Source: a virus | Lineage: Duplodnaviria > Caudoviricetes | Strand: one strand, 5' to 3' | Virus record (IMG/VR): IMGVR_UViG_2654587547_000001 | Span: 1-64,000 of that record | DNA: 64,000 bases | In this document: positions 1 through 64,000 of the stretch, in pieces | Layout: each line of letters begins with the position of its first letter | Position numbering within the stretch: the stretch's first letter is position 1 | Made by a program: the position numbers and the translations under genes | Notes under the pieces: model-generated | Told to the model about the DNA's origin: nothing | Databases searched by the model: none | What the model saw: only the letters and a program-made list of their open reading frames with translations

Positions 1-996
1 TCACGCAACCCGCGCTTTCTTTTGTGTGGGGGATTTCTTGCCAATTTCCCCCAATGCCAATTTGATCGACTCGGTAGCCAAATGCGCATAGCGTTGCGTA
101 CTAGCTGCCGACTTATGACCCAGCACCGCGCCGACCGTGTACAGGTTGACCTTGGCGTTGATCATGGCGCTTGCCGCGCTATGCCGCAGGTCGTGAAAGC
201 GCAGATGGCCCATGCCCACGGCGACTGCTGCCGCCTTGAACTCCTTGGACACGTTCCACTTGTTGCGCGGACCCACCTTAGCCGCGACCCGGATCTTCGG
301 GTGCATCGGCACGTGGCGGGGTTCGCCGTTCTTCGTGTCCTCCAGCAGAAACATCCCATCCTGGCGTACCGCCTCCAGAATCTCGCTCAGGCGCATCCCG
401 CTATAGAAGGCGATCCGGATAGCCGCGCGCGACTTCTTGCACTTGCACGCCCTGGCGATGGCCAGCATCTCAGCCCGGTTCACATAGTGCCGGCGCTCGT
501 TCCGAACCTCTGGAGCGATTACTCGCTCGGCTGGGTCACGGTCGTGCATCCCGTGGCGCTTCCATCCCCAGCGGCAGGCGCTGGTCAGATAGCGGATTCG
601 GTTGCGCTTGGTGGCCGGGGCCAGCGGTTCGCCGGTCAGTTCGTGCAACGCCTTGTCGGCGTATTCCCGGCACACTTCGTGTAGCGCGCCCATGGGCTTG
701 CCCTGGTAGGCCCACATCATCTGCGCAAGCTCTCGGGTGATGATCTCCCCGGACTTCAGGTCCGGGATGCGCTCCTTGATGTAGATCGCCACCGCGTCCT
801 CAATCAGGAACTGCGGGCGCTCGACACCAGTTGCAAGCGCGTAGAGTCGGGCCGACTCTTGGCGGTCGTAGGCGTCAGCTTGGGCTTTACTCCACGACTT
901 TGGAAGAGCTTTTCGAGCGCGGACCCGCTGCCCTTCAATGAGACGGTCGAACTCAAACATGAGGCAACCGCGCGCTTTGTCTCGGTATATCGGCAT
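1..996 (-). CDS. int: Tyrosine recombinase / phage integrase
   Basis: SGMRLSE (R), TKNG (K), FHDLRH (HxxR), LGH and TQRY catalytic motifs. Confidence 0.97.
   Translation of the reverse strand: MPIYRDKARGCLMFEFDRLIEGQRVRARKALPKSWSKAQADAYDRQESARLYALATGVERPQFLIEDAVAIYIKERIPDLKSGEIITRELAQMMWAYQGKPMGALHEVCREYADKALHELTGEPLAPATKRNRIRYLTSACRWGWKRHGMHDRDPAERVIAPEVRNERRHYVNRAEMLAIARACKCKKSRAAIRIAFYSGMRLSEILEAVRQDGMFLLEDTKNGEPRHVPMHPKIRVAAKVGPRNKWNVSKEFKAAAVAVGMGHLRFHDLRHSAASAMINAKVNLYTVGAVLGHKSAASTQRYAHLATESIKLALGEIGKKSPTQKKARVA
25..44. repeat. Putative Int arm-type site, copy 1
   Basis: TGTGGGGGATTTCTTGCCAA is 18/20 identical to 42223-42242, which lies next to the att core. Confidence 0.7.
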
Positions 997-1145
997 GATT
1001 GCAGGTACTCGGCTAGGTCTTCGGGTGCGAATAGGATTCGGCGCCCGACGCGGTGGCAGGGGATCGGGCCACCTGGGGCGGCCAGATCATAGACGGTACG
1101 AGGGGAGACCCCCAATTCTCGGGCGGCCTCTGGGACTGAGAGCAT
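804..1145 (-). CDS. xis: Excisionase-like HTH protein overlapping the 5' end of int
   Basis: MLSVPEAARELGVSPRTVYDL...IPCHRVGRRILF is a MerR/AlpA-type HTH; GGAGG RBS before ATG 1145. Confidence 0.85.
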   Translation of the reverse strand: MLSVPEAARELGVSPRTVYDLAAPGGPIPCHRVGRRILFAPEDLAEYLQSCRYTETKRAVASCLSSTVSLKGSGSALEKLFQSRGVKPKLTPTTAKSRPDSTRLQLVSSARSS

Positions 1146-1153
1146 ATTGCCTC

Positions 1154-1327
1154 CTAAAACGCGCCTAGCCATATCCCTGTGCCGTGGACCCAGGCGACGG
1201 GGAAGAACAGGGCGCCCGCGATCAAGAATCCCCAGGACGCGGTTTTCAGGCACACGATGATGTGCGTGAACCACGCCAGGATGATCCACAGGAAAAGTAC
1301 GACTACGCCTACTTCTGTTGATTTCAT
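1154..1327 (-). CDS. 57-aa small membrane protein (not in ORF track)
   Basis: MKSTEVGVVVLFLWIILAWFTHIIVCLKTASWGFLIAGALFFPVAWVHGTGIWLGAF; GGAGG RBS; fills the gap between neighbours. Confidence 0.75.
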   Translation of the reverse strand: MKSTEVGVVVLFLWIILAWFTHIIVCLKTASWGFLIAGALFFPVAWVHGTGIWLGAF

Positions 1328-1336
1328 ATCGCCTCC

Positions 1337-1364
1337 AAAACGAAGCCCGCGCTAGGCGGGCTGT
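1337..1364 (-). terminator. Intrinsic terminator upstream of xis/int
   Basis: AGCCCGC-loop-GCGGGCT followed by TCGTTTT on the minus strand. Confidence 0.6.
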
Positions 1365-1891
1365 TGAATCTGGTTTCGGGCTATCTGTAGTAGCCTGGGG
1401 TCGGCCAGTGTTAGGACATCCAGGAGAAGGCGCTTTTCCTCCAGGTAGGTCACAGCAAACTTGGGGTCATGCTGGACGATGCTGCTGGTGTTGCTGATGA
1501 GGTCCGCAACTTTGATGGTTTGGACCCATCCAGGAGCGCCGCCCAGACGCTCGCGAGACAGACGCTTGCGCTCGGCGCGATTGCCTTCCTCCAAATCAGA
1601 CAGGAACCAGACACCCCGCACCACTGCTTCCACTTCGGTCATCGAATAATCGCTGTTGATGCTGAGGTGGTCCCATAGACCGGCCGTGGTGACTCCCTGA
1701 TCCTCCATGCAGTCGTGGAGCCATGCGGTAGCAATCATGACCTGGGGGTGTATAAGCTGCCAGTCGACCACGGTGGCAACGGTTCCGGCGACTTCCGCCA
1801 AATGATCCGTGTACGGGTTGTTGGTGTACTTGCGCCGCTGGTCCTTATGGACAACTCGGGCAAACTCCATAGCGTCAAATGCTAGGCTCAT
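1352..1891 (-). CDS. HD-domain hydrolase, RelA/SpoT small alarmone hydrolase (Mesh1-like)
   Basis: HKDQRRK...PYTDH...LHDCMED...KVADLISN motif series. Confidence 0.85.
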   Translation of the reverse strand: MSLAFDAMEFARVVHKDQRRKYTNNPYTDHLAEVAGTVATVVDWQLIHPQVMIATAWLHDCMEDQGVTTAGLWDHLSINSDYSMTEVEAVVRGVWFLSDLEEGNRAERKRLSRERLGGAPGWVQTIKVADLISNTSSIVQHDPKFAVTYLEEKRLLLDVLTLADPRLLQIARNQIQQPA

Positions 1892-2061
1892 GTTTCCTCC
1901 TTCTCCGGATTAGCCTTCACCCAAGCCCTGGCCCAGCGCTCCATCAGCACGCCGGTATGCGACCAGTTATCAGCGTATCGGTCGATCAGGTGGAATGCGA
2001 TGGCGGGGTCACGCTTGGACCAGTCGTCGGTTTCAGGGTCGATTTCGGGGAGCATCGTCAT
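1888..2061 (-). CDS. 57-aa hypothetical protein (MTMLPEIDPE...)
   Basis: GGAGG RBS and ATGA overlaps on both sides. Confidence 0.6.
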   Translation of the reverse strand: MTMLPEIDPETDDWSKRDPAIAFHLIDRYADNWSHTGVLMERWARAWVKANPEKEET

Positions 2062-2472
2062 GGGGAACCCTCCTTCATGGCGGTCTTGATGGCCTGGGCC
2101 CACGTCTCGGCAATAAATTCTTCGCCAGTGTCTGCGCAAACTATCCGCTTGATCGGCTCGCCTTCTGCCCAATCCGCGCAATGGGCGTACCGGTCCAGCC
2201 AGCGCAGCCCCGCCCCATCCCGCGCCATCGCCACCAGCGCATCCCGCTCGGCGCGGGATGGGGCGGGTCATCTGGCCGTTTCTGCTGGCAAGCCTGTAGG
2301 CCTCGCGCCGGTTCAGGAATCGGCCGGTGTCGTCCAGGAACCCTTGGATATCCGGACCCGGGATGCCGCCCATGGCCCTGATTACGTGGTGATGGCGGTT
2401 CGGCGCAGGAAGGGAATGCACCTTGCCAGCGTGCTTGATGGCTACGTGCGTAATCTTGGGTAGATCAGCCAT
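2058..2472 (-). pseudogene. Two gene remnants fused out of frame at an inverted repeat
   Basis: The 5' part (MADLPKITH...QGFLDDTGRFLNRREAY) and the 3' part (AERDALVAMARDGAGLRWLD...KEGSP*) are in different frames, with the junction at the 18-bp IR. Confidence 0.55.
2209..2267. repeat. Perfect 18-bp inverted repeat with a 23-nt spacer
   Basis: CCCGCCCCATCCCGCGCC (2209-2226) / GGCGCGGGATGGGGCGGG (2250-2267). Confidence 0.9.
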
Positions 2473-2695
2473 GTCCGCCTCCGTCCGTGCGGGGGTGCTG
2501 GGCTGTCAGGGCGGCGCCAGAGTTGATGAGAAGCCCGAACGGATCAGAGCCAACATCCTGGGCGTTACGGCGCTCGCCGGTCCACGGGTTGAACAGCCAT
2601 GCCGTCTTGCCGTTATGCTCGCGCCATTGGGCCGCATGGCTCGGGTAGGGCTTGCTCCAGCCGCTGGCCGGGTCGAATTTCATCAGATCATTCAT
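2465..2695 (-). CDS. Hypothetical phage protein
   Basis: ORF coupled to both neighbours; C-terminal QHPRTDGGG shared with 45365-45985. Confidence 0.7.
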   Translation of the reverse strand: MNDLMKFDPASGWSKPYPSHAAQWREHNGKTAWLFNPWTGERRNAQDVGSDPFGLLINSGAALTAQHPRTDGGGHG

Positions 2696-3737
2696 CGCTC
2701 TCTCCTTTCTCGCCCGTCTGTGTAGCTGTCAAGGATTGCTTGACGACTGACGGGGTGGAGGGCAGGGCACGATCAACGGCAGCTTTGAATCTGTCCACCG
2801 CCTCATCGCTGTTGTGCTTATGCCCAAGCACGTCGAGCTCGCGCTCGTGGGCAATCGCCATCGCGTAATCGAGCAGGTTCTCCCCCGCACTCTTCGCGCA
2901 ATCCCCGCCGTCCTTGTCAGCGTTGGCGCGCAGCCAGTAGATGGCGTTGTCCAGGCTCATCGTGTCAAAGCCCGGGATGTTGCAGAAGCTGATCGCGCGC
3001 CGGGCTTTCTCCAGGTCGTGCTTGTAGCCGATGTTCACCCAGCCCAGCCGCTCCATTTCGTCCTGATCGGCATTGCGCACCGCCTCGCTGGCCTGGGGCG
3101 CGGCATAGAACTTGGCGCCATAGGGATAGCTGTTCAGATCCACCAGCACCTTGAGGTCGCGCTCGCCAAATGCCTCAGGGTCGCCATAGCGCGACACCAC
3201 TTCTGCCACCGGCTTTTCCGCCTCCCCGGCTACAGGGGCGCTTGCCAGGGCGGCGAGTTCTGCTGCAATTCGGGTTTCCACATTGCGGCGAGCAATCGAA
3301 CGAACGGACAGCAAGGTGCTGGACGCCATGCTTTCGCCGTATTCGCTGACGTGTTCCAGAATTCGTTCCAAGGGCGAACCCTCGGCGTCCGCAGACTTGC
3401 GCCAAAGCTGCGCAGCCAGGAATGGGTCATTCTCCAGTTGTTCAACCGAAACTCCTTGAGGGTTGCAGGCGCTGCACGGAATCGACTCCGGGTATCCAGT
3501 GGTGTGGCTGGTGTACCAGCCGGGTCCGCCGCATCGCTTGCACCGCTCATCGGCCACCGGCTCGCCCGCCTGCACGCCCTCCGCGCGCAGCTTGGACAGC
3601 AGGGCGGATTCGATGGCGCGGCCCAGAGCCAGCCCGTACCCGGTCTTGAATGCCCCGTGCGATTGATGGGCGTTGGTGATGATGTCGCGGATTTCGTCAT
3701 CCGTCAGCCCAGGCTGGGCGGCGTTGTTCTCAGTCAT
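2688..3737 (-). CDS. Mosaic early-left protein (Ead/Ea22-like), 349 aa, with a CxxCxGxG Zn-finger module
   Basis: Starts MTENNAAQPGLTDDEI and shares linker blocks with 45978-47579. Confidence 0.8.
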   Translation of the reverse strand: MTENNAAQPGLTDDEIRDIITNAHQSHGAFKTGYGLALGRAIESALLSKLRAEGVQAGEPVADERCKRCGGPGWYTSHTTGYPESIPCSACNPQGVSVEQLENDPFLAAQLWRKSADAEGSPLERILEHVSEYGESMASSTLLSVRSIARRNVETRIAAELAALASAPVAGEAEKPVAEVVSRYGDPEAFGERDLKVLVDLNSYPYGAKFYAAPQASEAVRNADQDEMERLGWVNIGYKHDLEKARRAISFCNIPGFDTMSLDNAIYWLRANADKDGGDCAKSAGENLLDYAMAIAHERELDVLGHKHNSDEAVDRFKAAVDRALPSTPSVVKQSLTATQTGEKGESDE

Positions 3738-4080
3738 GGCTTTCCTTGGTGGTGGGCTGGTTGATCCATTCGGCGAGCGCCTTGGCGGTCGCCGTATCCC
3801 GCGCCTCTCGTGCCGCCCGGACGTCCTGGTCCAAATCTCGAAACGGAACACGGGCGCGGCTGCGCTGGAGCGTGTAGCCGCGCCGCGCCATGAACCGAAG
3901 GAAGACGTCGATCACGTAGCACTGCCCCGTGGCCCAACCGACCTTTCGGGCGATATCGTTGCCCTGCAAGTTGATGATCTCGTGCATGGCCTTGAACAGA
4001 TCCTTCTGGTCGTGGAAGTCGCGCAGCGGCGGCGGCAGATGGGCGCTGCTTTCGAGCCAGGCGGTGGTCTCGTCCATCAC
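3730..4080 (-). CDS. Hypothetical phage protein
   Basis: Coupled ORF (LRDFHDQKDLFKAMHE...). Confidence 0.7.
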   Translation of the reverse strand: MMDETTAWLESSAHLPPPLRDFHDQKDLFKAMHEIINLQGNDIARKVGWATGQCYVIDVFLRFMARRGYTLQRSRARVPFRDLDQDVRAAREARDTATAKALAEWINQPTTKESHD

Positions 4081-4361
4081 GCCTCTCCCTTCTGCTGGGC
4101 AATGGCGGCGGTAAACGTCGGCTCGTATTCAAGGGCGACTTCCCAGCGCCCAATCTCGGGGCCGGTAAAGCCGTCGAATATGGCGAACGTCAGCGGCCAA
4201 TTGGCCTCAAAGCCGTCGTGGTTGCGGAAGTAGTCTTCGGCGCATGCCTCGGCTTCCTCCTCGTCGATATCATCGACAGACGAGCGTTGGACAAATTCCG
4301 GGGCCAAAGTGCGGCGGCGCTCCGGGCCAGATTGCGGCCAAACCCGCGCGTAGAACCTCAT
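4077..4361 (-). CDS. Hypothetical phage protein
   Basis: Coupled ORF ending in the AIAQQKGEA linker. Confidence 0.7.
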   Translation of the reverse strand: MRFYARVWPQSGPERRRTLAPEFVQRSSVDDIDEEEAEACAEDYFRNHDGFEANWPLTFAIFDGFTGPEIGRWEVALEYEPTFTAAIAQQKGEA

Positions 4362-5218
4362 GCTGCACCTCCTTTGTGCGGGACCTGGGCTGCGATGGAG
4401 GCGTCGATAGCGGCATCAAGTTCTTCGCCAGCGCGATACTCATAGGTGTGATATCCGCCAACACCCGGGACGCTTTCATCTTCTGGCACGTAGCCTGTGC
4501 GCTTATCCAGCACTAGGGCAGGGTCAGTTTTTGGGTCACGCAGCCAGCGATACCGCTTGGCATCCAGCGCATCGCCAGCAGCGGGAGCGTTGATACCCAG
4601 GTGCGCCAGAACCGCAGCGGCCTGTTTCTCACTCATCCAGTTCCCGCCACACTCTCCTTCGATCGCATCGCGCAGGCGCTTCACCGCACCCTCAGTCGCC
4701 GCCGTGGAGGCAGGGCGACACGACTTCACATACTCCGCAATGCCCGGAATGTCCTCGAACGCGATGTTGAAGCCGCGACCCTCGCAGGCCTCGCATTCCT
4801 CCTTGAACTCCTGCACGTCGGTCTTGCGCTCGGCGACCTGGTGCTTGACGAACACATGGCCGGAGCCGTTGCACTCGTCGCACGCCAGTTCCCAGTCGCG
4901 ATCCCCCGTCGCTCCGGTGGGTATAGGGTGCGAGGTAGGGGCGGGGGTGCAGTCCGGGCACGGCTCGGCGTCGTATCCGGAATGTTGAGTCAAGCCACCA
5001 ATCATCCCGTGGCCGTTGCAGGTCAAGCAAGGCTCTGCGGGCAGCGGCATCCAGTGCACCGGCTCGCTGTGGACGTATGGCCACACCCATGCACCAACGC
5101 CGTTGTACGCCGCTTGCAGCCAATATCCGTCCGCAATTCTGTGATCACCTTTCCCGCGCAGCAGCACGGAGCTGCCATCCTTCGGCGCGCTGGCGATAGG
5201 CTTCCATTCTGTGTTCAT
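4358..5218 (-). CDS. Mosaic early protein: DUF551-like N-terminus plus DnaJ-like CxxCxGxG Zn fingers
   Basis: WKPIASAPKDG...HWMPLP; CLTCNGHG, CDECNGSG, CEACEGRG; linkers shared with 48331-49458. Confidence 0.8.
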   Translation of the reverse strand: MNTEWKPIASAPKDGSSVLLRGKGDHRIADGYWLQAAYNGVGAWVWPYVHSEPVHWMPLPAEPCLTCNGHGMIGGLTQHSGYDAEPCPDCTPAPTSHPIPTGATGDRDWELACDECNGSGHVFVKHQVAERKTDVQEFKEECEACEGRGFNIAFEDIPGIAEYVKSCRPASTAATEGAVKRLRDAIEGECGGNWMSEKQAAAVLAHLGINAPAAGDALDAKRYRWLRDPKTDPALVLDKRTGYVPEDESVPGVGGYHTYEYRAGEELDAAIDASIAAQVPHKGGAA

Positions 5219-5220
5219 GC

Positions 5221-5358
5221 TCAACTCCAAATCTCGTTGCGGAATATCCAGATGGCAGCCAGTGCAATGTCCACCACGAGCATGCCGAAGAAGCATGCGA
5301 TAGGGTTCAGATCGCCCGGATAGTCATCATCCAGCGGCGGGGAGGATTCGTTGGGCAT
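5221..5358 (-). CDS. 45-aa single-TM protein (not in ORF track)
   Basis: MPNESSPPLDDDYPGDLNPIACFFGMLVVDIALAAIWIFRNEIWS; GGAG RBS. Confidence 0.6.
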   Translation of the reverse strand: MPNESSPPLDDDYPGDLNPIACFFGMLVVDIALAAIWIFRNEIWS

Positions 5359-5363
5359 GGGAT

Positions 5364-5422
5364 CTCCAGGCAATAGAAGGGCAGCCCCGGACAGACGGCG
5401 GGGTACGGGGCTGCGGGGTAGG
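5364..5422 (-). repeat. Conserved intergenic hairpin plus RBS, copy 1
   Basis: Identical to 49627-49686 apart from one G; GCAGCCCCG/CGGGGCTGC stem. Confidence 0.9.
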
Positions 5423-5424
5423 AA

Positions 5425-5922
5425 CTAGAACGGGATGTCGTCGTCCATGTCGGCAAGGTTTGCCGGTGGCGATGATTGAGGCGAAGGGCCGCCGCGTTGG
5501 TTGGCGTACTCGTTGCGTTGGCTCGTCGGGCGTTGTGCTGAGGCGCGCTGCGGCTGGCGCTCAGGCGGCGCACTGTCGCCCTCGTCGCGACCGCCCAGCA
5601 TCTGCATCTGATCGGCCACCACTTCGGTGCTGTAGCGGTCGGCGCCGGTGTCCTTGTCCTGCCATTTGCGCGTCTTGAGGCGGCCTTCCAGATAGACGGA
5701 GCGGCCTTTCTTAAGGTACTCGCCGGCAATCTCGGCCAAGCGGTTGTACAAGACGACGCGGTGCCATTCGGTCTCTTCGCGCTTCTCGCCCGTGGCCTTG
5801 TCCTTCCAGCTGGAAGTCGTGGCTACGGACATGTTGCAGATGGCCCCGCCTTCGGGGTTGTAGCGGACCTCCGGGTCTCGCCCGAGATTGCCCACCAAAA
5901 TGACTTTGTTAACGCTGGCCAT
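5425..5922 (-). CDS. ssb: Single-stranded DNA-binding protein
   Basis: [18 protein letters not shown]...DDDIPF. Confidence 0.97.
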
Positions 5923-6557
5923 TACGCGGCTTCCTTTTTGAGTAGGGTTTCGTACTTCGTGACCATGCGTTCAAACTCCATCAGGTCTGCTTCCAGTTCC
6001 TCGATAGCGTTGTCATCGCGATCGATACGGCGGATGGTCAGGTGCCGGCCGATAGGTTCCAGATCAGGCGCCCACAGAACGAGGTCCACCCACTTGCGGC
6101 CCAGCAGCCACATCGCGCCGTTGCACTGGTCGATGTATTCGCTGATGTCCCCATCCACTACTGCGTTGAACAGGGTTGCGGACGAAACCATCGTCTTGAT
6201 TTCGATTAGGCCATCGGCGTCTACCATGCCGTCCACGCTGACGCCGAACAGGTTGTCTTCGGTGGTGATGAACCCGGCCTCTTCAACAAACAGCTTGGTC
6301 CTGGCTTCGTAGGCGGCGCGGGCGTAGGGCTCCTGCTCAGTGCCGGTACGCATGGCTGCGGTGGCGAACTTGTCGGCCGCATTGCCGCCCAGGCGTTCGC
6401 GGGCCACGTCCATCGCGTAGTCCATGCACTTCTTCGAGGGCGCGCCGCTCTTGAGCTTGTCGCGGCAGTCTTTGAACCGGCTGCCGGTGATGACGCCGCG
6501 CCGCGCTTCCAACCATTCCGGGGAACCCTGCGGGGCCGTTTGGGTGATCAGGTTCAT
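5922..6557 (-). CDS. YqaJ / lambda-exonuclease family protein
   Basis: [17 protein letters not shown]...SVDG...EIK. Confidence 0.92.
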
Positions 6558-7336
6558 CAGGCTTCTCCTTGCTTGAGCATGGCGCGCTTGTCCGCGTAGG
6601 CCTTCTTGAAGGTAGCGAACGCAGCGAGGTTGTTGGTCTTTTGGATGGCTTCACAGCCGTCTTCCCAGATCTTCACCGCTTGGTCCATAGAGTCGGCCTG
6701 TGCGATCTTGCTGATCCAGGAATCTCGAATCTCGTCTGCAGCGTCGTCGGCGCCGTTCCCGTCGTTGTCATCCCCCTTCTCGGAGATCCCGCAGACAGCC
6801 TTGAGCGTGTGGCGCTCCAGGTATGTGGTTGTGGAAACAATGGCCTGGATAGTGTTCTTGCCGCCGCTGTCGTCGGCCGGAGCGTCCAGGGTTACCGACT
6901 TCTCGTGGCCTAGGCGGTGTAGCAGGGTGCAGGTTATGAAGATGCGCCCGTTCTTTTGCTCAGGCGTCCAACTCCACGAAAAGCCGTGCCGAGACAGGGC
7001 GGGGCCGACCGCCTCGACCACATCGGACAGCTCGGCGTGCTTGTACTGAGTGCGGCCCTTCTGGGTGGCGAAGTCGACCTGCTTCCGCTTGATCACTTCC
7101 ACCGCTTCCGCCTTGAAGGCGGCGAAGGCTTCGTTGAAGGCCTTGCGGGCCTCATCGGCTTCCCATTCCCGTTGAATCGCCATCATTTCCTTGATCTGGT
7201 CCAGCGGGATGCCTTGCTTTACCGCCGCCATCATCATGCCCATGGGTGAGTTGGCGGCCAGAACAGCGACTTGGCCGGCTGCAAGATCCGGTTGCGCGGC
7301 CACTGCGCGGGCCGGTGCGTCTAGAACTTCGTTCAT
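6557..7336 (-). CDS. ERF-family ssDNA annealing protein
   Basis: YKHAELSDV...HGFSW...GHEKS...STTTYLERH...DDNDG. Confidence 0.88.
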   Translation of the reverse strand: MNEVLDAPARAVAAQPDLAAGQVAVLAANSPMGMMMAAVKQGIPLDQIKEMMAIQREWEADEARKAFNEAFAAFKAEAVEVIKRKQVDFATQKGRTQYKHAELSDVVEAVGPALSRHGFSWSWTPEQKNGRIFITCTLLHRLGHEKSVTLDAPADDSGGKNTIQAIVSTTTYLERHTLKAVCGISEKGDDNDGNGADDAADEIRDSWISKIAQADSMDQAVKIWEDGCEAIQKTNNLAAFATFKKAYADKRAMLKQGEA

Positions 7337-7343
7337 GGCGTCC

Positions 7344-8441
7344 TCAGTATGAAATCTTGATTGCGGGGATCTTCCCCTTGGCGATCAGGGTGACGGCCAA
7401 CTTGGCGCACTCTTCGGGAAGGCCTCCGGCAGCGAAAGCAGCCAGCGCAGCGCTGTTGACCTTGCCCTTGTGGGCCTTGTCGGCTTCACGGCGGGCGGCC
7501 TCGGCTTCTTCCGCAGCCTTCGCGTCGGCCTGGCGCTTGATTTCTGCCTGGCGCGCGGCCTCGACGGCTTGCTTTTCGCGTTCAATGGCGGCGAGGCGGT
7601 CTTGTTCGGCGCGCTGCTCGGCGGCGATCTTGTCCGCCTTGGCCTGGGCCGCTGCTTTCTCTGCCTGCTCGGCTTGCAGCTTAAGTTCAAGTTCGCGGCG
7701 TTCAGCTGCGGCTTTGGCTTCCTGCTCGCGCCGGATCACCGCTTCGCGTTCGGCTTGGGCGCGGGCGTCGGCTTCGCGCTGTGCTTGCTCGGCGGCTTCG
7801 CGGGCAATGCGCTCTTCGTGCTCTTTCTGCTCGCGGGCAGCTACCTCGGCACGCAAGCGGGCCAGTTCGGCCTGCTCGGCGTCGTACTTCTCGCGGGCCA
7901 CCAAACGGTCGCGAAGGCCGGACAGTGCCTTATCCTTGGCTCGGGCGGCTTCCGCTTCGAATTCTTCCCACTCGGGTCCGATGGCGATGGCTTCCACGGC
8001 GGCGAGGGCGGTGCGCAGCGATTCCGCAGATTCATTGCAGTTGACGACCAGAGACGCAATGCCCTCGACTGCATCCTTGTGACGCTGTACGCGGTCTTCT
8101 TCGGCCTGCTGCCACTCAGTCAGCGGACGGCGAACCTCATCAGCCAAAGCATCCAGCGTTTCCCGCATGCGCTTCCGCTCGGCGTCGATCTTCTTGGGGA
8201 TCTCCTTCAAGCGGTCAACCTGCTCCTTCCCCAAGTCGTCCAGGGCAGTCTTCGCCTTGCGGACCTTGTAGGCAAGGCTGGCGATCGCGTCGCGGCCTTT
8301 CTTGGTCGTCAGATCCGGTACGTGGCCAGAAACCTCGGCGCGGATTCTGTCCAGCCAGGGATCAAGGCCATTGGGCTTGGAGTAAACCTCCAGCGCAGTT
8401 TCCTGGGGCGGCAGTTCCGCAAGTTCGGTCGTCTCGGTCAT
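7344..8441 (-). CDS. Long coiled-coil phage protein (often mislabelled TolA-like)
   Basis: PDLTTKKGRDAIASLAYKV...IPAIKISY; same length as and near-identical to 51452-52549. Confidence 0.9.
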   Translation of the reverse strand: MTETTELAELPPQETALEVYSKPNGLDPWLDRIRAEVSGHVPDLTTKKGRDAIASLAYKVRKAKTALDDLGKEQVDRLKEIPKKIDAERKRMRETLDALADEVRRPLTEWQQAEEDRVQRHKDAVEGIASLVVNCNESAESLRTALAAVEAIAIGPEWEEFEAEAARAKDKALSGLRDRLVAREKYDAEQAELARLRAEVAAREQKEHEERIAREAAEQAQREADARAQAEREAVIRREQEAKAAAERRELELKLQAEQAEKAAAQAKADKIAAEQRAEQDRLAAIEREKQAVEAARQAEIKRQADAKAAEEAEAARREADKAHKGKVNSAALAAFAAGGLPEECAKLAVTLIAKGKIPAIKISY

Positions 8442-8442
8442 G

Positions 8443-8601
8443 TCAGTCCTTGGCTGCGTATTTGGTGCCGGCTTCTTTGGCAATTCGCTGTTCTTCGTAC
8501 TTGTCCAGCGTCGGCCTGAGTACGCAGGTTGCGGTAAGAAAAACGGCCCCGAAAAGAATCGTGAGGCCGTGGATTTTTAGGAAGTTCAGGAGGCGTTTCA
8601 T
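8443..8601 (-). CDS. Small single-TM protein
   Basis: MKRLLNFLKIHGLTILFGAVFLTATCVLRPTLD...YAAKD; homologue at 52551-52715. Confidence 0.7.
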   Translation of the reverse strand: MKRLLNFLKIHGLTILFGAVFLTATCVLRPTLDKYEEQRIAKEAGTKYAAKD

Positions 8602-8930
8602 GCGGGGCTCCAGGAGGGCCAATACCCCCGGACGTATTCCAGGGCCGTGTCTTTCGAAAGTCGTTCGATTGCTTTCGCCATCTGGTAGCGGCATCCAGGC
8701 CCAAAGATGCCCGAGGCTGCCAACTCAAGAATCTTCTCGGGCCGATCTGCATCACCGACGATGAACGCCAGCATCTGCGCGTCCGGATCGGGAAATTCCT
8801 GCTCGAACGCTTCGGTGACCGCCGTGTGGTGTGCCAACAGATCCGCCTCGATTGCCCGGGCGACCTCTGCGCGCTTTGCCGCGTAAATCTGATCAGGCGG
8901 GTCGAAGGTGAATCTGGGTCGGTTGCCCAT
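8598..8930 (-). CDS. Hypothetical protein
   Basis: GGAG RBS and ATGA coupling. Confidence 0.7.
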   Translation of the reverse strand: MGNRPRFTFDPPDQIYAAKRAEVARAIEADLLAHHTAVTEAFEQEFPDPDAQMLAFIVGDADRPEKILELAASGIFGPGCRYQMAKAIERLSKDTALEYVRGYWPSWSPA

Positions 8931-9147
8931 GGTCAGTCTCCGTGTGAAAAGTGCAGCCCTCCGGCCATCCAGTCACGGCGCATCACCGTTCACGCTCCCG
9001 GGCCCGGGATTGCTGTAGGCGACTTGCTTGAACTGGTGCGGGAGGTCTGCGTAAGCTGGCTCAGGTCGGCGCACCCCCAGCCTCGGGGGAGGCTGACGTA
9101 GGCAGTGGGGGGATTGGGATGCGCCGGCCTGAGCAGCCGGAAAGAAC

Positions 9148-9165
9148 GCCCCGGCAAGCCGGGGC
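9148..9165 (-). terminator. GC hairpin after the DUF1566 gene (terminator and/or DGR-type hairpin)
   Basis: GCCCCGG-CTTG-CCGGGGC followed by GTTCTTT. Confidence 0.6.
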
Positions 9166-9180
9166 AAAGGGATCAATTGA

Positions 9181-9633
9181 TCAAGCGATGATGCTGCGGA
9201 CGGGACGAACCCGGAACTCGTTGGTGCGGCGCCAGTCGTCGACGTTGCCGTCCTCGAAATCCACCGCCCAGGCGGTGTAGGAGCCGTAGGGCGTCGAGGT
9301 CCACACATAGCCGGCGTCTTCGTTGAATCCTTCCACTGCCACGATCTGCAAGAGTTCGCGATGGGACGGCAGGTAGAAATCCTTGTGGCCGTCAGCCGAG
9401 TATTCGGATGCAGCCAGAGCGGCGCTGTGCTGGCTGCGTTCCAGCAACTTGCGAGTGTTCTCGGCGCCGTCGATGTCGGAATAGCCTTCCAGGCCATCCC
9501 CGTAGCCGCCGAATTCGAAATCGCCATCCAGCAGGGAAGCGGCGGCGAACAGGTGGCGGCCTTGCGCCGTCTGGCCAATGTAAATTCCGCCTTGACCTTC
9601 GGCGTACTGGCCAACCACGAATGCTTTGCTCAT
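9181..9633 (-). CDS. DUF1566 (Lcl C-terminal, C-type-lectin fold) protein
   Basis: GHKDFYLPSHREL...YVWTST...AWAVDFEDG...FRVRPVR; AGGAG RBS. Confidence 0.88.
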   Translation of the reverse strand: MSKAFVVGQYAEGQGGIYIGQTAQGRHLFAAASLLDGDFEFGGYGDGLEGYSDIDGAENTRKLLERSQHSAALAASEYSADGHKDFYLPSHRELLQIVAVEGFNEDAGYVWTSTPYGSYTAWAVDFEDGNVDDWRRTNEFRVRPVRSIIA

Positions 9634-9910
9634 TGAGTTTTCTCCTAGTCCATGAAAAGCCCAGCACTCGGTGAATGGGGCTTCAGATGAAATCTGGTGC
9701 AGCGCACCGCCTGGCGACTCCCGCTCATCGCGGCTCCAAGTGGTGCGCTGCCTCTTCAACCAGGTCATTGCCCGAGCCGCTCACGCGGTTGCGGTGATCC
9801 TGGTAGCTCCCGTCAGCCTTTCGGCTATCACTCTTCATTCAGGGGGTGGGAGGTTGAGCCCTGGGCCTATCCGCGCTTGTGCGCCATCGACCTGTTTATC
9901 TCTTGCGGTT

Positions 9911-9922
9911 TGTTAAAGAGCG
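9911..9922 (-). promoter_or_regulatory. boxA antitermination element in the pL leader
   Basis: CGCTCTTTAACA, a consensus boxA. Confidence 0.75.
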
Positions 9923-10042
9923 GTACTGCTGTCCTGCTTGTCCTGCTTCCCATGCCCACCCGACTTTGTGGCGGTAACGTCCTCTCGCTGGGATACGAGG
10001 CCGAGGGCTTGTTGCGGCGCCGTGTTTGCAGCGCATGGATGA

Positions 10043-10086
10043 ACAATAGCAATACTTTGCTAGTCGCGTCAAGCAAAACTTTGCTA
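10043..10086 (-). promoter_or_regulatory. pL/oL of prophage 1
   Basis: TTGACG-18-TATTGT overlapped by TAGCAA-N4-TTGCTA-type palindromes at 10047-10062 and 10071-10086. Confidence 0.8.
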
Positions 10087-10141
10087 GGCGGAAATGCGCC
10101 GATAGTTCCCGAGTACGATCAGGGCTTAAAAGGAGAGTGCA

Positions 10142-10498
10142 ATGGGAAGGTCGGCGATGATGTGCGGGGCATACGGGCTAATGCTCATGAACGCATGGCC
10201 CGCGCTCGTTTATGCGTCGGGCATTACGGCGGCACAAAATCGGCAGTGCATCGGACTGGCGTCGGCGCATCAAGTTGCCGCCGGATCCAGGAATGTGGGG
10301 CTGTATCCGGATCAGACGCTTGCGCAATTGAAAGCTGACAAGTCCTTCACGTTCTCTGACGCTGAGTTGAAGGCTGTCGTCAACAACGTCTATTTCGGTG
10401 GCGTCAGTGTGATCGCGCCGCCCATGGGCGTGTACAAGGCGGTCTACGACTCCTGTGTGCGCGGTGGCCCGGATCCACGCTGGAAGCCGCTGCAATAA
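10142..10498 (+). CDS. Probable exported accessory protein in the immunity region
   Basis: AAGGAG RBS, hydrophobic N-terminus, converges on a terminator. Confidence 0.7.
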   Translation: MGRSAMMCGAYGLMLMNAWPALVYASGITAAQNRQCIGLASAHQVAAGSRNVGLYPDQTLAQLKADKSFTFSDAELKAVVNNVYFGGVSVIAPPMGVYKAVYDSCVRGGPDPRWKPLQ

Positions 10499-10519
10499 AA
10501 AAGCCACCCGGAGGTGGCT
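10497..10519 (-). terminator. Intrinsic terminator
   Basis: AGCCACC-loop-GGTGGCT with a T6 tail on the minus strand. Confidence 0.8.
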
Positions 10520-10524
10520 CGGTG

Positions 10525-11520
10525 TTAGGCATTGGGTTTCACTTCGGGGTCTTTCGGAAGAGCCAAAATAAAGGCCTCTCGAATTCCGTCGCTGGCGCGT
10601 TTAATTCGGACCGTCATGTAGAGCTTAGTGCCGTGTTTCGGGGCCAGAAAAACGGCATTCGAGTCTTCGTCTGCGATAGGCCGCTCTACGTCTTTCAGGT
10701 TCATGTACGCCATGAACTCTTCACCGCTGCCAGCGAGTCCAACCCGTACGACTCCATCGGCAGTCGGCTCGGTAGTGCTAGTGACTCGGAAGTAGCCGGT
10801 CATGATAAAGACGTCAGAGACTTCCCGCGCCGCGCGCTGATTAACTTCGGCGATTTCGTGTTTGTCCAAGCTTTCTTTGCCGATGGAAACTGACTCAGCG
10901 TCAGGCACACTCTTCGCAATCGATCTTGCGCTTTGTTCTCCGGCCTCAACCCACCGTTCAATCACAGGGACCTGATGGGCCGCTTTGCGGACGACTTCCA
11001 ACTGCGCGGTCTGGGCCTGAGCCAACCTCACCGCCTTCTCCGCGTCTATATCGGCAAGCTTGACCAGTGTCAGGCCTATGCCTGCTGTCAGGACGAGCGT
11101 CGCTGAAACGTAGAGGATAAGTCTGTGCCTGCTTTCCATGGAATTTATGCCGTCTTTAAGATGCCCCAGAACATCTTTGATGTCTGCAATCAGTTTGGAG
11201 CAGCCGTCTTCGACATCGATGACGAGATTGTAGTCTTGCAGTTCCTCTTTGGTGAGCTTTTTGATGCTAGAAACGCCATGCAGGGTAAGGGCCACTGCGC
11301 GGTAAATCTCTTGCTGCATCTCCCAAAGGCCACGAGACAGAGTCCCTGTGATTGAAGAGTGATAATTCTCTCCTTCAATCTCGATGAGCATGGCGGCTAG
11401 ATCGCCTTCCAGCAGGATGTCATCTGGCAACTCTTGATCCGGCGTGTCCTTGTCGAGCAAGCGTTGGAGGAGTTCGATTGCTTCTTCGTGGGTATTAATA
11501 ACTGCAACTTCGCCGGCCAA
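10525..11520 (-). CDS. Uncharacterised ~331-aa protein with one central TM, downstream of cI
   Basis: Probable TTG start after GGAG; TM LILYVSATLVLTAGIGLTLV; lower GC. Confidence 0.75.
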   Translation of the reverse strand: MAGEVAVINTHEEAIELLQRLLDKDTPDQELPDDILLEGDLAAMLIEIEGENYHSSITGTLSRGLWEMQQEIYRAVALTLHGVSSIKKLTKEELQDYNLVIDVEDGCSKLIADIKDVLGHLKDGINSMESRHRLILYVSATLVLTAGIGLTLVKLADIDAEKAVRLAQAQTAQLEVVRKAAHQVPVIERWVEAGEQSARSIAKSVPDAESVSIGKESLDKHEIAEVNQRAAREVSDVFIMTGYFRVTSTTEPTADGVVRVGLAGSGEEFMAYMNLKDVERPIADEDSNAVFLAPKHGTKLYMTVRIKRASDGIREAFILALPKDPEVKPNA

Positions 11521-11712
11521 CTTCTTCTCCTGTCTATTGCGCTTGTTGCGCCAAAAAATTCCGATGAGGCTCCAGCCACCCGAGGCCCAGCCTTTTAGTC
11601 TCGGAAACCGTCTAAGTGGGTGTTGCATCCTCGCATCTGACGCCATCCGCTGGACGCGAAATGGTCACGACCAAACACAACTTCCTGTCGCATTAGTGCT
11701 CAAGTGGATTGC

Positions 11713-12033
11713 CTATCTGCCAAGCCGAGCGCCGGTGCCACCGCCAGCCGAACTGACGAGGTCCTTGACGGTCTTGTCCTTGTTGAACAGCACCGTCAAG
11801 TGTTGTTGCTCCTGGCTCATACCGAATGCCGCCGTGTAGAAGTAGAACCATTGGGCGGTGAGAAGCCCGTCTTGGTTGAACGCTTGACTCAAAGGAGAGC
11901 CAAAATCACGGACCATGTCGTTGTAGGTGGTGACACCCGGCTGGATGGCCTCCACCTTTGCTTGGTCTATCTTTGACCCTGAGCTGGCGCACCCAGTAAC
12001 AATAGCGGCGACAAACAGCAATGACATTCTCAT
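11713..12033 (-). CDS. Lipoprotein, SmpA/BamE-like
   Basis: Lipobox VTG-C; IQPGVTTYNDMVRDFGSP...WFY. Confidence 0.8.
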   Translation of the reverse strand: MRMSLLFVAAIVTGCASSGSKIDQAKVEAIQPGVTTYNDMVRDFGSPLSQAFNQDGLLTAQWFYFYTAAFGMSQEQQHLTVLFNKDKTVKDLVSSAGGGTGARLGR

Positions 12034-12096
12034 CTCGTTACCTCAAAAGTGGAGTGCCGCGACATGGCGGCTTAACTTAGATACCACTACCGTTCG

Positions 12097-13044
12097 TCAT
12101 GAACGCACCCACTGTCCGGCCTCATCATCCCGCAGCTTGGCACCAGCCCATACGACCTGTCCTAGCACTCGCACGGGGTGCCCATTCTCCAGCGGGATAT
12201 CAGCGTAGGCTGGGTTGAACGAGCGCGCGACCCAGCGCCCGGTGAGCTTGTCCTTGGCCACTGTCTTCACGATCATCTTGCCGTCATAGTTGATGGCATA
12301 GACGCCGCCGCCGGCCACGTCGCGCAGCGTCAGGTCTTCGTTCGGGACAACGAGCAGGGCGGCGCCATCCTTGATGACGGGTTCCATACTGTCACCTTTT
12401 GCATACACCACGCGAGCCTTTCCGGCGTCGGCGCCCACAGACCGTAGGAACGATCTACGGAACTGGATCACGCCGGTTTGAGTCTCGTCGTCGTTCTCGA
12501 TTCCATCGCCCGCCGCCAAGCGAACATCCGATAGTTCCGGAACCTTCTCGAACTTGTCGTTTGCGGCGTGCGGCTCGCCTGGTCCTACATTGGCCACCAC
12601 GCCTTCCTGCGTGCTGATCCGAAGCTTGGGCTCGCGCTCCGCTTGATGCGTCGTGCGTCCGCCTTCCCACGGAGCCGGCAACCCGGGGATCCGCATGGGG
12701 AAGGCGTCGTCAGCGTGATCCATGTCGACCAGGTCGCCCGGCTTGTGTGCTCGCAGGGGCGCGGCAGGCCTAAGCGGTGCCACGACTGGATGGGCGTCGT
12801 GAGGACGCAAAAGGTCCCACGGCTCAACCCCAAGGACTTCGGCCAGCGTCTCGACCTCCCCGAATTTCGCGGAAGGCACTTTCCCGCTCTTACTCGGCTG
12901 CCGCCTGCCTGGGTTCAGGTACAGGCTGATTGTGGTCTGACCGATCCCCGACAATTTCGCAAGCGACGCCTGCTTATGGCCGGCTTTCTCCATAAGTCGT
13001 GCGAGGTTTGTGGCGAGGATGTCGTTTAAGGATGGCTTGCTCAT
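12097..13044 (-). CDS. cI: CI repressor (HTH + long linker + S24 autopeptidase)
   Basis: HTH QASLAKLSGIGQTTIS; LAAGDG, GDSMEP, IVK. Confidence 0.93.
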   Translation of the reverse strand: MSKPSLNDILATNLARLMEKAGHKQASLAKLSGIGQTTISLYLNPGRRQPSKSGKVPSAKFGEVETLAEVLGVEPWDLLRPHDAHPVVAPLRPAAPLRAHKPGDLVDMDHADDAFPMRIPGLPAPWEGGRTTHQAEREPKLRISTQEGVVANVGPGEPHAANDKFEKVPELSDVRLAAGDGIENDDETQTGVIQFRRSFLRSVGADAGKARVVYAKGDSMEPVIKDGAALLVVPNEDLTLRDVAGGGVYAINYDGKMIVKTVAKDKLTGRWVARSFNPAYADIPLENGHPVRVLGQVVWAGAKLRDDEAGQWVRS

Positions 13045-13053
13045 GCGCGGAGT

Positions 13054-13110
13054 GTGCAATTTCTTGCTAGCAAAGTGTTGCTTGATCGAATAGCAAAACG
13101 TTGCTAATGT
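13054..13110. promoter_or_regulatory. oR operators and pR (probably leaderless cro)
   Basis: Three GCAA-N4-TTGC sites (13054, 13068, 13091); TTGATC-17-TAATGT ends 6 nt before ATG 13117. Confidence 0.8.
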
Positions 13111-13116
13111 GCGCTT

Positions 13117-13365
13117 ATGAACACACCACTCGACCAAGATATTCGGAGCCGGCTACTCGCCCGTCGGGGTGAATGGCCCGCCATCGCCGCCTCGTCCGGC
13201 GTCTCACATTCATGGATCTCCAAGTTTGTGCGGGGCCAGATACCGAACCCCGGCTACACGACGCTGACTCGTCTTGGCGCGTGCCTGGGTATCCGCGGCT
13301 TGCGCCGCGCCGTTGCTGCCGCCGATGCCGCAGCAGTGACCGCCGAAGAGGCGAGGGCGGCATGA
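13117..13365 (+). CDS. cro: Cro-like HTH protein
   Basis: IAASSGVSHSWISKFVRGQIPNPG; divergent from cI. Confidence 0.88.
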   Translation: MNTPLDQDIRSRLLARRGEWPAIAASSGVSHSWISKFVRGQIPNPGYTTLTRLGACLGIRGLRRAVAAADAAAVTAEEARAA

Positions 13366-13367
13366 CA

Positions 13368-13532
13368 TCAATGCACCGTCGCCGATTCGCGGCCGTCGGT
13401 CGCCCACGCCATGCGGTCACGCTCGGCGCACAGCTCCTTAAAGATTTCCAGCACCGCCGCTTCAGACGGGTCAATGAAGGTTCGTTTGGCCACGTCCGCG
13501 GCGTTCTTCAGCAGCTTTTCGGTTTCAGACAT
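13368..13532 (-). CDS. Conserved 54-aa antisense protein between cro and cII (not in ORF track)
   Basis: 42/54 identical to 56387-56551, with synonymous changes in this frame. Confidence 0.8.
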   Translation of the reverse strand: MSETEKLLKNAADVAKRTFIDPSEAAVLEIFKELCAERDRMAWATDGRESATVH

Positions 13533-13570
13533 GAATCCACTCTCGTTCTTTGTTCATAAGGAAGTACTTG

Positions 13571-13885
13571 ATGAGCACCCAAGCAGTTTCTCCCCACGAC
13601 GTTGAAAGCACACGAAAGATCGCTGCACGAATTCAGAGCGAGATTTTGCAGCGCCTTGCAGATGTGACGCAGGAGCGTGCAGCCGATTTCATGGGCACTT
13701 CGGCGAGCACCGTGAGCCGGGTGAAAGAGGATCTGGAAAAGGTCTGCCAGCTTCTGGCAGCCATTGATTTTCAGTTGGCGCCCAGCGACGCCGTCGTTGT
13801 CGACCAGCGCGAGCAGCAAGCGATTGAAAGCCTGGCTTTCAAGTACTTGCAGGCGCGGCAAGAGACCTGGAAAAGGAAGAGCTGA
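13571..13885 (+). CDS. CII-like regulator
   Basis: ILQRLADVTQERAADFMGTSASTVSR; position after cro. Confidence 0.8.
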   Translation: MSTQAVSPHDVESTRKIAARIQSEILQRLADVTQERAADFMGTSASTVSRVKEDLEKVCQLLAAIDFQLAPSDAVVVDQREQQAIESLAFKYLQARQETWKRKS

Positions 13886-14295
13886 TGGACAAGCAAGTGT
13901 TCGTCTTGTCGCACCCGTTGGCACGGCGCAACGCTGCATACGCTTGCTCCAACGCGCCGGAAGGCTACCGGGTGGAGATTAAGCCTCGCACTCGCACGCT
14001 GGCGCAGAACGACATGATGTGGTCGATCCTGACCGACATCAGCCGGCAGGTTGAATTCATCGTCAACGGCGCACTGGTCAAGGTTGAGCCCGAAGAAGTC
14101 AAAGACATCCTGACCGCTGGCCTGCGCCGCGAAACTCGGATGGCGATGGGCATTGACGGCGGCATGGTTCTTCTGGGGCAACGCACCAGCAAGATGAACG
14201 TGCGCCAGATGACGGAGCTCATCGAATTGGCCTACGCCTTTGGCAATGAGAAGGGCGTTGACTGGTCCCGTACCAGCCTTGGGAGAGATGCGTGA
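13885..14295 (+). CDS. ninB: NinB-family protein
   Basis: RTLAQNDMMWSILTDISRQV...RTSKMNVRQMTELIE. Confidence 0.88.
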   Translation: MDKQVFVLSHPLARRNAAYACSNAPEGYRVEIKPRTRTLAQNDMMWSILTDISRQVEFIVNGALVKVEPEEVKDILTAGLRRETRMAMGIDGGMVLLGQRTSKMNVRQMTELIELAYAFGNEKGVDWSRTSLGRDA

Positions 14296-14807
14296 TTCGC
14301 AACTCCACTCTTCAGCGCAAGACGCCCATGAAGCGCGCCAAGGCCGCCCGTAGCGAAGGGCTGGGCCGCAAGGTGGAGATCGTCATGGGCTTCTATCGCC
14401 CGCCAGGCCACAAGTTGCCTACCTTGCTCCGCAGTGAGCGGCACCGCCGCAACGTGGCTGCGCTGGGTTGCTTGGTGACCGGCAAGCCGGCGCAGGCGTG
14501 CCATGTGAACTTGGGGAAGGGCGGCGCACTGAAGGCGTGCGACAGCCTGTGCTTCCCGCTGAACCCTGAGCTTCATCGCCAGCATGACCAGGGCGGCATT
14601 CCGCGCGCTGAGCGCTGGAAGCGTGAGTGGGAATACGCGGATGCAACCCGCGCGGCGCTCATGCAGTTGGGAAAGTGGCCGGCAGAAGTGGAGATGCACT
14701 ACCAGCGCGCCGTGGAGCCGCTACGCCGCTTGGTGAAGGGTGACGACGAAATAGAAAAGGCCGCTGTGACGAGCGGCCCAGGTACTACCTTGATGGAGAA
14801 ATTCTAA
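14292..14807 (+). CDS. DUF968/HNH-like protein
   Basis: LGCLVTG...QACH...CFPL...HRQHD. Confidence 0.65.
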   Translation: MIRNSTLQRKTPMKRAKAARSEGLGRKVEIVMGFYRPPGHKLPTLLRSERHRRNVAALGCLVTGKPAQACHVNLGKGGALKACDSLCFPLNPELHRQHDQGGIPRAERWKREWEYADATRAALMQLGKWPAEVEMHYQRAVEPLRRLVKGDDEIEKAAVTSGPGTTLMEKF

Positions 14808-15610
14808 TGGCACGGATCAGAACGATCAAGCCTGATTTTTGGACGGACGAAAAGATCACTGAGTGCTCCATGAGTGCTCGCTTACTGTTCATTGGCATCT
14901 GGAATTTTGCCGATGACAACGGCAATCTTCAGCGCTCCGCTAAGAAGGTGAAGATGCAGGTGTTCCCTGCGGACTCGCTGGATTGCGAACCCTTGATTCA
15001 GGAATTGATGTCTCACGGAATGCTCATTGAGTACTCGGTGAACGGCGAATTCTTCATGCATATCAAGGGGTTCAAGAAGCACCAGGTGATCAACCGCCCG
15101 TCGAAATCCGGTATTCCTCAACCACCGCTCAACGATGAATCAATGAACACTCACGGAGTGCTCATTGACGGAAAGGAAGGGAAGGGAAGGGAAGAGGATA
15201 AAGACCCCCCTAACCCCCCTTCGCAGGGGGGTGAAGAGCCCGACGAGCCTTCGGCTGAAAAACCCAAGCGGGAACCCAAAGAGCGCTGCTCGCTGAAAAC
15301 CTTTCTCGAACGTTGCCGACAGGCCGGCGAGACGGCCATCAGCGGCTACGAGCCTCTGCGCAAGTACGTGGACGGTGTTGGCTTGCCGATGGAATTCGTG
15401 CAGCTTGCCTGGGACGTGTTCAAGGCTGAGCACTCGCCTGAAGGCGCCAACGAGCGCCGCTTGCAGGCTGACTGGCGCAAGCACTTCCTGAACTACGTGA
15501 CCAAGGGCTACTACCGGCTCTGGTACGCCGATGCAGCCAACGGCACGTACTCGCTGACGACCCAGGGTGTCCAAGCTCAGCGCCTGCACGCGCACAAGGA
15601 GGCAGCATGA
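14807..15610 (+). CDS. Phage replication initiator
   Basis: MARIRTIKPDFWTDEK...RLLFIGIWNFADDNG; upstream of the helicase; contains iteron-like repeats. Confidence 0.85.
   Translation: MARIRTIKPDFWTDEKITECSMSARLLFIGIWNFADDNGNLQRSAKKVKMQVFPADSLDCEPLIQELMSHGMLIEYSVNGEFFMHIKGFKKHQVINRPSKSGIPQPPLNDESMNTHGVLIDGKEGKGREEDKDPPNPPSQGGEEPDEPSAEKPKREPKERCSLKTFLERCRQAGETAISGYEPLRKYVDGVGLPMEFVQLAWDVFKAEHSPEGANERRLQADWRKHFLNYVTKGYYRLWYADAANGTYSLTTQGVQAQRLHAHKEAA
14856..15230. repeat. Putative origin iterons
   Basis: CTCACGGA(A/G)TGCTCATTGA at 15012 and 15150 (18/19), a degenerate copy at 14856, then a GGAAG purine run. Confidence 0.6.
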
Positions 15611-17001
15611 GCGCCGAAGCAGTGCGTGTACCTCCGCATTCCGTCGAAGCGGAGCAGGGCGTTCTGGGCGGCCTGTTGCAAGACAACCGCGCCTGGGATC
15701 GCCTCGGTGACCTACTGAACGCGGATGACTTCTACCGACACGATCATCGGCTGATCTTCGAAGCCACCGTGCGACTGCTGAACAGCAGCAAGCCGGCCGA
15801 CGTCCTGACCGTTCACGACGCGCTGCAAGTCCAGGGGCGTGATGAAGCGGCCGGCGGCCTGGCGTACCTGAACGCTATCGCCAGCAACGTGCCAAGCAGC
15901 GCCAACGTGCGCAGCTATGGCGAGATCGTCCGCGCCCATCGTGTCCGCCGCGACGTACTGATGCTGGGCGACGATATCGCGGAACTGGCTGCCAATGAGG
16001 CCGGCGACTCGTCAATGCTGATCGAACAGGCTACCGGCCTCGCCATGGCACTAGCCGACACGCGCCAAGCTGGGCGCGATCCGGTCGAGGTTGGCTTCCT
16101 GCTGCGCGAGGTTATCGAATCCCTGGAGGCGCGGGGAGAGCGCGCCGGCGGCATTTCTGGACTTGCCAGCGGGTTCACGGACTTGGATCAGAAGACGAGC
16201 GGCTTCCAGGATGGCGACCTGATCATCGTGGCCGGCCGCCCGTCTATGGGCAAGACGACGCTTGCGATCAACTTTGCGGAGAACGTCACGGAAGAAGAGG
16301 GCGTGGCACTGGTGATCAGCCTCGAAATGGCGGCGGCGCAGTTGGTGGAGCGGACGATTGCGCGGTACGGAGTGATCGACACCCAGCGTCTGCGCACGGG
16401 CCGCCTGGAGAACAACGACTGGCCGCGACTGACGCATGCCATCCAGAAGCTGGAAAGCCAGCGCCTGATCATTGCGGACGATCCGGGACTGGCCAACGTC
16501 GCCCGAGTCCGGCTCGCCGCCCGCAAGGTCAAGCAGCGCCAGGGGCGCCTGGATCTGATCGTCATCGACTACCTGCAGCTTATGCAGGGCGAGGGGAACA
16601 GCCGGAACGAGGACCTGGGCGGCATCACGCGCGCGCTGAAGCTGATGGCGAGGGAACTCGGATGCCCGGTGATCCTGCTGTCCCAACTGTCCCGCAAGGT
16701 CGAAGAGCGCCCAAATAAACGCCCGCTGATGAGCGACCTGCGCGAATCCGGCGCCATCGAGCAGGACGCCGACGTGATCCTGATGGTGTACCGGGACGAG
16801 TACTACAACGAAGACAGCCCATTCAAGGGCCTGGCCGAGATCCTTATCCGCAAGCAGCGCATGGGCCCGCTGGGGGAAGTCTTCCTGACGTTCCAGGGGC
16901 AGCACTCCCGCTTCCTGGACGCCGACATTCAAGCCGTGACCGAAGCACGCAACGCCGTGCAGTTCAAACCCAAACCGAAGTACAGCCAACTGAGGGACTG
17001 A
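15607..17001 (+). CDS. dnaB: Replicative DNA helicase
   Basis: PPHSVEAEQ; GRPSMGKT; IDYLQL; SDLRESGAIEQDAD. Confidence 0.97.
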   Translation: MSAEAVRVPPHSVEAEQGVLGGLLQDNRAWDRLGDLLNADDFYRHDHRLIFEATVRLLNSSKPADVLTVHDALQVQGRDEAAGGLAYLNAIASNVPSSANVRSYGEIVRAHRVRRDVLMLGDDIAELAANEAGDSSMLIEQATGLAMALADTRQAGRDPVEVGFLLREVIESLEARGERAGGISGLASGFTDLDQKTSGFQDGDLIIVAGRPSMGKTTLAINFAENVTEEEGVALVISLEMAAAQLVERTIARYGVIDTQRLRTGRLENNDWPRLTHAIQKLESQRLIIADDPGLANVARVRLAARKVKQRQGRLDLIVIDYLQLMQGEGNSRNEDLGGITRALKLMARELGCPVILLSQLSRKVEERPNKRPLMSDLRESGAIEQDADVILMVYRDEYYNEDSPFKGLAEILIRKQRMGPLGEVFLTFQGQHSRFLDADIQAVTEARNAVQFKPKPKYSQLRD

Positions 17002-17002
17002 G

Positions 17003-17377
17003 ATGACATTGGACCGACTGACCATCCGCCTGCCTTGGCCCGACACCAGCCTGATGGCAAACCGCAAGGGTGGGAAGCATTGGGGTTCTACCCACGCCGC
17101 AAAGGTGCGCGCGCGCGAGTCTGCGTTTTACGCCGCCAAGGAGGCGCTGGGCCGGAACAGTCTGGCGCCCGCCGGCCAGGTGCCAGTGTCGATTACCTGG
17201 GTCGCGCCTAACAAGGTGCGCCGCGACCTGGACGGCCTGCTGTCGGCTGAGAAGCCGCGCCTGGATGGTATTGCTGCGGCGCTGGGCATTGATGACAGCC
17301 AGTTCAGGCCTATCACGCTGGACGGCGCACTGGACGCAGACAAGAAAGGCTTCGTACTTGTGGAGATTGGACGATGA
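17003..17377 (+). CDS. RusA-like Holliday junction resolvase
   Basis: LPWP...RRDLDGL...LDGIA...IDDSQF. Confidence 0.85.
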   Translation: MTLDRLTIRLPWPDTSLMANRKGGKHWGSTHAAKVRARESAFYAAKEALGRNSLAPAGQVPVSITWVAPNKVRRDLDGLLSAEKPRLDGIAAALGIDDSQFRPITLDGALDADKKGFVLVEIGR

Positions 17378-17673
17378 CAGCCGTTATGGATTTCGACTGG
17401 TCCGAACTCGTGTTTGATTTGAAGCGGGCGGGGCTGGACCACCACGCAATATCCCGCGCACTCGGTGGCCGCATCACCGAGGGGATGATCCGCCAGTACA
17501 TGGGCGGCACCAGCGCTCCTACTCACTGGCGCGGCGAACTGCTCATTAGCCTTTGGGTGCGGAAAACAGGGAAATGCCGCGAAGACGCTCCCCGCCAGCC
17601 TATCGCAATGCGCCACACCGTGGCCCGGCCTATGCCCGCTGCACCTGCAAATGAAGGAGACCTGTATGCCTAA
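17374..17673 (+). CDS. HTH protein, candidate late-gene activator
   Basis: DWSELVFDLKRAGLDHHAISRALGG...GELLISLW; last gene before terS; no Q gene seen in this phage. Confidence 0.65.
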   Translation: MTAVMDFDWSELVFDLKRAGLDHHAISRALGGRITEGMIRQYMGGTSAPTHWRGELLISLWVRKTGKCREDAPRQPIAMRHTVARPMPAAPANEGDLYA

Positions 17674-18148
17674 GAAGCTGGGGCGACCCTGTAGCTACAC
17701 CGAAGAGATTGCCGAGAAAATCCTGGGACGGATTATGGAGGGAGAGGGGCTCGTCACAATCTGCCAGGCTGATGACATGCCGGGCAAATCCACCGTGTAT
17801 CGCTGGCTCGCAGCACCTGGGAACGACGATTTTAGGGACAGATACGCGCGCGCACGTGAGGTGCAGGCCGATGTGCTGGCTGACGAGATCTTGCGCATTG
17901 CCGACACGCCGCAGATTGGCCGAAAGACCAAGATCGACGCAGACGGAGACGAAGAGGTCACTGAGGGTGACATGATCGAGCACCGACGACTTCAGGTTGA
18001 TGCTCGCAAGTGGTACGCATCGAAGCTTGCGCCCAAGAAGTACGGCGACAAGCAGCAGATCGAGCACAGCGGGGCGGTGAGCATTGCGGACGCCCTGCGA
18101 GAGGCGAAGGCCAAGCGTCAGCAGGGAGGCAGCGCTGGTGAGGGCTGA
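17666..18148 (+). CDS. Terminase small subunit
   Basis: GRPCSYTEEIAEKI...MPGKSTVYRWL...VDARKWYASKLAPKKYGDK. Confidence 0.92.
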   Translation: MPKKLGRPCSYTEEIAEKILGRIMEGEGLVTICQADDMPGKSTVYRWLAAPGNDDFRDRYARAREVQADVLADEILRIADTPQIGRKTKIDADGDEEVTEGDMIEHRRLQVDARKWYASKLAPKKYGDKQQIEHSGAVSIADALREAKAKRQQGGSAGEG

Positions 18149-19568
18149 AGACGTTGCGGCCATTGCCGAGTACGAACACGACCCCTACGGATTCGCCTGC
18201 GATATGTTCGCTTGGGGCGAGGGTGAGCTGGTCGACCACACCGGCCCGCGCGCTTGGCAGGCTGAGGTGCAGCGCACAATTGGGGCGCACCTGAGCAACC
18301 CAGAGACGCGATTCCAGCCGCTGCGAATCGCGGTCGCGTCTGGGCACGGTATTGGTAAGTCCGGCCAGGTCGGCATGATCCTGAACTGGGCCATGTCGAC
18401 TTGCGACGACTGCCGGGTGGTGGTGACTGCGAACACGGAGACTCAGCTACGAACCAAGACCTGGCCCGAGGTGAGCAAGTGGGCACGCCTGGCGCGCAAC
18501 CGGGATTGGTGGGCGGTGCCGGCCATGTCCATGTACAGCGCCGAGCCAGGCCGCGAGAAGTCGTGGCGCGCGGACGCCACGCCCTGGAGCGAGAACAACA
18601 CCGAGGCGTTTGCCGGCCTGCACAACAAGGGCAAGAGAATCGTGCTGGTCTTTGACGAGGCGTCGAGCATCGCAGACAAGGTGTGGGAGGTGTCCGAAGG
18701 TGCACTGACCGATGAAAACACCGAAATCATCTGGCTGGCGTTCGGGAACCCAACCCGTAACACCGGCCGGTTCCGCGAATGCTTCCGCAAGTTCCGCCAT
18801 CTGTGGAAGACGTTCCAGATCGACAGCCGCACGGTCGAGGGCACGAACAAGGCATACCTGGACGAGATGGTTCAGGCCCACGGCGAAGACAGCGATATCG
18901 TCAAGGTTCGTATCCGGGGTCAGTTTCCTTCGGCTTCTGCCAAGCAGTTCATCAGCACAACGGACGTGGAAGCCGCGCGCGGGCGCCACCTGCGACCTGA
19001 GCAATACAACTTCGCCCCTGTCATCCTGACACTAGACCCTGCGTGGGAGGGGGACGATGAGCTGGTCATCGGCATGCGGCAGGGCCTGCACTTCAAGGTG
19101 CTGCGCACCATCGCCAAGAACGACAACGATATCGAGATCGCCAACATCCTGGCCAACTTGGAGGACGAGTACCGCGCCGATGCCGTGTTCATCGATGGTG
19201 GGTACGGCACGGGCATCCTGTCCGCCGGCAAGACCATGGGCCGTAAGCGCTGGCTTGTCGTTTGGTTCTCTGGGGAGTCTTCGGATCCTGGCTGCTTGAA
19301 CAAGCGCGCCGAAATGTGGAAGCTCGCACGCGACTGGCTGAAGGAGGGCGGCGCTATCCCGGACGATCAAGTGCTTGTTGACGACCTGATCGGCCCTGAA
19401 ACCGTAGCCCGCCTGGACGGCAAGATCCAACTCGAAAGCAAGAAGGACATGAAGGCGCGTGGGCTGCCGTCGCCCAACAGGGCAGATGCTCTGGTGCTGT
19501 CGTTCGCCTTCCCCGTCGTCAAGGCTTCGTCGCGGGGGAATCGACCGACCAGGGCTACAACCGACTAA
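18138..19568 (+). CDS. Terminase large subunit
   Basis: SGHGIGKS Walker A, VFDEAS Walker B, LDPA nuclease motif, SPNRADAL. Confidence 0.95.
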   Translation: MRAEDVAAIAEYEHDPYGFACDMFAWGEGELVDHTGPRAWQAEVQRTIGAHLSNPETRFQPLRIAVASGHGIGKSGQVGMILNWAMSTCDDCRVVVTANTETQLRTKTWPEVSKWARLARNRDWWAVPAMSMYSAEPGREKSWRADATPWSENNTEAFAGLHNKGKRIVLVFDEASSIADKVWEVSEGALTDENTEIIWLAFGNPTRNTGRFRECFRKFRHLWKTFQIDSRTVEGTNKAYLDEMVQAHGEDSDIVKVRIRGQFPSASAKQFISTTDVEAARGRHLRPEQYNFAPVILTLDPAWEGDDELVIGMRQGLHFKVLRTIAKNDNDIEIANILANLEDEYRADAVFIDGGYGTGILSAGKTMGRKRWLVVWFSGESSDPGCLNKRAEMWKLARDWLKEGGAIPDDQVLVDDLIGPETVARLDGKIQLESKKDMKARGLPSPNRADALVLSFAFPVVKASSRGNRPTRATTD

Positions 19569-19602
19569 AACGCAGAACTCTACACATGCCGCGCCATAGA
19601 TT
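19568..19602 (+). promoter_or_regulatory. Late promoter motif, copy 1 (before portal)
   Basis: AAACGCAGAACTCTAC-N13-TAGATT. Confidence 0.75.
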
Positions 19603-19628
19603 GGGCTGTCATTTTCGAGGTCCAATCT

Positions 19629-19838
19629 ATGACCGGCCTATTGAAGCCCAAGGCACCTACGCCTCCCGAGCCTGTCAAGCCGCCCGATCCTCCGGCAGCG
19701 GCTGACGCTGCTACGGCTGGCGCCACCGAAGCTGAACGCCTGCGCAAACGGCGCGGCACGGCGTCTACCGTCCTGGCTGGCGACACCGCAACGGTGGCTC
19801 CTGGCTCGGTTGCGACTAAGACGCTGCTGGGGCAGTAA
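19629..19838 (+). CDS. Small virion-associated protein
   Basis: Pro-rich start, RKRRGTASTVL...KTLLGQ, typical of the gene just before the portal. Confidence 0.8.
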   Translation: MTGLLKPKAPTPPEPVKPPDPPAAADAATAGATEAERLRKRRGTASTVLAGDTATVAPGSVATKTLLGQ

Positions 19839-21491
19839 GTGGCGGACAACAGCGATATCGAACTCGTCCGCCAGATCCTGGCCGACCATGCCAAGTTCAA
19901 GAACGACCGCACGTCGTTTGAGGAGCAGTGGAACGAGATCATCGAGCGCGTTCTGCCGCGCTTTCGCAAGTTCAACAGCGGGCACGAGTTGCCCGGCCAG
20001 AAGCGCACGCAGAACATTTTTGACTCGACCGCGAGCATGGCCCTGCGCCACTTCGCCGCGGCGTTCGATTCGATGATTACGCCCCGGACGCAGAAGTACC
20101 AGCGGCTCACCACGTCGAACCTCGCGCTACGAGACAACGACAACGTGAAGGCGTATCTGGAGGCCGTCACCGACGTGCAGTTCTCCATGCGCTACCGCTG
20201 GCGCGCGGGCTTTACCACGCAGATGGGCGAGTTCTACGTTGGACAGGGCGCGTTTGGGTCTTCTGGCCTGATGATCGAGGACACCGGCAACCCCATGCAG
20301 CCGGTGCGCTATCGGAACATTCGCCTGTCCCAGCTGTATTTCTCCGAGGGCGCAGACGGTCTGGTCGACAAGGCGCACATGGTCTGGAAGCTGACCGCGC
20401 GCCAGGCTGCTCAGCGCTGGGGCCGCAACGCGCTGCCCGATACCGTCAAGAACGCCCTGGACCGCAACAACTACGAGCAGTGCTTTGACTTCCTGCATTG
20501 CATCCAGCCGCGCGACCAGCGTGACCCGACCAAGCGCGACAGCCGGAACATGCGCTACCAGTCGGTCTGGATCTGCCGCCAGGGTGATGTGATTGTCGAG
20601 CATGGCGGATTCCGCACGTTCCCGCTGGCCGTGGGCCGGTTCTACAGCACCGACGACTCGCCCTATGCGTACTCGCCGGCCATGGAGTCGCTGCCCGATA
20701 TCAACATGCTCAACGAGATGGAGCGCACGAACATCCGTGGCGCCCAAAAGCTCGTTGATCCGCCCTTGCTGCTGCCTGAAGACGGGGTGCTGGAAGGCTT
20801 TGACCTGCGCTCTGGCGCGCTGAACTACGGCGGCCTGAACGAGCAGGGGCAGCAGATGGTGCAGCCCTTGCAGTTGGGCAACAACGTCCCGCTGGGCATC
20901 GAGTACGCCAACCAGAAACGCGAGGCGGTGAACCTTGGCTTCTACGTGACGTTGTTTCAGATCATGGTGGACACCCCGGCGATGACCGCCACCGAAGTTC
21001 TCGAGCGCGCCCAGGAGAAGGGCATTTTGCTTGCCCCGACCATGGGCCGCGTCCAGTCCGAAACGCTGGGGCCTCTGACCGAGCGCGAACTGGATATCGC
21101 GATGAACTACGGCCTGCTGCCGCCGATGCCCGACGAGCTGCGAGAAGCTGGCGCGGATGTCGAGATCGAGTACGACAGCCCACTCAACCGCGCCATGCGT
21201 TCGGGCGAGGCGAGCGCCACGCTCCAGTGGCTTGGCGCCATTGCCCCGCTGGCCCAGATCGATCCGCGTGTCCAGGCTGTTCCGAATGCCGTGGAGATTG
21301 CGCGTGGCCTGGCCGACAGCCTGAGTGTGCCAACCAAGTACCTCAACACCGAAGACCAGACCGAGGCGGATATCGCCGCGCAGCAGCAACAGGCCCAGGC
21401 AGCCGAGTTGCTGCAAGCCGCGCCTATCGCCGCCGCCACGGCCAAAGACATGACCGCCGCCGCCGCCAACGCACAGAACGCCACGATATGA
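19839..21491 (+). CDS. Portal (head-tail connector)
   Basis: IFDSTA...MTATEVLERAQEK...EYDSPL. Confidence 0.95.
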   Translation: MADNSDIELVRQILADHAKFKNDRTSFEEQWNEIIERVLPRFRKFNSGHELPGQKRTQNIFDSTASMALRHFAAAFDSMITPRTQKYQRLTTSNLALRDNDNVKAYLEAVTDVQFSMRYRWRAGFTTQMGEFYVGQGAFGSSGLMIEDTGNPMQPVRYRNIRLSQLYFSEGADGLVDKAHMVWKLTARQAAQRWGRNALPDTVKNALDRNNYEQCFDFLHCIQPRDQRDPTKRDSRNMRYQSVWICRQGDVIVEHGGFRTFPLAVGRFYSTDDSPYAYSPAMESLPDINMLNEMERTNIRGAQKLVDPPLLLPEDGVLEGFDLRSGALNYGGLNEQGQQMVQPLQLGNNVPLGIEYANQKREAVNLGFYVTLFQIMVDTPAMTATEVLERAQEKGILLAPTMGRVQSETLGPLTERELDIAMNYGLLPPMPDELREAGADVEIEYDSPLNRAMRSGEASATLQWLGAIAPLAQIDPRVQAVPNAVEIARGLADSLSVPTKYLNTEDQTEADIAAQQQQAQAAELLQAAPIAAATAKDMTAAAANAQNATI

Positions 21492-21793
21492 GCCATTTCA
21501 CCGACAAGATTCAGCGCATGTTCCGCCTGCGCAAGGCCTACCGAGTCGCCTTCATGGGCGAGCGCGGCATGAGCCAGGACACCGCGCGTCGCGTGGTGAT
21601 GCAGGACTTGGAGCGCTTTTGCCGCGTGAACCAGTCAAGCGTCGTCGTCTCCCCGGTCAGCCGCGTGGTCGATACGCACGCTACCTGCGTGGCCGAGGGC
21701 CGCCGAGAAGTATTCAACCGCCTGTCCTACTACCTCAATCTCACCGAAGAGCAGATCGCACAACTCCAGGAGCGCACGAATGAACTTACGTAA
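21488..21793 (+). CDS. Bbp19-like protein
   Basis: AYRVAF...DLERFC...AEGRREVF. Confidence 0.75.
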   Translation: MSHFTDKIQRMFRLRKAYRVAFMGERGMSQDTARRVVMQDLERFCRVNQSSVVVSPVSRVVDTHATCVAEGRREVFNRLSYYLNLTEEQIAQLQERTNELT

Positions 21794-22526
21794 GCACTAC
21801 CGAATGATGGACGAAGCCGCTACGGGTGCGGCAGATGGCGCCGCCGCTGGCGCCGGCACTGGTCAGTGCGGTGACGCCGCAGCCGCTGCCGCAACCACCA
21901 CGCCGCCCGCACAAACGCAGAACTCTACGCAGCCCTGGCACCAATCTATCGGCGACGCGGACCTGCGCCAGTACGTGGAAAGCAAGGGTTTCAAGGATGC
22001 CGGCGAAGCCGCCAAGGCGCTCCGGGATCTCGAAACCAGCCACGCGGTACCCGATGATGTGGCGGCCTACAAGTTGCCCGCTCCGGAGGGTGATGATGGC
22101 AAGTTTGCCAGCCAGGCCGCGCAGTGGATGAAGGAGGCGGGCATCCCCGTCGCCGCAGGCCAGAAGCTGGCGGCACAGTGGAATGCCTTCCAGGCCGAGC
22201 AGATGAAGGCCGAACAGGTCGCGCAGCAGCAGGCAGGCGAGCGAGCCGTAGCCGAGCTGCGCGGCGAGTGGGGCCAGCAGTACGACCAGAACGTCGAACT
22301 GGGCCGCAAAGCGATGCGGACCTTTGGCGTACCGGCCGAGGTGGTTGAAAAGATGGCCGGTTCCATGGGCGATGCGCAGACGATCCGCGTGTTCCAGGCC
22401 ATCGGCAAGAGCATGAGCGAATCGACGCTCAATCCCGGTGGCGAAGGGGGCAGCACCTCGCCGGCGGGTGATGAACACGCTGCACGGGCTGCTCGGATGT
22501 TCCCGAGCATGCATCAAGGCAAGTAA
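21780..22526 (+). CDS. Capsid scaffolding protein
   Basis: Ala/Gln-rich; LRGEWGQQYDQNVELG; directly upstream of the major capsid gene. Confidence 0.8.
   Translation: MNLRKHYRMMDEAATGAADGAAAGAGTGQCGDAAAAAATTTPPAQTQNSTQPWHQSIGDADLRQYVESKGFKDAGEAAKALRDLETSHAVPDDVAAYKLPAPEGDDGKFASQAAQWMKEAGIPVAAGQKLAAQWNAFQAEQMKAEQVAQQQAGERAVAELRGEWGQQYDQNVELGRKAMRTFGVPAEVVEKMAGSMGDAQTIRVFQAIGKSMSESTLNPGGEGGSTSPAGDEHAARAARMFPSMHQGK
21913..21947 (+). promoter_or_regulatory. Late promoter motif, copy 2 (inside scaffold gene, before capsid)
   Basis: AAACGCAGAACTCTAC-N13-CAATCT. Confidence 0.7.
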
Positions 22527-22541
22527 ACAAGGAGAGTTTCG

Positions 22542-23543
22542 ATGGCCACCATCGGCAACAAATCGCTGAGCATTATCGATATTGCGAAGCGACTCGACCC
22601 GGACGGTTCCACCGCCGATGTGGCCGAGTTGCTCTCGCAGACCAACGAAATCGTCCAGGATATTCCCTGGATTGAGGGCAACCTGCCCACGGGCAACCGC
22701 ACGACCATTCGTACCGGCCTGCCCGAAACCACCTGGCGCAAGCTGTATGGCGGCGTTCCGGTGTCGAAGTCCACGACCGCGCAGGTCGATGACTCCTGCG
22801 GCATGCTGACCGCGCGCAGCGAGCCGGACGTGGATTCGGTCAAGATGGCTACCGACCCGGCAGCGTTCCGCTTGGACGAAGCCAATGCTTTCATCGAGAA
22901 GATGGGCCAGGACTTCGCCACCACGCTGTTCTACGGCGACACGGCACTCACGCCCGAGCGCTTCTACGGCCTGCAACCTCGCTACAACCAACTCTCGGGC
23001 GCCAACAGCGCGCAGAACGTCATCAGCGCCGGCGGCAGCGGCAGCGACAACACGTCCGTGTGGCTGGTGGGCTGGGGCCGCAATTCGGCCTTTGGCATCT
23101 ATCCGCGCAACTCCAAGGCGGGCCTGAGCCACCGCGACCTGGGCGAAGTTGATGCGTTCGATTCCAGCCAGAACCGCTACCGCGCCTACGCCGACCTGTT
23201 CGAGTGGAAGTGCGGCCTGGTGGTCAAGGACTGGCGCTACATCTCGCGCATCGCGAACCTGGACGTGTCCGACGCCACAGCTGGCTCCGGCACGATGGCC
23301 AACCAGAAGCTGATCGAGCTGATGATCCAGGCCAAGAACAAGTTGCCGACGCTGCAAGGCGCGGTTCGCCCGGTGTTCTACGTGAACCGCACGATCAAGT
23401 CTGCGCTGGAAGTGATGGCGCTGAACAAGTCGAACGCGGCGCTGTCGATCCGCGAGGCGGCTGGGCAGTTTGAAACCAACTTCCTGGGGATCCCGATCCG
23501 CCTGGCCGATCAACTGCTGAACACCGAGGCCGTCGTCTCGTAA
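22542..23543 (+). CDS. Major capsid protein (BPP-1/epsilon15 type)
   Basis: ELLSQTNEIVQDIPWIEGNLPTG...GLVVKDWRYISRIAN. Confidence 0.93.
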   Translation: MATIGNKSLSIIDIAKRLDPDGSTADVAELLSQTNEIVQDIPWIEGNLPTGNRTTIRTGLPETTWRKLYGGVPVSKSTTAQVDDSCGMLTARSEPDVDSVKMATDPAAFRLDEANAFIEKMGQDFATTLFYGDTALTPERFYGLQPRYNQLSGANSAQNVISAGGSGSDNTSVWLVGWGRNSAFGIYPRNSKAGLSHRDLGEVDAFDSSQNRYRAYADLFEWKCGLVVKDWRYISRIANLDVSDATAGSGTMANQKLIELMIQAKNKLPTLQGAVRPVFYVNRTIKSALEVMALNKSNAALSIREAAGQFETNFLGIPIRLADQLLNTEAVVS

Positions 23544-23547
23544 TCGA

Positions 23548-23572
23548 GCAGGGCGCCCACGCGGCGCCCGCT
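23548..23572 (+). terminator. GC hairpin after the capsid gene
   Basis: GGGCGCC-CACGC-GGCGCCC with a weak U tail. Confidence 0.4.
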
Positions 23573-23593
23573 TCAGCCTTCACGGAGAGCAAC

Positions 23594-24037
23594 ATGATTC
23601 TCGACAAAACGAACGAGTTCTCGGATAGCCAGGCGGTCACCGCCACCGCGATCTCGACCAACGTCATTGACCACAACCCCGCAGCCAAGAACTCGCTGAT
23701 CGATATCGGCGCGGGCGAACCGGTGTACTTGGTGGTGCAGGTGGATCAGGCCGCTACTGCGGGTGGTGCGGCCACCGTCACCATCACGCTTGAATCCAGC
23801 GATGCGGCCGGCATGACCTCGCCCACGGTGCACTTCACCACGGCCGCCTTCGCCCTGGCCGACATGACCCAGGGCAAGGAGCTTGTCCGTGTCCGCCTGC
23901 CCAGCGCCGACTACAAGCGCTACTTGGGCTTGCGCTACACGGTCGGCACTGGTCCGCTGACGGCTGGTCAGTTCTCGGCCTTCCTGGTCAAGGACGCGCA
24001 GACCAAGCAGGCGTACAAGTCCGGCTACACGGTGTAA
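23594..24037 (+). CDS. Bbp16-like capsid cement protein
   Basis: MILDKTNEFSDSQAVTATAISTNVID...RYLGLRYTV. Confidence 0.85.
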   Translation: MILDKTNEFSDSQAVTATAISTNVIDHNPAAKNSLIDIGAGEPVYLVVQVDQAATAGGAATVTITLESSDAAGMTSPTVHFTTAAFALADMTQGKELVRVRLPSADYKRYLGLRYTVGTGPLTAGQFSAFLVKDAQTKQAYKSGYTV

Positions 24038-24040
24038 GCC

Positions 24041-24331
24041 ATGGCCCGATACATCGCACTGGAGCGGGGCCAGATCCCCGCCAAAACGCGCGCTACCAAG
24101 CGTGCCGATGCCCCCGACGACCGGCCGGTCAATCGCATGATCGAGCCGGGCGAGGTATTCGAGTTCGATGGTCCGCGCGGCAAGTGGATGGAACCCTACG
24201 ACGGCCCGGTTACGGATTCCGAGGGAAACGCCGAAGGCCAGTCGAATGCGACGACGACCGGCCAGACGGTTCGGGGTGGGTCGCGAGCGCAGACCGGGCG
24301 CGGCGCTCAGACCGGCAGCGGTACGCAGTAA
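24041..24331 (+). CDS. Hypothetical virion-region protein
   Basis: In-operon ORF (PGEVFEFDG...KWMEP). Confidence 0.7.
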   Translation: MARYIALERGQIPAKTRATKRADAPDDRPVNRMIEPGEVFEFDGPRGKWMEPYDGPVTDSEGNAEGQSNATTTGQTVRGGSRAQTGRGAQTGSGTQ

Positions 24332-24341
24332 CGGAGTAGCC

Positions 24342-24926
24342 GTGACGTCTCAGGTAGACATCGCCAACCGCGCTCTCACCAAACTCGGTGAGACGCGGAT
24401 TATCGACCTGGAGGATCCCCGCAAGCCGGCCAGCACGATCAACTCGATGTACGAGATCGTGCTGGCCGCTGAGCTTCGGGCGCACCTCTGGGCGTTCTCC
24501 AAGGCGCGAGCGCAGTTGCCCGCGCTGTCCGAGAAACCGGCGTTTGGGTACGCAGAGCAGTTCACGCTGCCTGCGGATTTCGTGCGCCTGATCAAGGTGG
24601 CAAATTTCTGGGTCTACCCGAAGCCGACGACCAAGGGTCTGTTCTCCATAGAGGGCCGGCGCCTGCTGATCGACACGGAAGGGCCGCTCAACATCGAGTA
24701 CGTCCGGCTGGTCACCGACCCGAACGAATACGACGCGCTGTTTGTGGAATTGTTCGCTTGCCGCCTGGCGATGGAAGCGTGCGAGACGATCACTCAGAGC
24801 GAAACCAAATTCAACCGAATCGCGAACATGTACCGCCAGGCGCTCTCTGACGGCTTGCGCGCTGGCGCCGTCGAGCGCCCCGCTGCGGCTGTACAGGACG
24901 ACAGCTGGATGGAAAGCCGGAGGTAG
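24342..24926 (+). CDS. Tail adaptor / tubular protein A
   Basis: SQVDIANRALTKLG...HLWAFS...LPADFVR; GTG start after GGAG. Confidence 0.85.
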   Translation: MTSQVDIANRALTKLGETRIIDLEDPRKPASTINSMYEIVLAAELRAHLWAFSKARAQLPALSEKPAFGYAEQFTLPADFVRLIKVANFWVYPKPTTKGLFSIEGRRLLIDTEGPLNIEYVRLVTDPNEYDALFVELFACRLAMEACETITQSETKFNRIANMYRQALSDGLRAGAVERPAAAVQDDSWMESRR

Positions 24927-24928
24927 GC

Positions 24929-27238
24929 ATGGGCAAGGCATCCCCCGCCCTCGTGACGTTCGACGCGGGGCTGCTTTCCCCAATGCTCGGCGCACGCATT
25001 GACCAGGCCAAGTACCAAAGCGGGTGCTCGGATCTGAAGAACTTCATCCCCAAGGTGCAAGGCCCGGCGGTTCGCCGCGGCGGCACTCGCTATGTCAGCC
25101 CGGTAAAGAACGGTGACCGGCGGACGTGGCTGGTCAAGTTCCAGGTGTCTGAGACGATCACCTACATGCTCGAGTTCGGGCACCTGTATATCCGCTTTTA
25201 CGCCAACCGTGGCCAGCTTGTGAGCGGCGGCGTACCGGTCGAGATCGCTTCTCCCTACACGTCGGCGGATCTGACCGCAGAGGACGGCACCTGCCGCATT
25301 CGCGTGGCGCAGAGCGCGGACACGATGTATATCTTCCACCGCAGCTACAAGCCTCGCAAGTTGCTGCGTCAGGGGCCGACGTCGTTCTCGCTGCAAATGA
25401 TCGAGCTGACAGGCGGCCCGTTCCAAGAGACGAACACCAACAAGAGTCTGGTGATCAACGTTTCGGGTGAGGCCGGAAGCGGCGCGATGTCGTCCAACTT
25501 CGATATCTTCACGCCGCAGCACGTTGGCTCGCTGTTCTACCTGGAGACGCAAGACCTATCGTCGGTCAAGCCCTGGGCGGTCCACCAGCGCGCCGAGGTG
25601 AACTTCATGCGTCGAGTGGACAACCGGGTGTATGAGTGTACGGCTGTGGGTACTGGCACCGATCCTGGCCCGGTGACGGGCAATGTGACGCCCACGCACA
25701 CAGAGGGGAAGGCATGGGACGGGGATGGGTTCGATATTGCCGACGACCAGCTTGGACCTATTGGGGTCGAGTGGCGGTACTTGCACTCCGGTTACGGAGT
25801 GGTGCTGATCACCGGCTTTACCGATGGGCAGCACGTCAGCATCACGGTGATGGACCGCATCCCGGCTGACGTCGTGAACAACGGCACCTATAAATGGTCC
25901 GAGGGAGTGTTCTCGGATCTGGACGGGTGGCCTGAACATGGCGCGTTCTGGCGTGAGCGTCTGGTATTGGCCCGCGACCGGCGCGTCACTATGTCGGTTT
26001 CTAGCGATTTCGAAAACTTCAGCCCGAAGATCGGTGGCGAGGTGACGGCTGATTCCGGAATCGTGCTGACCCTGAATGCGCGCCGGATCAACCGCATCCT
26101 CTGGCTGGTGGAGTCCGACGACCTGATCATTGGCACCAATGGGGACGAGTGGATTGTTGGTCCGACGCAATCGACCCAGCCACTTGGGCCGGCCAACATC
26201 CGGGCAGCCAAGCGCACGGACTACGGGTCAAAATCCATTCAGCCGGCCGAGGTAGGCGGGCGGATCCTGTTTGCCCAGGCCAGCGGCAAGAAACTGCGGG
26301 ATTACCAGTACGACTACGCCCAGGATAACTACCAGTCTTCGGACACGACCAAGCTGTCGGACAACATTACCGTGGGAGCGCGCACCGAGACGCCGACCGG
26401 TGGCCCGACAACCGTCATGTCGGGTCTTATCGACCTGACGTACAGCCAAGAGCCGGATTCTGTCATCTGGGCGGCGCGCGCTGACGGCACGCTGCTCGGG
26501 CTGACCTACGACCGCGAACCCGAGCGCAGCGACGTCGGGGCGTGGCATCCGCACCCGCTTGTGAACGGAATGGTGGAATCGGTCGAGAGCATGCCATCGC
26601 CGGACGGCACTGAGGATGATCTGTGGATGATTGTGCGGCGGGTGATTGATGGCGAAGTCGTGCGCTATGTCGAATATCTGCGTCAGCCGCTGGGTTACAG
26701 CGAAGCGGCGGTTGAGGCGTTCTATGTCGATTGCGGTCTTACCTATCGCGGCACTCCGGCAACGACGATATCGGGCCTCGCGCATCTTGAGGGCGAGGTG
26801 GTGGACGTGCTGGTCGACGGCGCCACGCATCCTCAGCAAACCGTCGCGGGGGGGCAGATCACGCTACAGAACGCCGGCTCAATCGTGCACGTCGGGTTGC
26901 CGGCCCCCTGCGCGCTGGAAACCATGCGGCTGGAGGCTGGCGCTGCGGACGGCACGGCCCAAGGTAAGACCAAGCGCATCACGAATGTTGTTCTGCGGTT
27001 CCATAGATCGCTGGGTGGCAAGGCGGGCACGTCGGATAGCTACCTGGCGGACATCGAAATCCGCACGCCGCAGGACGCAATGGACGAGGCTGTACCTTTG
27101 CTCAGCGGCGACACAGAGCCAATTTCCTGGGAGGGCGGTTACGGCACGAGCGGCATGATGCGCTACGAGAACAACCAGCCGCTGCCGGTGGCGCTGCTGG
27201 GCATCTTCCCGATCGTGCATACGCAGGATGACCGATGA
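24929..27238 (+). CDS. Tail nozzle / tubular protein B
   Basis: FDAGLLSP...NFIPKVQGPAVRRGGT; 769 aa, beta-rich. Confidence 0.88.
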   Translation: MGKASPALVTFDAGLLSPMLGARIDQAKYQSGCSDLKNFIPKVQGPAVRRGGTRYVSPVKNGDRRTWLVKFQVSETITYMLEFGHLYIRFYANRGQLVSGGVPVEIASPYTSADLTAEDGTCRIRVAQSADTMYIFHRSYKPRKLLRQGPTSFSLQMIELTGGPFQETNTNKSLVINVSGEAGSGAMSSNFDIFTPQHVGSLFYLETQDLSSVKPWAVHQRAEVNFMRRVDNRVYECTAVGTGTDPGPVTGNVTPTHTEGKAWDGDGFDIADDQLGPIGVEWRYLHSGYGVVLITGFTDGQHVSITVMDRIPADVVNNGTYKWSEGVFSDLDGWPEHGAFWRERLVLARDRRVTMSVSSDFENFSPKIGGEVTADSGIVLTLNARRINRILWLVESDDLIIGTNGDEWIVGPTQSTQPLGPANIRAAKRTDYGSKSIQPAEVGGRILFAQASGKKLRDYQYDYAQDNYQSSDTTKLSDNITVGARTETPTGGPTTVMSGLIDLTYSQEPDSVIWAARADGTLLGLTYDREPERSDVGAWHPHPLVNGMVESVESMPSPDGTEDDLWMIVRRVIDGEVVRYVEYLRQPLGYSEAAVEAFYVDCGLTYRGTPATTISGLAHLEGEVVDVLVDGATHPQQTVAGGQITLQNAGSIVHVGLPAPCALETMRLEAGAADGTAQGKTKRITNVVLRFHRSLGGKAGTSDSYLADIEIRTPQDAMDEAVPLLSGDTEPISWEGGYGTSGMMRYENNQPLPVALLGIFPIVHTQDDR

Positions 27239-27666
27239 GAATCGATATCGAAAAGCTTCGACCTGACCATATCCGGGATATTCAGTTGCAGGATCCGCAG
27301 TCGTTCCTGCAATCGGCGCTCACCCCTGAATATGCCGCAGAACTCTGCGCGCAGACCGGTGTAGCGTGGGCGGCAGTGGCTGACGGGCGCACGATTGCGT
27401 GTGCTGGGCTGCTGGAAATGTGGCCTGGCCGCGCGCAGGGGTGGGCGCTTTTCTCGCCGGCAGCGTTGGGCAATTTCGTGGGCATTCACCGTATGGCCAA
27501 ACGGGTGTTGTGTGATTGTGCTTGGCAGCGCGTCGAGGTGATGGTGGATGCTAACCACGCGGCTGGTGTGCGCTGGGCCGAGCGTCTGGGTTTCACGCTT
27601 GAAGGGCGCATGCGCAAATACACCTCAGATGGCCGTGACTGCCTGATTTACGCGAGGGTCGAATAA
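27235..27666 (+). CDS. GNAT-fold protein of the tail region
   Basis: RWAERLGFTLEGRMRKY. Confidence 0.75.
   Translation: MRIDIEKLRPDHIRDIQLQDPQSFLQSALTPEYAAELCAQTGVAWAAVADGRTIACAGLLEMWPGRAQGWALFSPAALGNFVGIHRMAKRVLCDCAWQRVEVMVDANHAAGVRWAERLGFTLEGRMRKYTSDGRDCLIYARVE
27333..27367 (+). promoter_or_regulatory. Late promoter motif, copy 3 (degenerate; before ejection genes)
   Basis: TGCCGCAGAACTCTGC-N13-TAGCGT (12/16 match). Confidence 0.55.
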
Positions 27667-28658
27667 TGAACGCTGCTGGATTTGGTGCTATCGCCCAGGT
27701 TGGCGGGACTCTGGTTAACGGGATGGCTGGTAGTGCATCGGCCGCCAGCCAGCAAGATGCGCTCGCCTATAACGAGACGATGGCCCGTTATAACGCGCAG
27801 CAAGCCCGGGATGCTGCATTGCAGGACGAACTTAGCTCGCGTCGGCAAGCATCGCAGATTAAGGGCCAACAGCGGGCGGCGATTGCGGAGTCCGGAGTTG
27901 ACCCTAATGCCGGCAGCGCTCTCGAAGTGCAAATGGATAGTGCAAGAAATGCCGAGTTGGCGGCTTTGCAGCAGCGCTACCAAGGCACTCTGCGCGGCTA
28001 CGCCTTGGACAGCCAGGCATCTCAATTTGCGTGGGAACGCGAGGCGGTAGGTGGCTCGCGTCGATCCGGTCTCTTGGGGACCGGCCTGAGTATGGCGAGC
28101 CAACTTCTATCAAGCGCCGGCAACGGCTCCTTCGGTGGGATGGGGGGTGGCGGTGGCTTGGGTGGAATCCTGGGCGGCGGGTCATCTGCGGCGGGAGGTG
28201 CTGGCGCCGCAGGGGTAACGGCATCCTCTGCATTCACGTCGGCGGGCGCGGCAACATCTGGAGTTGGCGCCGGCGGCAGCCTTGGGACATTCGCTGGCGG
28301 GGCGTCAAGCGCTGCGGGAGGCGCTTCGGGCGCAGCCGGCGGCGCAGGCGGTTTAGGTTCGCTCGGGTCGTTGGGTCCGTGGGGCGCTCTTGCCGCTGTG
28401 ATCGTAGGAAATGAGAGTTACGCAAAGAGCAACGGCTACCGGCGCGAAGGGACCGATTACTACAAAGACTTGGCAACCGGCAGGGTCTTGAGCCAAGACG
28501 TAGACAACCGCTGGTCCCCGATGCTGTTTGGTAAGAGCGATCGATTCGGACTCGGAAAGGATATGTCTTTCGCTGCCGATCTTGGGTCGTTCCAGTTCGG
28601 GAAAGCCTGGAAGGATCTGCGCCAAGGCTCGCTCGGAAAATTGTTCAAGCTTTTCTAG
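27666..28658 (+). CDS. Internal virion / ejection protein, Gly-rich
   Basis: GQQRAAIAESGVD; position after the nozzle gene. Confidence 0.8.
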   Translation: MNAAGFGAIAQVGGTLVNGMAGSASAASQQDALAYNETMARYNAQQARDAALQDELSSRRQASQIKGQQRAAIAESGVDPNAGSALEVQMDSARNAELAALQQRYQGTLRGYALDSQASQFAWEREAVGGSRRSGLLGTGLSMASQLLSSAGNGSFGGMGGGGGLGGILGGGSSAAGGAGAAGVTASSAFTSAGAATSGVGAGGSLGTFAGGASSAAGGASGAAGGAGGLGSLGSLGPWGALAAVIVGNESYAKSNGYRREGTDYYKDLATGRVLSQDVDNRWSPMLFGKSDRFGLGKDMSFAADLGSFQFGKAWKDLRQGSLGKLFKLF

Positions 28659-28665
28659 GACGTCA

Positions 28666-30792
28666 ATGGCAACGCGTATTCCTATCCCCACAATCGGGCC
28701 GGCAGGTGGAAGTGTTCCTACCGGCGGTGGTCCGTACCTATCCGGCGGCGTTCCCGTAAGCAATGCGGTAGGCGCGGGTCTTCAAGACCTGGGCGCGGCC
28801 ATCACTGGTATTGCGCAGGAAGATGCGCGGGCGTGGGCATCCAAGGCCGCGAGCGACGACCAACTGAAGTGGATGCAGAAGCTGGAGGAAATGAAGGGCC
28901 AGGCGGGGCCTGGTGCGCCAGACTTTTCACAGGGTGTTCTGACGTCGTTTGACGACTACGCGAACCAGGCGCGCGCTGCCGCGCCGGCGTATGCCAAGCG
29001 GTTCTACGACATGGAGTTGAATCGCCTGCGAGACTACGTGGGCCGAAACTCTCTCGGTTGGCAGGCCCAGCAGCACCGGGCCAACACGGTAGACCAGTAC
29101 CAATCTGGCCTACAGGCCGACGCAGTGTCCATCTCGCTGGACCCGACCCTGTACGACGAGAAGCGTGCCGCCCGCATGGCGATTCTGTCCGAGTCCAACT
29201 TGCCGCCCGATGTGCGCAACGACTTGCTGTCGCGCTCGGAAGCTGAGATGGCCACGGCCGCCGGAGCGGCCCGCATCGATCAGGATCCCAAGGGTGCGCT
29301 GAACGCTTTCGGCGCAGCTGCTACGGGAAAGATCGAGCCGGGTTACGAATGGATAGCACGTCTGAATGCGGATCGAGTACAGCAGCTTCGCACGCGCGCG
29401 CAAACGCAATCTGACCGCCAAGACAACCGGATGCGCATCGAACAGGACCGAGCGTTCGCGATGGGCGAACGTGCGCTCAAGGAGATGGACAACCAGCTCA
29501 CTAGCCCTTATCCGGCTCGACCGTCTGATGTGATGCGGTGGGGATCCATGGTCGCTGGATCGCCGTTTGAAAACTCCTACCGTGAGCGCGTCGAGGAATT
29601 GAACGCGTTCCAGGAGCTTATGCAGCGCCCAGTTGGCGAGCAGGTTGGATTCGTGGAGGGCGTGCGGCGCAAGTTGATGACCGAGGGCGGGACGCCTCAA
29701 GATGCTGCCCGCGCGGAGCGTTTGAGCGCGACGGTGCAGGCCAACATCAAGGCGCTGAGTACCGCACCCGTGGAATGGGCCGCGAATCGAACGGGCGAGA
29801 TGGTGCAGCCGCTGGCCTTGGATGCCATCGGTACAGAGGATGGTGCTGCGATCATTGGGGCGCAGGTACGGGCGCGCGCTGACGTGGTGCGCGGACTACA
29901 AGCTGCAAACCCGCCTGGAATGGTGCGCATGCATCCCTTGTTGCCGGGGGAGGCTGAGGGCCTATCTCGCGTCCTGTCTCAGGGATCGGCGCAGCAGAAG
30001 CGCCAGGTACTCAGCACGCTGTATCAGGCAGCCGGCGCAGACGACACGTACCGCGGCATGATGGATCAGCTCAAGGGCGTGTCTCCGTTTGCCGCCCGCA
30101 TGGGCGTGCTGGCCGCCAGCTACGACAGCGCCAAGACCACGAACAACTGGTTCAGCGAGGACACTGTGCAAGCGGCCGGCGACGTGGCAGCTATTGCGCT
30201 GCACGGCGACGAGATCTTGCGCAGCGGTGGCAAGGACAACGAGACCAAGTGGCCGGTGCCCAAAGAGCAGGAGTTCGTCGCGGCGTTCCAGGACCGCTTC
30301 CAGAACCTGTATCGCGGTGGCGGCCCCGGCGAGAGTGGCGCGCAGCAGTTCCAGCAGGATATGCAGGCGGTCAAAGCCTACTACGTGGGGCGCGCTGCGC
30401 AGGATGGTGACCTGTCGAGCGAGATCGACAGCAACCGCCTGGATCAGGCATTCCGCGCGGTAATGGGCGAGCCGGTCGACTTCCACGGTAACGGCCAGGT
30501 GCTGGCTCCGTGGGGGATGAACAAGGAAGATTTCCAGCGGCGCGCCAACAACGCGGTGCTGGAGCAGTTTCAACAGGCCGGCATCCAAGACAAGGTTGGC
30601 CGGTACATGGGCAACGTGGGGCTGATCGGTGTAGGTGGCGGTATGTACTTCGCCACGCTGGCGGGTCAGCCGGTTGCAGATGATCGTGGGCAGCCCATCA
30701 CCATCCTGCTTACACCTGATTCTGCGTCCGCGCGGGATAGCTACGGGCGCCTGCTGAGCCGTCAGATTCCCACGACGGAGGCCACGCAATGA
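28666..30792 (+). CDS. Internal virion / ejection protein
   Basis: 708-aa helical-looking protein in the ejection cluster. Confidence 0.8.
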   Translation: MATRIPIPTIGPAGGSVPTGGGPYLSGGVPVSNAVGAGLQDLGAAITGIAQEDARAWASKAASDDQLKWMQKLEEMKGQAGPGAPDFSQGVLTSFDDYANQARAAAPAYAKRFYDMELNRLRDYVGRNSLGWQAQQHRANTVDQYQSGLQADAVSISLDPTLYDEKRAARMAILSESNLPPDVRNDLLSRSEAEMATAAGAARIDQDPKGALNAFGAAATGKIEPGYEWIARLNADRVQQLRTRAQTQSDRQDNRMRIEQDRAFAMGERALKEMDNQLTSPYPARPSDVMRWGSMVAGSPFENSYRERVEELNAFQELMQRPVGEQVGFVEGVRRKLMTEGGTPQDAARAERLSATVQANIKALSTAPVEWAANRTGEMVQPLALDAIGTEDGAAIIGAQVRARADVVRGLQAANPPGMVRMHPLLPGEAEGLSRVLSQGSAQQKRQVLSTLYQAAGADDTYRGMMDQLKGVSPFAARMGVLAASYDSAKTTNNWFSEDTVQAAGDVAAIALHGDEILRSGGKDNETKWPVPKEQEFVAAFQDRFQNLYRGGGPGESGAQQFQQDMQAVKAYYVGRAAQDGDLSSEIDSNRLDQAFRAVMGEPVDFHGNGQVLAPWGMNKEDFQRRANNAVLEQFQQAGIQDKVGRYMGNVGLIGVGGGMYFATLAGQPVADDRGQPITILLTPDSASARDSYGRLLSRQIPTTEATQ

Positions 30793-33281
30793 CGCAGATC
30801 GATGAGCGCCGGGTTGCGGCTCTGGCTGCCGCATCCAAGCCTGTCGGGCAGATCGTCGGGGAGGCCGAACCTAGCGCTTTTGCTGGTGTGGCGTCCGAGG
30901 TTCCTCGCGGGGTAGCTCTCGGCTCGTACCGTGCAATTGGCGCCGTGGCGGATCTGGCCGCGTCCGCCTATCAGCCGTTGCTGACCGGATTGGAGCGGGC
31001 GACTGGCGTCGAGGCGATGAACCCGTTTTCTGAGGTCGCGCGCTCGGCGGACCAGTTCGCCCGGGTGTACATGCCCGACCCGCTCACTACTGGCATGGCT
31101 GGGCAGCTGGTCAACGGCGTGGCGAGCGTCATTACCCAGGTGGGCTTGGGTGCGGGTGCGGCGCTGGCGTCCGGCGGCACAGGCATTGGTGCCATGTGGG
31201 CCGGGTCGGCTACCGCTGGTGGCGCGACGGGCCGCGGCACCTACCAGGAAATGACCGAGCGAGGCGTTGATGCAAATACCGCACTGAATGCCGCATTCGT
31301 AGATGCGGTGGCCACAGGCGGCGGTGCGCTGCTACCTGGCGCCATTGGCTACGCCGGCGCGGCCGCACCTTTCGCCGCGGCGGGCGTCGGCGTCGGGCGT
31401 GCCGGATTCGTCGGCCTGAATGCGGCCTATGGCGCGGCCAGCAACATGGCGCTTGGGATTGCGCAGCGCGGGTCTATCCATAACCTCCTGAAGGCGGGCG
31501 GTTACGACACCATGGCAGAGCAGTACAAGCCCATGGACGCTGCAGCGTTGGCCGCCGAGGGCATTCTTGGTGGGGTGTTCGCAGCGGGCGGCGCGGCTGC
31601 CGGGCTGTCATGGCGCGCGCAAGGTACGGTCGACGCAGCGCTTGCGGCGCGCGATTCGGCGCATGCCAACGTCGCCACGGCCCCAGGCATTCCCACGGAA
31701 CCGGGCGATGCAACGGCGCACCGATCCGCTATGGATAGCGCGGTTACGGCGCTCGCCCAGGGGCGAGAAGTGGACATGCGCGGCACCGGGGTGGACGCCG
31801 CGGCTTTCCTCCCGCGCGCCAGTGACCCGACTCCAGCGCGCATGGCACTAGGCTATTACGCCGACGAACTGCCCGCGTCACAGCGCTACTTCCCTTCCCG
31901 GCAGTTGACCGGCGTTGCCGTTGAGCAGCGTCGAACCTTGCGCTATGACGCCGCCGAACTCAATGAGTACGCGGCGCACATCGAACAAGAATACGAGCTG
32001 CCTGCGGGGCTGATCAACGCGCTCAAGAATGCCGGCGAGCGCAGCAACAGCAACCAGACAAGCCCGGCCGGCGCGCGCGGCGTAATGCAGTTCATGCCGG
32101 AGAACCTGCGCAAGTATGGGGTGACGGACGCCACGGACCCAGTGCAGATGATCGACGCGGCGGGGCGCTATCTGCGCGACACCATGCGTCAGTACGGCGG
32201 GAACGTCGATGCCATGATTGCCGACTACAACGGCGGCCCGCGACAAGCGCGCGAGGTGCTTGCCGGGCGCCAGCCCAAGGCGAAGGAGACGCGGGATTAT
32301 CTCGCGCGCGTGCGGGAATGGATGGGCCGCGATTCGTTCTCAGAACGGGGCCAGCCCACGGAAACGCTACCGCGCTTCCCGGCAGAGCAAGCGCGCGCCG
32401 CGGCGGCTATTGATCAGGAAGTGATCCGCCTGGAGGGAGCGCGCGCCGAGATGCTGGCGACTGGAGCCAACGAGGCTGAGCTAGGGCAAGTCGCGCGGAT
32501 GCGGGATGAGCTGGCCGAGGTAACGCAGATGCGCCAGGGCATGGGCGAAGAACCCGCCATCCGGGCGCGCGCCAAGGAGATCCAGGGTTCAGAATCCCGG
32601 GTCAGTTACAAACAGGCCCTATCGCGCGCCCGCAAGCAGATCAGCCAGGAAGTTGGCGACGTTGATGCGCGCATCCAGCGGCTTGAGGCATCGCTTGAGC
32701 AGAACCGAGACGCGGCACAGGCGCTGCAACGGCTGGGCGAGATCGATGCGCGGCTTGCTGACCTGCGGGAAACCCGCGCGGCGATTGACGCGCCAGCAGC
32801 CGCACGCACGCCTATCTCGGCAGCGATCGAGGATGTTACGACGGCTCCAGCCCGTTCCGCCGAGGTGCAGCCCATAGTGACGGCTGGGGGTCAGGCCGAA
32901 AGCGCGCCTGTGCGCCTGCCGGGGGAGTCCGCGGACGTGCAACCGGCTGGGGTGCCGCGCGCGAATGCCGCAGCAGCTGGGGTCGCGCCAGTTCGCCAGG
33001 GACCAGCGGTAGAGCCTGCTCAGCCCAGCGCCATGCGTGCTGAACCGACCGCTCAAGATGGTGGTCGGGCTTCCGGCGGACAGACCGATATCGAAACCCA
33101 AGCGGGTTTGGCGCTGCTGGACGAGCAGGGTGATATCCGCGTGCTGGTCGAAGATGAAAACGGCGGCACCCGAGAGGTGTCGTTGCGCGAGGAACTTCGG
33201 GCCGCCGAGGCTGAACTGGAATACGGCACGCCCGAGGCGTTGAATGCCGCGGTGATGTGCGCACTGATGAGGGGGGGGTAA
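30789..33281 (+). CDS. Ejection protein with a lytic transglycosylase (SLT) domain
   Basis: GERS...SPAGARGVMQFMP...IADYNGGP. Confidence 0.88.
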   Translation: MTQIDERRVAALAAASKPVGQIVGEAEPSAFAGVASEVPRGVALGSYRAIGAVADLAASAYQPLLTGLERATGVEAMNPFSEVARSADQFARVYMPDPLTTGMAGQLVNGVASVITQVGLGAGAALASGGTGIGAMWAGSATAGGATGRGTYQEMTERGVDANTALNAAFVDAVATGGGALLPGAIGYAGAAAPFAAAGVGVGRAGFVGLNAAYGAASNMALGIAQRGSIHNLLKAGGYDTMAEQYKPMDAAALAAEGILGGVFAAGGAAAGLSWRAQGTVDAALAARDSAHANVATAPGIPTEPGDATAHRSAMDSAVTALAQGREVDMRGTGVDAAAFLPRASDPTPARMALGYYADELPASQRYFPSRQLTGVAVEQRRTLRYDAAELNEYAAHIEQEYELPAGLINALKNAGERSNSNQTSPAGARGVMQFMPENLRKYGVTDATDPVQMIDAAGRYLRDTMRQYGGNVDAMIADYNGGPRQAREVLAGRQPKAKETRDYLARVREWMGRDSFSERGQPTETLPRFPAEQARAAAAIDQEVIRLEGARAEMLATGANEAELGQVARMRDELAEVTQMRQGMGEEPAIRARAKEIQGSESRVSYKQALSRARKQISQEVGDVDARIQRLEASLEQNRDAAQALQRLGEIDARLADLRETRAAIDAPAAARTPISAAIEDVTTAPARSAEVQPIVTAGGQAESAPVRLPGESADVQPAGVPRANAAAAGVAPVRQGPAVEPAQPSAMRAEPTAQDGGRASGGQTDIETQAGLALLDEQGDIRVLVEDENGGTREVSLREELRAAEAELEYGTPEALNAAVMCALMRGG

Positions 33282-35860
33282 TGCGCCAGGAATGTATTGA
33301 AGCGGTATCGCGTGCGCTTGGCGGACGGTCGCTTACTCAGGCGGAAGTCACTAACATTGAGAACCGCATTGCCATGGCCATGCGAAAGATGGCTGCAGAA
33401 GACATTACGGCCTGGCGCGGCATGAGCGAGGCTGATCGGATGGTGACCGCCGCAGATCGCGCCGCCCGGGATATCGCAGCCGACGCCGCGCTTAAGCGAC
33501 GGCGCGTGGCGCTCACTGCCCTACGCCATGACGCCATAAAGAATTACCTCGAGCGTCCTGGGCAAAAGGATCCGCTTGAGGCGCTTTCTCGCTCGCTCAT
33601 GTTCTATTCGGACGGTAAGAGCGGCACGCTCTCAGTTGAGAGCATCGCGCAGGGCATTCGCAATGAAGCCATGGGGCAGATGTTGGACGTGTTCGACAGT
33701 GTGAAGGGTGGAATGCTCGGCCTGATCACGGACGAGACGAAGGTGCTTAACATGGTGCGCGAGCTGCGCGGTCAGCAGACGGGCGACGCCGACGCGGCCA
33801 AGGCGGCGCGCGCGTATGGCGAGGTGTCGGAGCGGCTGCGAGACAGGTTCAACCGTGCCGGCGGCAACATCGGCCGGCTGGAAAATTGGGGTTTCCCCCA
33901 GGCGCACAGCCAGCGACTGGTTGCCACGGGCGGTGGCGACATGAAGGGCGCAGAGGCCCGGGCGGCGTGGGTTGAGGACGCCATGGGCGGCCTGGACCGT
34001 GGGCAGTATGTGAACGAGGACGGCTCGCTCATGAACGACACTCAGGTGCGCGAGTTGCTGGGTGCGGCCTGGGAGACGCTGGCTACGAACGGAGCCAACA
34101 AGATCGAGCCGGGGCGCGGCGGTCCTGCCAGCGGCATGGTGGCAAACCACGGCAGCGCCGAGCGGATCTTGCATTTCAAGGACGCCGAGAGCTGGATTGC
34201 CTACGCGCAAAAGTACAGTGATACGTCGATTCTGGAAACGATGCTGCGCCACGTCGACGGAATGGCACGGGATATCTCGTTGACGGAGACGTTCGGTCCG
34301 AACCCACACCTTCAGTTTCGTTTCTGGCGGGAGTGGGGCGTGAAGGAGATGAGCCTGCGCAACCCTGAGAACGCCGAGAAGATCACGGCACGCGCGCGAT
34401 GGCTGGACACCGTGTACCAGAACACGGCCGGCACGAAGGAGCCGCCCGTGAATGCCGCGTTCGCTGAGGGTATGGACACGTACCGCGCGCTGAACACCGC
34501 CGCCCGCCTTGGGTCGGCTGCTCTGACTGCTGCGGTGACTGACCCTGCGACCAACGCCATGACAGCCATCTATAACGGACTGCCGGTCATGCAGGTCATG
34601 ACCAACGAACTGCGCGCACTGAACCCGGCCAATGTGGCTGACCGACGCGCGGCGCTGCGCGCTGGCCTTGGCATCAACCAGTACCTCGGCGCCATGAACC
34701 GCTGGGGCATAGATGGCATGGCTCGCGACTCCCAGGTGTCTGGGAGGATGGCACGCTATGCTACGGGTGCGGCGAGCGCGGTCATGAAGTTTTCCGGCAT
34801 GAATGCGGTGACGCGTGCCGGCCAGCAGGCTTTTGGCTCCGTGCTGCTGGATACGCTGGGCGACATGACGCGCGCCGCCGGCGGTCTGGACGCAGCCCCG
34901 AACGCGCGCCTGGCGCAGCGGCTAAAACAGTCCGGGATCACCGATGATGTTTACGGCGTGTGGAAGTTGGCACAGCCCGAGGACTGGCGCGGCATGGGAG
35001 ATACGGTACTCACGCCAGAGAGCATCTACCGGATCGCGGATGCCGATCTCGCTGGCGCGGCGGAGGCTGCGCAAACGACCCCGCAGCGTCTTCGCGAACA
35101 AGCGGCTACCCAGCTCGCCGCATTCCTGGACAGCGAAACCAACATGGCCATCATCGAGCCTGGCGTGCGCGAACGGTCGTTCATGTACCGGGGCACGCGC
35201 CGAGGCACGCTCGGCGGCGAGTTGCTGCGCGGCGCGCTGCAATTCAAGGCATTCCCGATTGCTATCCTCATGCGTCACGGTTATCGGGCTATGTCGACTC
35301 CCGGAGGGTGGGGCAAAGGCGCTTACATCGCAGGCTTGATGGGCCTAACAACGGTATTGGGCGGCATTGCGTTGCAGCTTGGCGAGGTCGTATCAGGTCG
35401 GGATCCGCAAAACATGGAACCCTTCACCAACAATTTCTGGACGCGCAGCCTGTTGAAGGGCGGCGGTCTCGGCATCTTTGGTGATCTGATGTTCCAGGAT
35501 TACACCCGCTACGGCACGTCGATAGGCGGCCTGATGGGCGGCCCGCTCGGCGGCGATGTGGAAGACATGGCAAAGCTTGTCCTTGGCAACGTCCAACGTG
35601 GCGCCGAGGGTAAGGAGACGGATGTGGGCGCTCGCGCCGTGCGCATGCTGAAAGGCAAGATCCCGTTCGCCAACCTCTGGTACACAAAAGCGGCGACGGA
35701 TCGCATGATCTTCAACCAGTTGCAGGAGTTGGTATCGCCAGGCTACCTGCGCCGGATGGAGGATCGCGCGCGCAAGGAATTTGGGCAGCAGTATTACTGG
35801 CGCCCGGGTGAGGCCACGCCACGGCGCGGCCCCGACCTGGAGCGTGCGCTGCCTCAGTAG
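33281..35860 (+). CDS. Large internal virion / ejection protein
   Basis: MRQECIEAVSRALGG...PFANLWYTKAA...PGYLRR. Confidence 0.85.
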   Translation: MRQECIEAVSRALGGRSLTQAEVTNIENRIAMAMRKMAAEDITAWRGMSEADRMVTAADRAARDIAADAALKRRRVALTALRHDAIKNYLERPGQKDPLEALSRSLMFYSDGKSGTLSVESIAQGIRNEAMGQMLDVFDSVKGGMLGLITDETKVLNMVRELRGQQTGDADAAKAARAYGEVSERLRDRFNRAGGNIGRLENWGFPQAHSQRLVATGGGDMKGAEARAAWVEDAMGGLDRGQYVNEDGSLMNDTQVRELLGAAWETLATNGANKIEPGRGGPASGMVANHGSAERILHFKDAESWIAYAQKYSDTSILETMLRHVDGMARDISLTETFGPNPHLQFRFWREWGVKEMSLRNPENAEKITARARWLDTVYQNTAGTKEPPVNAAFAEGMDTYRALNTAARLGSAALTAAVTDPATNAMTAIYNGLPVMQVMTNELRALNPANVADRRAALRAGLGINQYLGAMNRWGIDGMARDSQVSGRMARYATGAASAVMKFSGMNAVTRAGQQAFGSVLLDTLGDMTRAAGGLDAAPNARLAQRLKQSGITDDVYGVWKLAQPEDWRGMGDTVLTPESIYRIADADLAGAAEAAQTTPQRLREQAATQLAAFLDSETNMAIIEPGVRERSFMYRGTRRGTLGGELLRGALQFKAFPIAILMRHGYRAMSTPGGWGKGAYIAGLMGLTTVLGGIALQLGEVVSGRDPQNMEPFTNNFWTRSLLKGGGLGIFGDLMFQDYTRYGTSIGGLMGGPLGGDVEDMAKLVLGNVQRGAEGKETDVGARAVRMLKGKIPFANLWYTKAATDRMIFNQLQELVSPGYLRRMEDRARKEFGQQYYWRPGEATPRRGPDLERALPQ

Positions 35861-35882
35861 GGCGCCGGGCAGCGCGGGAAGG

Positions 35883-37532
35883 TCACCGATGCGCGGTCTG
35901 GACCGTGGGGTTGCCGAGCCAGATTTTGCTGGTGGCCCCCACCGTCGTCTTGAAGTCGAGGCGCACGAACTTACCCGCATTCAAGTCGAGATCCCCGCCA
36001 TGGGCCGGGATTGTGCCGGCTGGGGTCCAAGTCAGGAGGTCATCGCTGTAGGAAGCCTTGAAGTCGCCTTTGCCGTCTTGGGCAGCATCGATGTACAGCT
36101 TTGCCTCGGCAAACTCGCGGGGGAGAATGATCCAACCGTCGCACCGAGGCGCCACCGGGGAGCCGCCCGCGAAGCCGAGGACGGGGTGCGGAATGATACG
36201 GCGGAAGGTGGCGTTGCATTCGTTCATGACCGCGCCGTAATGCGGCACATCGCGCAGGATCATCATCATCTTGATCGCCAATACATCCTTTCCGCTCGTG
36301 TCCTCGAACGTGGCAATCACCTTGTCCGCTTCAATCGGTTGCGGGAACATGATGTCGAGGTGGCGCAATTGGTTGTTCGTGATGATCTTTTCAGCCACCT
36401 TTGTGCCGTTTTTCCAGGCCGTCACGCTGAAATTGACCGGACGTTCGATCATTAGATTGGCATCGATAGCCACGCCCTTCACGCGGTCGGCCGCTGGCAT
36501 GTTAATGATTAAGTCGGCGGGGAAGGTGCCGGTGGACCAATAGTGATCACCGTAGAGCGCTTTCACACCTTCCGGACCATGCGCAACGGGGTCAATTGAG
36601 TTGCTGGCTGAGTACTTGTCTTGGTTCGCATCGTAGGCGTGGAACCGCATAGCCCATTCCAAGAACGTCGGATCCTTGAACTCCTCGTACATCCAGATCA
36701 ACTGACCGACGTGGTGCGCGTTGTACTCCAGTCGGGGCGCGATTGGGCGCTCGGTGCTGGGCATCTTCAGCGAGTAGTAGGATGAAAATCCAGCGTCGAA
36801 GAGGTGTACGTCGCGCTTCACTGCGGCCACCGTTTTGGCGATCAGGGCCTTCCATTTCTGCTCACGTGTGACCGCGTAGTAATCCATGATGCCGGCCAGG
36901 CCCGTCACATGGCCGTTCAGCACCTTGAAGCTGTTGCCCTTGGGATCGGCCATTTCTTCTATCCAGGCCACATCACCATCGAAGGTCATGACGCCGCCCT
37001 CAGAAATAGGGTGTTCATAGGCTGCCATGGCCTTCTTGGCGGCATCCTGGTACTTCTGCTCGCCCGTCATTGCGTGCGCGCGAACCAGGACGCCGGCCAT
37101 GCGAGACTGGCCAATGCCGGACACCCAACCCGGATCCAGTTGGAAATTCGGATCGGAAAAGGGGTATTCCCAAACCAGCATTTCACCGCGCGCCTTGCCT
37201 TCCTGGATCATCCAGTCAGCGACGCGGAGAAATTTCTTGCGCAGTTTCTCGTCCTTGCACTGCGTATCCAGATAGTCGCGGTAGAGCGCTAGAGCATAGT
37301 TGGTGTTGAAGTACGGATCAGCCCACTTGCCAAGATTGTTAAAGGCCTTGCCGTAATCGAAAAGCACAATCCCATCTTCGCGCAGGCTGAAGCCGTTGGT
37401 GGTCGCGTAAGTTTCACCGCTGATGAACAGCGTGCGTTGAGCAGGCGGGATAGCCGGGCACTCGGCCGAGACGGCTGCTGCGCAGGCAGAACCAAGCGCG
37501 AGCGCGAAAATGTACTTGCCAATGAAACGCAC
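35883..37532 (-). CDS. Secreted D-glucuronyl C5-epimerase family protein with a C-terminal beta-sandwich (discoidin/CBM-like)
   Basis: Signal peptide; WVSGIGQ, WIEEM, VLNGH, FDAG..SYYSL and EYNAHHVGQL align with GLCE C5-epim_C motifs; GTG start after GGAG (TTG 37544 is an alternative). Confidence 0.85.
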   Translation of the reverse strand: MRFIGKYIFALALGSACAAAVSAECPAIPPAQRTLFISGETYATTNGFSLREDGIVLFDYGKAFNNLGKWADPYFNTNYALALYRDYLDTQCKDEKLRKKFLRVADWMIQEGKARGEMLVWEYPFSDPNFQLDPGWVSGIGQSRMAGVLVRAHAMTGEQKYQDAAKKAMAAYEHPISEGGVMTFDGDVAWIEEMADPKGNSFKVLNGHVTGLAGIMDYYAVTREQKWKALIAKTVAAVKRDVHLFDAGFSSYYSLKMPSTERPIAPRLEYNAHHVGQLIWMYEEFKDPTFLEWAMRFHAYDANQDKYSASNSIDPVAHGPEGVKALYGDHYWSTGTFPADLIINMPAADRVKGVAIDANLMIERPVNFSVTAWKNGTKVAEKIITNNQLRHLDIMFPQPIEADKVIATFEDTSGKDVLAIKMMMILRDVPHYGAVMNECNATFRRIIPHPVLGFAGGSPVAPRCDGWIILPREFAEAKLYIDAAQDGKGDFKASYSDDLLTWTPAGTIPAHGGDLDLNAGKFVRLDFKTTVGATSKIWLGNPTVQTAHR

Positions 37533-37599
37533 GATTGTCTCCAATTATTACTATGTACGGGCGCGAGTTTATCACCCTGACCTCTTGCTGAATGCTAGG

Positions 37600-37634
37600 A
37601 AACGCAGAACTCTACAGGCAGGTCGCAACATCCT
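37600..37634 (+). promoter_or_regulatory. Late promoter motif, copy 4 (before tailspike)
   Basis: AAACGCAGAACTCTAC-N13-CATCCT. Confidence 0.75.
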
Positions 37635-37663
37635 GTAGCGCAGTTCCTCAAAGGCCCTGCGCT

Positions 37664-40105
37664 ATGACCGTTCAAACCGAGATCTCCACCGTCACGCACG
37701 ATTGTGATGGCGTCACCATCGCGTTCCCCGTCCCGTATCGCTTTCTGACGAATACCGATCTGGTAGTAACTCGGATAGAACCGGGGGGCGACGAAGACGT
37801 CCGCACTGTCCTGACGCTTGGTACTGATTACATGGTGACCGGCGCGGGTGCTGATGCTGGTGGAACCATCACTACAGCGGTCGACTACCCGGTCGGTGAC
37901 AAGCTGGAAGTTGAGCGCGACGTGCCGATGACGCAGCTCACTGAATACCAGCCCAGCGGGCCGTTCCCAGCGAAGTCGCACGAGCGTGCGCTGGACAAGC
38001 TGACGATGGTGGACCAGCAACTTGAACGCCGCATCTTGCAAAACGAGAGCAATATCCAGGATCTTGAAGAGTTCGACGCCAGCATCGGCGGTCTAGTCGA
38101 ACAAGCCGCGAGTAGCGCTGCTGCTGCTCAAGCTGCAGCGCAGGCCTCTCAAGAGGCGCTATACGAGTTCCGAGGCGTGTACCTCGGTGCTCAGTCTTCA
38201 GACCCCACGCTTGACTTGAACGGGAACCCTGTCACCGAGGGGGACTTCTATTTCAATATCGTCAGCAAGCGTATTCGAATTTACGACGGTAGCGCGTGGT
38301 CGGATGGCGTTGACGGCGTGACGGAGGCGCAACTGGCAGCAGCCGGAGGCGCCGAACTGATCGGATATCAGAATCCTGCGGCGGGTTCGGTTGTAGAAAC
38401 CCTCGCCAGTGTGGCCGACCGCCAGCTTACGGCCTTCACGTTTGGCGCGGTGGGCGACGGCGTAGCGGATGACACTGAGGCGCTGCAAGCCCTGGCGGAT
38501 GCCCCTATCGGATTCAAGCGTATCCCGGCGGGCACCTACCGGGTAACGAACACGATTCAATTTCAGCCGGGCGATACGGTTGTTGGCGACGGCCGTAACA
38601 CCGTGATCGCGCCGGACCCGACGGGGTGGGGCACCAAATCTGTCATGGCCGTATCCGGCGAATTGGTCGCGATGCCCAACTTGGCGGCCAACGTAGCGCA
38701 AGGTTCTGCCAATCTCACGGCAGCAAGTGCGCCTAATTTTGCGTCCGGTGACGTGGGCCTGATTTTCCACCCCAGCGATTCATCATTTTCGACGTGGCGC
38801 ACTTACTACAAGGCGGGCGAATTTTTCCGCGTGAGCAGCGTTACCGGCACCGCTATCAGCACGATGGGGGTTACCTATGCTCCGTATGCGTTCGCCAATG
38901 TTGTGGTGTACAAGCTGGTCGGCAAGTCTACGGTTTTCCGCGACTTTCACATCCAGCAGCCGTCCACACAAAACGTCGGTCTTCGCGTTTCGCTGATCGA
39001 TGGCCCCATTATTTCCAACGTCACCACGGGCGGAAGCACGTACTGCGGCATCGAGATTGACCGCTGCTATGACATTCGAGTGGAATCCACTGTGTTCCAG
39101 GCGTCCCCCGCCGTGGACGATGAGTACGGTTTGTTGATCTCCAACAGCCAGGGCGGCGTCATCAACGGGTCTTTTTACGGCGGGCGGCATGCGGTCGCTT
39201 TCGGAGGTGGCTCAGGCGTCGGGTGCGTGTCGTGCCGAGGCATTACGGTTACGGCTGCGAACATGGGCGGCAGCGGCAATATCGGATCGCACGACCTGCA
39301 CGGCAACACCGAAGACATCCGATTTTTCGGCGGCACGTTCGCCAACGGCGGCACGCTGGCCGGCAAGAATCACACGTTCAACGGTTGCAGGTTCATGGGG
39401 AACCGCAATAGCGGCATAGCCCTGTACGGCGGCGAGATCGTGGGCGGTACGCACCATTTCGTGGATTGCCATTTTGAATCGACCATCATTAACCCGAACG
39501 CGGCTGGCTTCGGTTTGCTGGACTTCACTCAGCTGAGCGCCAACGTAACCCAGCTTACCTACATCAAGTTCAACAATTGCACGTTCTACGCGCCGTCCGG
39601 TTGCACGTATGTCGTAGCGGCGGCCCTCACCGGCACGCCCAATGACATCAGCCTGATGTTCGATTCTCCCTCGGTTGTCTTTGCCCCAAGCGTTACGCAA
39701 TTCTTGCGCATAAGCAAATCGAGCGGCGCGGGGCGTTTCGATACGCTCCAAATTAAAGACATTACCGGAATGCCTGGGACGGGGGCCTCTTACGTGGTAT
39801 CGGCCAGCGGTTCCCCGGCGGTGTTGCACTATCGCATGCCTACTCAAACCGGCTCAGCTCCGGTGACGATATCGACCGGTGCGTCTGCGGCATCCACCAC
39901 GGTAACTTTTCCTGTCGCGTACCCGAAAACCCCTGCCATCGTGTCATCGTTGACGCTCAACACGGTTGGGGGGGATCGCAGCATTTGTGCGCCTGTCTCC
40001 CCAAGCGCGACCGGCTTTTCGGCAACCGTCGCAACTGCTGACGGCGGTAACTTCGCTGCGGCTGATACGGCCACGGTCATGTGGCACGCGGGTCTTGATG
40101 AGTAG
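37664..40105 (+). CDS. Tailspike / depolymerase
   Basis: T7-tail-fibre-like N-terminus (LTLGTDY...HERALDKLTM), FGAVGDGVADDTEALQA beta-helix start, C-terminal TVTFPVAY domain. Confidence 0.9.
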   Translation: MTVQTEISTVTHDCDGVTIAFPVPYRFLTNTDLVVTRIEPGGDEDVRTVLTLGTDYMVTGAGADAGGTITTAVDYPVGDKLEVERDVPMTQLTEYQPSGPFPAKSHERALDKLTMVDQQLERRILQNESNIQDLEEFDASIGGLVEQAASSAAAAQAAAQASQEALYEFRGVYLGAQSSDPTLDLNGNPVTEGDFYFNIVSKRIRIYDGSAWSDGVDGVTEAQLAAAGGAELIGYQNPAAGSVVETLASVADRQLTAFTFGAVGDGVADDTEALQALADAPIGFKRIPAGTYRVTNTIQFQPGDTVVGDGRNTVIAPDPTGWGTKSVMAVSGELVAMPNLAANVAQGSANLTAASAPNFASGDVGLIFHPSDSSFSTWRTYYKAGEFFRVSSVTGTAISTMGVTYAPYAFANVVVYKLVGKSTVFRDFHIQQPSTQNVGLRVSLIDGPIISNVTTGGSTYCGIEIDRCYDIRVESTVFQASPAVDDEYGLLISNSQGGVINGSFYGGRHAVAFGGGSGVGCVSCRGITVTAANMGGSGNIGSHDLHGNTEDIRFFGGTFANGGTLAGKNHTFNGCRFMGNRNSGIALYGGEIVGGTHHFVDCHFESTIINPNAAGFGLLDFTQLSANVTQLTYIKFNNCTFYAPSGCTYVVAAALTGTPNDISLMFDSPSVVFAPSVTQFLRISKSSGAGRFDTLQIKDITGMPGTGASYVVSASGSPAVLHYRMPTQTGSAPVTISTGASAASTTVTFPVAYPKTPAIVSSLTLNTVGGDRSICAPVSPSATGFSATVATADGGNFAAADTATVMWHAGLDE

Positions 40106-40284
40106 CACCAGGCCCGGGGTTTCGATCCAGGCCTGGCCTTGAACTTTAGGCCTTATGCAAATGGCGGATCCCCACATCACCGACGCAGCAATTAAATCCA
40201 GCGACGCACGCATCACTGGGGCCTGCTCGGCGGCTTTTTTTACGTCTATATGGGACGCGATGTTGTCGCTTCAAAGGAAAGGCC

Positions 40285-40569
40285 ATGGCTGACGAACATC
40301 TGTCCGATGCGTTCATCAAGTCACTGCACGCGCGCGTCGTGCAAATGGAGCAAGACATGGCACACAATGCGGAAGCCACCGCGCGGAATACCGATTCAAT
40401 CGAGACAATCCGCCGGAACACGCAGGACATCGTTGACACGTTCCAAGCGCTGGCGGGCGGGTTCAAGGTACTGCAAGGGCTGGGCCGGCTGGCAAAGCCG
40501 CTTGCGTATATCGTTGGCTTCGTCACTGCTGTTATCACTGCCTACTCGGCGTGGCGGGGTATCAAATGA
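40285..40569 (+). CDS. Putative holin
   Basis: C-terminal TM; directly before the endolysin. Confidence 0.65.
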   Translation: MADEHLSDAFIKSLHARVVQMEQDMAHNAEATARNTDSIETIRRNTQDIVDTFQALAGGFKVLQGLGRLAKPLAYIVGFVTAVITAYSAWRGIK

Positions 40570-41120
40570 AGCTTGGAACCAAGATCGCGGGAGGTGCCGC
40601 TGCCCTCGTTGCTTCTGGCGCTTTGACGCTGTTCTCGCCAACGCTGCAATCCTTCCTTGGCAAGTGGGAGGGCGACGGGCAAAACGTTGTCTACGCCGAC
40701 AAGCTGGCCCGCGGCCTGCCTACGGTATGCAAGGGCATCACCAAGCACACCAGCCCTGAGCCATTGGTGGTGGGCGACTACTGGTCGCCGGAGCGCTGCG
40801 AGCAGATTGAGCGCCTGGTGGTGAGCAAGGGTCAATTGAAGCTGGCGGACTGCATCGACGTGGTGATCAGTCAGCCGATCTTTGACGCCCTGAGCAGCCA
40901 TGGCCACAACTTCGGCACGCCCAGCACCTGCGCGAGCCGCGCGGTGGGCCTTATCAATGCCGGCCGGCTGCGAGAAGGTTGCAATGCCCTGGCTCATGCG
41001 CCGAACGGGTCTCCAGTCTGGTCCTACGTCACTGATGCCAAGGGCGCTAAGGTCTTTGTGCAGGGCCTGTACAACCGGCGTCTGGATGAGGAGCGGCTAT
41101 GTCTCTCGGGGCTGGGCTGA
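40566..41120 (+). CDS. SAR endolysin (GH24 lysozyme)
   Basis: Gly/Ala-rich N-terminal anchor; WEG...YAD...PTVCKGIT; GLYNRR. Confidence 0.9.
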   Translation: MKLGTKIAGGAAALVASGALTLFSPTLQSFLGKWEGDGQNVVYADKLARGLPTVCKGITKHTSPEPLVVGDYWSPERCEQIERLVVSKGQLKLADCIDVVISQPIFDALSSHGHNFGTPSTCASRAVGLINAGRLREGCNALAHAPNGSPVWSYVTDAKGAKVFVQGLYNRRLDEERLCLSGLG

Positions 41121-41650
41121 TCGGCTGGAAAGGATACGCGGTGGCCAGCATCGTAGGCGCGGCACTGTTGGGCGGCGCGATACTTGAGCGCCACTGGTAC
41201 GGCGCCAGTCAATACCGGGCCGGAGCCGACGCCAAGCAAGCCGAAATCGAGAAACGCCAAGCGGCCATCGAGCACGCATGGCAGGAGGAAAGGGATCGTG
41301 CTGATGCCAAACACCGCGGCGCCGTCTTGGCGCGCGAACAAATCGAATCGAAGCTGGCGCAGGCTGAGCGCGATCGTGATGCCGCTTTTGCTCGCATTGC
41401 CGGGCTGCGCAAGCAGCTTGCCAGCCGGGGCGCCGCGGCTACCGACGCCGGCGGCGGATCTGATAGCCCCGGCCCCGACTGGATCGGCCTATTTGGAGAG
41501 TGTCTCGGTCGAGCTCAAAGCCTTGGACGACGACTTGGCGAGGTGGGAAAGGATGCTGCAGGATGGGCTGACCAAGTGAATGGGTTACAGGGTTATATTC
41601 AAGGCCTGCGCGGCGCACAGAGGATAAAGGCGCCGGAGCAGATACCCTAA
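41099..41650 (+). CDS. i-spanin (Rz-like)
   Basis: N-terminal TM followed by a coiled coil. Confidence 0.8.
   Translation: MSLGAGLIGWKGYAVASIVGAALLGGAILERHWYGASQYRAGADAKQAEIEKRQAAIEHAWQEERDRADAKHRGAVLAREQIESKLAQAERDRDAAFARIAGLRKQLASRGAAATDAGGGSDSPGPDWIGLFGECLGRAQSLGRRLGEVGKDAAGWADQVNGLQGYIQGLRGAQRIKAPEQIP
41304..41579 (+). CDS. o-spanin (Rz1-like), embedded in the i-spanin gene
   Basis: Alternate frame; LLLALPG-C lipobox-like sequence; Pro-rich. Confidence 0.7.
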   Translation: MPNTAAPSWRANKSNRSWRRLSAIVMPLLLALPGCASSLPAGAPRLPTPAADLIAPAPTGSAYLESVSVELKALDDDLARWERMLQDGLTK

Positions 41651-41676
41651 ATTACCTATAAGGCTTGGAGCCCGTA

Positions 41677-41952
41677 ATGAAACTGAGATTCGAGAGAATC
41701 AAGTCCGTTTACTTCGATCTACCTGCTGTAGGAGCTCAAGTGGCTTTTGCCGTCTTATCGGACAATCTCACTCCCAATTTGGGTCGAGCGTTCAGTGGAG
41801 AGCTGATGGTGAATTTGAAGTTTCAATCGCAAGCGGATTTTGATGCCGTCACCCAATCGGATCTCATCAACACTGCCTTTGCCAAGATCGCTCAAGAATT
41901 GCCTGAAGCAATGTTGCTTACTGGTGCTGAGTGGCAGCAGTTGATGAACTAG
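41677..41952 (+). CDS. Low-GC accessory protein
   Basis: GGAG RBS; AT-richer than its flanks. Confidence 0.65.
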   Translation: MKLRFERIKSVYFDLPAVGAQVAFAVLSDNLTPNLGRAFSGELMVNLKFQSQADFDAVTQSDLINTAFAKIAQELPEAMLLTGAEWQQLMN

Positions 41953-41972
41953 CTATCTTCTTCCACAGACGA

Positions 41973-42197
41973 TTAGCCATCCTGCGGCCCGCGCTGCCTG
42001 GACAGCTGGATCTCGTCATCCGCCCCGATCTCGCGCAGCCATGCGCCACAGCCCTCGTCTGGGTAGACAGGGGCTATACGGTGGTCAGGATCTCGGCGGC
42101 AATACGGCCTGCGCCCCTGGTCGGTTGTTTCGCCGTGCCAGTGGGTACAGGTCCAGCACCCGCCGAGCTTTGGGGGCATGGGCTTGAAGTAGGACAT
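41973..42197 (-). CDS. 74-aa Cys-rich protein, putatively SOS-regulated
   Basis: CWTCTHWHG...YC...GCGAW; LexA box 2 nt upstream of the ATG. Confidence 0.75.
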   Translation of the reverse strand: MSYFKPMPPKLGGCWTCTHWHGETTDQGRRPYCRRDPDHRIAPVYPDEGCGAWLREIGADDEIQLSRQRGPQDG

Positions 42198-42199
42198 TG

Positions 42200-42215
42200 C
42201 TGGACAAATATACAG
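42200..42215 (-). promoter_or_regulatory. LexA (SOS) box
   Basis: CTGTATATTTGTCCAG fits CTG-N10-CAG. Confidence 0.8.
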
Positions 42216-42222
42216 CAAGGTA

Positions 42223-42242
42223 TGTGGGGGATTTATTGGCAA
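42223..42242. repeat. Putative Int arm-type site, copy 2
   Basis: TGTGGGGGATTTATTGGCAA, 18/20 identical to 25-44. Confidence 0.7.
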
Positions 42243-42335
42243 AGTAGGCGCAATCCGGCGTAATCGTCGCGGTGGGCGCGAAGCCAAAGCCCAGCAAAAT
42301 CAACGCCCTAGGGCTATGCGCCTATCGCGTCCGTT

Positions 42336-42382
42336 GACTCATAATCCGTTGGTGCCGAGTTCGACTCTCGGGGGGCCTACCA
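42336..42382 (+). repeat. att core: 3' half of a CAT-anticodon tRNA (Ile2/Met); not a full tRNA
   Basis: GACTCATAATCCGTTGGTGCCGAGTTCGACTCTCGGGGGGCCTACCA has the anticodon loop, T-arm and CCA, but no 5' half. Confidence 0.9.
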
Positions 42383-42390
42383 ATAGATAT

Positions 42391-42426
42391 GCGGGTCTTG
42401 GAGCAATCCAAGGCCCGCTTTCTTTT
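42391..42426 (+). terminator. Terminator after the tRNA 3' end
   Basis: GCGGGTCTTGGA-GCAA-TCCAAGGCCCGC-TTTCTTTT. Confidence 0.85.
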
Positions 42427-42451
42427 CCGCAATCGGGTTAAATTTCCGCAA
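42424..42451. repeat. Putative arm sites for integrase 2
   Basis: TTTCCGCAA twice (42424, 42443). Confidence 0.45.
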
Positions 42452-42481
42452 ATCCATTTTTTGATTTTGGGGGCATCCAGA

Positions 42482-43231
42482 GTGAATCGTGAGTATTTCA
42501 GACGAGATATTTTTGATCGAAGCTTCCCCAAGTGGCCATGTCCACACTGTCGCAGGGGTGAATTGCACCCGATTGCCGAACCGGGCTACGACAGGCCTAC
42601 TGCTGAGACATTGCGATATGTGCACGATCCAGATCGTGAAGCGGGATGGGTGAGGCGGCGCTTTTTTCTCCAGTTCAGTTGCCCCTCATGTCCAGAAGGA
42701 ATGCTTCTGGTTGGTGAGGCGACGGATGATGCTTATCACTATTTTGATGAGAACACAGGCGAGGAGGAGCACGGACACTTTGAGGTGGTCTACCCCAAGT
42801 ACCTTTACCCGGCAGTGAGCTTAATAAACGTACCTGATGCTGCGCCGGCGACGATCCGGCAAGCACTTGATGAGGCGGCCGAATTGTTTTGGGTGTCTGG
42901 CCAGGCAACGGTGAATGCACTTCGCAAGGCCGTCGAGTGCCTAATGACGGACCAAGGAATTCCTGGTTTTGGCGCCGACAAAAAATTTGTGCCTCTGCAC
43001 GATCGAATTGTTGAGTTTTCGAAAGCTCACCCGGACTTCAAGAACTTGCTAACGGCGGTAAAACTGCTTGGGAATGCAGGAAGTCACGAGGACGTTCCGG
43101 ATGATCTCGACGGTATGTTGTTCGACGCGCTCGAAATCGTTGAGTTTGTGTTGGTGAATCTTTATGACAAGCCCATTCTAAAAATGGATGCACTCGCGCA
43201 GCGTATCGAGGCACGCTTGAAGCCTCATTGA
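42482..43231 (+). CDS. DUF4145 (HEPN-like) protein with an N-terminal Zn ribbon
   Basis: CPHC/CPSC; LRKAVE...LHDRI...KLLGNAGSH; lower GC. Confidence 0.8.
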   Translation: MNREYFRRDIFDRSFPKWPCPHCRRGELHPIAEPGYDRPTAETLRYVHDPDREAGWVRRRFFLQFSCPSCPEGMLLVGEATDDAYHYFDENTGEEEHGHFEVVYPKYLYPAVSLINVPDAAPATIRQALDEAAELFWVSGQATVNALRKAVECLMTDQGIPGFGADKKFVPLHDRIVEFSKAHPDFKNLLTAVKLLGNAGSHEDVPDDLDGMLFDALEIVEFVLVNLYDKPILKMDALAQRIEARLKPH

Positions 43232-43239
43232 ACATGAGG

Positions 43240-44328
43240 TCATCGTGTGGGTCCCGCCTTGTCGCCTTTGCGGTGCCGTACATATCGCTCGGTGGTTGAT
43301 ACCGAGCCGTGGCCGAGCTGTTTTTGGGCCTGGCGAATGTCGCCGGCCGATTCGGTTTTGTCTGTGCCGGCCTTGGCGCGCAGGTCGCGGAACTGGAATT
43401 CGGCCTTGGGGACGCCGGCTATTTCCCTGGCCTTGTCGAACCGGTCGCGCAGCGCACCTGCGGTCAGCGGCAAGCCGGATTCGTTCATCACCAGGTACAG
43501 GCTGACCACCTTGTTCTCAGCGCGGTAGAGCGTCTTTCTTGCCTTGATCCGGTCGATCACCTGGGCGAGCTCTCCCGTAATCTCGATCCGTAGTTTCTGG
43601 TCTGTCTTGCCCTGGCGCACGTGCAAGAAGCCGTCGCGCATGTCGGTCTCCAGAAAGCGCAGGGTGTCAGCCGGCCGCTGGCCCGCCAGATAGGCAAGGT
43701 CCATGGCGTCCCGTAGCGGCTCGTCAGCGGCCTTCCAGACCTGAGCATAGGTGTTGTCCTCGACGTAGGTGTCGCGCCCGCGCTCCTTGTTCTTTCGCAC
43801 GCCTTGAGCCGGGTTTGGTGCGTCGGTCAGACCGATCTCGCGGGCATAGTTGAAAATGGCGCTGAACAGCGCGATTTCACGGTTGGCGCGCACGTGGCCG
43901 GCATCCGGCGGCACAGGCCGGCCCTTCTCGCGGAACCAGTCCGCCGCTTTCCCCATGCGCCAGCGGATGTATCGGGTGACGTGGACAGGCTTGATCAACT
44001 CCAGCACCACCGGCGGCTTGTCGAAGATCTCGCACAGGAATTCGAGTTCGATCTGGTTCCCGTCCTGCGTGCGCGGAGCCTTCGTCGGCACAATGTCGGC
44101 GAAGTACCGGTTGGCCGCCTGCCGGAAGGTGACTTGACTGGCGGCGCCCACCGACTGCTGCGTCAGTTGCCCCCAGCGGCGCATGGCCTCGACGAAGTCA
44201 GACCCCAACGGCTCTTCCTTGCGGGGCTTCCCGCCCAGATCAAAGTAGTAGTAGGTCTTGGCGCCGCGGTGGCGCGCGCGCATGCCTGGCGGCAGGCGAT
44301 TGCGGGTAGGCTTGCGCCCCATGCTCAT
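43240..44328 (-). CDS. int: Tyrosine recombinase / phage integrase
   Basis: AGQRPAD, QGKT, FRDLRAK, LGH, TERY. Confidence 0.95.
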   Translation of the reverse strand: MSMGRKPTRNRLPPGMRARHRGAKTYYYFDLGGKPRKEEPLGSDFVEAMRRWGQLTQQSVGAASQVTFRQAANRYFADIVPTKAPRTQDGNQIELEFLCEIFDKPPVVLELIKPVHVTRYIRWRMGKAADWFREKGRPVPPDAGHVRANREIALFSAIFNYAREIGLTDAPNPAQGVRKNKERGRDTYVEDNTYAQVWKAADEPLRDAMDLAYLAGQRPADTLRFLETDMRDGFLHVRQGKTDQKLRIEITGELAQVIDRIKARKTLYRAENKVVSLYLVMNESGLPLTAGALRDRFDKAREIAGVPKAEFQFRDLRAKAGTDKTESAGDIRQAQKQLGHGSVSTTERYVRHRKGDKAGPTR

Positions 44329-44576
44329 GCCCTCCAGGCGTCAGGCGTCCATTCGGTATTGGCCGGCTCGGCGGCGCGCGGGCGCTGCCCTTCCACGGCG
44401 CTGCGCGCGACTATAGCCCGACCCGCGCGGTTGACGTGCGCCGGGTAGCCGTGGGCCAGCAACCATTCCACCTGCAAGACGGGATAGGGCTTGCCTTTGG
44501 TACCGCGGCGGATGCCCGTCATGTCCGCGACCTCGGTTGGGCTTAGGAATGTGTCCGACGTTTCACGCTCGGTCAT
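44325..44576 (-). CDS. Excisionase-like protein (DUF4224-type)
   Basis: FLSPTEVADMTG...QVEWL...NRAGRAIV; coupled to int. Confidence 0.8.
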   Translation of the reverse strand: MTERETSDTFLSPTEVADMTGIRRGTKGKPYPVLQVEWLLAHGYPAHVNRAGRAIVARSAVEGQRPRAAEPANTEWTPDAWRA

Positions 44577-44803
44577 CGCGATACCTCATCAGGTTGAACT
44601 TGCAGGACGCGCGCGGCGACCGCGTTGCGGATGGCGGGCATGTCGCTGAGCGCCCAATAGACGCCCAGCAGCGTGCGCTGGACAGGTTGGATACCCAGCG
44701 CCAGCAGCGAGTCCACGGACGGCTTCAGACCCAGCCGCTCGCCGACTTCGGTGGTGGTCAGCACGGGCATGCCGCGCTGGATCTCTACTTTCTCGCGTCG
44801 CAT
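44573..44803 (-). CDS. Small HTH-like protein
   Basis: LTTTEVGERLGL; coupled ORF. Confidence 0.65.
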   Translation of the reverse strand: MRREKVEIQRGMPVLTTTEVGERLGLKPSVDSLLALGIQPVQRTLLGVYWALSDMPAIRNAVAARVLQVQPDEVSR

Positions 44804-44856
44804 CAGTGCTCCTTCGGCGCCGCGGCCGGTGCCTGGTGTTGGGCTGCGTGTGCCAT

Positions 44857-45372
44857 TTATTGCTCCTTGGTGTCGGTGATGGCGGGCTTCATGAAGGTCA
44901 GCCAGTGGGTTCGGTTCAGGCGCCCGACGCGGTGCCCAAATAGGGGCTTGTGGTCGGTGCAGGCCAGAATCTCGCGCAGCGGGATCTGTGTTTCGTTCCA
45001 TTTGAAAACCAGCACCCCGAGAGGGCGCAGGACGCGGAAGCATTCCGCCAAGCCCTGGCGCATGTCATCCTGCCAGTCGGCGCCCAGCTTTCCGTACTTC
45101 GCCGCCATCCAGCTACGGGGGCCTGCGCGCACAAGGTGCGGGGGATCGAACGCCACCAGGGCAAAGGATTCATCAGGAAATGGCAGCGCGCGGAAGTCCA
45201 TCTGTGCGTCAGGATGCACATGCACCACGCGGGTGCCGTCATCGCGGTGAGTGCGGTCAGTTACCGTGATGGTTTCGTCGCGCAGGTCGCCGAACAAAAC
45301 TCGCTGGTCTGTCGGGTCGAACCACATCATGCGGCCACCGCAGCAGGGATCAAGAATCGTCGCTTCACTCAC
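44857..45372 (-). CDS. SAM-dependent (amino-DNA-type) methyltransferase
   Basis: ILDPCCGGRM motif I; FDPPH motif IV; FRVLRP. Confidence 0.88.
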   Translation of the reverse strand: MSEATILDPCCGGRMMWFDPTDQRVLFGDLRDETITVTDRTHRDDGTRVVHVHPDAQMDFRALPFPDESFALVAFDPPHLVRAGPRSWMAAKYGKLGADWQDDMRQGLAECFRVLRPLGVLVFKWNETQIPLREILACTDHKPLFGHRVGRLNRTHWLTFMKPAITDTKEQ

Positions 45373-45985
45373 GTCCGCCTCCGTCCGTGCGGGGGTGCTG
45401 GGGATTGCCCGCCTGCATGGCACGTTCGCGCTTGCGCTCGGCCTCGATAAGGCTCTGCGCGGCCTCGCGGATATCGCCCGCCACGCTGCCTGCCCACCAG
45501 CGGACCATGCACGACAGCACATCGTTGTCGTACTGCGTCGGCGAGTAGACCCGGCGCCAATCCACCGCGTGCGCGACCGTCTGATGCAGACGCGGTACGC
45601 CACCGGGGGTCAGCATCGCTTCCGTCAGGATGATTCCGCTGTTGACGCCGTAGTTCCGCAGGTTCGCGATAGCCCATGCCGCCACGAACGCCTCTTCGCG
45701 GCGCAAGTAGCCTTCGTACTTGGCCAGTCGTTCAGCGACATACGTAAAGGACTGGCCTGCGTTGCAACCCATCCAGACCATGAACGACGCTGCCACGCGC
45801 GCACCGCGCTGGTCTAAAGGCTCGCACAAGTCGCCGAATACCTCGCGCAGTGCGTTCCGGTTTGCGCCCAGGTACTCGCGCCACAGGTCGAGGTAAATCC
45901 GTTCACCGTGGAAGCCGGCGCGCGGCAGGTTGACGGGTATGTGCCGCAGCTCACGCCGGCCGGCTACAGGTGTCGGTTCACGCAT
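45365..45985 (-). CDS. Hypothetical phage protein
   Basis: Coupled ORF bounded by shared linkers. Confidence 0.75.
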   Translation of the reverse strand: MREPTPVAGRRELRHIPVNLPRAGFHGERIYLDLWREYLGANRNALREVFGDLCEPLDQRGARVAASFMVWMGCNAGQSFTYVAERLAKYEGYLRREEAFVAAWAIANLRNYGVNSGIILTEAMLTPGGVPRLHQTVAHAVDWRRVYSPTQYDNDVLSCMVRWWAGSVAGDIREAAQSLIEAERKRERAMQAGNPQHPRTDGGGRE

Positions 45986-47579
45986 CGCTCTCTCCTTTCT
46001 CGCCCGTCTGTGTAGCTGTCAAGGATTGCTTGACTACTGAATGCTGGTCAGCGGTTCCCCACTTCGCGCGGGTAGCGTTGAAACAGTCGGGCGCGCGTCG
46101 ATTCGGGTGGTTGGGGTCTTTCGACCCGCAGCACAGCCAGTACTTCTGCTGGCCATCCCCCGCACCCTTCGCGCAATCCCCGCCGTCCAGAACATCGGCC
46201 ATGGCTCGACCGCCGAAGCTGCGAGCGATGGCGGCAGCCTCCTTGCATTGCGCTTCGGTCGGGCCGCCGACCTTGTCAGCCTGGGTTTTGAGGGCGCGTT
46301 CGAGTTCGTCGTATGCCTGACGGATACGGGCTACTTCGTCCATGACCGGCGACCGATAGATCAGTTCCTGGTCATCTGACTTTCGCGTGTCCGGCCCATC
46401 AGCCCTAGCGATGTCGGCAAGTGCCTTGATAACCTTCGATCCGCAAGTCTTGATTGCCTGGCGCGTAGCGTCCGCCTCGCTGGCCTGGGGCGCGGCACAG
46501 GCGCGTGGGTGTAGACGGTCGTATTCCGTCTTAGCTGCTGCGAACGCGGCTTCTCGATTCGGCCATTCTTTGTTGAACGCCTCACCGCACGCCTTGAACG
46601 TGCTGACAGGGGCGTAGCCATTGCCGTCCGTCAGGTACTGGTCTGCGAAGTCGCCAAAGGCGTCATTGGCGTCGTCGGTATGCGCCTCCCCGGATACAGG
46701 GGCGCTTGCCAGCCGTGCTTTCAGTCGCTCCACGGCGTCCATCTGCGCAATGGCGGCATCGCCGGGGACGCCTGCCATGTTCAGGGCCATGTCCAGATCG
46801 TCGTCGCCCGTATTCCAGGTTTCCCGCTCGTCGGCTACAGGGGCGCTTGCCGGCAGTCGCCGAATGCCAAGCTCCCATTCTTCCAATTCCTCATCCAGGA
46901 CATTTATGTGCCGCTTAACGTCTTCCACGGAAGTCGCGTAGACCTCGTGACCCATGCCGTCGTCACCCGGGACAACTTCCAGCAGGATCGACGTAACAGA
47001 CTGCTCCCCGACTACAGGGGCGCTTGCCAGGGCGGCGAGTTCTGCTGCAATTCGGGTTTCCACATTGCGGCGAGCAATCGAACGAACGGACAGCAAGGTG
47101 CTGGACACCATGCTTTCGCCGTATTCGCTGACGTGTTCCAGAATTCGTTCCAAGGGCGAACCCTCGGCGTCCGCAGACTTGCGCCAAAGCTGCGCAGCCA
47201 GGAATGGGTCCTTCGCCAGTTGTTCAACCGAAACCCCTTGAGGGTTGCAGGCGCTGCACGGAATCGACTCCGGGTATCCAGTGGTGTGGCTGGTGTACCA
47301 GCCGGGTCCGCCGCATCGCTTGCACCGCTCATCGGCCACCGGCTCGCCCGCCTGCACGCCCTCCGCGCGCAGCTTGGACAGCGCATTGACTACGGCGTTG
47401 ACCATGTTTTTGCGAATATCGAAGGCGACAGACACCGGAGAGGCTACCGGCTCGCGGCCTTCACGGGCGGCTATGCGGGTCATCGTGTCGTAACACTCTG
47501 CGTAGATTTCTAGAGCGCGGCGCACCGCTTCGATTTCGTCATCCGTCAGCCCAGGCTGGGCGGCGTTGTTCTCAGTCAT
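45978..47579 (-). CDS. Mosaic early-left protein, 533 aa
   Basis: Same start, linkers and end as 2688-3737; three ASAPV repeats. Confidence 0.85.
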   Translation of the reverse strand: MTENNAAQPGLTDDEIEAVRRALEIYAECYDTMTRIAAREGREPVASPVSVAFDIRKNMVNAVVNALSKLRAEGVQAGEPVADERCKRCGGPGWYTSHTTGYPESIPCSACNPQGVSVEQLAKDPFLAAQLWRKSADAEGSPLERILEHVSEYGESMVSSTLLSVRSIARRNVETRIAAELAALASAPVVGEQSVTSILLEVVPGDDGMGHEVYATSVEDVKRHINVLDEELEEWELGIRRLPASAPVADERETWNTGDDDLDMALNMAGVPGDAAIAQMDAVERLKARLASAPVSGEAHTDDANDAFGDFADQYLTDGNGYAPVSTFKACGEAFNKEWPNREAAFAAAKTEYDRLHPRACAAPQASEADATRQAIKTCGSKVIKALADIARADGPDTRKSDDQELIYRSPVMDEVARIRQAYDELERALKTQADKVGGPTEAQCKEAAAIARSFGGRAMADVLDGGDCAKGAGDGQQKYWLCCGSKDPNHPNRRAPDCFNATRAKWGTADQHSVVKQSLTATQTGEKGESDA

Positions 47580-48334
47580 GCGGTGTACTCCAGTTCGGCC
47601 GTCTCGCAGAAGAATGAGCAGGACGGCAGCAATTCGTTGCGGCGTGCGGGGCCATCCGGCAGATCGCGTAAGGAATAGCGCTCGCCGGTCTTGCGGTTGC
47701 GGAACAGGTGGGAACCGGGGCCAATTTCGTCCTGCACCTGGCACAGCGTTTCGAATTCGGCGGGGAAGTCCTGGCGGATCGCGCGGAAGTAGCCCTCGCC
47801 GCCTTTCACGCATCCGATGCAATTCGCGTTGTCGTAGCCCAGGCGGTACATGTAAGGCAGTTCGATGCCGGCCCGTTCGATCATGGCCTTGCAGTCGTCT
47901 TTGCTAAGGCCGCGCTCGATGAGGGGAGCAAGGACCGGGCGGTCCGGATTGCGCTCGCGGAAGTCGTCGAGACGGTCGGATTCTTCAGCCGTGTAGCCGA
48001 ACACCATCACATCGCCGGGGAGTGCGAACGTATCCAGCAGCCGGCGCTTCAATTCGCGCGAGCAGGGAGCGCCGTGCGGGCCTTTCATGAACTGCTTTCG
48101 CCGAAATACTTGGATGATGTCCGCCCCGTACTTCAGATCGCGTAGGATGGTAACTTCGCGCCCGAACCAGGCTTTGCAATCACTCAGAAAACGGCTGTTG
48201 TCCGCATGCTCGTTCACCAGGAAGGCGTTGATGATGTGCACTTCATGAGTGTCGCCGTACTGGGCCAGCGCCAGCTTGGTGGCGACGGCGGAAGCAGCAC
48301 CGCAGGAAAACTGGCAGACGATGCGTTCCATCAC
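47576..48334 (-). CDS. PAPS-reductase-like (PP-loop) protein
   Basis: FSCGAASAVA; CSRELK; GYDNANCIGCVKGG; CSFFC. Confidence 0.8.
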   Translation of the reverse strand: MMERIVCQFSCGAASAVATKLALAQYGDTHEVHIINAFLVNEHADNSRFLSDCKAWFGREVTILRDLKYGADIIQVFRRKQFMKGPHGAPCSRELKRRLLDTFALPGDVMVFGYTAEESDRLDDFRERNPDRPVLAPLIERGLSKDDCKAMIERAGIELPYMYRLGYDNANCIGCVKGGEGYFRAIRQDFPAEFETLCQVQDEIGPGSHLFRNRKTGERYSLRDLPDGPARRNELLPSCSFFCETAELEYTA

Positions 48335-49458
48335 GCCTCCTTCCGCTGGGACTGCTGGGCAATGGCGGCGGCTTCTGCTGCGGATCGGATATGGTCCATG
48401 TACGCCCAGGCGACAACGCGGCTAGGGTCCATTCCTGAACGCCATGCCCCATTGAATCGAGCGGCTTCCAGTGCTTCCTTGTCAGAGCTAGGGAGAACCA
48501 ATTGGCTTGCTTCGATATTTCCCCGAGCAGTGATCACGGCGCACCACTTGGATGACCACTGGCCCGCATAGCTGGGTGAGTATTCAACGAGATCCGGCAG
48601 ACCCTCCGAAACCGGGGTGAACCTGATATTTAGAAGGCTGGCTGCATCCAGCGCATCGCCAGCAGCGGGAGCGCTGACCTTGGCGGCAATGGCTTCTTCC
48701 AGCGACACCAGATCGCGGCGGAAATGAACCTGGTCATGGCCGTAGCCGAAGCGCGCGCACAGACTGCGGTGGAAATTCTTGTACTCGCCGTAGATCTGCA
48801 AATGCTGCATCCGCTCGCTCTGCAATGCTCTAGCGAGGTTCTTGGCAGCGTCTGCCGCGCTACCGGAGCCGTCGCAATGCGTGCAGTCGATGTCCACGTC
48901 ATGGGCATCGGGGCTGTTGTCGCTCAGAACGCTTATGCGACCGCCGCCATCACATTCCGGGCAGTAGGGCGACATGCCGGAGCGGTCCTGTTCCTCCCCC
49001 GTCGCTCCGGTGGGTATAGGGTGCGAGGTAGGGGCGGGACGTGCTGGCGGATATGCTTCGGCGGTCATGGCCTGCTCAAGAGCAGTGCGGAGGTTTTCGT
49101 TCCAGTCCTCACCGATGACGCGCTCTTGCGGTTTCTCCATGAAGTGAGCCACGATTTCAATGCCGATGTTGTAATCACCAGCGTCACCATTCGACGACGA
49201 CAGGAAGCGCACATCCCAACAACCGTCTTGGATGGCTTCCAGCAATTTGCTATCGCGCTTCCATTTTTCAATTTCCTTTTTGTCGAGAGATTCATCCGAT
49301 GCCGATTCGGCAAGCATGCTCTGCCTAGCGCTGTACAGTGCGAGCCGGACGCTTTCAGCTTCATGGACGCCATTCAGCTTCCACAGCAGGGTTTCCAAGT
49401 CTCCAGACCGTATCAATTCATGGATCGAACTCGGGACTAGCTTCCATTCTGTGTTCAT
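48331..49458 (-). CDS. Mosaic early protein with a CxxCxGxG Zn finger
   Basis: MNTEWK start and PTSHPIPTGATG / APAAGDALDA linkers shared with 4358-5218. Confidence 0.8.
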   Translation of the reverse strand: MNTEWKLVPSSIHELIRSGDLETLLWKLNGVHEAESVRLALYSARQSMLAESASDESLDKKEIEKWKRDSKLLEAIQDGCWDVRFLSSSNGDAGDYNIGIEIVAHFMEKPQERVIGEDWNENLRTALEQAMTAEAYPPARPAPTSHPIPTGATGEEQDRSGMSPYCPECDGGGRISVLSDNSPDAHDVDIDCTHCDGSGSAADAAKNLARALQSERMQHLQIYGEYKNFHRSLCARFGYGHDQVHFRRDLVSLEEAIAAKVSAPAAGDALDAASLLNIRFTPVSEGLPDLVEYSPSYAGQWSSKWCAVITARGNIEASQLVLPSSDKEALEAARFNGAWRSGMDPSRVVAWAYMDHIRSAAEAAAIAQQSQRKEA

Positions 49459-49462
49459 GCTC

Positions 49463-49618
49463 TCAGGCTCCGAAGAAGAAATTGCCTACGGCTCGCCATA
49501 GGGCGTAAAGGACCACGTACACGGCACTCAGGCCAGCAACAAAGCCCACAAGCCCCGCACGGATTAGCAGGCGCTCAACGAAGTCATATTCAGGTTCGGG
49601 TACGTCGCTGCTATCCAT
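49463..49618 (-). CDS. 51-aa single-TM protein (not in ORF track)
   Basis: MDSSDVPEPEYDFVERLLIRAGLVGFVAGLSAVYVVLYALWRAVGNFFFGA. Confidence 0.6.
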   Translation of the reverse strand: MDSSDVPEPEYDFVERLLIRAGLVGFVAGLSAVYVVLYALWRAVGNFFFGA

Positions 49619-49626
49619 TTCGGATG

Positions 49627-49686
49627 CTCCAGGCAATAGAAGGGCAGCCCCGGACAGACGGCGGGGTACGGGGCTGCGGGGGTAGG
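49627..49686 (-). repeat. Conserved intergenic hairpin plus RBS, copy 2
   Basis: Matches 5364-5422. Confidence 0.9.
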
Positions 49687-49690
49687 GGAG

Positions 49691-50440
49691 TTACGCGGCC
49701 AAGCGCTGGAAGGTCATGCGGCGGTGTGCTTCGCGGGCCTTGTGAACGTCGTCAGCGCAGTACGCGATCAGTTCGGCAATGCGTCCGGCTTTCCAGTAGT
49801 CGTAGACCTGGCTGCCGTCGATCTCGCCCTTACCGGGGAGGCCCAGGGCGGTGCAGAGGTTGTCCAGCGAGATACGGTTGCCGTGTCCGGCCCATTGGGT
49901 CATGGTGTCGAAAACAGAATCGTCCCAGGGACGAGCGCAGAAGGGGATAGCCAGCGGCGGCTGCACGCCCGTGATGACTGCACGCTGGTATATGAACCGA
50001 AGGTCAAAGCCGGTGACGTTGTGGCCGATGAACACCGGGCGGCGGTTCGGGTCGATGCCCTGGCGGATCATGTCGAACGCGACGGACAGCGTTTCCGCCT
50101 CGGTCGACGCATGCGCAACCACCGGGTCTGCGTCATCAAATGCGAGGCCGATCATCAGGACTTGGCCAGATGCACCGTTCAGCGCCGTTTTGCGCCATTC
50201 CTGCTCAGCAAGTTCCGGCCCCTTCGATTCTTTGAAGTTGTTCACCCATTGAGCAATCATGGCGTCTTTGCTGGTGAACTTGATCTGATCCTTGTCCGTC
50301 AGGCCCAGGTCAGCCGCTGCTTGCTCCTTCGTCAGCGTGGACGGCGCCTTGAAGTTCTCCTTGGCGTCGTCAATGAAAGCTTGCAGCGCGCCTTCACGCA
50401 TGTCCGGCAAGGTTTCGATATCGAGGTAGACGTGGGTCAT
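49691..50440 (-). CDS. DEDD 3'-5' exonuclease (PolB-like)
   Basis: LDIET; GHNVTGFDL; YCADDV. Confidence 0.9.
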   Translation of the reverse strand: MTHVYLDIETLPDMREGALQAFIDDAKENFKAPSTLTKEQAAADLGLTDKDQIKFTSKDAMIAQWVNNFKESKGPELAEQEWRKTALNGASGQVLMIGLAFDDADPVVAHASTEAETLSVAFDMIRQGIDPNRRPVFIGHNVTGFDLRFIYQRAVITGVQPPLAIPFCARPWDDSVFDTMTQWAGHGNRISLDNLCTALGLPGKGEIDGSQVYDYWKAGRIAELIAYCADDVHKAREAHRRMTFQRLAA

Positions 50441-50763
50441 TGGCTGTCCTTCGATCCAAGCATCTGCATTTGATCCGCGATGATCTCGGTGACGTATCGC
50501 TTGGTACCGTCCTTCTCGTATTCACGAGTTTGCATGTGGCCCTGGATGAACACCTGCTTCCCTTTCTTCAGGTACTCACCGCAAATTTCGGCAAGCTTGC
50601 CAAAGGCGGTGACGCGGACCCATTCCGTCCCTTCCTTGCTGCTGGTCTTCCAGCCGCAGGCAAGCGAGAAGTTGGCGACGGCGGCCCCCTCAGGGGAATA
50701 CCGCATTTCCACATCCTTGCCGAGACGGCCGATAAATTGGCATTGGTTCAGGTCGTTGCTCAT
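50437..50763 (-). CDS. ssb: SSB without the acidic C-terminal tail
   Basis: OB fold IGRLGKD...YLKKGKQV; ends GSKDSQ. Confidence 0.9.
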   Translation of the reverse strand: MSNDLNQCQFIGRLGKDVEMRYSPEGAAVANFSLACGWKTSSKEGTEWVRVTAFGKLAEICGEYLKKGKQVFIQGHMQTREYEKDGTKRYVTEIIADQMQMLGSKDSQ

Positions 50764-51377
50764 TACGCTGCCTTCTTGAGTTCGCTCATGCGCTGGTTGA
50801 AATGGGCCGTGGCTGCGCGCTTTTGGTCGGCAGTCAGGCCGTTCATGATCTTTACGAGGTCCGGTACAGACGCCGCCGCATTCATCTGCGCGGTGACTTC
50901 AGCGTCCATTTCGGCGGGTGCCGCTGGGCTGTCGTCATTCGCGGATGCGACTTGGTGGGTATGCCCGTCCGCGTCGTTGTCGCCCTCGGTGGGGATGCAG
51001 AACGCTTGGAACGCGGCGTACTTGTAGGCGGCTGACATTGCCTTGTTGGTGGCCTTGTCGCCGCTGTCCATCGCCTCGCCAAACGTCTTGACCGTGTGCT
51101 TGCTGCCGTCTGCGGTAGACACGAAGTCGAATTCGGCCTCTACCGTGATGTAGAACAGCGCACCACCTTGCTTGCTGACGCGCTCCACCGACTCCCGGGA
51201 AAGCACACGCGGCAGGATGCACAGCCCCTTGTCGGCCAACAGCGGCGCCAGGGCGTTGTAGATGTCGTCAATGCCCCGGAAGTTGTACCCGGAGCCCTGC
51301 GTGTTCCTGCGGTCCTTGCTGATGCCGATCTTGGCGAGTTCCGCCTGCACGGCATTGATTGCCTTGTAGACTTCCAT
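50763..51377 (-). CDS. ERF-family ssDNA annealing protein
   Basis: YNFRGIDDIYN...GEAMDSGDKATNKAMSAAYKY. Confidence 0.9.
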   Translation of the reverse strand: MEVYKAINAVQAELAKIGISKDRRNTQGSGYNFRGIDDIYNALAPLLADKGLCILPRVLSRESVERVSKQGGALFYITVEAEFDFVSTADGSKHTVKTFGEAMDSGDKATNKAMSAAYKYAAFQAFCIPTEGDNDADGHTHQVASANDDSPAAPAEMDAEVTAQMNAAASVPDLVKIMNGLTADQKRAATAHFNQRMSELKKAA

Positions 51378-51451
51378 GGTCTTGCTCCTGATGTTCGAGT
51401 TCTTGCTGGTAGGCCATCGCGGCGGATTCGTCGTCGTGGCTCATGGCGTCC

Positions 51452-52549
51452 TCAGTATGAAATTTTGATTGCGGGGATTTCCCCCTTGGCGATCAGCGTG
51501 ACGGCCAACTTGGCGCACTCTTCGGTCATGCCGCCTTGCACGAAGGCCGACAGCGCGGCGCGGTTGACCTTGCCCTTGTGGGCTTTGTCGGCCTCACGAC
51601 TGGCGGCTTCGGCCTCTTCCGCTGCCTTCGCGTCGGCCTGGCGCTTGATTTCTGCCTGGCGCGCAGCTTCGGCGGCTTGCTTCTCGCGCTCAAAGCCGGC
51701 GATACGATCCTGCTCGGCGCGTTGCTCGGCGGCGATCCTGTCCGCCTTGGCCTGGGCGGCTGCTTTTTCTGCCTGCTCGGCTTGCAGCTTCAGTTCAAGT
51801 TCGCGGCGGTCAGCTGCGGCTTTGGCTTCCTGCTCGCGGCGGATCACGGCCTCGCGTTCGGCCTGGGCGCGGGCTTCGGCTTCGCGCTGGGCTTGCTCGG
51901 CGGCTTCGCGGGCAATGCGCTCTTCGCGCTCTTTCTGCTCGCGGGCAGCTACCTCGGCACGCAAGCGGGCCAGTTCGGCCTGCTCGGCGTCGTACTTTTC
52001 GCGGGCCACCAAACGGTCACGAAGGCCGGACAGCGCCTTGTCCTTAGCTCGGGCGGCTTCCGCTTCGAATTCTTCCCATTCGGGACCGATGGCGATGGCT
52101 TCCACGGCGGCGAGGGCGGCGCGCAGTGATTCTGCGGATTCATTGCAGTTGACGACCAGAGACGCAATGCCCTCGACTGCATCCTTGTGACGCTGTACGC
52201 GGTCTTCTTCGGCCTGCTCCCACTCCGTCAGCGGCCGGCGCACGTCGTCAGCCAGGGCGTCCAGCGTGTCGCGCATACGCTTGCGCTCGGCGTCGATGCG
52301 CTTCGGCACATCTTTCAGGTCATCCACCAACTGTTTGCCAATCCCGTCCAGGGCGGTCTTGACCTTGCGTACCTTGAAAGCCAGGCTGGCAATAGCCTCG
52401 CGGCCCTTCTTGGTCTTGAGGTCAGGCACATGCCCAGTCACCTCGGCGCGGATCTTCTCCAGCCAAGGCTCCAGGCCGCTGGGCTTGGAGTACACGGCCA
52501 GCGCGGATTCCTTCGGCGGCAGTTCCGCAAGTTCGGTCGTCTCGGTCAT
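51452..52549 (-). CDS. Long coiled-coil phage protein
   Basis: Paralogue of 7344-8441. Confidence 0.9.
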   Translation of the reverse strand: MTETTELAELPPKESALAVYSKPSGLEPWLEKIRAEVTGHVPDLKTKKGREAIASLAFKVRKVKTALDGIGKQLVDDLKDVPKRIDAERKRMRDTLDALADDVRRPLTEWEQAEEDRVQRHKDAVEGIASLVVNCNESAESLRAALAAVEAIAIGPEWEEFEAEAARAKDKALSGLRDRLVAREKYDAEQAELARLRAEVAAREQKEREERIAREAAEQAQREAEARAQAEREAVIRREQEAKAAADRRELELKLQAEQAEKAAAQAKADRIAAEQRAEQDRIAGFEREKQAAEAARQAEIKRQADAKAAEEAEAASREADKAHKGKVNRAALSAFVQGGMTEECAKLAVTLIAKGEIPAIKISY

Positions 52550-52550
52550 G

Positions 52551-52715
52551 TCAGTCCTTTGCGGCGTATGCGGTTTTGCTGCCGCCGTCCTGGGTGGTGA
52601 GGGTGGGGGATTGGGCGTCAAGCGTCGGGCCCAGTACGCAGGACATGAAGACGCCGGCGCAGAGGGCAGCGGCACCGATCAGAAGGTCGCCGTGGGCGCG
52701 CAGGAGGCGGATCAT
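52551..52715 (-). CDS. Small single-TM protein
   Basis: MIRLLRAHGDLLIGAAALCAGVFMSCVLGPTLD...YAAKD; homologue of 8443-8601. Confidence 0.7.
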   Translation of the reverse strand: MIRLLRAHGDLLIGAAALCAGVFMSCVLGPTLDAQSPTLTTQDGGSKTAYAAKD

Positions 52716-53341
52716 TGCTGCTCTCCCTTGGCCTTGTTGATCGTGGCGCGCGCATGGTCGACGGCGTCTTGCAGAACCTTCCGTTCGCCCGCGTGAGGAA
52801 CACCGACAGCGCAGGCGCCGATGAGCATGATTTCCAGCGCTTCCAGCAAATCAGGCGCGGCGCGGCCTCGTGTCTCGCGGCGGATGCGCTCGATTTCGAG
52901 CGGGTTATTCAACGTGGGCGTTTCGCCCCAGGCGCAGCAGACAAATTTCCAGGAGTTGAGCTGCCACGGGACCGGATTGCAGATCACGCCGCCATGCGGG
53001 TGTACTTGGTGCGCAGTGATGCCCGGGACCTTTCCGCAGCGCGAGCAGGGTGAAATCTCAAGGCCTTCAATGCCCAGCACCGCCGGTGTGCGCTGGTACT
53101 TGCCCGGCACAAAGGCCGTCGGGCGCCATTCGACTTCGCACTGCACGAGCACGCGATAGCCGTCCCAATAGTCGAATTCCGGCGAAAGCACATCCGTGCC
53201 CCCAGCGCCGCGCATCCGCATTTTGGCGGCCACGATCAAGACCATGCCCGGCACAGTGCTGCTAGGTACGCGCCATTCGTACATGCCCGCCTCGGTAGGC
53301 ACTTGATCCTTGAGGCGGACCCAGGCGTTATTCGTCGTCAT
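52712..53341 (-). CDS. Hypothetical early protein
   Basis: Coupled ORF; CxxC; C-terminal AAPDLLEALE module. Confidence 0.75.
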   Translation of the reverse strand: MTTNNAWVRLKDQVPTEAGMYEWRVPSSTVPGMVLIVAAKMRMRGAGGTDVLSPEFDYWDGYRVLVQCEVEWRPTAFVPGKYQRTPAVLGIEGLEISPCSRCGKVPGITAHQVHPHGGVICNPVPWQLNSWKFVCCAWGETPTLNNPLEIERIRRETRGRAAPDLLEALEIMLIGACAVGVPHAGERKVLQDAVDHARATINKAKGEQQ

Positions 53342-53676
53342 GCTTCACCTCGCGCGGCCAGCATGGCTTTGCTGGTCAGCCACGCCTGATCAAAGGCGCG
53401 CATCGCGGCGTCAGGCGTGTCACCGAAGCCGCACACGCCGTCCTGCAAGTTATCGCCGTACAGCGCGCACCATTGATTGCCGTCCATGCTGATCGCGGGG
53501 CGGAAGACAGCGGCGGGGCGCTGCATTTCGTTGGTGATTTCCTGCGCGGCGCAATGAATGATGTGGTTGGCGTTGCCGAAGGCATCGCGCATGGCGCTTT
53601 CCACGGCTTGGCCAATGTCGGCGTTGCCGATGCGGCTGCGCACTGCGTCAAATACGGGTTGGTAGGTATCGCTCAT
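53338..53676 (-). CDS. Hypothetical phage protein
   Basis: DGNQWCALYGDNLQDGVCGFGDTP. Confidence 0.75.
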   Translation of the reverse strand: MSDTYQPVFDAVRSRIGNADIGQAVESAMRDAFGNANHIIHCAAQEITNEMQRPAAVFRPAISMDGNQWCALYGDNLQDGVCGFGDTPDAAMRAFDQAWLTSKAMLAARGEA

Positions 53677-53782
53677 GCTTCGCTCCACGGATCGAGGCGG
53701 ACGTGCAGGCGCGAAAGGAAGTCGCCCACACGGCCCAAGGGGTACGCGGCGATCAGGCCGCACAGGATGAAAAGGGCGAGGG

Positions 53783-54148
53783 TCATTTGCGCGGCGCCAG
53801 TTCAAACCGGACGTCAAGCTGGCGCTCGGGGTCTTCGATCGCGTCCGCCACCGTCTCCACGTAATGCGCGCACGCGCCGTCCATGAACCGGGTGAACAGT
53901 TCGCCAATCCGGCCGAACGTGTCACCCATGGCGTAAGCCTTGGCCACGCTCTCAAAGGCTTCCGTCAGCGACTTGTCGCCAATGCTGTCCTCGTAGATCG
54001 CGTGCGCCACCGTCGTGCGGTTGGGCTCGGCCACCGCGTAAGTGATGACCTCTTGCATGCAGTCGCGCAGGGCTGCGCGCACGTCGCCGGCCAAGTCCAT
54101 GCGAAGCTCTTGCTCGGGCGAAATCTTGAAATCGGGGCGGGCGTTCAT
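53783..54148 (-). CDS. Hypothetical protein
   Basis: In-operon ORF. Confidence 0.7.
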   Translation of the reverse strand: MNARPDFKISPEQELRMDLAGDVRAALRDCMQEVITYAVAEPNRTTVAHAIYEDSIGDKSLTEAFESVAKAYAMGDTFGRIGELFTRFMDGACAHYVETVADAIEDPERQLDVRFELAPRK

Positions 54149-54149
54149 C

Positions 54150-54551
54150 TCAGTTCCGCCCTTCACGGTCGATCAGGTCGGCCAACTCGCCGTAGTGCGC
54201 GGCAGCGCGAGCCCGCTCCATGTGCCGGTTCTCAGCCAGCACGCGGTAATAGCCCGGCAGCACAGCGGCACGGAAAGCCAGATAGTCGGAGCCCACGTTG
54301 CACGCCACACGCAGCGCCGTGCGCGCCGCAAGGCTGGCCGGCTGGCTGAACTGATCGCCGAACCAAAACTTGCGCGACTGAAAAACCTTGTCCTGCGCGC
54401 TGGGGCGATTTGCCGGGTTCAGGCGATAGCCCACGATGCGGTCCCGAGTGAAGTCGCGCACCATCGAGCGCAGGGCCGACAGGTTCAGGAGGTATTCCGT
54501 TCCCTGGGCACCGATGCGCGCGGCGCGCCGTTGGATGCGATTGCGGTTCAT
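54150..54551 (-). CDS. Hypothetical protein
   Basis: AGGAG RBS. Confidence 0.7.
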   Translation of the reverse strand: MNRNRIQRRAARIGAQGTEYLLNLSALRSMVRDFTRDRIVGYRLNPANRPSAQDKVFQSRKFWFGDQFSQPASLAARTALRVACNVGSDYLAFRAAVLPGYYRVLAENRHMERARAAAHYGELADLIDREGRN

Positions 54552-54592
54552 GGTGGTCTCCTAGCCCCTACCGGGGCGGGTGGGGGGAAGGA

Positions 54593-54829
54593 TCAGCCGC
54601 GATGGGCGCGCTTGTTGCGGATCCGGTTGCGCTGCTTGGCGGCGGCGCGCTTCGCTTGGGCGACGGAACCGCTGGCGCTTTTGCGGGTGCCGTAGAACAT
54701 GAGCGGCGCGCCAGGCTCGATAGCGACATTGCGGCTGCGCGAGGTCGCCGGGGTGGCACCCGCGGCACCGGTGGCGTTGGCCAGCCCAGCCATCAGAGCG
54801 GCGGCCAAAAGTCGTGAACGTCCCAACAT
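54593..54829 (-). CDS. First pL gene; small protein with a basic C-terminus
   Basis: GGGAG RBS; KRAAAKQRNRIRNKRAHRG. Confidence 0.65.
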   Translation of the reverse strand: MLGRSRLLAAALMAGLANATGAAGATPATSRSRNVAIEPGAPLMFYGTRKSASGSVAQAKRAAAKQRNRIRNKRAHRG

Positions 54830-54873
54830 CCTGTATCTCCCTGGTTGCTCACGGGTTGTGAGTGCATGGGAGT

Positions 54874-54924
54874 AATCTTAGACGCCTAAGATTTGGTGTG
54901 TCAACAAAAACTTAGAGGACTAAG
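54874..54924 (-). promoter_or_regulatory. pL/oL of prophage 2
   Basis: TTGACA-18-TAAGAT; CTTAG-N4-CTAAG palindromes at 54877 and 54911. Confidence 0.8.
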
Positions 54925-54936
54925 ATTGATGTGCGT

Positions 54937-54960
54937 AAAAAAGCCCGCTGATTGCGGGCT
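54937..54960 (-). terminator. cI terminator
   Basis: AGCCCGC-loop-GCGGGCT plus a T run on the minus strand. Confidence 0.8.
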
Positions 54961-54973
54961 GCACTATGCGGCG

Positions 54974-56089
54974 TTACGAGCGACGCCACTGCCCTGATTC
55001 ATCATCGCGTAGGCGGGAACCCGCCCAAACTACCTGGCCAAGCACGCGCACCGGGTGCCCGTTCTCAAGCGGAATATCTGGATAAGCTGGATTGAAGGAC
55101 CGCGCAACCCAATGGTGGGTAAGCTTGTCGCGCGCGACGGTCTTCACGATCATCTTGCCGTCATAGTTGATCGCATAGACGCCACCAGCGGCCAAGTCGC
55201 GGATCGTCAGTTCCTCATTCGGCACGACCAGTAGGGCAGCGCCATCCCTGATGACGGGTTCCATACTGTCGCCTTTTGCATAAACCACCCGTGCTTTGCC
55301 AGAGTCGGCCCCAACTTCCCGCAGGAACGAGCGGCGAAATTGGATCACGCCAGTTTGCAGTTCGTCCTGGTTTTCGATCCCGTCGCCTGCTGCTAAGCGC
55401 ACCTCGGCCAATTCGGGGACTTTTTCGAACTTGTCGTTTGCCGCGTGCGGCTCGCCTGGCGCCACATTCGCGACCACGCCCACCTGCGTGCTGAGCCGAA
55501 TCTTAGGATCACGTTCAGCTTGGGCCGTAGTCCTACCGCCTTCCCACGCGGCAGGCAAGCCCGGAATTCGCATAGGGAATGCATCGTCAGCATGGTCCAT
55601 ATCGATCAAACCGCCTGGCGTGTGCGTGCGCAGGCTCGCCGGGGCGGCTTTCAGCACAGGGGCGGGGGTGGGGGTGGGTGCCACATTGACGCCCAACCGA
55701 AGCTGCGCGATTGCCAAGGCTAGCGCGCCCTGCAACGCGCTTAACTGCGCTGGAGGCAAGGCACGCACTTGCTCTTCAGGAATGTCGGGAAACGGCCAAG
55801 GGGCTGGCGCGGGGGAGGGGGCCGGCGCGTCTCCAGGCTGACCAACACCTTTGCGTTTTGGCCCAACGCCGTCATACAGCCACTGCGCGTTGACCCGCAG
55901 CAACGGTGCGACCTTCATGCAGGTCGCCATGTCCATGCCATTGGATCCGTTGAACCAATGCGTCGCCGCCCCAGATGAAGCGTCTGCTGCCTTCCAAATA
56001 TCCGTTTTCGTAAGGCGCGGCTCGCCCGCGTCCGAGCGACGGGCCGCTTCTTCCTCGAAGGCCTGCTTGATTCTTTCCTGAAAAGTCAT
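54974..56089 (-). CDS. cI: CI repressor (HTH + S24)
   Basis: LAAGDG, GDSMEP, IVK; C-terminal half closely similar to cI of prophage 1. Confidence 0.93.
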   Translation of the reverse strand: MTFQERIKQAFEEEAARRSDAGEPRLTKTDIWKAADASSGAATHWFNGSNGMDMATCMKVAPLLRVNAQWLYDGVGPKRKGVGQPGDAPAPSPAPAPWPFPDIPEEQVRALPPAQLSALQGALALAIAQLRLGVNVAPTPTPAPVLKAAPASLRTHTPGGLIDMDHADDAFPMRIPGLPAAWEGGRTTAQAERDPKIRLSTQVGVVANVAPGEPHAANDKFEKVPELAEVRLAAGDGIENQDELQTGVIQFRRSFLREVGADSGKARVVYAKGDSMEPVIRDGAALLVVPNEELTIRDLAAGGVYAINYDGKMIVKTVARDKLTHHWVARSFNPAYPDIPLENGHPVRVLGQVVWAGSRLRDDESGQWRRS

Positions 56090-56152
56090 CTTAGGATGCT
56101 AAACAAAAATGTTCTTAGATGGCTTGCATTTAGAATCTTAGACAACTAAGAT
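56090..56152. promoter_or_regulatory. oR operators and pR of prophage 2
   Basis: CTTAG-N4-CTAAG-like sites at 56090, 56114 and 56137; TTGCAT-17-TAAGAT. Confidence 0.8.
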
Positions 56153-56159
56153 CCTATGC

Positions 56160-56381
56160 ATGAGCGAACACAACCCTGACTCCAAATTGATCGATGCCTT
56201 CGGCGGTACTTCCAAGGTTGCGGCCATGTGCGGCCTGACCACGGGTGCTGTTTCCCAATGGCGAACCAACGGAATTCCCAAGGCGTGGCGTGAGTTCCTG
56301 CGCGTGTCCAAGCCGAAGGTGTTCAGAGAATGGGCATCGCAGCAGGCTAGCGCCGCGCCGGCGCAGCAGGAGGCGGCATGA
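56160..56381 (+). CDS. cro: Cro-like protein
   Basis: LIDAFGGTSKVAAMCGLTTGAVSQWRTNGIP. Confidence 0.9.
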   Translation: MSEHNPDSKLIDAFGGTSKVAAMCGLTTGAVSQWRTNGIPKAWREFLRVSKPKVFREWASQQASAAPAQQEAA

Positions 56382-56386
56382 CCGCA

Positions 56387-56551
56387 TCAATGCACCGTCG
56401 CGCTTTCGCGCCCGTCAGTCGCCCACGCCGTGCGGTCACGCTCGGCGCGCAGCTCGTCAAAGATATCCAGCACGGCCTTTTCGCTCGGGTCCACGAAGGT
56501 GCGGCGGGCGATGTCTTGGGCGTGCTGCAGAAGCTTTTCGGTTTCGGTCAT
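56387..56551 (-). CDS. Conserved 54-aa antisense protein (not in ORF track)
   Basis: Orthologue of 13368-13532. Confidence 0.8.
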   Translation of the reverse strand: MTETEKLLQHAQDIARRTFVDPSEKAVLDIFDELRAERDRTAWATDGRESATVH

Positions 56552-56636
56552 TTCGGGGCGCGTCGTGTTGTTGATGCGAAAAATTTTGGCCCGAAGCCAC
56601 CCTGTAATTCATCTTGTAACTCCATTGGATTTTTCA

Positions 56637-57086
56637 ATGAGCTATCCCGTTGAACAGCGGCGCTACCGCGAGCAATTCCGAATGCAACGCACGAGTGCGA
56701 GGGCGCGGGGACTGGCCTGGAATCTCACCTTTGATGAATGGCTCGAAATCTGGCAGTCATCCGGAAAGCTTGAGCAGCGCGGGCGCGGCAAGGGCAAGTA
56801 CGTCATGAGCAGGAACGGGGACATCGGGCCCTACTGCGTCGGCAACGTCTCCATTCAGTTGTTTGAACAGAACATCAGTGACGCTTACCGCAACGTTCCG
56901 GAGAAATGCGCGCCGGCGCGACTTCGCGGTCGTGGCCGTGGCTGGACTTACCAGCGGGGCGCAAAGAAACCCTTCGTGGTTGTCTCTTGCGGCAAATACA
57001 TCGGCTCGTTCATCACGGAAATCGAGGCAGTTGACGCCTACCGGCGAGCCACCGAAGCGGCCATCGCGGCCGCCTTTCCCTACTAA
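56637..57086 (+). CDS. HNH-like nuclease with an AP2-like C-terminus
   Basis: LTFDEW...MSRNGDIGPY..GNV...N; YIGSFITEIEAVDAY. Confidence 0.65.
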   Translation: MSYPVEQRRYREQFRMQRTSARARGLAWNLTFDEWLEIWQSSGKLEQRGRGKGKYVMSRNGDIGPYCVGNVSIQLFEQNISDAYRNVPEKCAPARLRGRGRGWTYQRGAKKPFVVVSCGKYIGSFITEIEAVDAYRRATEAAIAAAFPY

Positions 57087-57096
57087 GCGAAGAGAA

Positions 57097-57471
57097 ATGC
57101 ACACCCATCCCGCAGTTGTTTATGGCGCCAGTACCCCGACGGCGCCCGCCGGAAAGAGGTTCCTGCCGCCGTCGACGGTTGCCGCGTGCAGGACTTTCCG
57201 CGAAGCCGTGCGCCTCGCCTGGGACCATCGGACCCGCCCGAACATGACGCAGCGCAGCCTGGCCGAAGAGTGCGACCTGTACGCGCCTCACGTCAGCAGC
57301 TACCTGCACCCCGAACCCTTCGACGAGAAGAACCGGCCCCGGCTGAACCTTCCCGCCGACCGCATCGATGCCTTCGAAGAGGCCGTGGGCAACCACGCCA
57401 TTCGCCAGTACCTCAACCATTTGGGCCGGCTGACGATTATGGAAGAAGTCATCGCCCAGAGGGCCGCATGA
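57097..57471 (+). CDS. CII-position HTH regulator
   Basis: MTQRSLAEECDLYAPHVSSYL. Confidence 0.75.
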   Translation: MHTHPAVVYGASTPTAPAGKRFLPPSTVAACRTFREAVRLAWDHRTRPNMTQRSLAEECDLYAPHVSSYLHPEPFDEKNRPRLNLPADRIDAFEEAVGNHAIRQYLNHLGRLTIMEEVIAQRAA

Positions 57472-57647
57472 CATATGAGCAAGCCCTTGCGATTGCCAAG
57501 CGCGCCTTTGAAGAAGAGTTGCGCCGGCACAACTGGGACCGCGCAAAGGCGTACGAAGAAATGATGCTGCGCGAAGACCGGGACCCACAACTCCGTGAAG
57601 CCTTCCGTGTGGCGGGCCTGCACTACGTATTTGCCACGAGACACTGA
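57468..57647 (+). CDS. Small hypothetical protein
   Basis: ATGA-coupled ORF MTYEQALAIAK... Confidence 0.6.
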   Translation: MTYEQALAIAKRAFEEELRRHNWDRAKAYEEMMLREDRDPQLREAFRVAGLHYVFATRH

Positions 57648-57648
57648 C

Positions 57649-58059
57649 ATGCAGCGCTATCCCTTGAATCACCGCACGCGCCAGCGCGCCCACCGCGACA
57701 TCGACGCGGCGCCGGACGGTCATTTGTTCATGCCGCCTGCTGAACCAACCGCCTCCGATGCGACCAAGCGAAAGATGTGGGCCATGCTTGGCGACATCGC
57801 GCGGCAAAAGCTGTGGCCCGTCAACGGCACGCCGCGGCGCCTGAAGGACAAGCAGTGGAAGGACATCTTCACCGCTGCACTGTCCCAAGAAAGCCTGACG
57901 GCCGAGGGCCTGTACGGCGGCGAAGTCCTGCTGGGTGAACACACCAGCGGCATGAGCCAGCGCAAGATGGGCGACCTGATCGAACTCATGTACGCCTGGG
58001 GCGCCAACAACGGCGTCGTCTGGTCCGAGAAGATCGACGTGCCGGAATGGGTGCGCTGA
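57649..58059 (+). CDS. ninB: NinB-family protein
   Basis: KMWAMLGDIARQ...TSGMSQRKMGDLIE. Confidence 0.85.
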   Translation: MQRYPLNHRTRQRAHRDIDAAPDGHLFMPPAEPTASDATKRKMWAMLGDIARQKLWPVNGTPRRLKDKQWKDIFTAALSQESLTAEGLYGGEVLLGEHTSGMSQRKMGDLIELMYAWGANNGVVWSEKIDVPEWVR

Positions 58060-58457
58060 TGCTGCGCCGCTCCGAACTCAAGCGCAAGACGCCCATGTCA
58101 AGGGTGTCGCGGGTGTCGACCCCCCTGTCGAGGTCCCCCATCAAGCGCCGCTCGCCCAAGAAGCGCGCCGGCCACGAACCCAAGTACCTGGCCGCGTGCA
58201 AAGGCGAATGCTGCTACCTGCGCTTCCCCGGCTGCCGCAGCTATCCCGAAGACCCCACGGTCGTGCCCGCCCATCAGAACGAAGGGAAGGGCATGGGCCT
58301 GAAGGTCCACGACCGCTTTTCCGTTCCTGCCTGCCACTTCTGCCACGCGCTCTACGACCAGAGCGGGACCGACCGAGAAATCAAGCGCGCCACGTTCGAC
58401 TGGGCATACACCCGGTGGGTGCCCGTGCGCGCCAGCAAATTGCAGGAGGCCGCGTAA
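58059..58457 (+). CDS. DUF1364-like nuclease-domain protein
   Basis: CYLRFPGC...TVVPAH...GKGMGLK...ACHFCH. Confidence 0.8.
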   Translation: MLRRSELKRKTPMSRVSRVSTPLSRSPIKRRSPKKRAGHEPKYLAACKGECCYLRFPGCRSYPEDPTVVPAHQNEGKGMGLKVHDRFSVPACHFCHALYDQSGTDREIKRATFDWAYTRWVPVRASKLQEAA

Positions 58458-59158
58458 TGGCTGGCGATTGGATCAAGATGCGCGTCGACCTTCCGACGCA
58501 TCCGAAAGTTGTCCGCATGGCGTCCGCTTGCAAAGCGGACAGATTGCGCGTCGTTGGCGGACTTTTGTCCGCTTGGAGTCTTTTCGATGTCCATTCCGTT
58601 GGTGGACAGCTTGAAGGTTACAGCCCGGAAGTTCTGGACGAGACGATCGGATTCCCCGGATTTGCGCACGCCATGATTGCCGTCGGCTGGCTCGAATTTG
58701 ACGGTTCTTCCCTATGGATGCCTCGCTTTGAAGAGCATAACGGCCAGTCTGCCAAGAAGCGCGCACAGGACGCAGACAGGAAGCGAAACGACCGAAATTC
58801 GTCCGCTCCAGAAGCGGACAAAAAGCGGACTAGAGAAGAGAAGAGAAGAGAAGAAGAAAAGAACCCCCATAACCCCCGTTCCGGGGCAGAGGGCTGGTCG
58901 CTGCCGGACTGGGTTCCTGCTGAACCCTGGGGGCAATTCGAAGAAATGCGGCGGCGGAAGAAAAAGCCGATGACCGACGCGGCCCGCAAACTGGCCGTGA
59001 CCAAGCTGGACACCCTGCGCAGTGCTGGCCACGACGTGGCAACGATGCTCGACCAGACCATCCTGCACGCCTGGGACACGTTCTATGCCCCGAAGACGAA
59101 CGACGGGCCGTCGCAAGGCGCCTTGGGCAGTGACCAACCGTGGACGGGGGCAGTGTGA
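58457..59158 (+). CDS. Phage replication initiator
   Basis: MAGDWIKMRVDL..HPKV; contains GTCCGC/GCGGAC iteron-like repeats (58511-58572, 58801-58830) and an AG-rich run. Confidence 0.8.
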   Translation: MAGDWIKMRVDLPTHPKVVRMASACKADRLRVVGGLLSAWSLFDVHSVGGQLEGYSPEVLDETIGFPGFAHAMIAVGWLEFDGSSLWMPRFEEHNGQSAKKRAQDADRKRNDRNSSAPEADKKRTREEKRREEEKNPHNPRSGAEGWSLPDWVPAEPWGQFEEMRRRKKKPMTDAARKLAVTKLDTLRSAGHDVATMLDQTILHAWDTFYAPKTNDGPSQGALGSDQPWTGAV

Positions 59159-59526
59159 TCGGCCATCAATCGCTCATCGCTGCCCGCATGTCGGGCTTCC
59201 AGCCTGCCGACGTCTGGCTGACCTGCGTGTCGTCCGAACCCGCCTACGGCAGCTTCACCCACCCAGAGGCGCAGCTTGGCCGCATGGTCAACGGGCGGTG
59301 GGTCGGCTTCCCCGAAATCCACGTGCGCGACGACGAGAACGCCATGGCGCTGGACCTGCGCGTCTGCGTCGGCCTGGTGGTCCACGTCATGGCGCCGAGC
59401 CGCCGCCGCGCGCTGCAACTGATGCGCCGGGTGTCGGAGTGCGATCCGGCCAAGATCATCGCATCCGGCCCGTGGGGCCTGGTCATCTGGCACCCGGCGC
59501 AAGAAACCCAGGAGTTCCCCGCATGA
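59155..59526 (+). CDS. Hypothetical replication-region protein
   Basis: GTGA/ATGA-coupled ORF. Confidence 0.7.
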   Translation: MIGHQSLIAARMSGFQPADVWLTCVSSEPAYGSFTHPEAQLGRMVNGRWVGFPEIHVRDDENAMALDLRVCVGLVVHVMAPSRRRALQLMRRVSECDPAKIIASGPWGLVIWHPAQETQEFPA

Positions 59527-60464
59527 GCCAGATCCTTTCCGCTGACGACATCGACTTTCAGGCGTACATGGAGGCCACCGAGCCGCAGGCCAAGGTGCTG
59601 GCGGCCGAGGCATGGCGCGACGATCTGGCGCGCGCCGTCGAACACGGCGAGCAGATCACCGGGGCCAAGTTGCCATGGGCCAAGACGCACGACCTGCTGC
59701 GTTTCCGGGCCGGCGAGGTCACGCTGTGGCAGGGCATCAATGGCCACGGAAAAAGCGAACTGCTGGGCCAGGCCTGCATAGGCTTCGCCACCCAGGACGA
59801 GCGCGTGTGCATCGCCTCGTTCGAAATGAAACCGCAGTCCACGCTCAAGCGCATGTTGCGCCAAACCGCGATGAACGCCCGCCCCAGCGTTCAGGCGGTA
59901 GACCGGCTCATCGATTGGTCGCGTGATCGCCTCTGGTTGTACGACCAGCAGGGCACCGTCAAGCCCGCGATGCTCTACGCCGTGGCGCGGTACTGCGCAG
60001 ACCGCCTGAAGGTCCGCCACATGGTCATCGACAGCCTCATGAAATGCGTGCGTGGCGAGGATGACTACAACGGCCAGAAGGATTTCGTGGACACGCTCTG
60101 CACGCTGGCGCGCGACCTGGGCATGCACATCCACTTGGTGCACCACGCCAAGAAGGGCGAGAACGAAGACGCCGTGCCGGGCAAGTTCTCCGCCAAGGGC
60201 TCGGGCGCCATCGTCGACCAGGTAGACCAGATGCTGACCGTGTGGCGCAACAAAAAAAAGGAACGCATGGTTGAAGCCGAACTGCGCCTGAACGGCGAGG
60301 CCTCTGCCGAACTGCTGGACCTGCCCGACGCAATGCTCATCTGCGACAAGAACCGACACGGCGAGTGGGAAGGGCGCATCAACCTCTGGCGCCACGCCGA
60401 CAGCCTGCAATTCACCAGCGACAAACGTCGCCAACCCATTGACATGATCGGAGCATTGGCATGA
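59523..60464 (+). CDS. DnaB/T7-gp4-type helicase domain protein
   Basis: GINGHGKS; SFEM; VIDSL; HLVHH; KNRHG. Confidence 0.88.
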   Translation: MSQILSADDIDFQAYMEATEPQAKVLAAEAWRDDLARAVEHGEQITGAKLPWAKTHDLLRFRAGEVTLWQGINGHGKSELLGQACIGFATQDERVCIASFEMKPQSTLKRMLRQTAMNARPSVQAVDRLIDWSRDRLWLYDQQGTVKPAMLYAVARYCADRLKVRHMVIDSLMKCVRGEDDYNGQKDFVDTLCTLARDLGMHIHLVHHAKKGENEDAVPGKFSAKGSGAIVDQVDQMLTVWRNKKKERMVEAELRLNGEASAELLDLPDAMLICDKNRHGEWEGRINLWRHADSLQFTSDKRRQPIDMIGALA

Positions 60465-61174
60465 CTACACCGAACTTGACCGCCCAGGCCGACGTGGCGA
60501 TTGACCCGATGGCTGGAACATTGCAAACAGGGCGCATCGCCTACTCGCCGGATTTCCAATCCGAGCAGCGAAATATTCACGGTTCCATTCAGGCGGCAGA
60601 CACTTACGCGCGCGCTCCGGACCCTTGGGCACGGGGTGGTGCTGAAGCGGCCCCCGATGCCTCGCCACGCCGCGCCGATGCTGGCTCTACGGTGGTGCCG
60701 GAGCCGGGCGTGAACGTCTGCATCCTGGCCCTGGACCTGGGCACAAAGCTGGGCTGGGCAGTCCGGGCGCGCGACGGCCGGATCGTGCACGGCACCGAAG
60801 CGTTCACGCCGCGCAAGTCTTGGACGCCGGGGCAGCGCTGGCTGCGCGCCCGATCGTTCCTGACTGACGTCATCGTCCGCCACCAGGTGCATGCCATCGC
60901 CTACGAGGACGTAAAGCGCCACGCCGGCACGGACGCCGCGCACGCCTATGGCGCGTTCCTGTGCCTGGTGCAGATGGTGGCCGACAGCCACCGCACGGCA
61001 CTGCTGCCCGTAGGCGTGGGCACGATCAAAAAGCATTGGACCGGCAAAGGGAACGCCGACAAGGACGCGATGAAGGCGCAGGCGAAGGTGCGCGGCTTCA
61101 GCGTGGTGGACGACAACGACGCCGACGCCCTGGCAATCCTGCACTGGGCGGTCGCACAGGAGCGTGCAGCATGA
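60461..61174 (+). CDS. RuvC-like Holliday junction resolvase
   Basis: ILALDLGTKLGWA...YEDV...TGKGNADK...DDNDADAL. Confidence 0.85.
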   Translation: MTTPNLTAQADVAIDPMAGTLQTGRIAYSPDFQSEQRNIHGSIQAADTYARAPDPWARGGAEAAPDASPRRADAGSTVVPEPGVNVCILALDLGTKLGWAVRARDGRIVHGTEAFTPRKSWTPGQRWLRARSFLTDVIVRHQVHAIAYEDVKRHAGTDAAHAYGAFLCLVQMVADSHRTALLPVGVGTIKKHWTGKGNADKDAMKAQAKVRGFSVVDDNDADALAILHWAVAQERAA

Positions 61175-61563
61175 GCAACCCGAACCAGGGCGCCGCCACC
61201 CGCGCGCGCAACGAAGAAATCGAACGCCGGCTGACGGCTGGCGAGTCGGGCCCGGCACTGGCGCGCGAGTTTGGCGTCACCCAGCCGCGCGTGCACCAAA
61301 TCGCCCGTGCTGTGCGCGAAGCACGCGGAGTTCTGAAGCCGCGCACGGGCCCGGCGCAGGTCAAGGCGACGGCCGCCACCCGCATCCAAGACCCCCGGCC
61401 GGCGCCCGCAGTCTATTTCGGGCCCGTAACCGTTGTGGCTGGCACACAGGTGGCGCCGCGCCCGTTTGCCATGTCGCCGAGCATGGCATATGCCGCGGCG
61501 CGGGCCCGCCAAGAGCAGAGACCCGTGCCCTCGCTGGCGGGCAGCCGGGAGCGCGCCGTATGA
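61171..61563 (+). CDS. HTH protein
   Basis: RNEEI...ALAREFGVTQPRVHQI. Confidence 0.75.
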   Translation: MSNPNQGAATRARNEEIERRLTAGESGPALAREFGVTQPRVHQIARAVREARGVLKPRTGPAQVKATAATRIQDPRPAPAVYFGPVTVVAGTQVAPRPFAMSPSMAYAAARARQEQRPVPSLAGSRERAV

Positions 61564-61568
61564 ACAGC

Positions 61569-61808
61569 CTAGACGTACTTGTCCGGGTCGATCGAGATCA
61601 CCAACTGCTTGGCGTCTTCCATGGCCTCGCCCTCAGTCCGTCGAACCGTGCCGGTATAGACGCTGCGGGTGCGAACGGCATCGGGGCGATTAGCGGTCAG
61701 GCAAACGTAGCCTTCAAAGCCGTCGGCGTGCTCTTCGACGCCAGGCTCACGGCTGATCAGGTCTTCATTGTTGGAACCACCGGTGAAGATCGAAACGGGA
61801 ACGGTCAT
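61569..61808 (-). CDS. Small opposite-strand accessory gene
   Basis: AGGTG RBS; 79-aa ORF filling the gap. Confidence 0.55.
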   Translation of the reverse strand: MTVPVSIFTGGSNNEDLISREPGVEEHADGFEGYVCLTANRPDAVRTRSVYTGTVRRTEGEAMEDAKQLVISIDPDKYV

Positions 61809-61867
61809 GTTGCACCTATGAACAAGTTGGGCTTTCCATCTTACCCGTGCGCAAGGGGCGTATCTCG

Positions 61868-62074
61868 ATGACCTGGGCCCGCCAATCTGAGCGCGGCGAC
61901 CCGGCCAAGCTGCTGGAGCGCCGCCAAGAACCGCCGCCTGCGCGCACCTGCGCCGGCTGCAAGGAAATCCGGCTGATCACCAGCCCATTCGGCGGCCGGC
62001 GCGTGCTGCGCTGCGCCGTGGGTGAAGAGGTCGGCCAACGTTGTTCGAAGTACGAGGAGCGCACCGCGCCATGA
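61868..62074 (+). CDS. Small Cys-rich protein
   Basis: GDPAKLLE...CAGC...C...CSKY. Confidence 0.65.
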   Translation: MTWARQSERGDPAKLLERRQEPPPARTCAGCKEIRLITSPFGGRRVLRCAVGEEVGQRCSKYEERTAP

Positions 62075-62508
62075 GCATTCCCAACCTGCTGCTGTACCGC
62101 CTCCCGGCCGATTTCCATGAACGCCTTGAAAACTGGGGCGACGTGATGCGGTCCAGCGGCGGCTATGGCGTCTCGCCGACCTACGAAATCTGCCGGATGC
62201 TGGCCAGGAAGGCCGGCAAGCTACCGCGCGGCGAAGAGCCGGAGAAGGAACTGAACGAGGACGACGCCAAGTTTATCGAGGCCGCCTGGCGCAACTCCGT
62301 CTACCGCATGCTGCACCAGCACCGCGAGATCCTGCGCGCCCACTACGTCCAGAAATCCTACTGGAAGGCGACATGCCGCGCGCAGGGCATCCGGTTGCGC
62401 GAGTACGACGACACCTTGGTGCGCGCCGTCGGCAACTTCGAAGATTTTGTTGCGCAGTACGCAATGCGGGTGCATAATCGGCGCCAAGACAACCTGACTA
62501 CCGTCTAA
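62071..62508 (+). CDS. Q-like late antiterminator
   Basis: RLENWG...ILRAHY; followed by a promoter-terminator pair. Confidence 0.7.
   Translation: MSIPNLLLYRLPADFHERLENWGDVMRSSGGYGVSPTYEICRMLARKAGKLPRGEEPEKELNEDDAKFIEAAWRNSVYRMLHQHREILRAHYVQKSYWKATCRAQGIRLREYDDTLVRAVGNFEDFVAQYAMRVHNRRQDNLTTV
62450..62478 (+). promoter_or_regulatory. pR'-like late promoter
   Basis: TTGCGC-17-CATAAT. Confidence 0.6.
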
Positions 62509-62556
62509 CGACGTGACCCGATGCCCATGGCGGGCGTCGTGCGTCCGCAAGAAACG

Positions 62557-62584
62557 AGCCCCGTGCGAAAGCCGGGGCTTTTTC
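62557..62584 (+). terminator. tR'-like terminator
   Basis: AGCCCCG(T)GC-GAAA-GCCGGGGCT-TTTT. Confidence 0.8.
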
Positions 62585-62624
62585 ATGGGCGGTTTGATAT
62601 CGTGTCGCTTCCATTTACGGGAGC

Positions 62625-62807
62625 ATGTTCATGTCGAGAGAAATCGTTCAAATCGCGACCGCCTCGCAGGGCGACGACAGCGCCACGATCGTCGTGCTGT
62701 GCAACGATCAAACCATGTGGAAAATCCACACGCACCCCGATGCACCGCCGTCATCGTGGATCGCTTTGCCACCCATCCCGCAGCAGCCGGGTGCGCAACG
62801 AGGATAA
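62625..62807 (+). CDS. Small accessory protein
   Basis: IVQIA...LCNDQTMW...WIALPPIP; has its own terminator. Confidence 0.65.
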   Translation: MFMSREIVQIATASQGDDSATIVVLCNDQTMWKIHTHPDAPPSSWIALPPIPQQPGAQRG

Positions 62808-62811
62808 AAGC

Positions 62812-62835
62812 AAGCCGCCTTCGGGCGGCTTTTTT
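62812..62835 (+). terminator. Intrinsic terminator
   Basis: AGCCGCC-TTCG-GGCGGCT-TTTTT. Confidence 0.85.
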
Positions 62836-63248
62836 GTTCCCACAGAGCAGGGGCCAGAGAGAACCGTCCGCCGGGCCGCATGGGCACCGGCAGGCAGACG
62901 TCACGCTCCGGCCTCTGCTCTGTGGGAACAGCCGCCGCAATCGACCAGCCCGCAGCGCGTCAATGGCCAACGCTGCACTCGGGGATAGCCCCGTACCTCT
63001 GGCTCCGACCGGCGCCGCCCGTTAAGCCCCTATCGGTCCAACCAGCGCACACACAGGTGCGCCAAGGGGTGGGCCCCACAACCTACAAGTACCCCCATGA
63101 GTCGCCTGAGCAGGCCTGGCGCCCGCGCAGGGGCAAATGCGCGGGACACTTCTTCCGGTCTTGTCGCCGGTGGCCAGCACGACGAGAACCGCCGCACCCA
63201 GCCCGCTGTGGCGGGTAGTCGAATGGGGGCAACCACACCGAGATTCGT

Positions 63249-63929
63249 ATGACACAGCCCAAGAAGGCGCTACCCGACTGGGAGCGCATCGAGGCGGGCT
63301 ACCGCGCGGGCGTCATGTCCCTGCGCGAGCTCGCCACCCTGCACGGAATCACCGAGGGTGCCATTCGTAAGCGTGCCAAGCGCGACGAATGGCCCCGTGA
63401 CCTGGCCGCCAAGGTCCAGGCGAAGGCCGACGATCTGGTACGCAAGGAAGAGGTACGCAAACAGGTACGCGACGAAACGATTGCGTACCGTGAGAGCGAA
63501 GCTGTGGCCATCGGTGCAAAGCTGGTGGCCGAGGTCAAGCTGTCGCACAAGACGTCACTGACGCGCATGCGCACCCTCTGCGACGCCCTGATGAACGAAA
63601 TCGAGGCCGAGACGAACAATCCCGGCCTTTTCCATGAACTGGGCGAGTTCCTGCGTGGGGAGGATGACGCGGCTGCTGATAAGCGGGCCGAAGTTTACCG
63701 GCGCGCCATATCGAGCGCGGCGCGGCTGGACGGCGCCAAGAAGCTGGCCGACATGCTGAAGGTGCTGATCCCGCTGGAGCGCGAGGCCTACGGCATTCTG
63801 CCGACGCCCCAGCAGATCAACCTGAAAACGACGCCGCGGAAGGCCGATGACCTCACCGACGAAGAGCTACTTACCCTCGCCACAGGAAGCCGCCCGCGAG
63901 CTGCTGATTCGGAGGCGGGCGAGGGCTGA
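63249..63929 (+). CDS. Terminase small subunit
   Basis: PDWERIEAGYRAGVMSLRELATLHGITEGAIRKRAKRDEW...LEREAYG. Confidence 0.85.
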   Translation: MTQPKKALPDWERIEAGYRAGVMSLRELATLHGITEGAIRKRAKRDEWPRDLAAKVQAKADDLVRKEEVRKQVRDETIAYRESEAVAIGAKLVAEVKLSHKTSLTRMRTLCDALMNEIEAETNNPGLFHELGEFLRGEDDAAADKRAEVYRRAISSAARLDGAKKLADMLKVLIPLEREAYGILPTPQQINLKTTPRKADDLTDEELLTLATGSRPRAADSEAGEG

Positions 63930-64000
63930 CATCCTCCAGTACGCCAATGCGATCGAGGTGCCCGGCCGGCCTGTGGACGAGGAAGACCCGGACACGGAGT
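63847..64000 (+). CDS. Terminase large subunit, 5' end only
   Basis: Open frame to the window end: ...QEAARELLIRRRARADILQYA... Confidence 0.55.
   Translation, partial: MTSPTKSYLPSPQEAARELLIRRRARADILQYANAIEVPGRPVDEEDPDTE

What the first reader, a model, noticed from the sequence alone, without database searches (positions are those of the whole stretch)
2465..5422. Early-left proteins are in-frame mosaics joined by conserved linker islands shared between the two prophages
Seen: comparing 2.4-5.4 kb with 45.3-49.7 kb gives a colinear chain of near-identical islands separated by unrelated sequence. The pairs are 2473-2502/45373-45402 (QHPRTDGGG), 2693-2750/45983-46040 (VVKQSLTATQTGEKGESD), 2881-2913/46156-46188 (DGGDCAK), 3080-3105/46472-46497 (AAPQASEA), 3219-3247/46683-46711 (ASAPVxGEA), 3230-3600/47012-47382 (one whole shared module), 3690-3738/47532-47580 (MTENNAAQPGLTDDEI), the AIAQQ junction, 4560-4589/48644-48673 (APAAGDALDA), 4902-4945/48995-49038 (PTSHPIPTGATG), MNTEWK and 5364-5422/49627-49686. 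Many islands lie inside ORFs and keep the frame. Known: intergenic boundary sequences and variable Ea22/Ead proteins are described in lambdoid phages. Inference: this is a sub-gene cassette system in which the neighbouring ERF annealase swaps 30-100 aa domains between fixed linkers, giving combinatorial effector or anti-defence polyproteins.
Basis: partly seen in the sequence, partly recalled or inferred. Interest (0 to 1): 0.78.

Follow-up and report, generated by a model that had tools for sequence, protein, structure and literature searches.

The report
Phage proteins shuffled at fixed linkers
Two neighbouring prophages carry early genes for string-of-beads proteins whose small domains are joined by a few short linkers that are almost letter-identical in DNA across many Achromobacter/Bordetella phages, so that domains can be swapped in frame by recombination.

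Summary
The sequence between them is unrelated, except for one slot with 29%-identical zinc-finger modules.

About half the islands are gene boundaries carrying the ribosome-binding site and start of the next gene. One is an intergenic hairpin. The others are in-frame linkers inside multi-module proteins.

The same linkers recur in more than 100 Achromobacter/Bordetella prophage proteins, in a fixed order: LSKLRA.. < ASAPVAGE (repeated) < AAPQASEA < QADKDGG < LSAQPGAQK. They separate 539 modules that fall into 359 sequence clusters.

Codon-blind scans of viral contigs show the linkers are fixed at DNA level. For example, 54 of 69 LASAPVAGEA sites share one 29-mer that includes rare codons, in about 58 different flanking contexts. 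Breakpoints lie at linkers about three times more often than at random, and neighbouring modules re-assort.

Best reading: in-frame micro-homology crossover sites for module shuffling. The roles proposed for ERF, anti-defence and a cleaved polyprotein remain untested. I rate it a new variant of the known boundary-sequence mosaicism of phages.

The parts
2688..3737 (-). Prophage A multi-module gene (P0003, 349 aa; MTENNAAQ... to ...GEKGESDE)
   Evidence: codon-position GC 0.65/0.47/0.75
45978..47579 (-). Prophage B multi-module gene (P0004, 533 aa), same ends and linkers, more modules
4358..5218 (-). Prophage A second multi-module gene (P0001, 286 aa, MNTEWK...; DnaJ-type CxxCxGxG zinc finger above Pfam cut-off)
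48331..49458 (-). Prophage B second multi-module gene (P0002, 375 aa); in A the last part is a separate 94-aa gene (4077-4361)
3220..3248 (-). V linker (LASAPVAGEA) in A. The same 29-mer is shared by 54 of 69 viral contigs that encode this peptide
46683..46712 (-). V linker copy 3 in B (LASAPVSGEA); further copies at 46820-46851 and 47004-47033
3564..3599 (-). K linker (LSKLRAEGVQAG) in A, N-terminal edge of the shared module; B copy at 47346-47381
3222..3600 (-). Shared module (zinc-ribbon plus helical part), 98.7% identical to 47004-47382, bounded exactly by the K and V linkers
3080..3108 (-). Q linker (AAPQASEA) in A; B copy 46472-46500
2881..2913 (-). D linker (DGGDCAK) in A; B copy 46156-46188
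4902..4945 (-). T linker (PTSHPIPTGATG) in P0001; B copy 48995-49038
4560..4593 (-). A linker (APAAGDALDA) in P0001; B copy 48644-48677
2693..2750 (-). Gene-boundary island: C-terminal tail VVKQSLTATQTGEKGESD, which encodes the SD (AAAGGAGAG) and overlaps the ATG of the next gene; B copy 45983-46040
2470..2502 (-). Gene-boundary island: ...QHPRTDGGG tail with GGAGG and the ATG/GTG of the next gene; B copy 45370-45402
3690..3738 (-). Island starting at the ATG of the multi-module gene (MTENNAAQPGLTDDEI); B copy 47532-47580
4073..4111 (-). Gene-boundary island (...AAIAQQ..KGEA stop, SD, GTG-ATG start of the next gene); B copy 48327-48371
5200..5222 (-). Island at the start MNTEWK, overlapping the stop of the small upstream ORF; B copy 49440-49462
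5360..5422 (-). Intergenic island: GC-rich 9-bp-stem hairpin followed by the RBS of a small membrane-protein ORF; B copy 49622-49686
   Evidence: -23.1 kcal/mol, z -2.4
5221..5358 (-). Small hydrophobic ORF (45 aa) in A. B has an unrelated 51-aa hydrophobic ORF in the same slot (49463-49618)
6557..7336 (-). ERF-family annealase of A, beside YqaJ exonuclease (5922-6557) and SSB (5425-5922)
50763..51377 (-). ERF-family annealase of B, beside SSB (50437-50763) and a PolB-exo-like exonuclease (49691-50440)
43240..44328 (-). Integrase of prophage B (the integrase of A is at 1-996). It marks the int-proximal end of the early-left operon

Best explanation
The int-proximal early-left operons of these two Achromobacter-type lambdoid prophages encode beads-on-a-string proteins. 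Small modules (about 17-200 aa, almost all without a known family) are joined by a small set of Ala/Pro/Gly-rich linker peptides in a fixed order:
- K: LSKLRA(PVADE or EGVQAG)
- V: (A)LASAPVAGE, repeated 0-5 times
- Q: AAPQASEA
- D: QADKDGG(DCAK)
- S: ALSAQPGAQK
- in the neighbouring gene, T: PTSHPIPTGATG and A: APAAGDALDA

Each linker is encoded by a 21-43-nt stretch that is nearly invariant in DNA across the Achromobacter/Bordetella phage pool, while the modules on either side differ.

Shown here: the linkers are identical by descent at nucleotide level, recombination breakpoints concentrate at them, and modules re-assort between genes and even between the two gene families.

Inferred: the linkers act as in-frame micro-homology crossover points for homologous recombination between co-resident or co-infecting phages.
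- Because the linker types are ordered, hybrids stay colinear and in frame.
- Because the V linker is repeated, the number of modules can change.
- The enzyme is most likely the phage's own annealase/exonuclease pair (ERF with YqaJ or another exonuclease), since the homologies are about as short as such enzymes need; RecA is possible.

Gene-boundary islands do the same at whole-gene level and coincide with the SD and start of the next gene.

The function of the proteins is unknown. Position and content suggest accessory host-takeover or counter-defence proteins. That step is inference only.
For: (1) Observation in the window.

(2) Family. 105 proteins (P0003-P0107), named Achromobacter or Bordetella where a source gives a name, each cover only 8-100% of P0004. 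The commonest 5-mers are linkers: ASAPV in 94 of 105 proteins, APQAS in 85, LSKLR in 70.

(3) Order. Linker-to-linker steps obey K<=V<=Q<=D<=S in 351 of 366 steps (105 proteins) and 185 of 186 steps (69 viral ORFs).

(4) Module diversity. 539 modules fall into 359 clusters, 294 of them singletons. For the 65 recurrent modules, pairs of occurrences share the left neighbour in 49 of 512 cases and the right neighbour in 49 of 829.

(5) DNA invariance, from codon-blind degenerate scans of IMG/VR:
- LASAPVAGEA: 69 loci, 54 with one identical 29-mer. In the 66 loci with full flanks there are 58 left and 55 right flank classes.
- AAPQASEAVR: 39 of 48 identical, 41/38 flank classes.
- APAAGDALDA: 18 of 22 identical, 20/17 flank classes.
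- Within the 69 ORFs: K 32 of 33, Q 28 of 31.
- T linker 8 of 8, DGGDCAK 8 of 8.
- Given the codon usage outside the linkers, the chance of the exact V-linker codons is 10^-5.5 per site. They include the minor codons GCA, CCT, GTA and GGG.

(6) Breakpoints.
- Protein HSP ends lie within 5 aa of a linker in 53.5% of cases against 18.4% at random (2261 ends).
- DNA HSP ends (>=100 nt, >=90% identity) lie within 15 nt in 105 of 184 cases (57%) against 17% at random; for HSPs >=150 nt, 96 of 156 (62%) against 18%.

(7) Independent sample. A contig of run X4, from another study, matches only islands 48647-48677, 48997-49036 and 49432-49472, with other letters between them.

(8) Island length is 21-43 nt. 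The minimal efficient pairing length is quoted as 23-27 bp for Red-beta and 31-34 bp for RecA, and Erf of phage D3 was as efficient as Red on diverged substrates (PMC3945230, passages read).

(9) An ERF, an exonuclease and an SSB lie directly upstream in both prophages.

(10) The AF2 model of P0003 has pTM 0.32, and its helices stop at the linkers.
Against: (a) Synonymous conservation in the linkers is only modestly above that of shared modules. The same-codon fraction is 0.94 against 0.89 for recurrent 7-mers, and 0.95-0.99 against 0.92 (only 2 module clusters had n>=4). Part of the invariance may therefore reflect a young, fast-exchanging gene pool.

(b) About 40% of DNA breakpoints lie more than 15 nt from a linker that my pattern recognises (79 of 184). 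By inspection many of these sit at other recurrent junctions, but I did not count them.

(c) Several islands (21-29 nt) are at or below the quoted pairing minima.

(d) No protein carries the same module twice (0 of 107). Unequal crossing-over at the repeated V linker should sometimes produce duplicates.

(e) How a new module acquires linkers on both sides is unexplained.

(f) Sampling is biased. The hits were collected through shared words or linker patterns, and the protein database is collapsed at 90% identity, which inflates apparent re-assortment.

(g) Nothing ties ERF specifically to the exchanges.

(h) There are no data on expression or on the protein products.
Confidence: 0.7

Rival explanations
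1. The linkers are conserved only because the peptides are needed, as flexible interdomain linkers or recognition or cleavage sites. The mosaics arise by illegitimate recombination followed by selection of in-frame survivors. The DNA identity is simply recent ancestry.
For: The linkers are Ala/Pro/Gly-rich and lie where predicted helices end. Shared modules are also about 89-92% identical at synonymous codons. A passage read in PMC3029335 says that most phage mosaic joints lack boundary sequences, which makes illegitimate recombination an attractive mechanism.
Against: Independent illegitimate joints would not recreate one 29-mer with four minor codons in about 58 different contexts. In the codon-blind scans almost no copy of the peptides uses other codons: the 15 non-identical V sites each differ at one or two positions. 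Breakpoints are enriched threefold at the linkers.
Confidence: 0.12
2. The nucleotide invariance reflects a role in expression. The linkers would be translational pause or internal initiation sites (rare codons, an SD-like GGGGAGG in the V linker) that help modules fold one by one or yield nested products. Shuffling would be a by-product.
For: The V, K, T and A linkers use minor codons: GCA 0.15, CCT 0.16, GTA 0.12, GGG 0.19, ATA 0.07, GCT 0.12 of their synonymous sets. The V linker carries GGGGAGG, and the consensus that follows it includes a GTG 7 nt downstream. Gene-boundary islands really are SD-plus-start elements.
Against: Conservation downstream of the V linker falls to 0.3-0.7, so a start codon is not kept. 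The Q, S and K linkers have no such motif. There are no expression data. This reading does not explain the ordered linker types or the breakpoints.
Confidence: 0.1
3. A site-specific cassette system, like an integron or a shufflon: a dedicated recombinase recognises the islands and excises or inserts modules.
For: The repeats are short, direct and nearly invariant and flank cassette-like units. The number of units varies from protein to protein.
Against: At least seven different island sequences exist without a common core; only K and V share 14 nt. No inverted-repeat architecture was seen in the linkers. The only recombinases found nearby are the integrase and the ERF/exonuclease set.
Confidence: 0.04
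4. The modules are fast-diverging homologues that evolve in place between conserved anchors, by diversifying selection or targeted mutagenesis, and are not shuffled.
For: One slot holds 29%-identical zinc-finger modules between 100%-identical linkers.
Against: Modules differ in length and composition, and 294 of 359 clusters are singletons. The same module recurs near-identically in different slots and with different neighbours, for example the zinc-ribbon module, with 15 occurrences, 10 left and 15 right neighbours. One module of P0002 appears inside a protein of the other gene family (P0138).
Confidence: 0.04

Closest known systems
Boundary (linker) sequences of lambdoid phages and the modular theory of phage evolution (Botstein; Clark, Juhala and Hendrix; recalled. 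PMC3029335 read in passages)
   Same: Short conserved sequences at module junctions are proposed as sites of homologous recombination. Six of the 12 islands here are of this kind, at gene boundaries and including the SD and start.
   Different: Here the same principle works inside genes, in frame. The linkers are ordered, coding, and invariant across the phage pool at DNA level, and the exchanged units are 17-200-aa protein modules, not genes.
Relaxed homologous recombination by Rad52-like phage recombinases (Red-beta, Erf, Sak; De Paepe et al. 2014, PMC3945230, passages read)
   Same: A phage annealase/exonuclease pair sits next to the mosaic genes, and the homologies are about as short as the quoted minimum for Red-beta (23-27 bp).
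   Different: That work used homologies of hundreds of bp, some diverged. No experiment links ERF to these 21-43-nt islands.
Lambda Ea22/Ead-type variable early-left accessory proteins (recalled; the search found no description of linkers)
   Same: Same position, between the recombination genes and xis/int. Variable, multi-part, function largely unknown.
   Different: No Pfam or PHROG match to an Ea22-named family was returned. The linker syntax is not described for Ea22 in anything I could find.
Polyvalent proteins of phages and conjugative elements (Iyer et al. 2017, PMC5512222, abstract and passages read)
   Same: Many unrelated domains (2-15) in one polypeptide of an invasive element, thought to act early in conflicts with the host.
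   Different: Polyvalent proteins are large, built from enzymatic domains (methylase-helicase, MPTase peptidase, ParB and others), and are delivered with the DNA. The word 'linker' does not occur in that paper. Here the modules are tiny and unannotated (7 Pfam member-hits in 105 proteins).
Variable-domain exchange at conserved coding motifs: collagen-like repeats between domains of Streptococcus thermophilus phage antireceptors (PMC5601072, one passage), and the VENN and PxxxxDPxGL demarcation motifs of CdiA/Rhs toxins (recalled)
   Same: A conserved in-frame coding motif marks the border of a swappable protein part.
   Different: Those systems have one or two borders and one variable region. 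Here up to eight borders of at least seven kinds form an ordered chain.
Protein-fragment mosaicism in phages (Smug et al. 2023, PMC10684548, passages read)
   Same: Ongoing shuffling of protein fragments between phages.
   Different: That survey is domain-database based. It states that proteins of unknown function are under-sampled, and the words 'linker' and 'breakpoint' do not occur in its text.

Membership tests
Boundary-sequence mosaicism of lambdoid phages | Short sequences conserved between otherwise unrelated segments, at module junctions | tested here: met
Boundary-sequence mosaicism of lambdoid phages | Junctions lie between genes | tested here: inconclusive
   Of the 12 listed islands, 6 are at gene starts or ends and 1 is an intergenic hairpin. 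The other 5, plus the K linker, are inside genes and in frame.
Boundary-sequence mosaicism of lambdoid phages | Recombination breakpoints coincide with the conserved sequences | tested here: met
   105 of 184 DNA breakpoints lie within 15 nt of a linker, against 17% at random. At protein level 53.5% against 18.4%.
Ea22/Ead-like early proteins | Sequence similarity to the family | tested here: not met
   No family so named appears among the Pfam or PHROG matches returned. PHROG listing B shows only 25 of 39 families.
Ea22/Ead-like early proteins | Location in the early-left operon between the recombination genes and int | tested here: met
   Gene order in both prophages is int ... multi-module genes ... 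SSB, exonuclease, ERF, all on one strand.
Polyvalent proteins (Iyer et al. 2017) | Several unrelated domains in one polypeptide of a phage or plasmid | tested here: met
   Up to about 8 modules per protein.
Polyvalent proteins (Iyer et al. 2017) | Characteristic enzymatic domains (MTase-helicase, MPTase, ParB, RadC and others) | tested here: not met
   Pfam on 105 proteins returned only dATP/dGTP pyrophosphohydrolase (2), DUF3850 (2), AlpA (1) and HTH (2).
Polyvalent proteins (Iyer et al. 2017) | Packaged or transferred with the DNA | not testable with these tools
   The genes lie among early genes, not virion genes.
Site-specific cassette systems (integron, shufflon) | One recombination-site type and a dedicated recombinase | tested here: not met
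   At least seven different island sequences. No extra recombinase was seen beside int and ERF.
ERF superfamily annealase (PF04404) | Pfam match above the gathering score | tested here: met
   6557-7336 scores 54.4 bits and 50763-51377 scores 81.9 bits; the cut-off is 25.
DnaJ-type CxxCxGxG zinc finger (PF00684) | Pfam match above the gathering score | tested here: inconclusive
   P0001 scores 34.8 bits, above the cut-off of 32.7. P0002 (22.3), P0003 (15.1) and P0004 (13.5) are below it.

The most novel reading that the evidence does not exclude
These phages maintain a genuine diversity generator for small host-directed proteins. In this reading the ordered, nucleotide-invariant, in-frame 'address' linkers are kept because they let the phage's own annealase assemble new combinations from a shared library of hundreds of mini-domains, a natural counterpart of modular cloning. 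The linkers would be fossil gene boundaries of once separate small early genes: the V linker still carries an SD-like GGGGAGG, and true gene boundaries in the same operon are islands of the same kind. They may still act as translational pause or internal start sites.
Probability: 0.2. Interest if true: 0.85.

Novelty: new variant of a known kind. Interest (0 to 1): 0.68.

Why it matters
Phage mosaicism is usually described gene by gene, and most joints show no conserved sequence. That has left open how much homologous recombination at linkers, as Botstein's modular theory proposed, really contributes.

Here is a natural system in which the linker principle is visible inside genes, at population scale:
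- a handful of 21-43-nt coding islands, fixed down to their synonymous sites
- these join several hundred different mini-domains in a conserved order

This gives a directly testable model for micro-homology-guided, in-frame domain shuffling by phage annealases, because a linker can be recoded synonymously and exchange measured.

It also gives a ready-made parts list: the linkers delimit more than 350 sequence clusters of small, unannotated phage early-protein modules. Among these, counter-defence or host-takeover activities could be screened.

Tried and rejected
- **The search for related loci in genome contigs** with P0004 gave only 1 locus, because the tool chose module-specific peptides.
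- **The genome search** over the family of that genome found matches in 7 of 301 genomes searched. The yield was too low for a census. My first attempt, with a locus given as the centre, was an input error, which I corrected through a handle.
- **Foldseek** of the P0003 model against the PDB found 0 matches at E <= 0.001.
- **ESM Atlas** on the commonest (zinc-ribbon) module gave a best score of 0.84 for an unnamed cluster, and a 'Lar family' cluster at 0.77. That is below the level the tool calls more than a lead, and Pfam does not support it. I dropped it.
- **PHROG families** named 'Mu Gam-like end protection' and 'host nuclease inhibitor' match 4 of 105 members each. I could not locate the modules responsible among the 18 proteins I looked at singly, so I build nothing on them.
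- **No RNA holder** was listed for the region. All runs were contigs, so rare recombinant joints could not be looked for.
- **Internal translation starts** after the V linker: not pursued, because conservation falls to 0.3-0.7 just downstream.
- **Within-protein module duplications**, as a signature of unequal crossing-over: none in 107 proteins.
- **Literature**: searches returned no paper describing these linkers or this protein family.

Full report
**Observation.** I compared window 1-14000 with 42001-64000 by blastn.
- Thirteen of the 16 HSPs form one colinear chain in 2470-5422 / 45370-49686.
- They are 23-65 bp long and, apart from one gapped 82% match, 96.6-100% identical. One further match is a 379-bp module at 98.7%.
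- The nearest ordinary homologous stretch between the two prophages (7333-8461/51441-52569) is only 88% identical, so the islands stand out from the background.
- Between the islands BLASTP finds nothing. The exception is the slot between PTSHPIPTGATG and APAAGDALDA, where both prophages carry CxxCxGxG zinc-finger modules at 29% identity.

**Anatomy.** The window is the first 64 kb of an 87-kb provirus record. It holds two lambdoid-type prophages in the same orientation.
- Each has an integrase (1-996; 43240-44328) and an SSB, exonuclease and ERF set (5425-7336; 49691-51377). The finding lies between these, in the position of lambda's early-left accessory genes.
- The real genes are on the minus strand:
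  - 2688-3737 (P0003, 349 aa) and 45978-47579 (P0004, 533 aa)
  - 4358-5218 (P0001) plus 4077-4361, against 48331-49458 (P0002)
  - Smaller genes that differ between the prophages sit in the same slots. For example, a phrog_15705 gene in A (3730-4080) corresponds to a PAPS-reductase-like gene in B (47576-48334).
- The GC content by codon position fits the minus-strand frames.

**Three kinds of island.**
- *Gene boundaries*. These are 2470-2502, 2693-2750, 4073-4111, 5200-5222 and the gene start at 3690-3738.
  - The conserved C-terminal tails (..GEKGESD, ..HPRTDGGG, ..AIAQQ.KGEA) encode the SD sequence (AAAGGAGAG, GGAGG, AAGGGAGAGG).
  - They also overlap the start codon of the next gene.
- *One intergenic element.* 5360-5422 is a 9-bp GC stem-loop (-23.1 kcal/mol, z -2.4) in front of a small hydrophobic ORF, whose sequence differs between A and B.
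- *In-frame linkers inside the long genes.* These are LSKLRAEGVQAG, ASAPVxGE (once in A, three times in B), AAPQASEA and DGGDCAK. The second gene has PTSHPIPTGATG and APAAGDALDA.
- The shared 379-bp module is bounded exactly by the K and V linkers.

**The family.** A word-seeded HMMER search with P0004 returned 105 proteins, the two window proteins included. Where a source gives a name they are mostly Achromobacter or Bordetella. Each matches only 8-100% of the query. A search for shorter forms gave 31 more with the same build.
- The commonest 5-mers are linkers: ASAPV in 94 of 105 proteins, APQAS in 85, LSKLR in 70. The caveat is that hits were selected by words shared with the query.
- Printed out, the proteins are strings of small modules separated by K, V, Q, D and S linkers.
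- The order K<=V<=Q<=D<=S holds in 351 of 366 linker-to-linker steps in these proteins, and in 185 of 186 steps in 69 viral ORFs. V occurs 0-5 times per protein.
- Cutting at the linkers gives 539 modules of 15 aa or more, in 359 clusters at 80% mutual coverage; 294 are singletons.
- For the 65 recurrent modules, two occurrences share the left neighbour in 49 of 512 pairs and the right neighbour in 49 of 829. The 90% clustering of the database inflates this re-assortment.
- No protein has the same module twice (0 of 107).
- Modules cross between the two gene families: P0138 carries the N-terminal module of P0002.
- Single modules also occur in multi-module proteins of Burkholderia phage vB_E436 and Acidovorax phage ACP17, which use other linkers.

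**DNA-level invariance.** To avoid selecting on codons, I scanned IMG/VR with fully degenerate back-translations of the linker peptides.
- LASAPVAGEA: 69 loci, of which 54 carry one identical 29-mer (the one at window 3220-3248). The other 15 differ at one or two positions.
  - In the 66 loci with full flanks, the 75-nt flanks fall into 58 left and 55 right classes.
  - The conserved stretch runs from about -9 to +33 around the motif.
- AAPQASEAVR: 39 of 48 identical, with 41/38 flank classes.
- APAAGDALDA: 18 of 22 identical, with 20/17 flank classes.
- Within the 69 ORFs, K is identical in 32 of 33 sites, Q in 28 of 31, and S occurs in two versions (9 and 4 of 13).
- HPIPTGATG is identical in 8 of 8 sites and DGGDCAK in 8 of 8.
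- The fixed codons include minor ones (GCA, CCT, GTA, GGG, ATA, GCT). From codon usage outside the linkers, the chance of the exact V-linker codons given the peptide is 10^-5.5 per site.
- Island lengths by an 80%-majority rule are 21-43 nt.
- Control: recurrent 7-mers inside modules have a same-codon fraction of 0.89 (58 peptides, 1-7 contexts each). For linkers it is 0.94 (40 peptides, up to 64 contexts).
  - A second control gave 0.92 against 0.95-0.99.
  - The linkers are therefore only modestly more conserved per site than shared modules.
  - What sets them apart is that one DNA version sits in dozens of unrelated contexts.

**Breakpoints.**
- Protein level (107 proteins, 1227 HSPs, 2261 internal ends): 53.5% of ends lie within 5 aa of a linker, against 18.4% for random positions.
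- DNA level, on the independent IMG/VR set, counting each distinct end once:
  - HSPs of at least 100 nt and 90% identity: 105 of 184 ends (57%) lie within 15 nt of a linker, against 17% at random.
  - HSPs of at least 150 nt: 96 of 156 (62%), against 18%.
- The 79 remaining ends include many at other recurrent junctions that my pattern misses: the N-terminal NNAAQP.L|TD edge, IRALK.., WRKP|, VR|NAALEE, and gene starts. I did not count these.
- HSPs are not independent events.

**Other samples.** Contigs of four public runs were laid on 45300-49700.
- X1, probably the source sample, reproduces the A-on-B chain as joints.
- In X4, from another study, one 1505-nt contig matches 47743-48370 and then only the islands 48647-48677, 48997-49036 and 49432-49472, with other letters in between.
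- This is a third phage with the same islands and different modules.
- All runs were contigs, so rare recombinants could not be sought.

**What the modules are.**
- Pfam recognises almost nothing: 7 member-hits in 105 proteins (dATP/dGTP pyrophosphohydrolase, DUF3850, AlpA, HTH).
- PHROGs gives 39 families, mostly of unknown function. Several have short profiles (60-135 positions), the length of stand-alone small phage proteins.
- An AF2 model of P0003 has mean pLDDT 66.7 and pTM 0.32. Its helices stop at the linkers and no overall fold is predicted. Foldseek finds no PDB match.
- Function is therefore unknown. 'Host-takeover or counter-defence accessory proteins' is inference from position and architecture.

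**Mechanism.** The data show that the linkers are identical by descent, that joints concentrate at them, and that modules re-assort.
- The simplest mechanism is homologous recombination at these micro-homologies between phages that meet in one cell.
- Equal crossovers at ordered, distinct linkers keep hybrids colinear and in frame. The repeated V linker, and the 14 nt shared by K and V, allow the number of modules to change.
- The island lengths match the minimal pairing length quoted for Red-beta (23-27 bp) better than that for RecA (31-34 bp). Erf of phage D3 was as efficient as Red on diverged substrates (PMC3945230, passages).
- That makes the adjacent ERF/exonuclease pair the likely enzyme. 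This is inference: only 13 of 69 related loci showed an ERF_A-like gene and 24 a YqaJ gene within their limited flanks.
- Open problems: how new modules acquire linkers, why duplicates are absent, and whether the rare codons and the SD-like GGGGAGG in the V linker have a role of their own in translation.

**Comparison and novelty.**
- The principle, conserved boundary sequences that guide homologous exchange, is classical for lambdoid phages (passage in PMC3029335; the primary papers are recalled).
- Protein-fragment shuffling in phages is documented (PMC10684548), and multi-domain 'polyvalent' proteins are known (PMC5512222).
- My searches did not find the following described: an ordered set of coding, nucleotide-invariant linkers chaining hundreds of mini-domains inside early genes.
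- I therefore rate it a new variant of a known kind.
- The library does not hold most subscription-journal papers, and supplements were closed, so an earlier description cannot be excluded.

Noticed in passing
window 3220-3248 (-) and the 69 loci: The V linker is written with several minor codons (GCA, CCT, GTA, GGG) and contains an SD-like GGGGAGG. The consensus after it continues with a GTG 7 nt downstream, though that part is only 30-70% conserved.
   Followed up: partly
window 5221-5358 (-) and 49463-49618 (-): Both prophages have a small ORF for a hydrophobic, probably membrane-spanning peptide (45 and 51 aa) in the same slot. The two are unrelated in sequence and are framed by conserved islands.
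   Followed up: partly
window 7344-8483 (-) and 51452-52675 (-): A long Glu/Ala/Arg/Lys-rich, coiled-coil-like protein (379 and 407 aa) next to ERF. It is 88% identical in DNA between the prophages and has no Pfam family.
   Followed up: no
window 47576-48334 (-) versus 3730-4080 (-): The slot between two islands holds a PAPS-reductase-like gene (phrog_424, E 8e-49) in prophage B and an unrelated 116-aa gene (phrog_15705) in prophage A.
   Followed up: no
window 12109-12757/54986-55634 and 13356-13532/56372-56551: Further homologous stretches between the two prophages at 78-81% identity, outside the early-left region.
   Followed up: no
proteins P0003-P0107: No protein of the family carries the same module twice (0 of 107), although the V linker is repeated up to five times.
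   Followed up: partly
P0017 (Bordetella bronchiseptica): One family member ends in an AlpA/excisionase-type DNA-binding domain (residues 431-490). Related proteins are therefore annotated 'transcriptional regulator', as in phage vB_BbrM_PHB04.
   Followed up: no
L084:1357-2712 (Burkholderia phage vB_E436) and L083:274-1287 (Acidovorax phage ACP17): Multi-module proteins of phages of other Burkholderiales share single modules with P0004 (38-52% identity) but have different, less regular Ala/Pro linkers. The architecture may be wider than the linker set.
   Followed up: partly
window 1352-1891 (-): A weak HD-domain (HD_4) match, below the Pfam cut-off, in a 179-aa gene between the integrase and the mosaic region of prophage A.
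   Followed up: no
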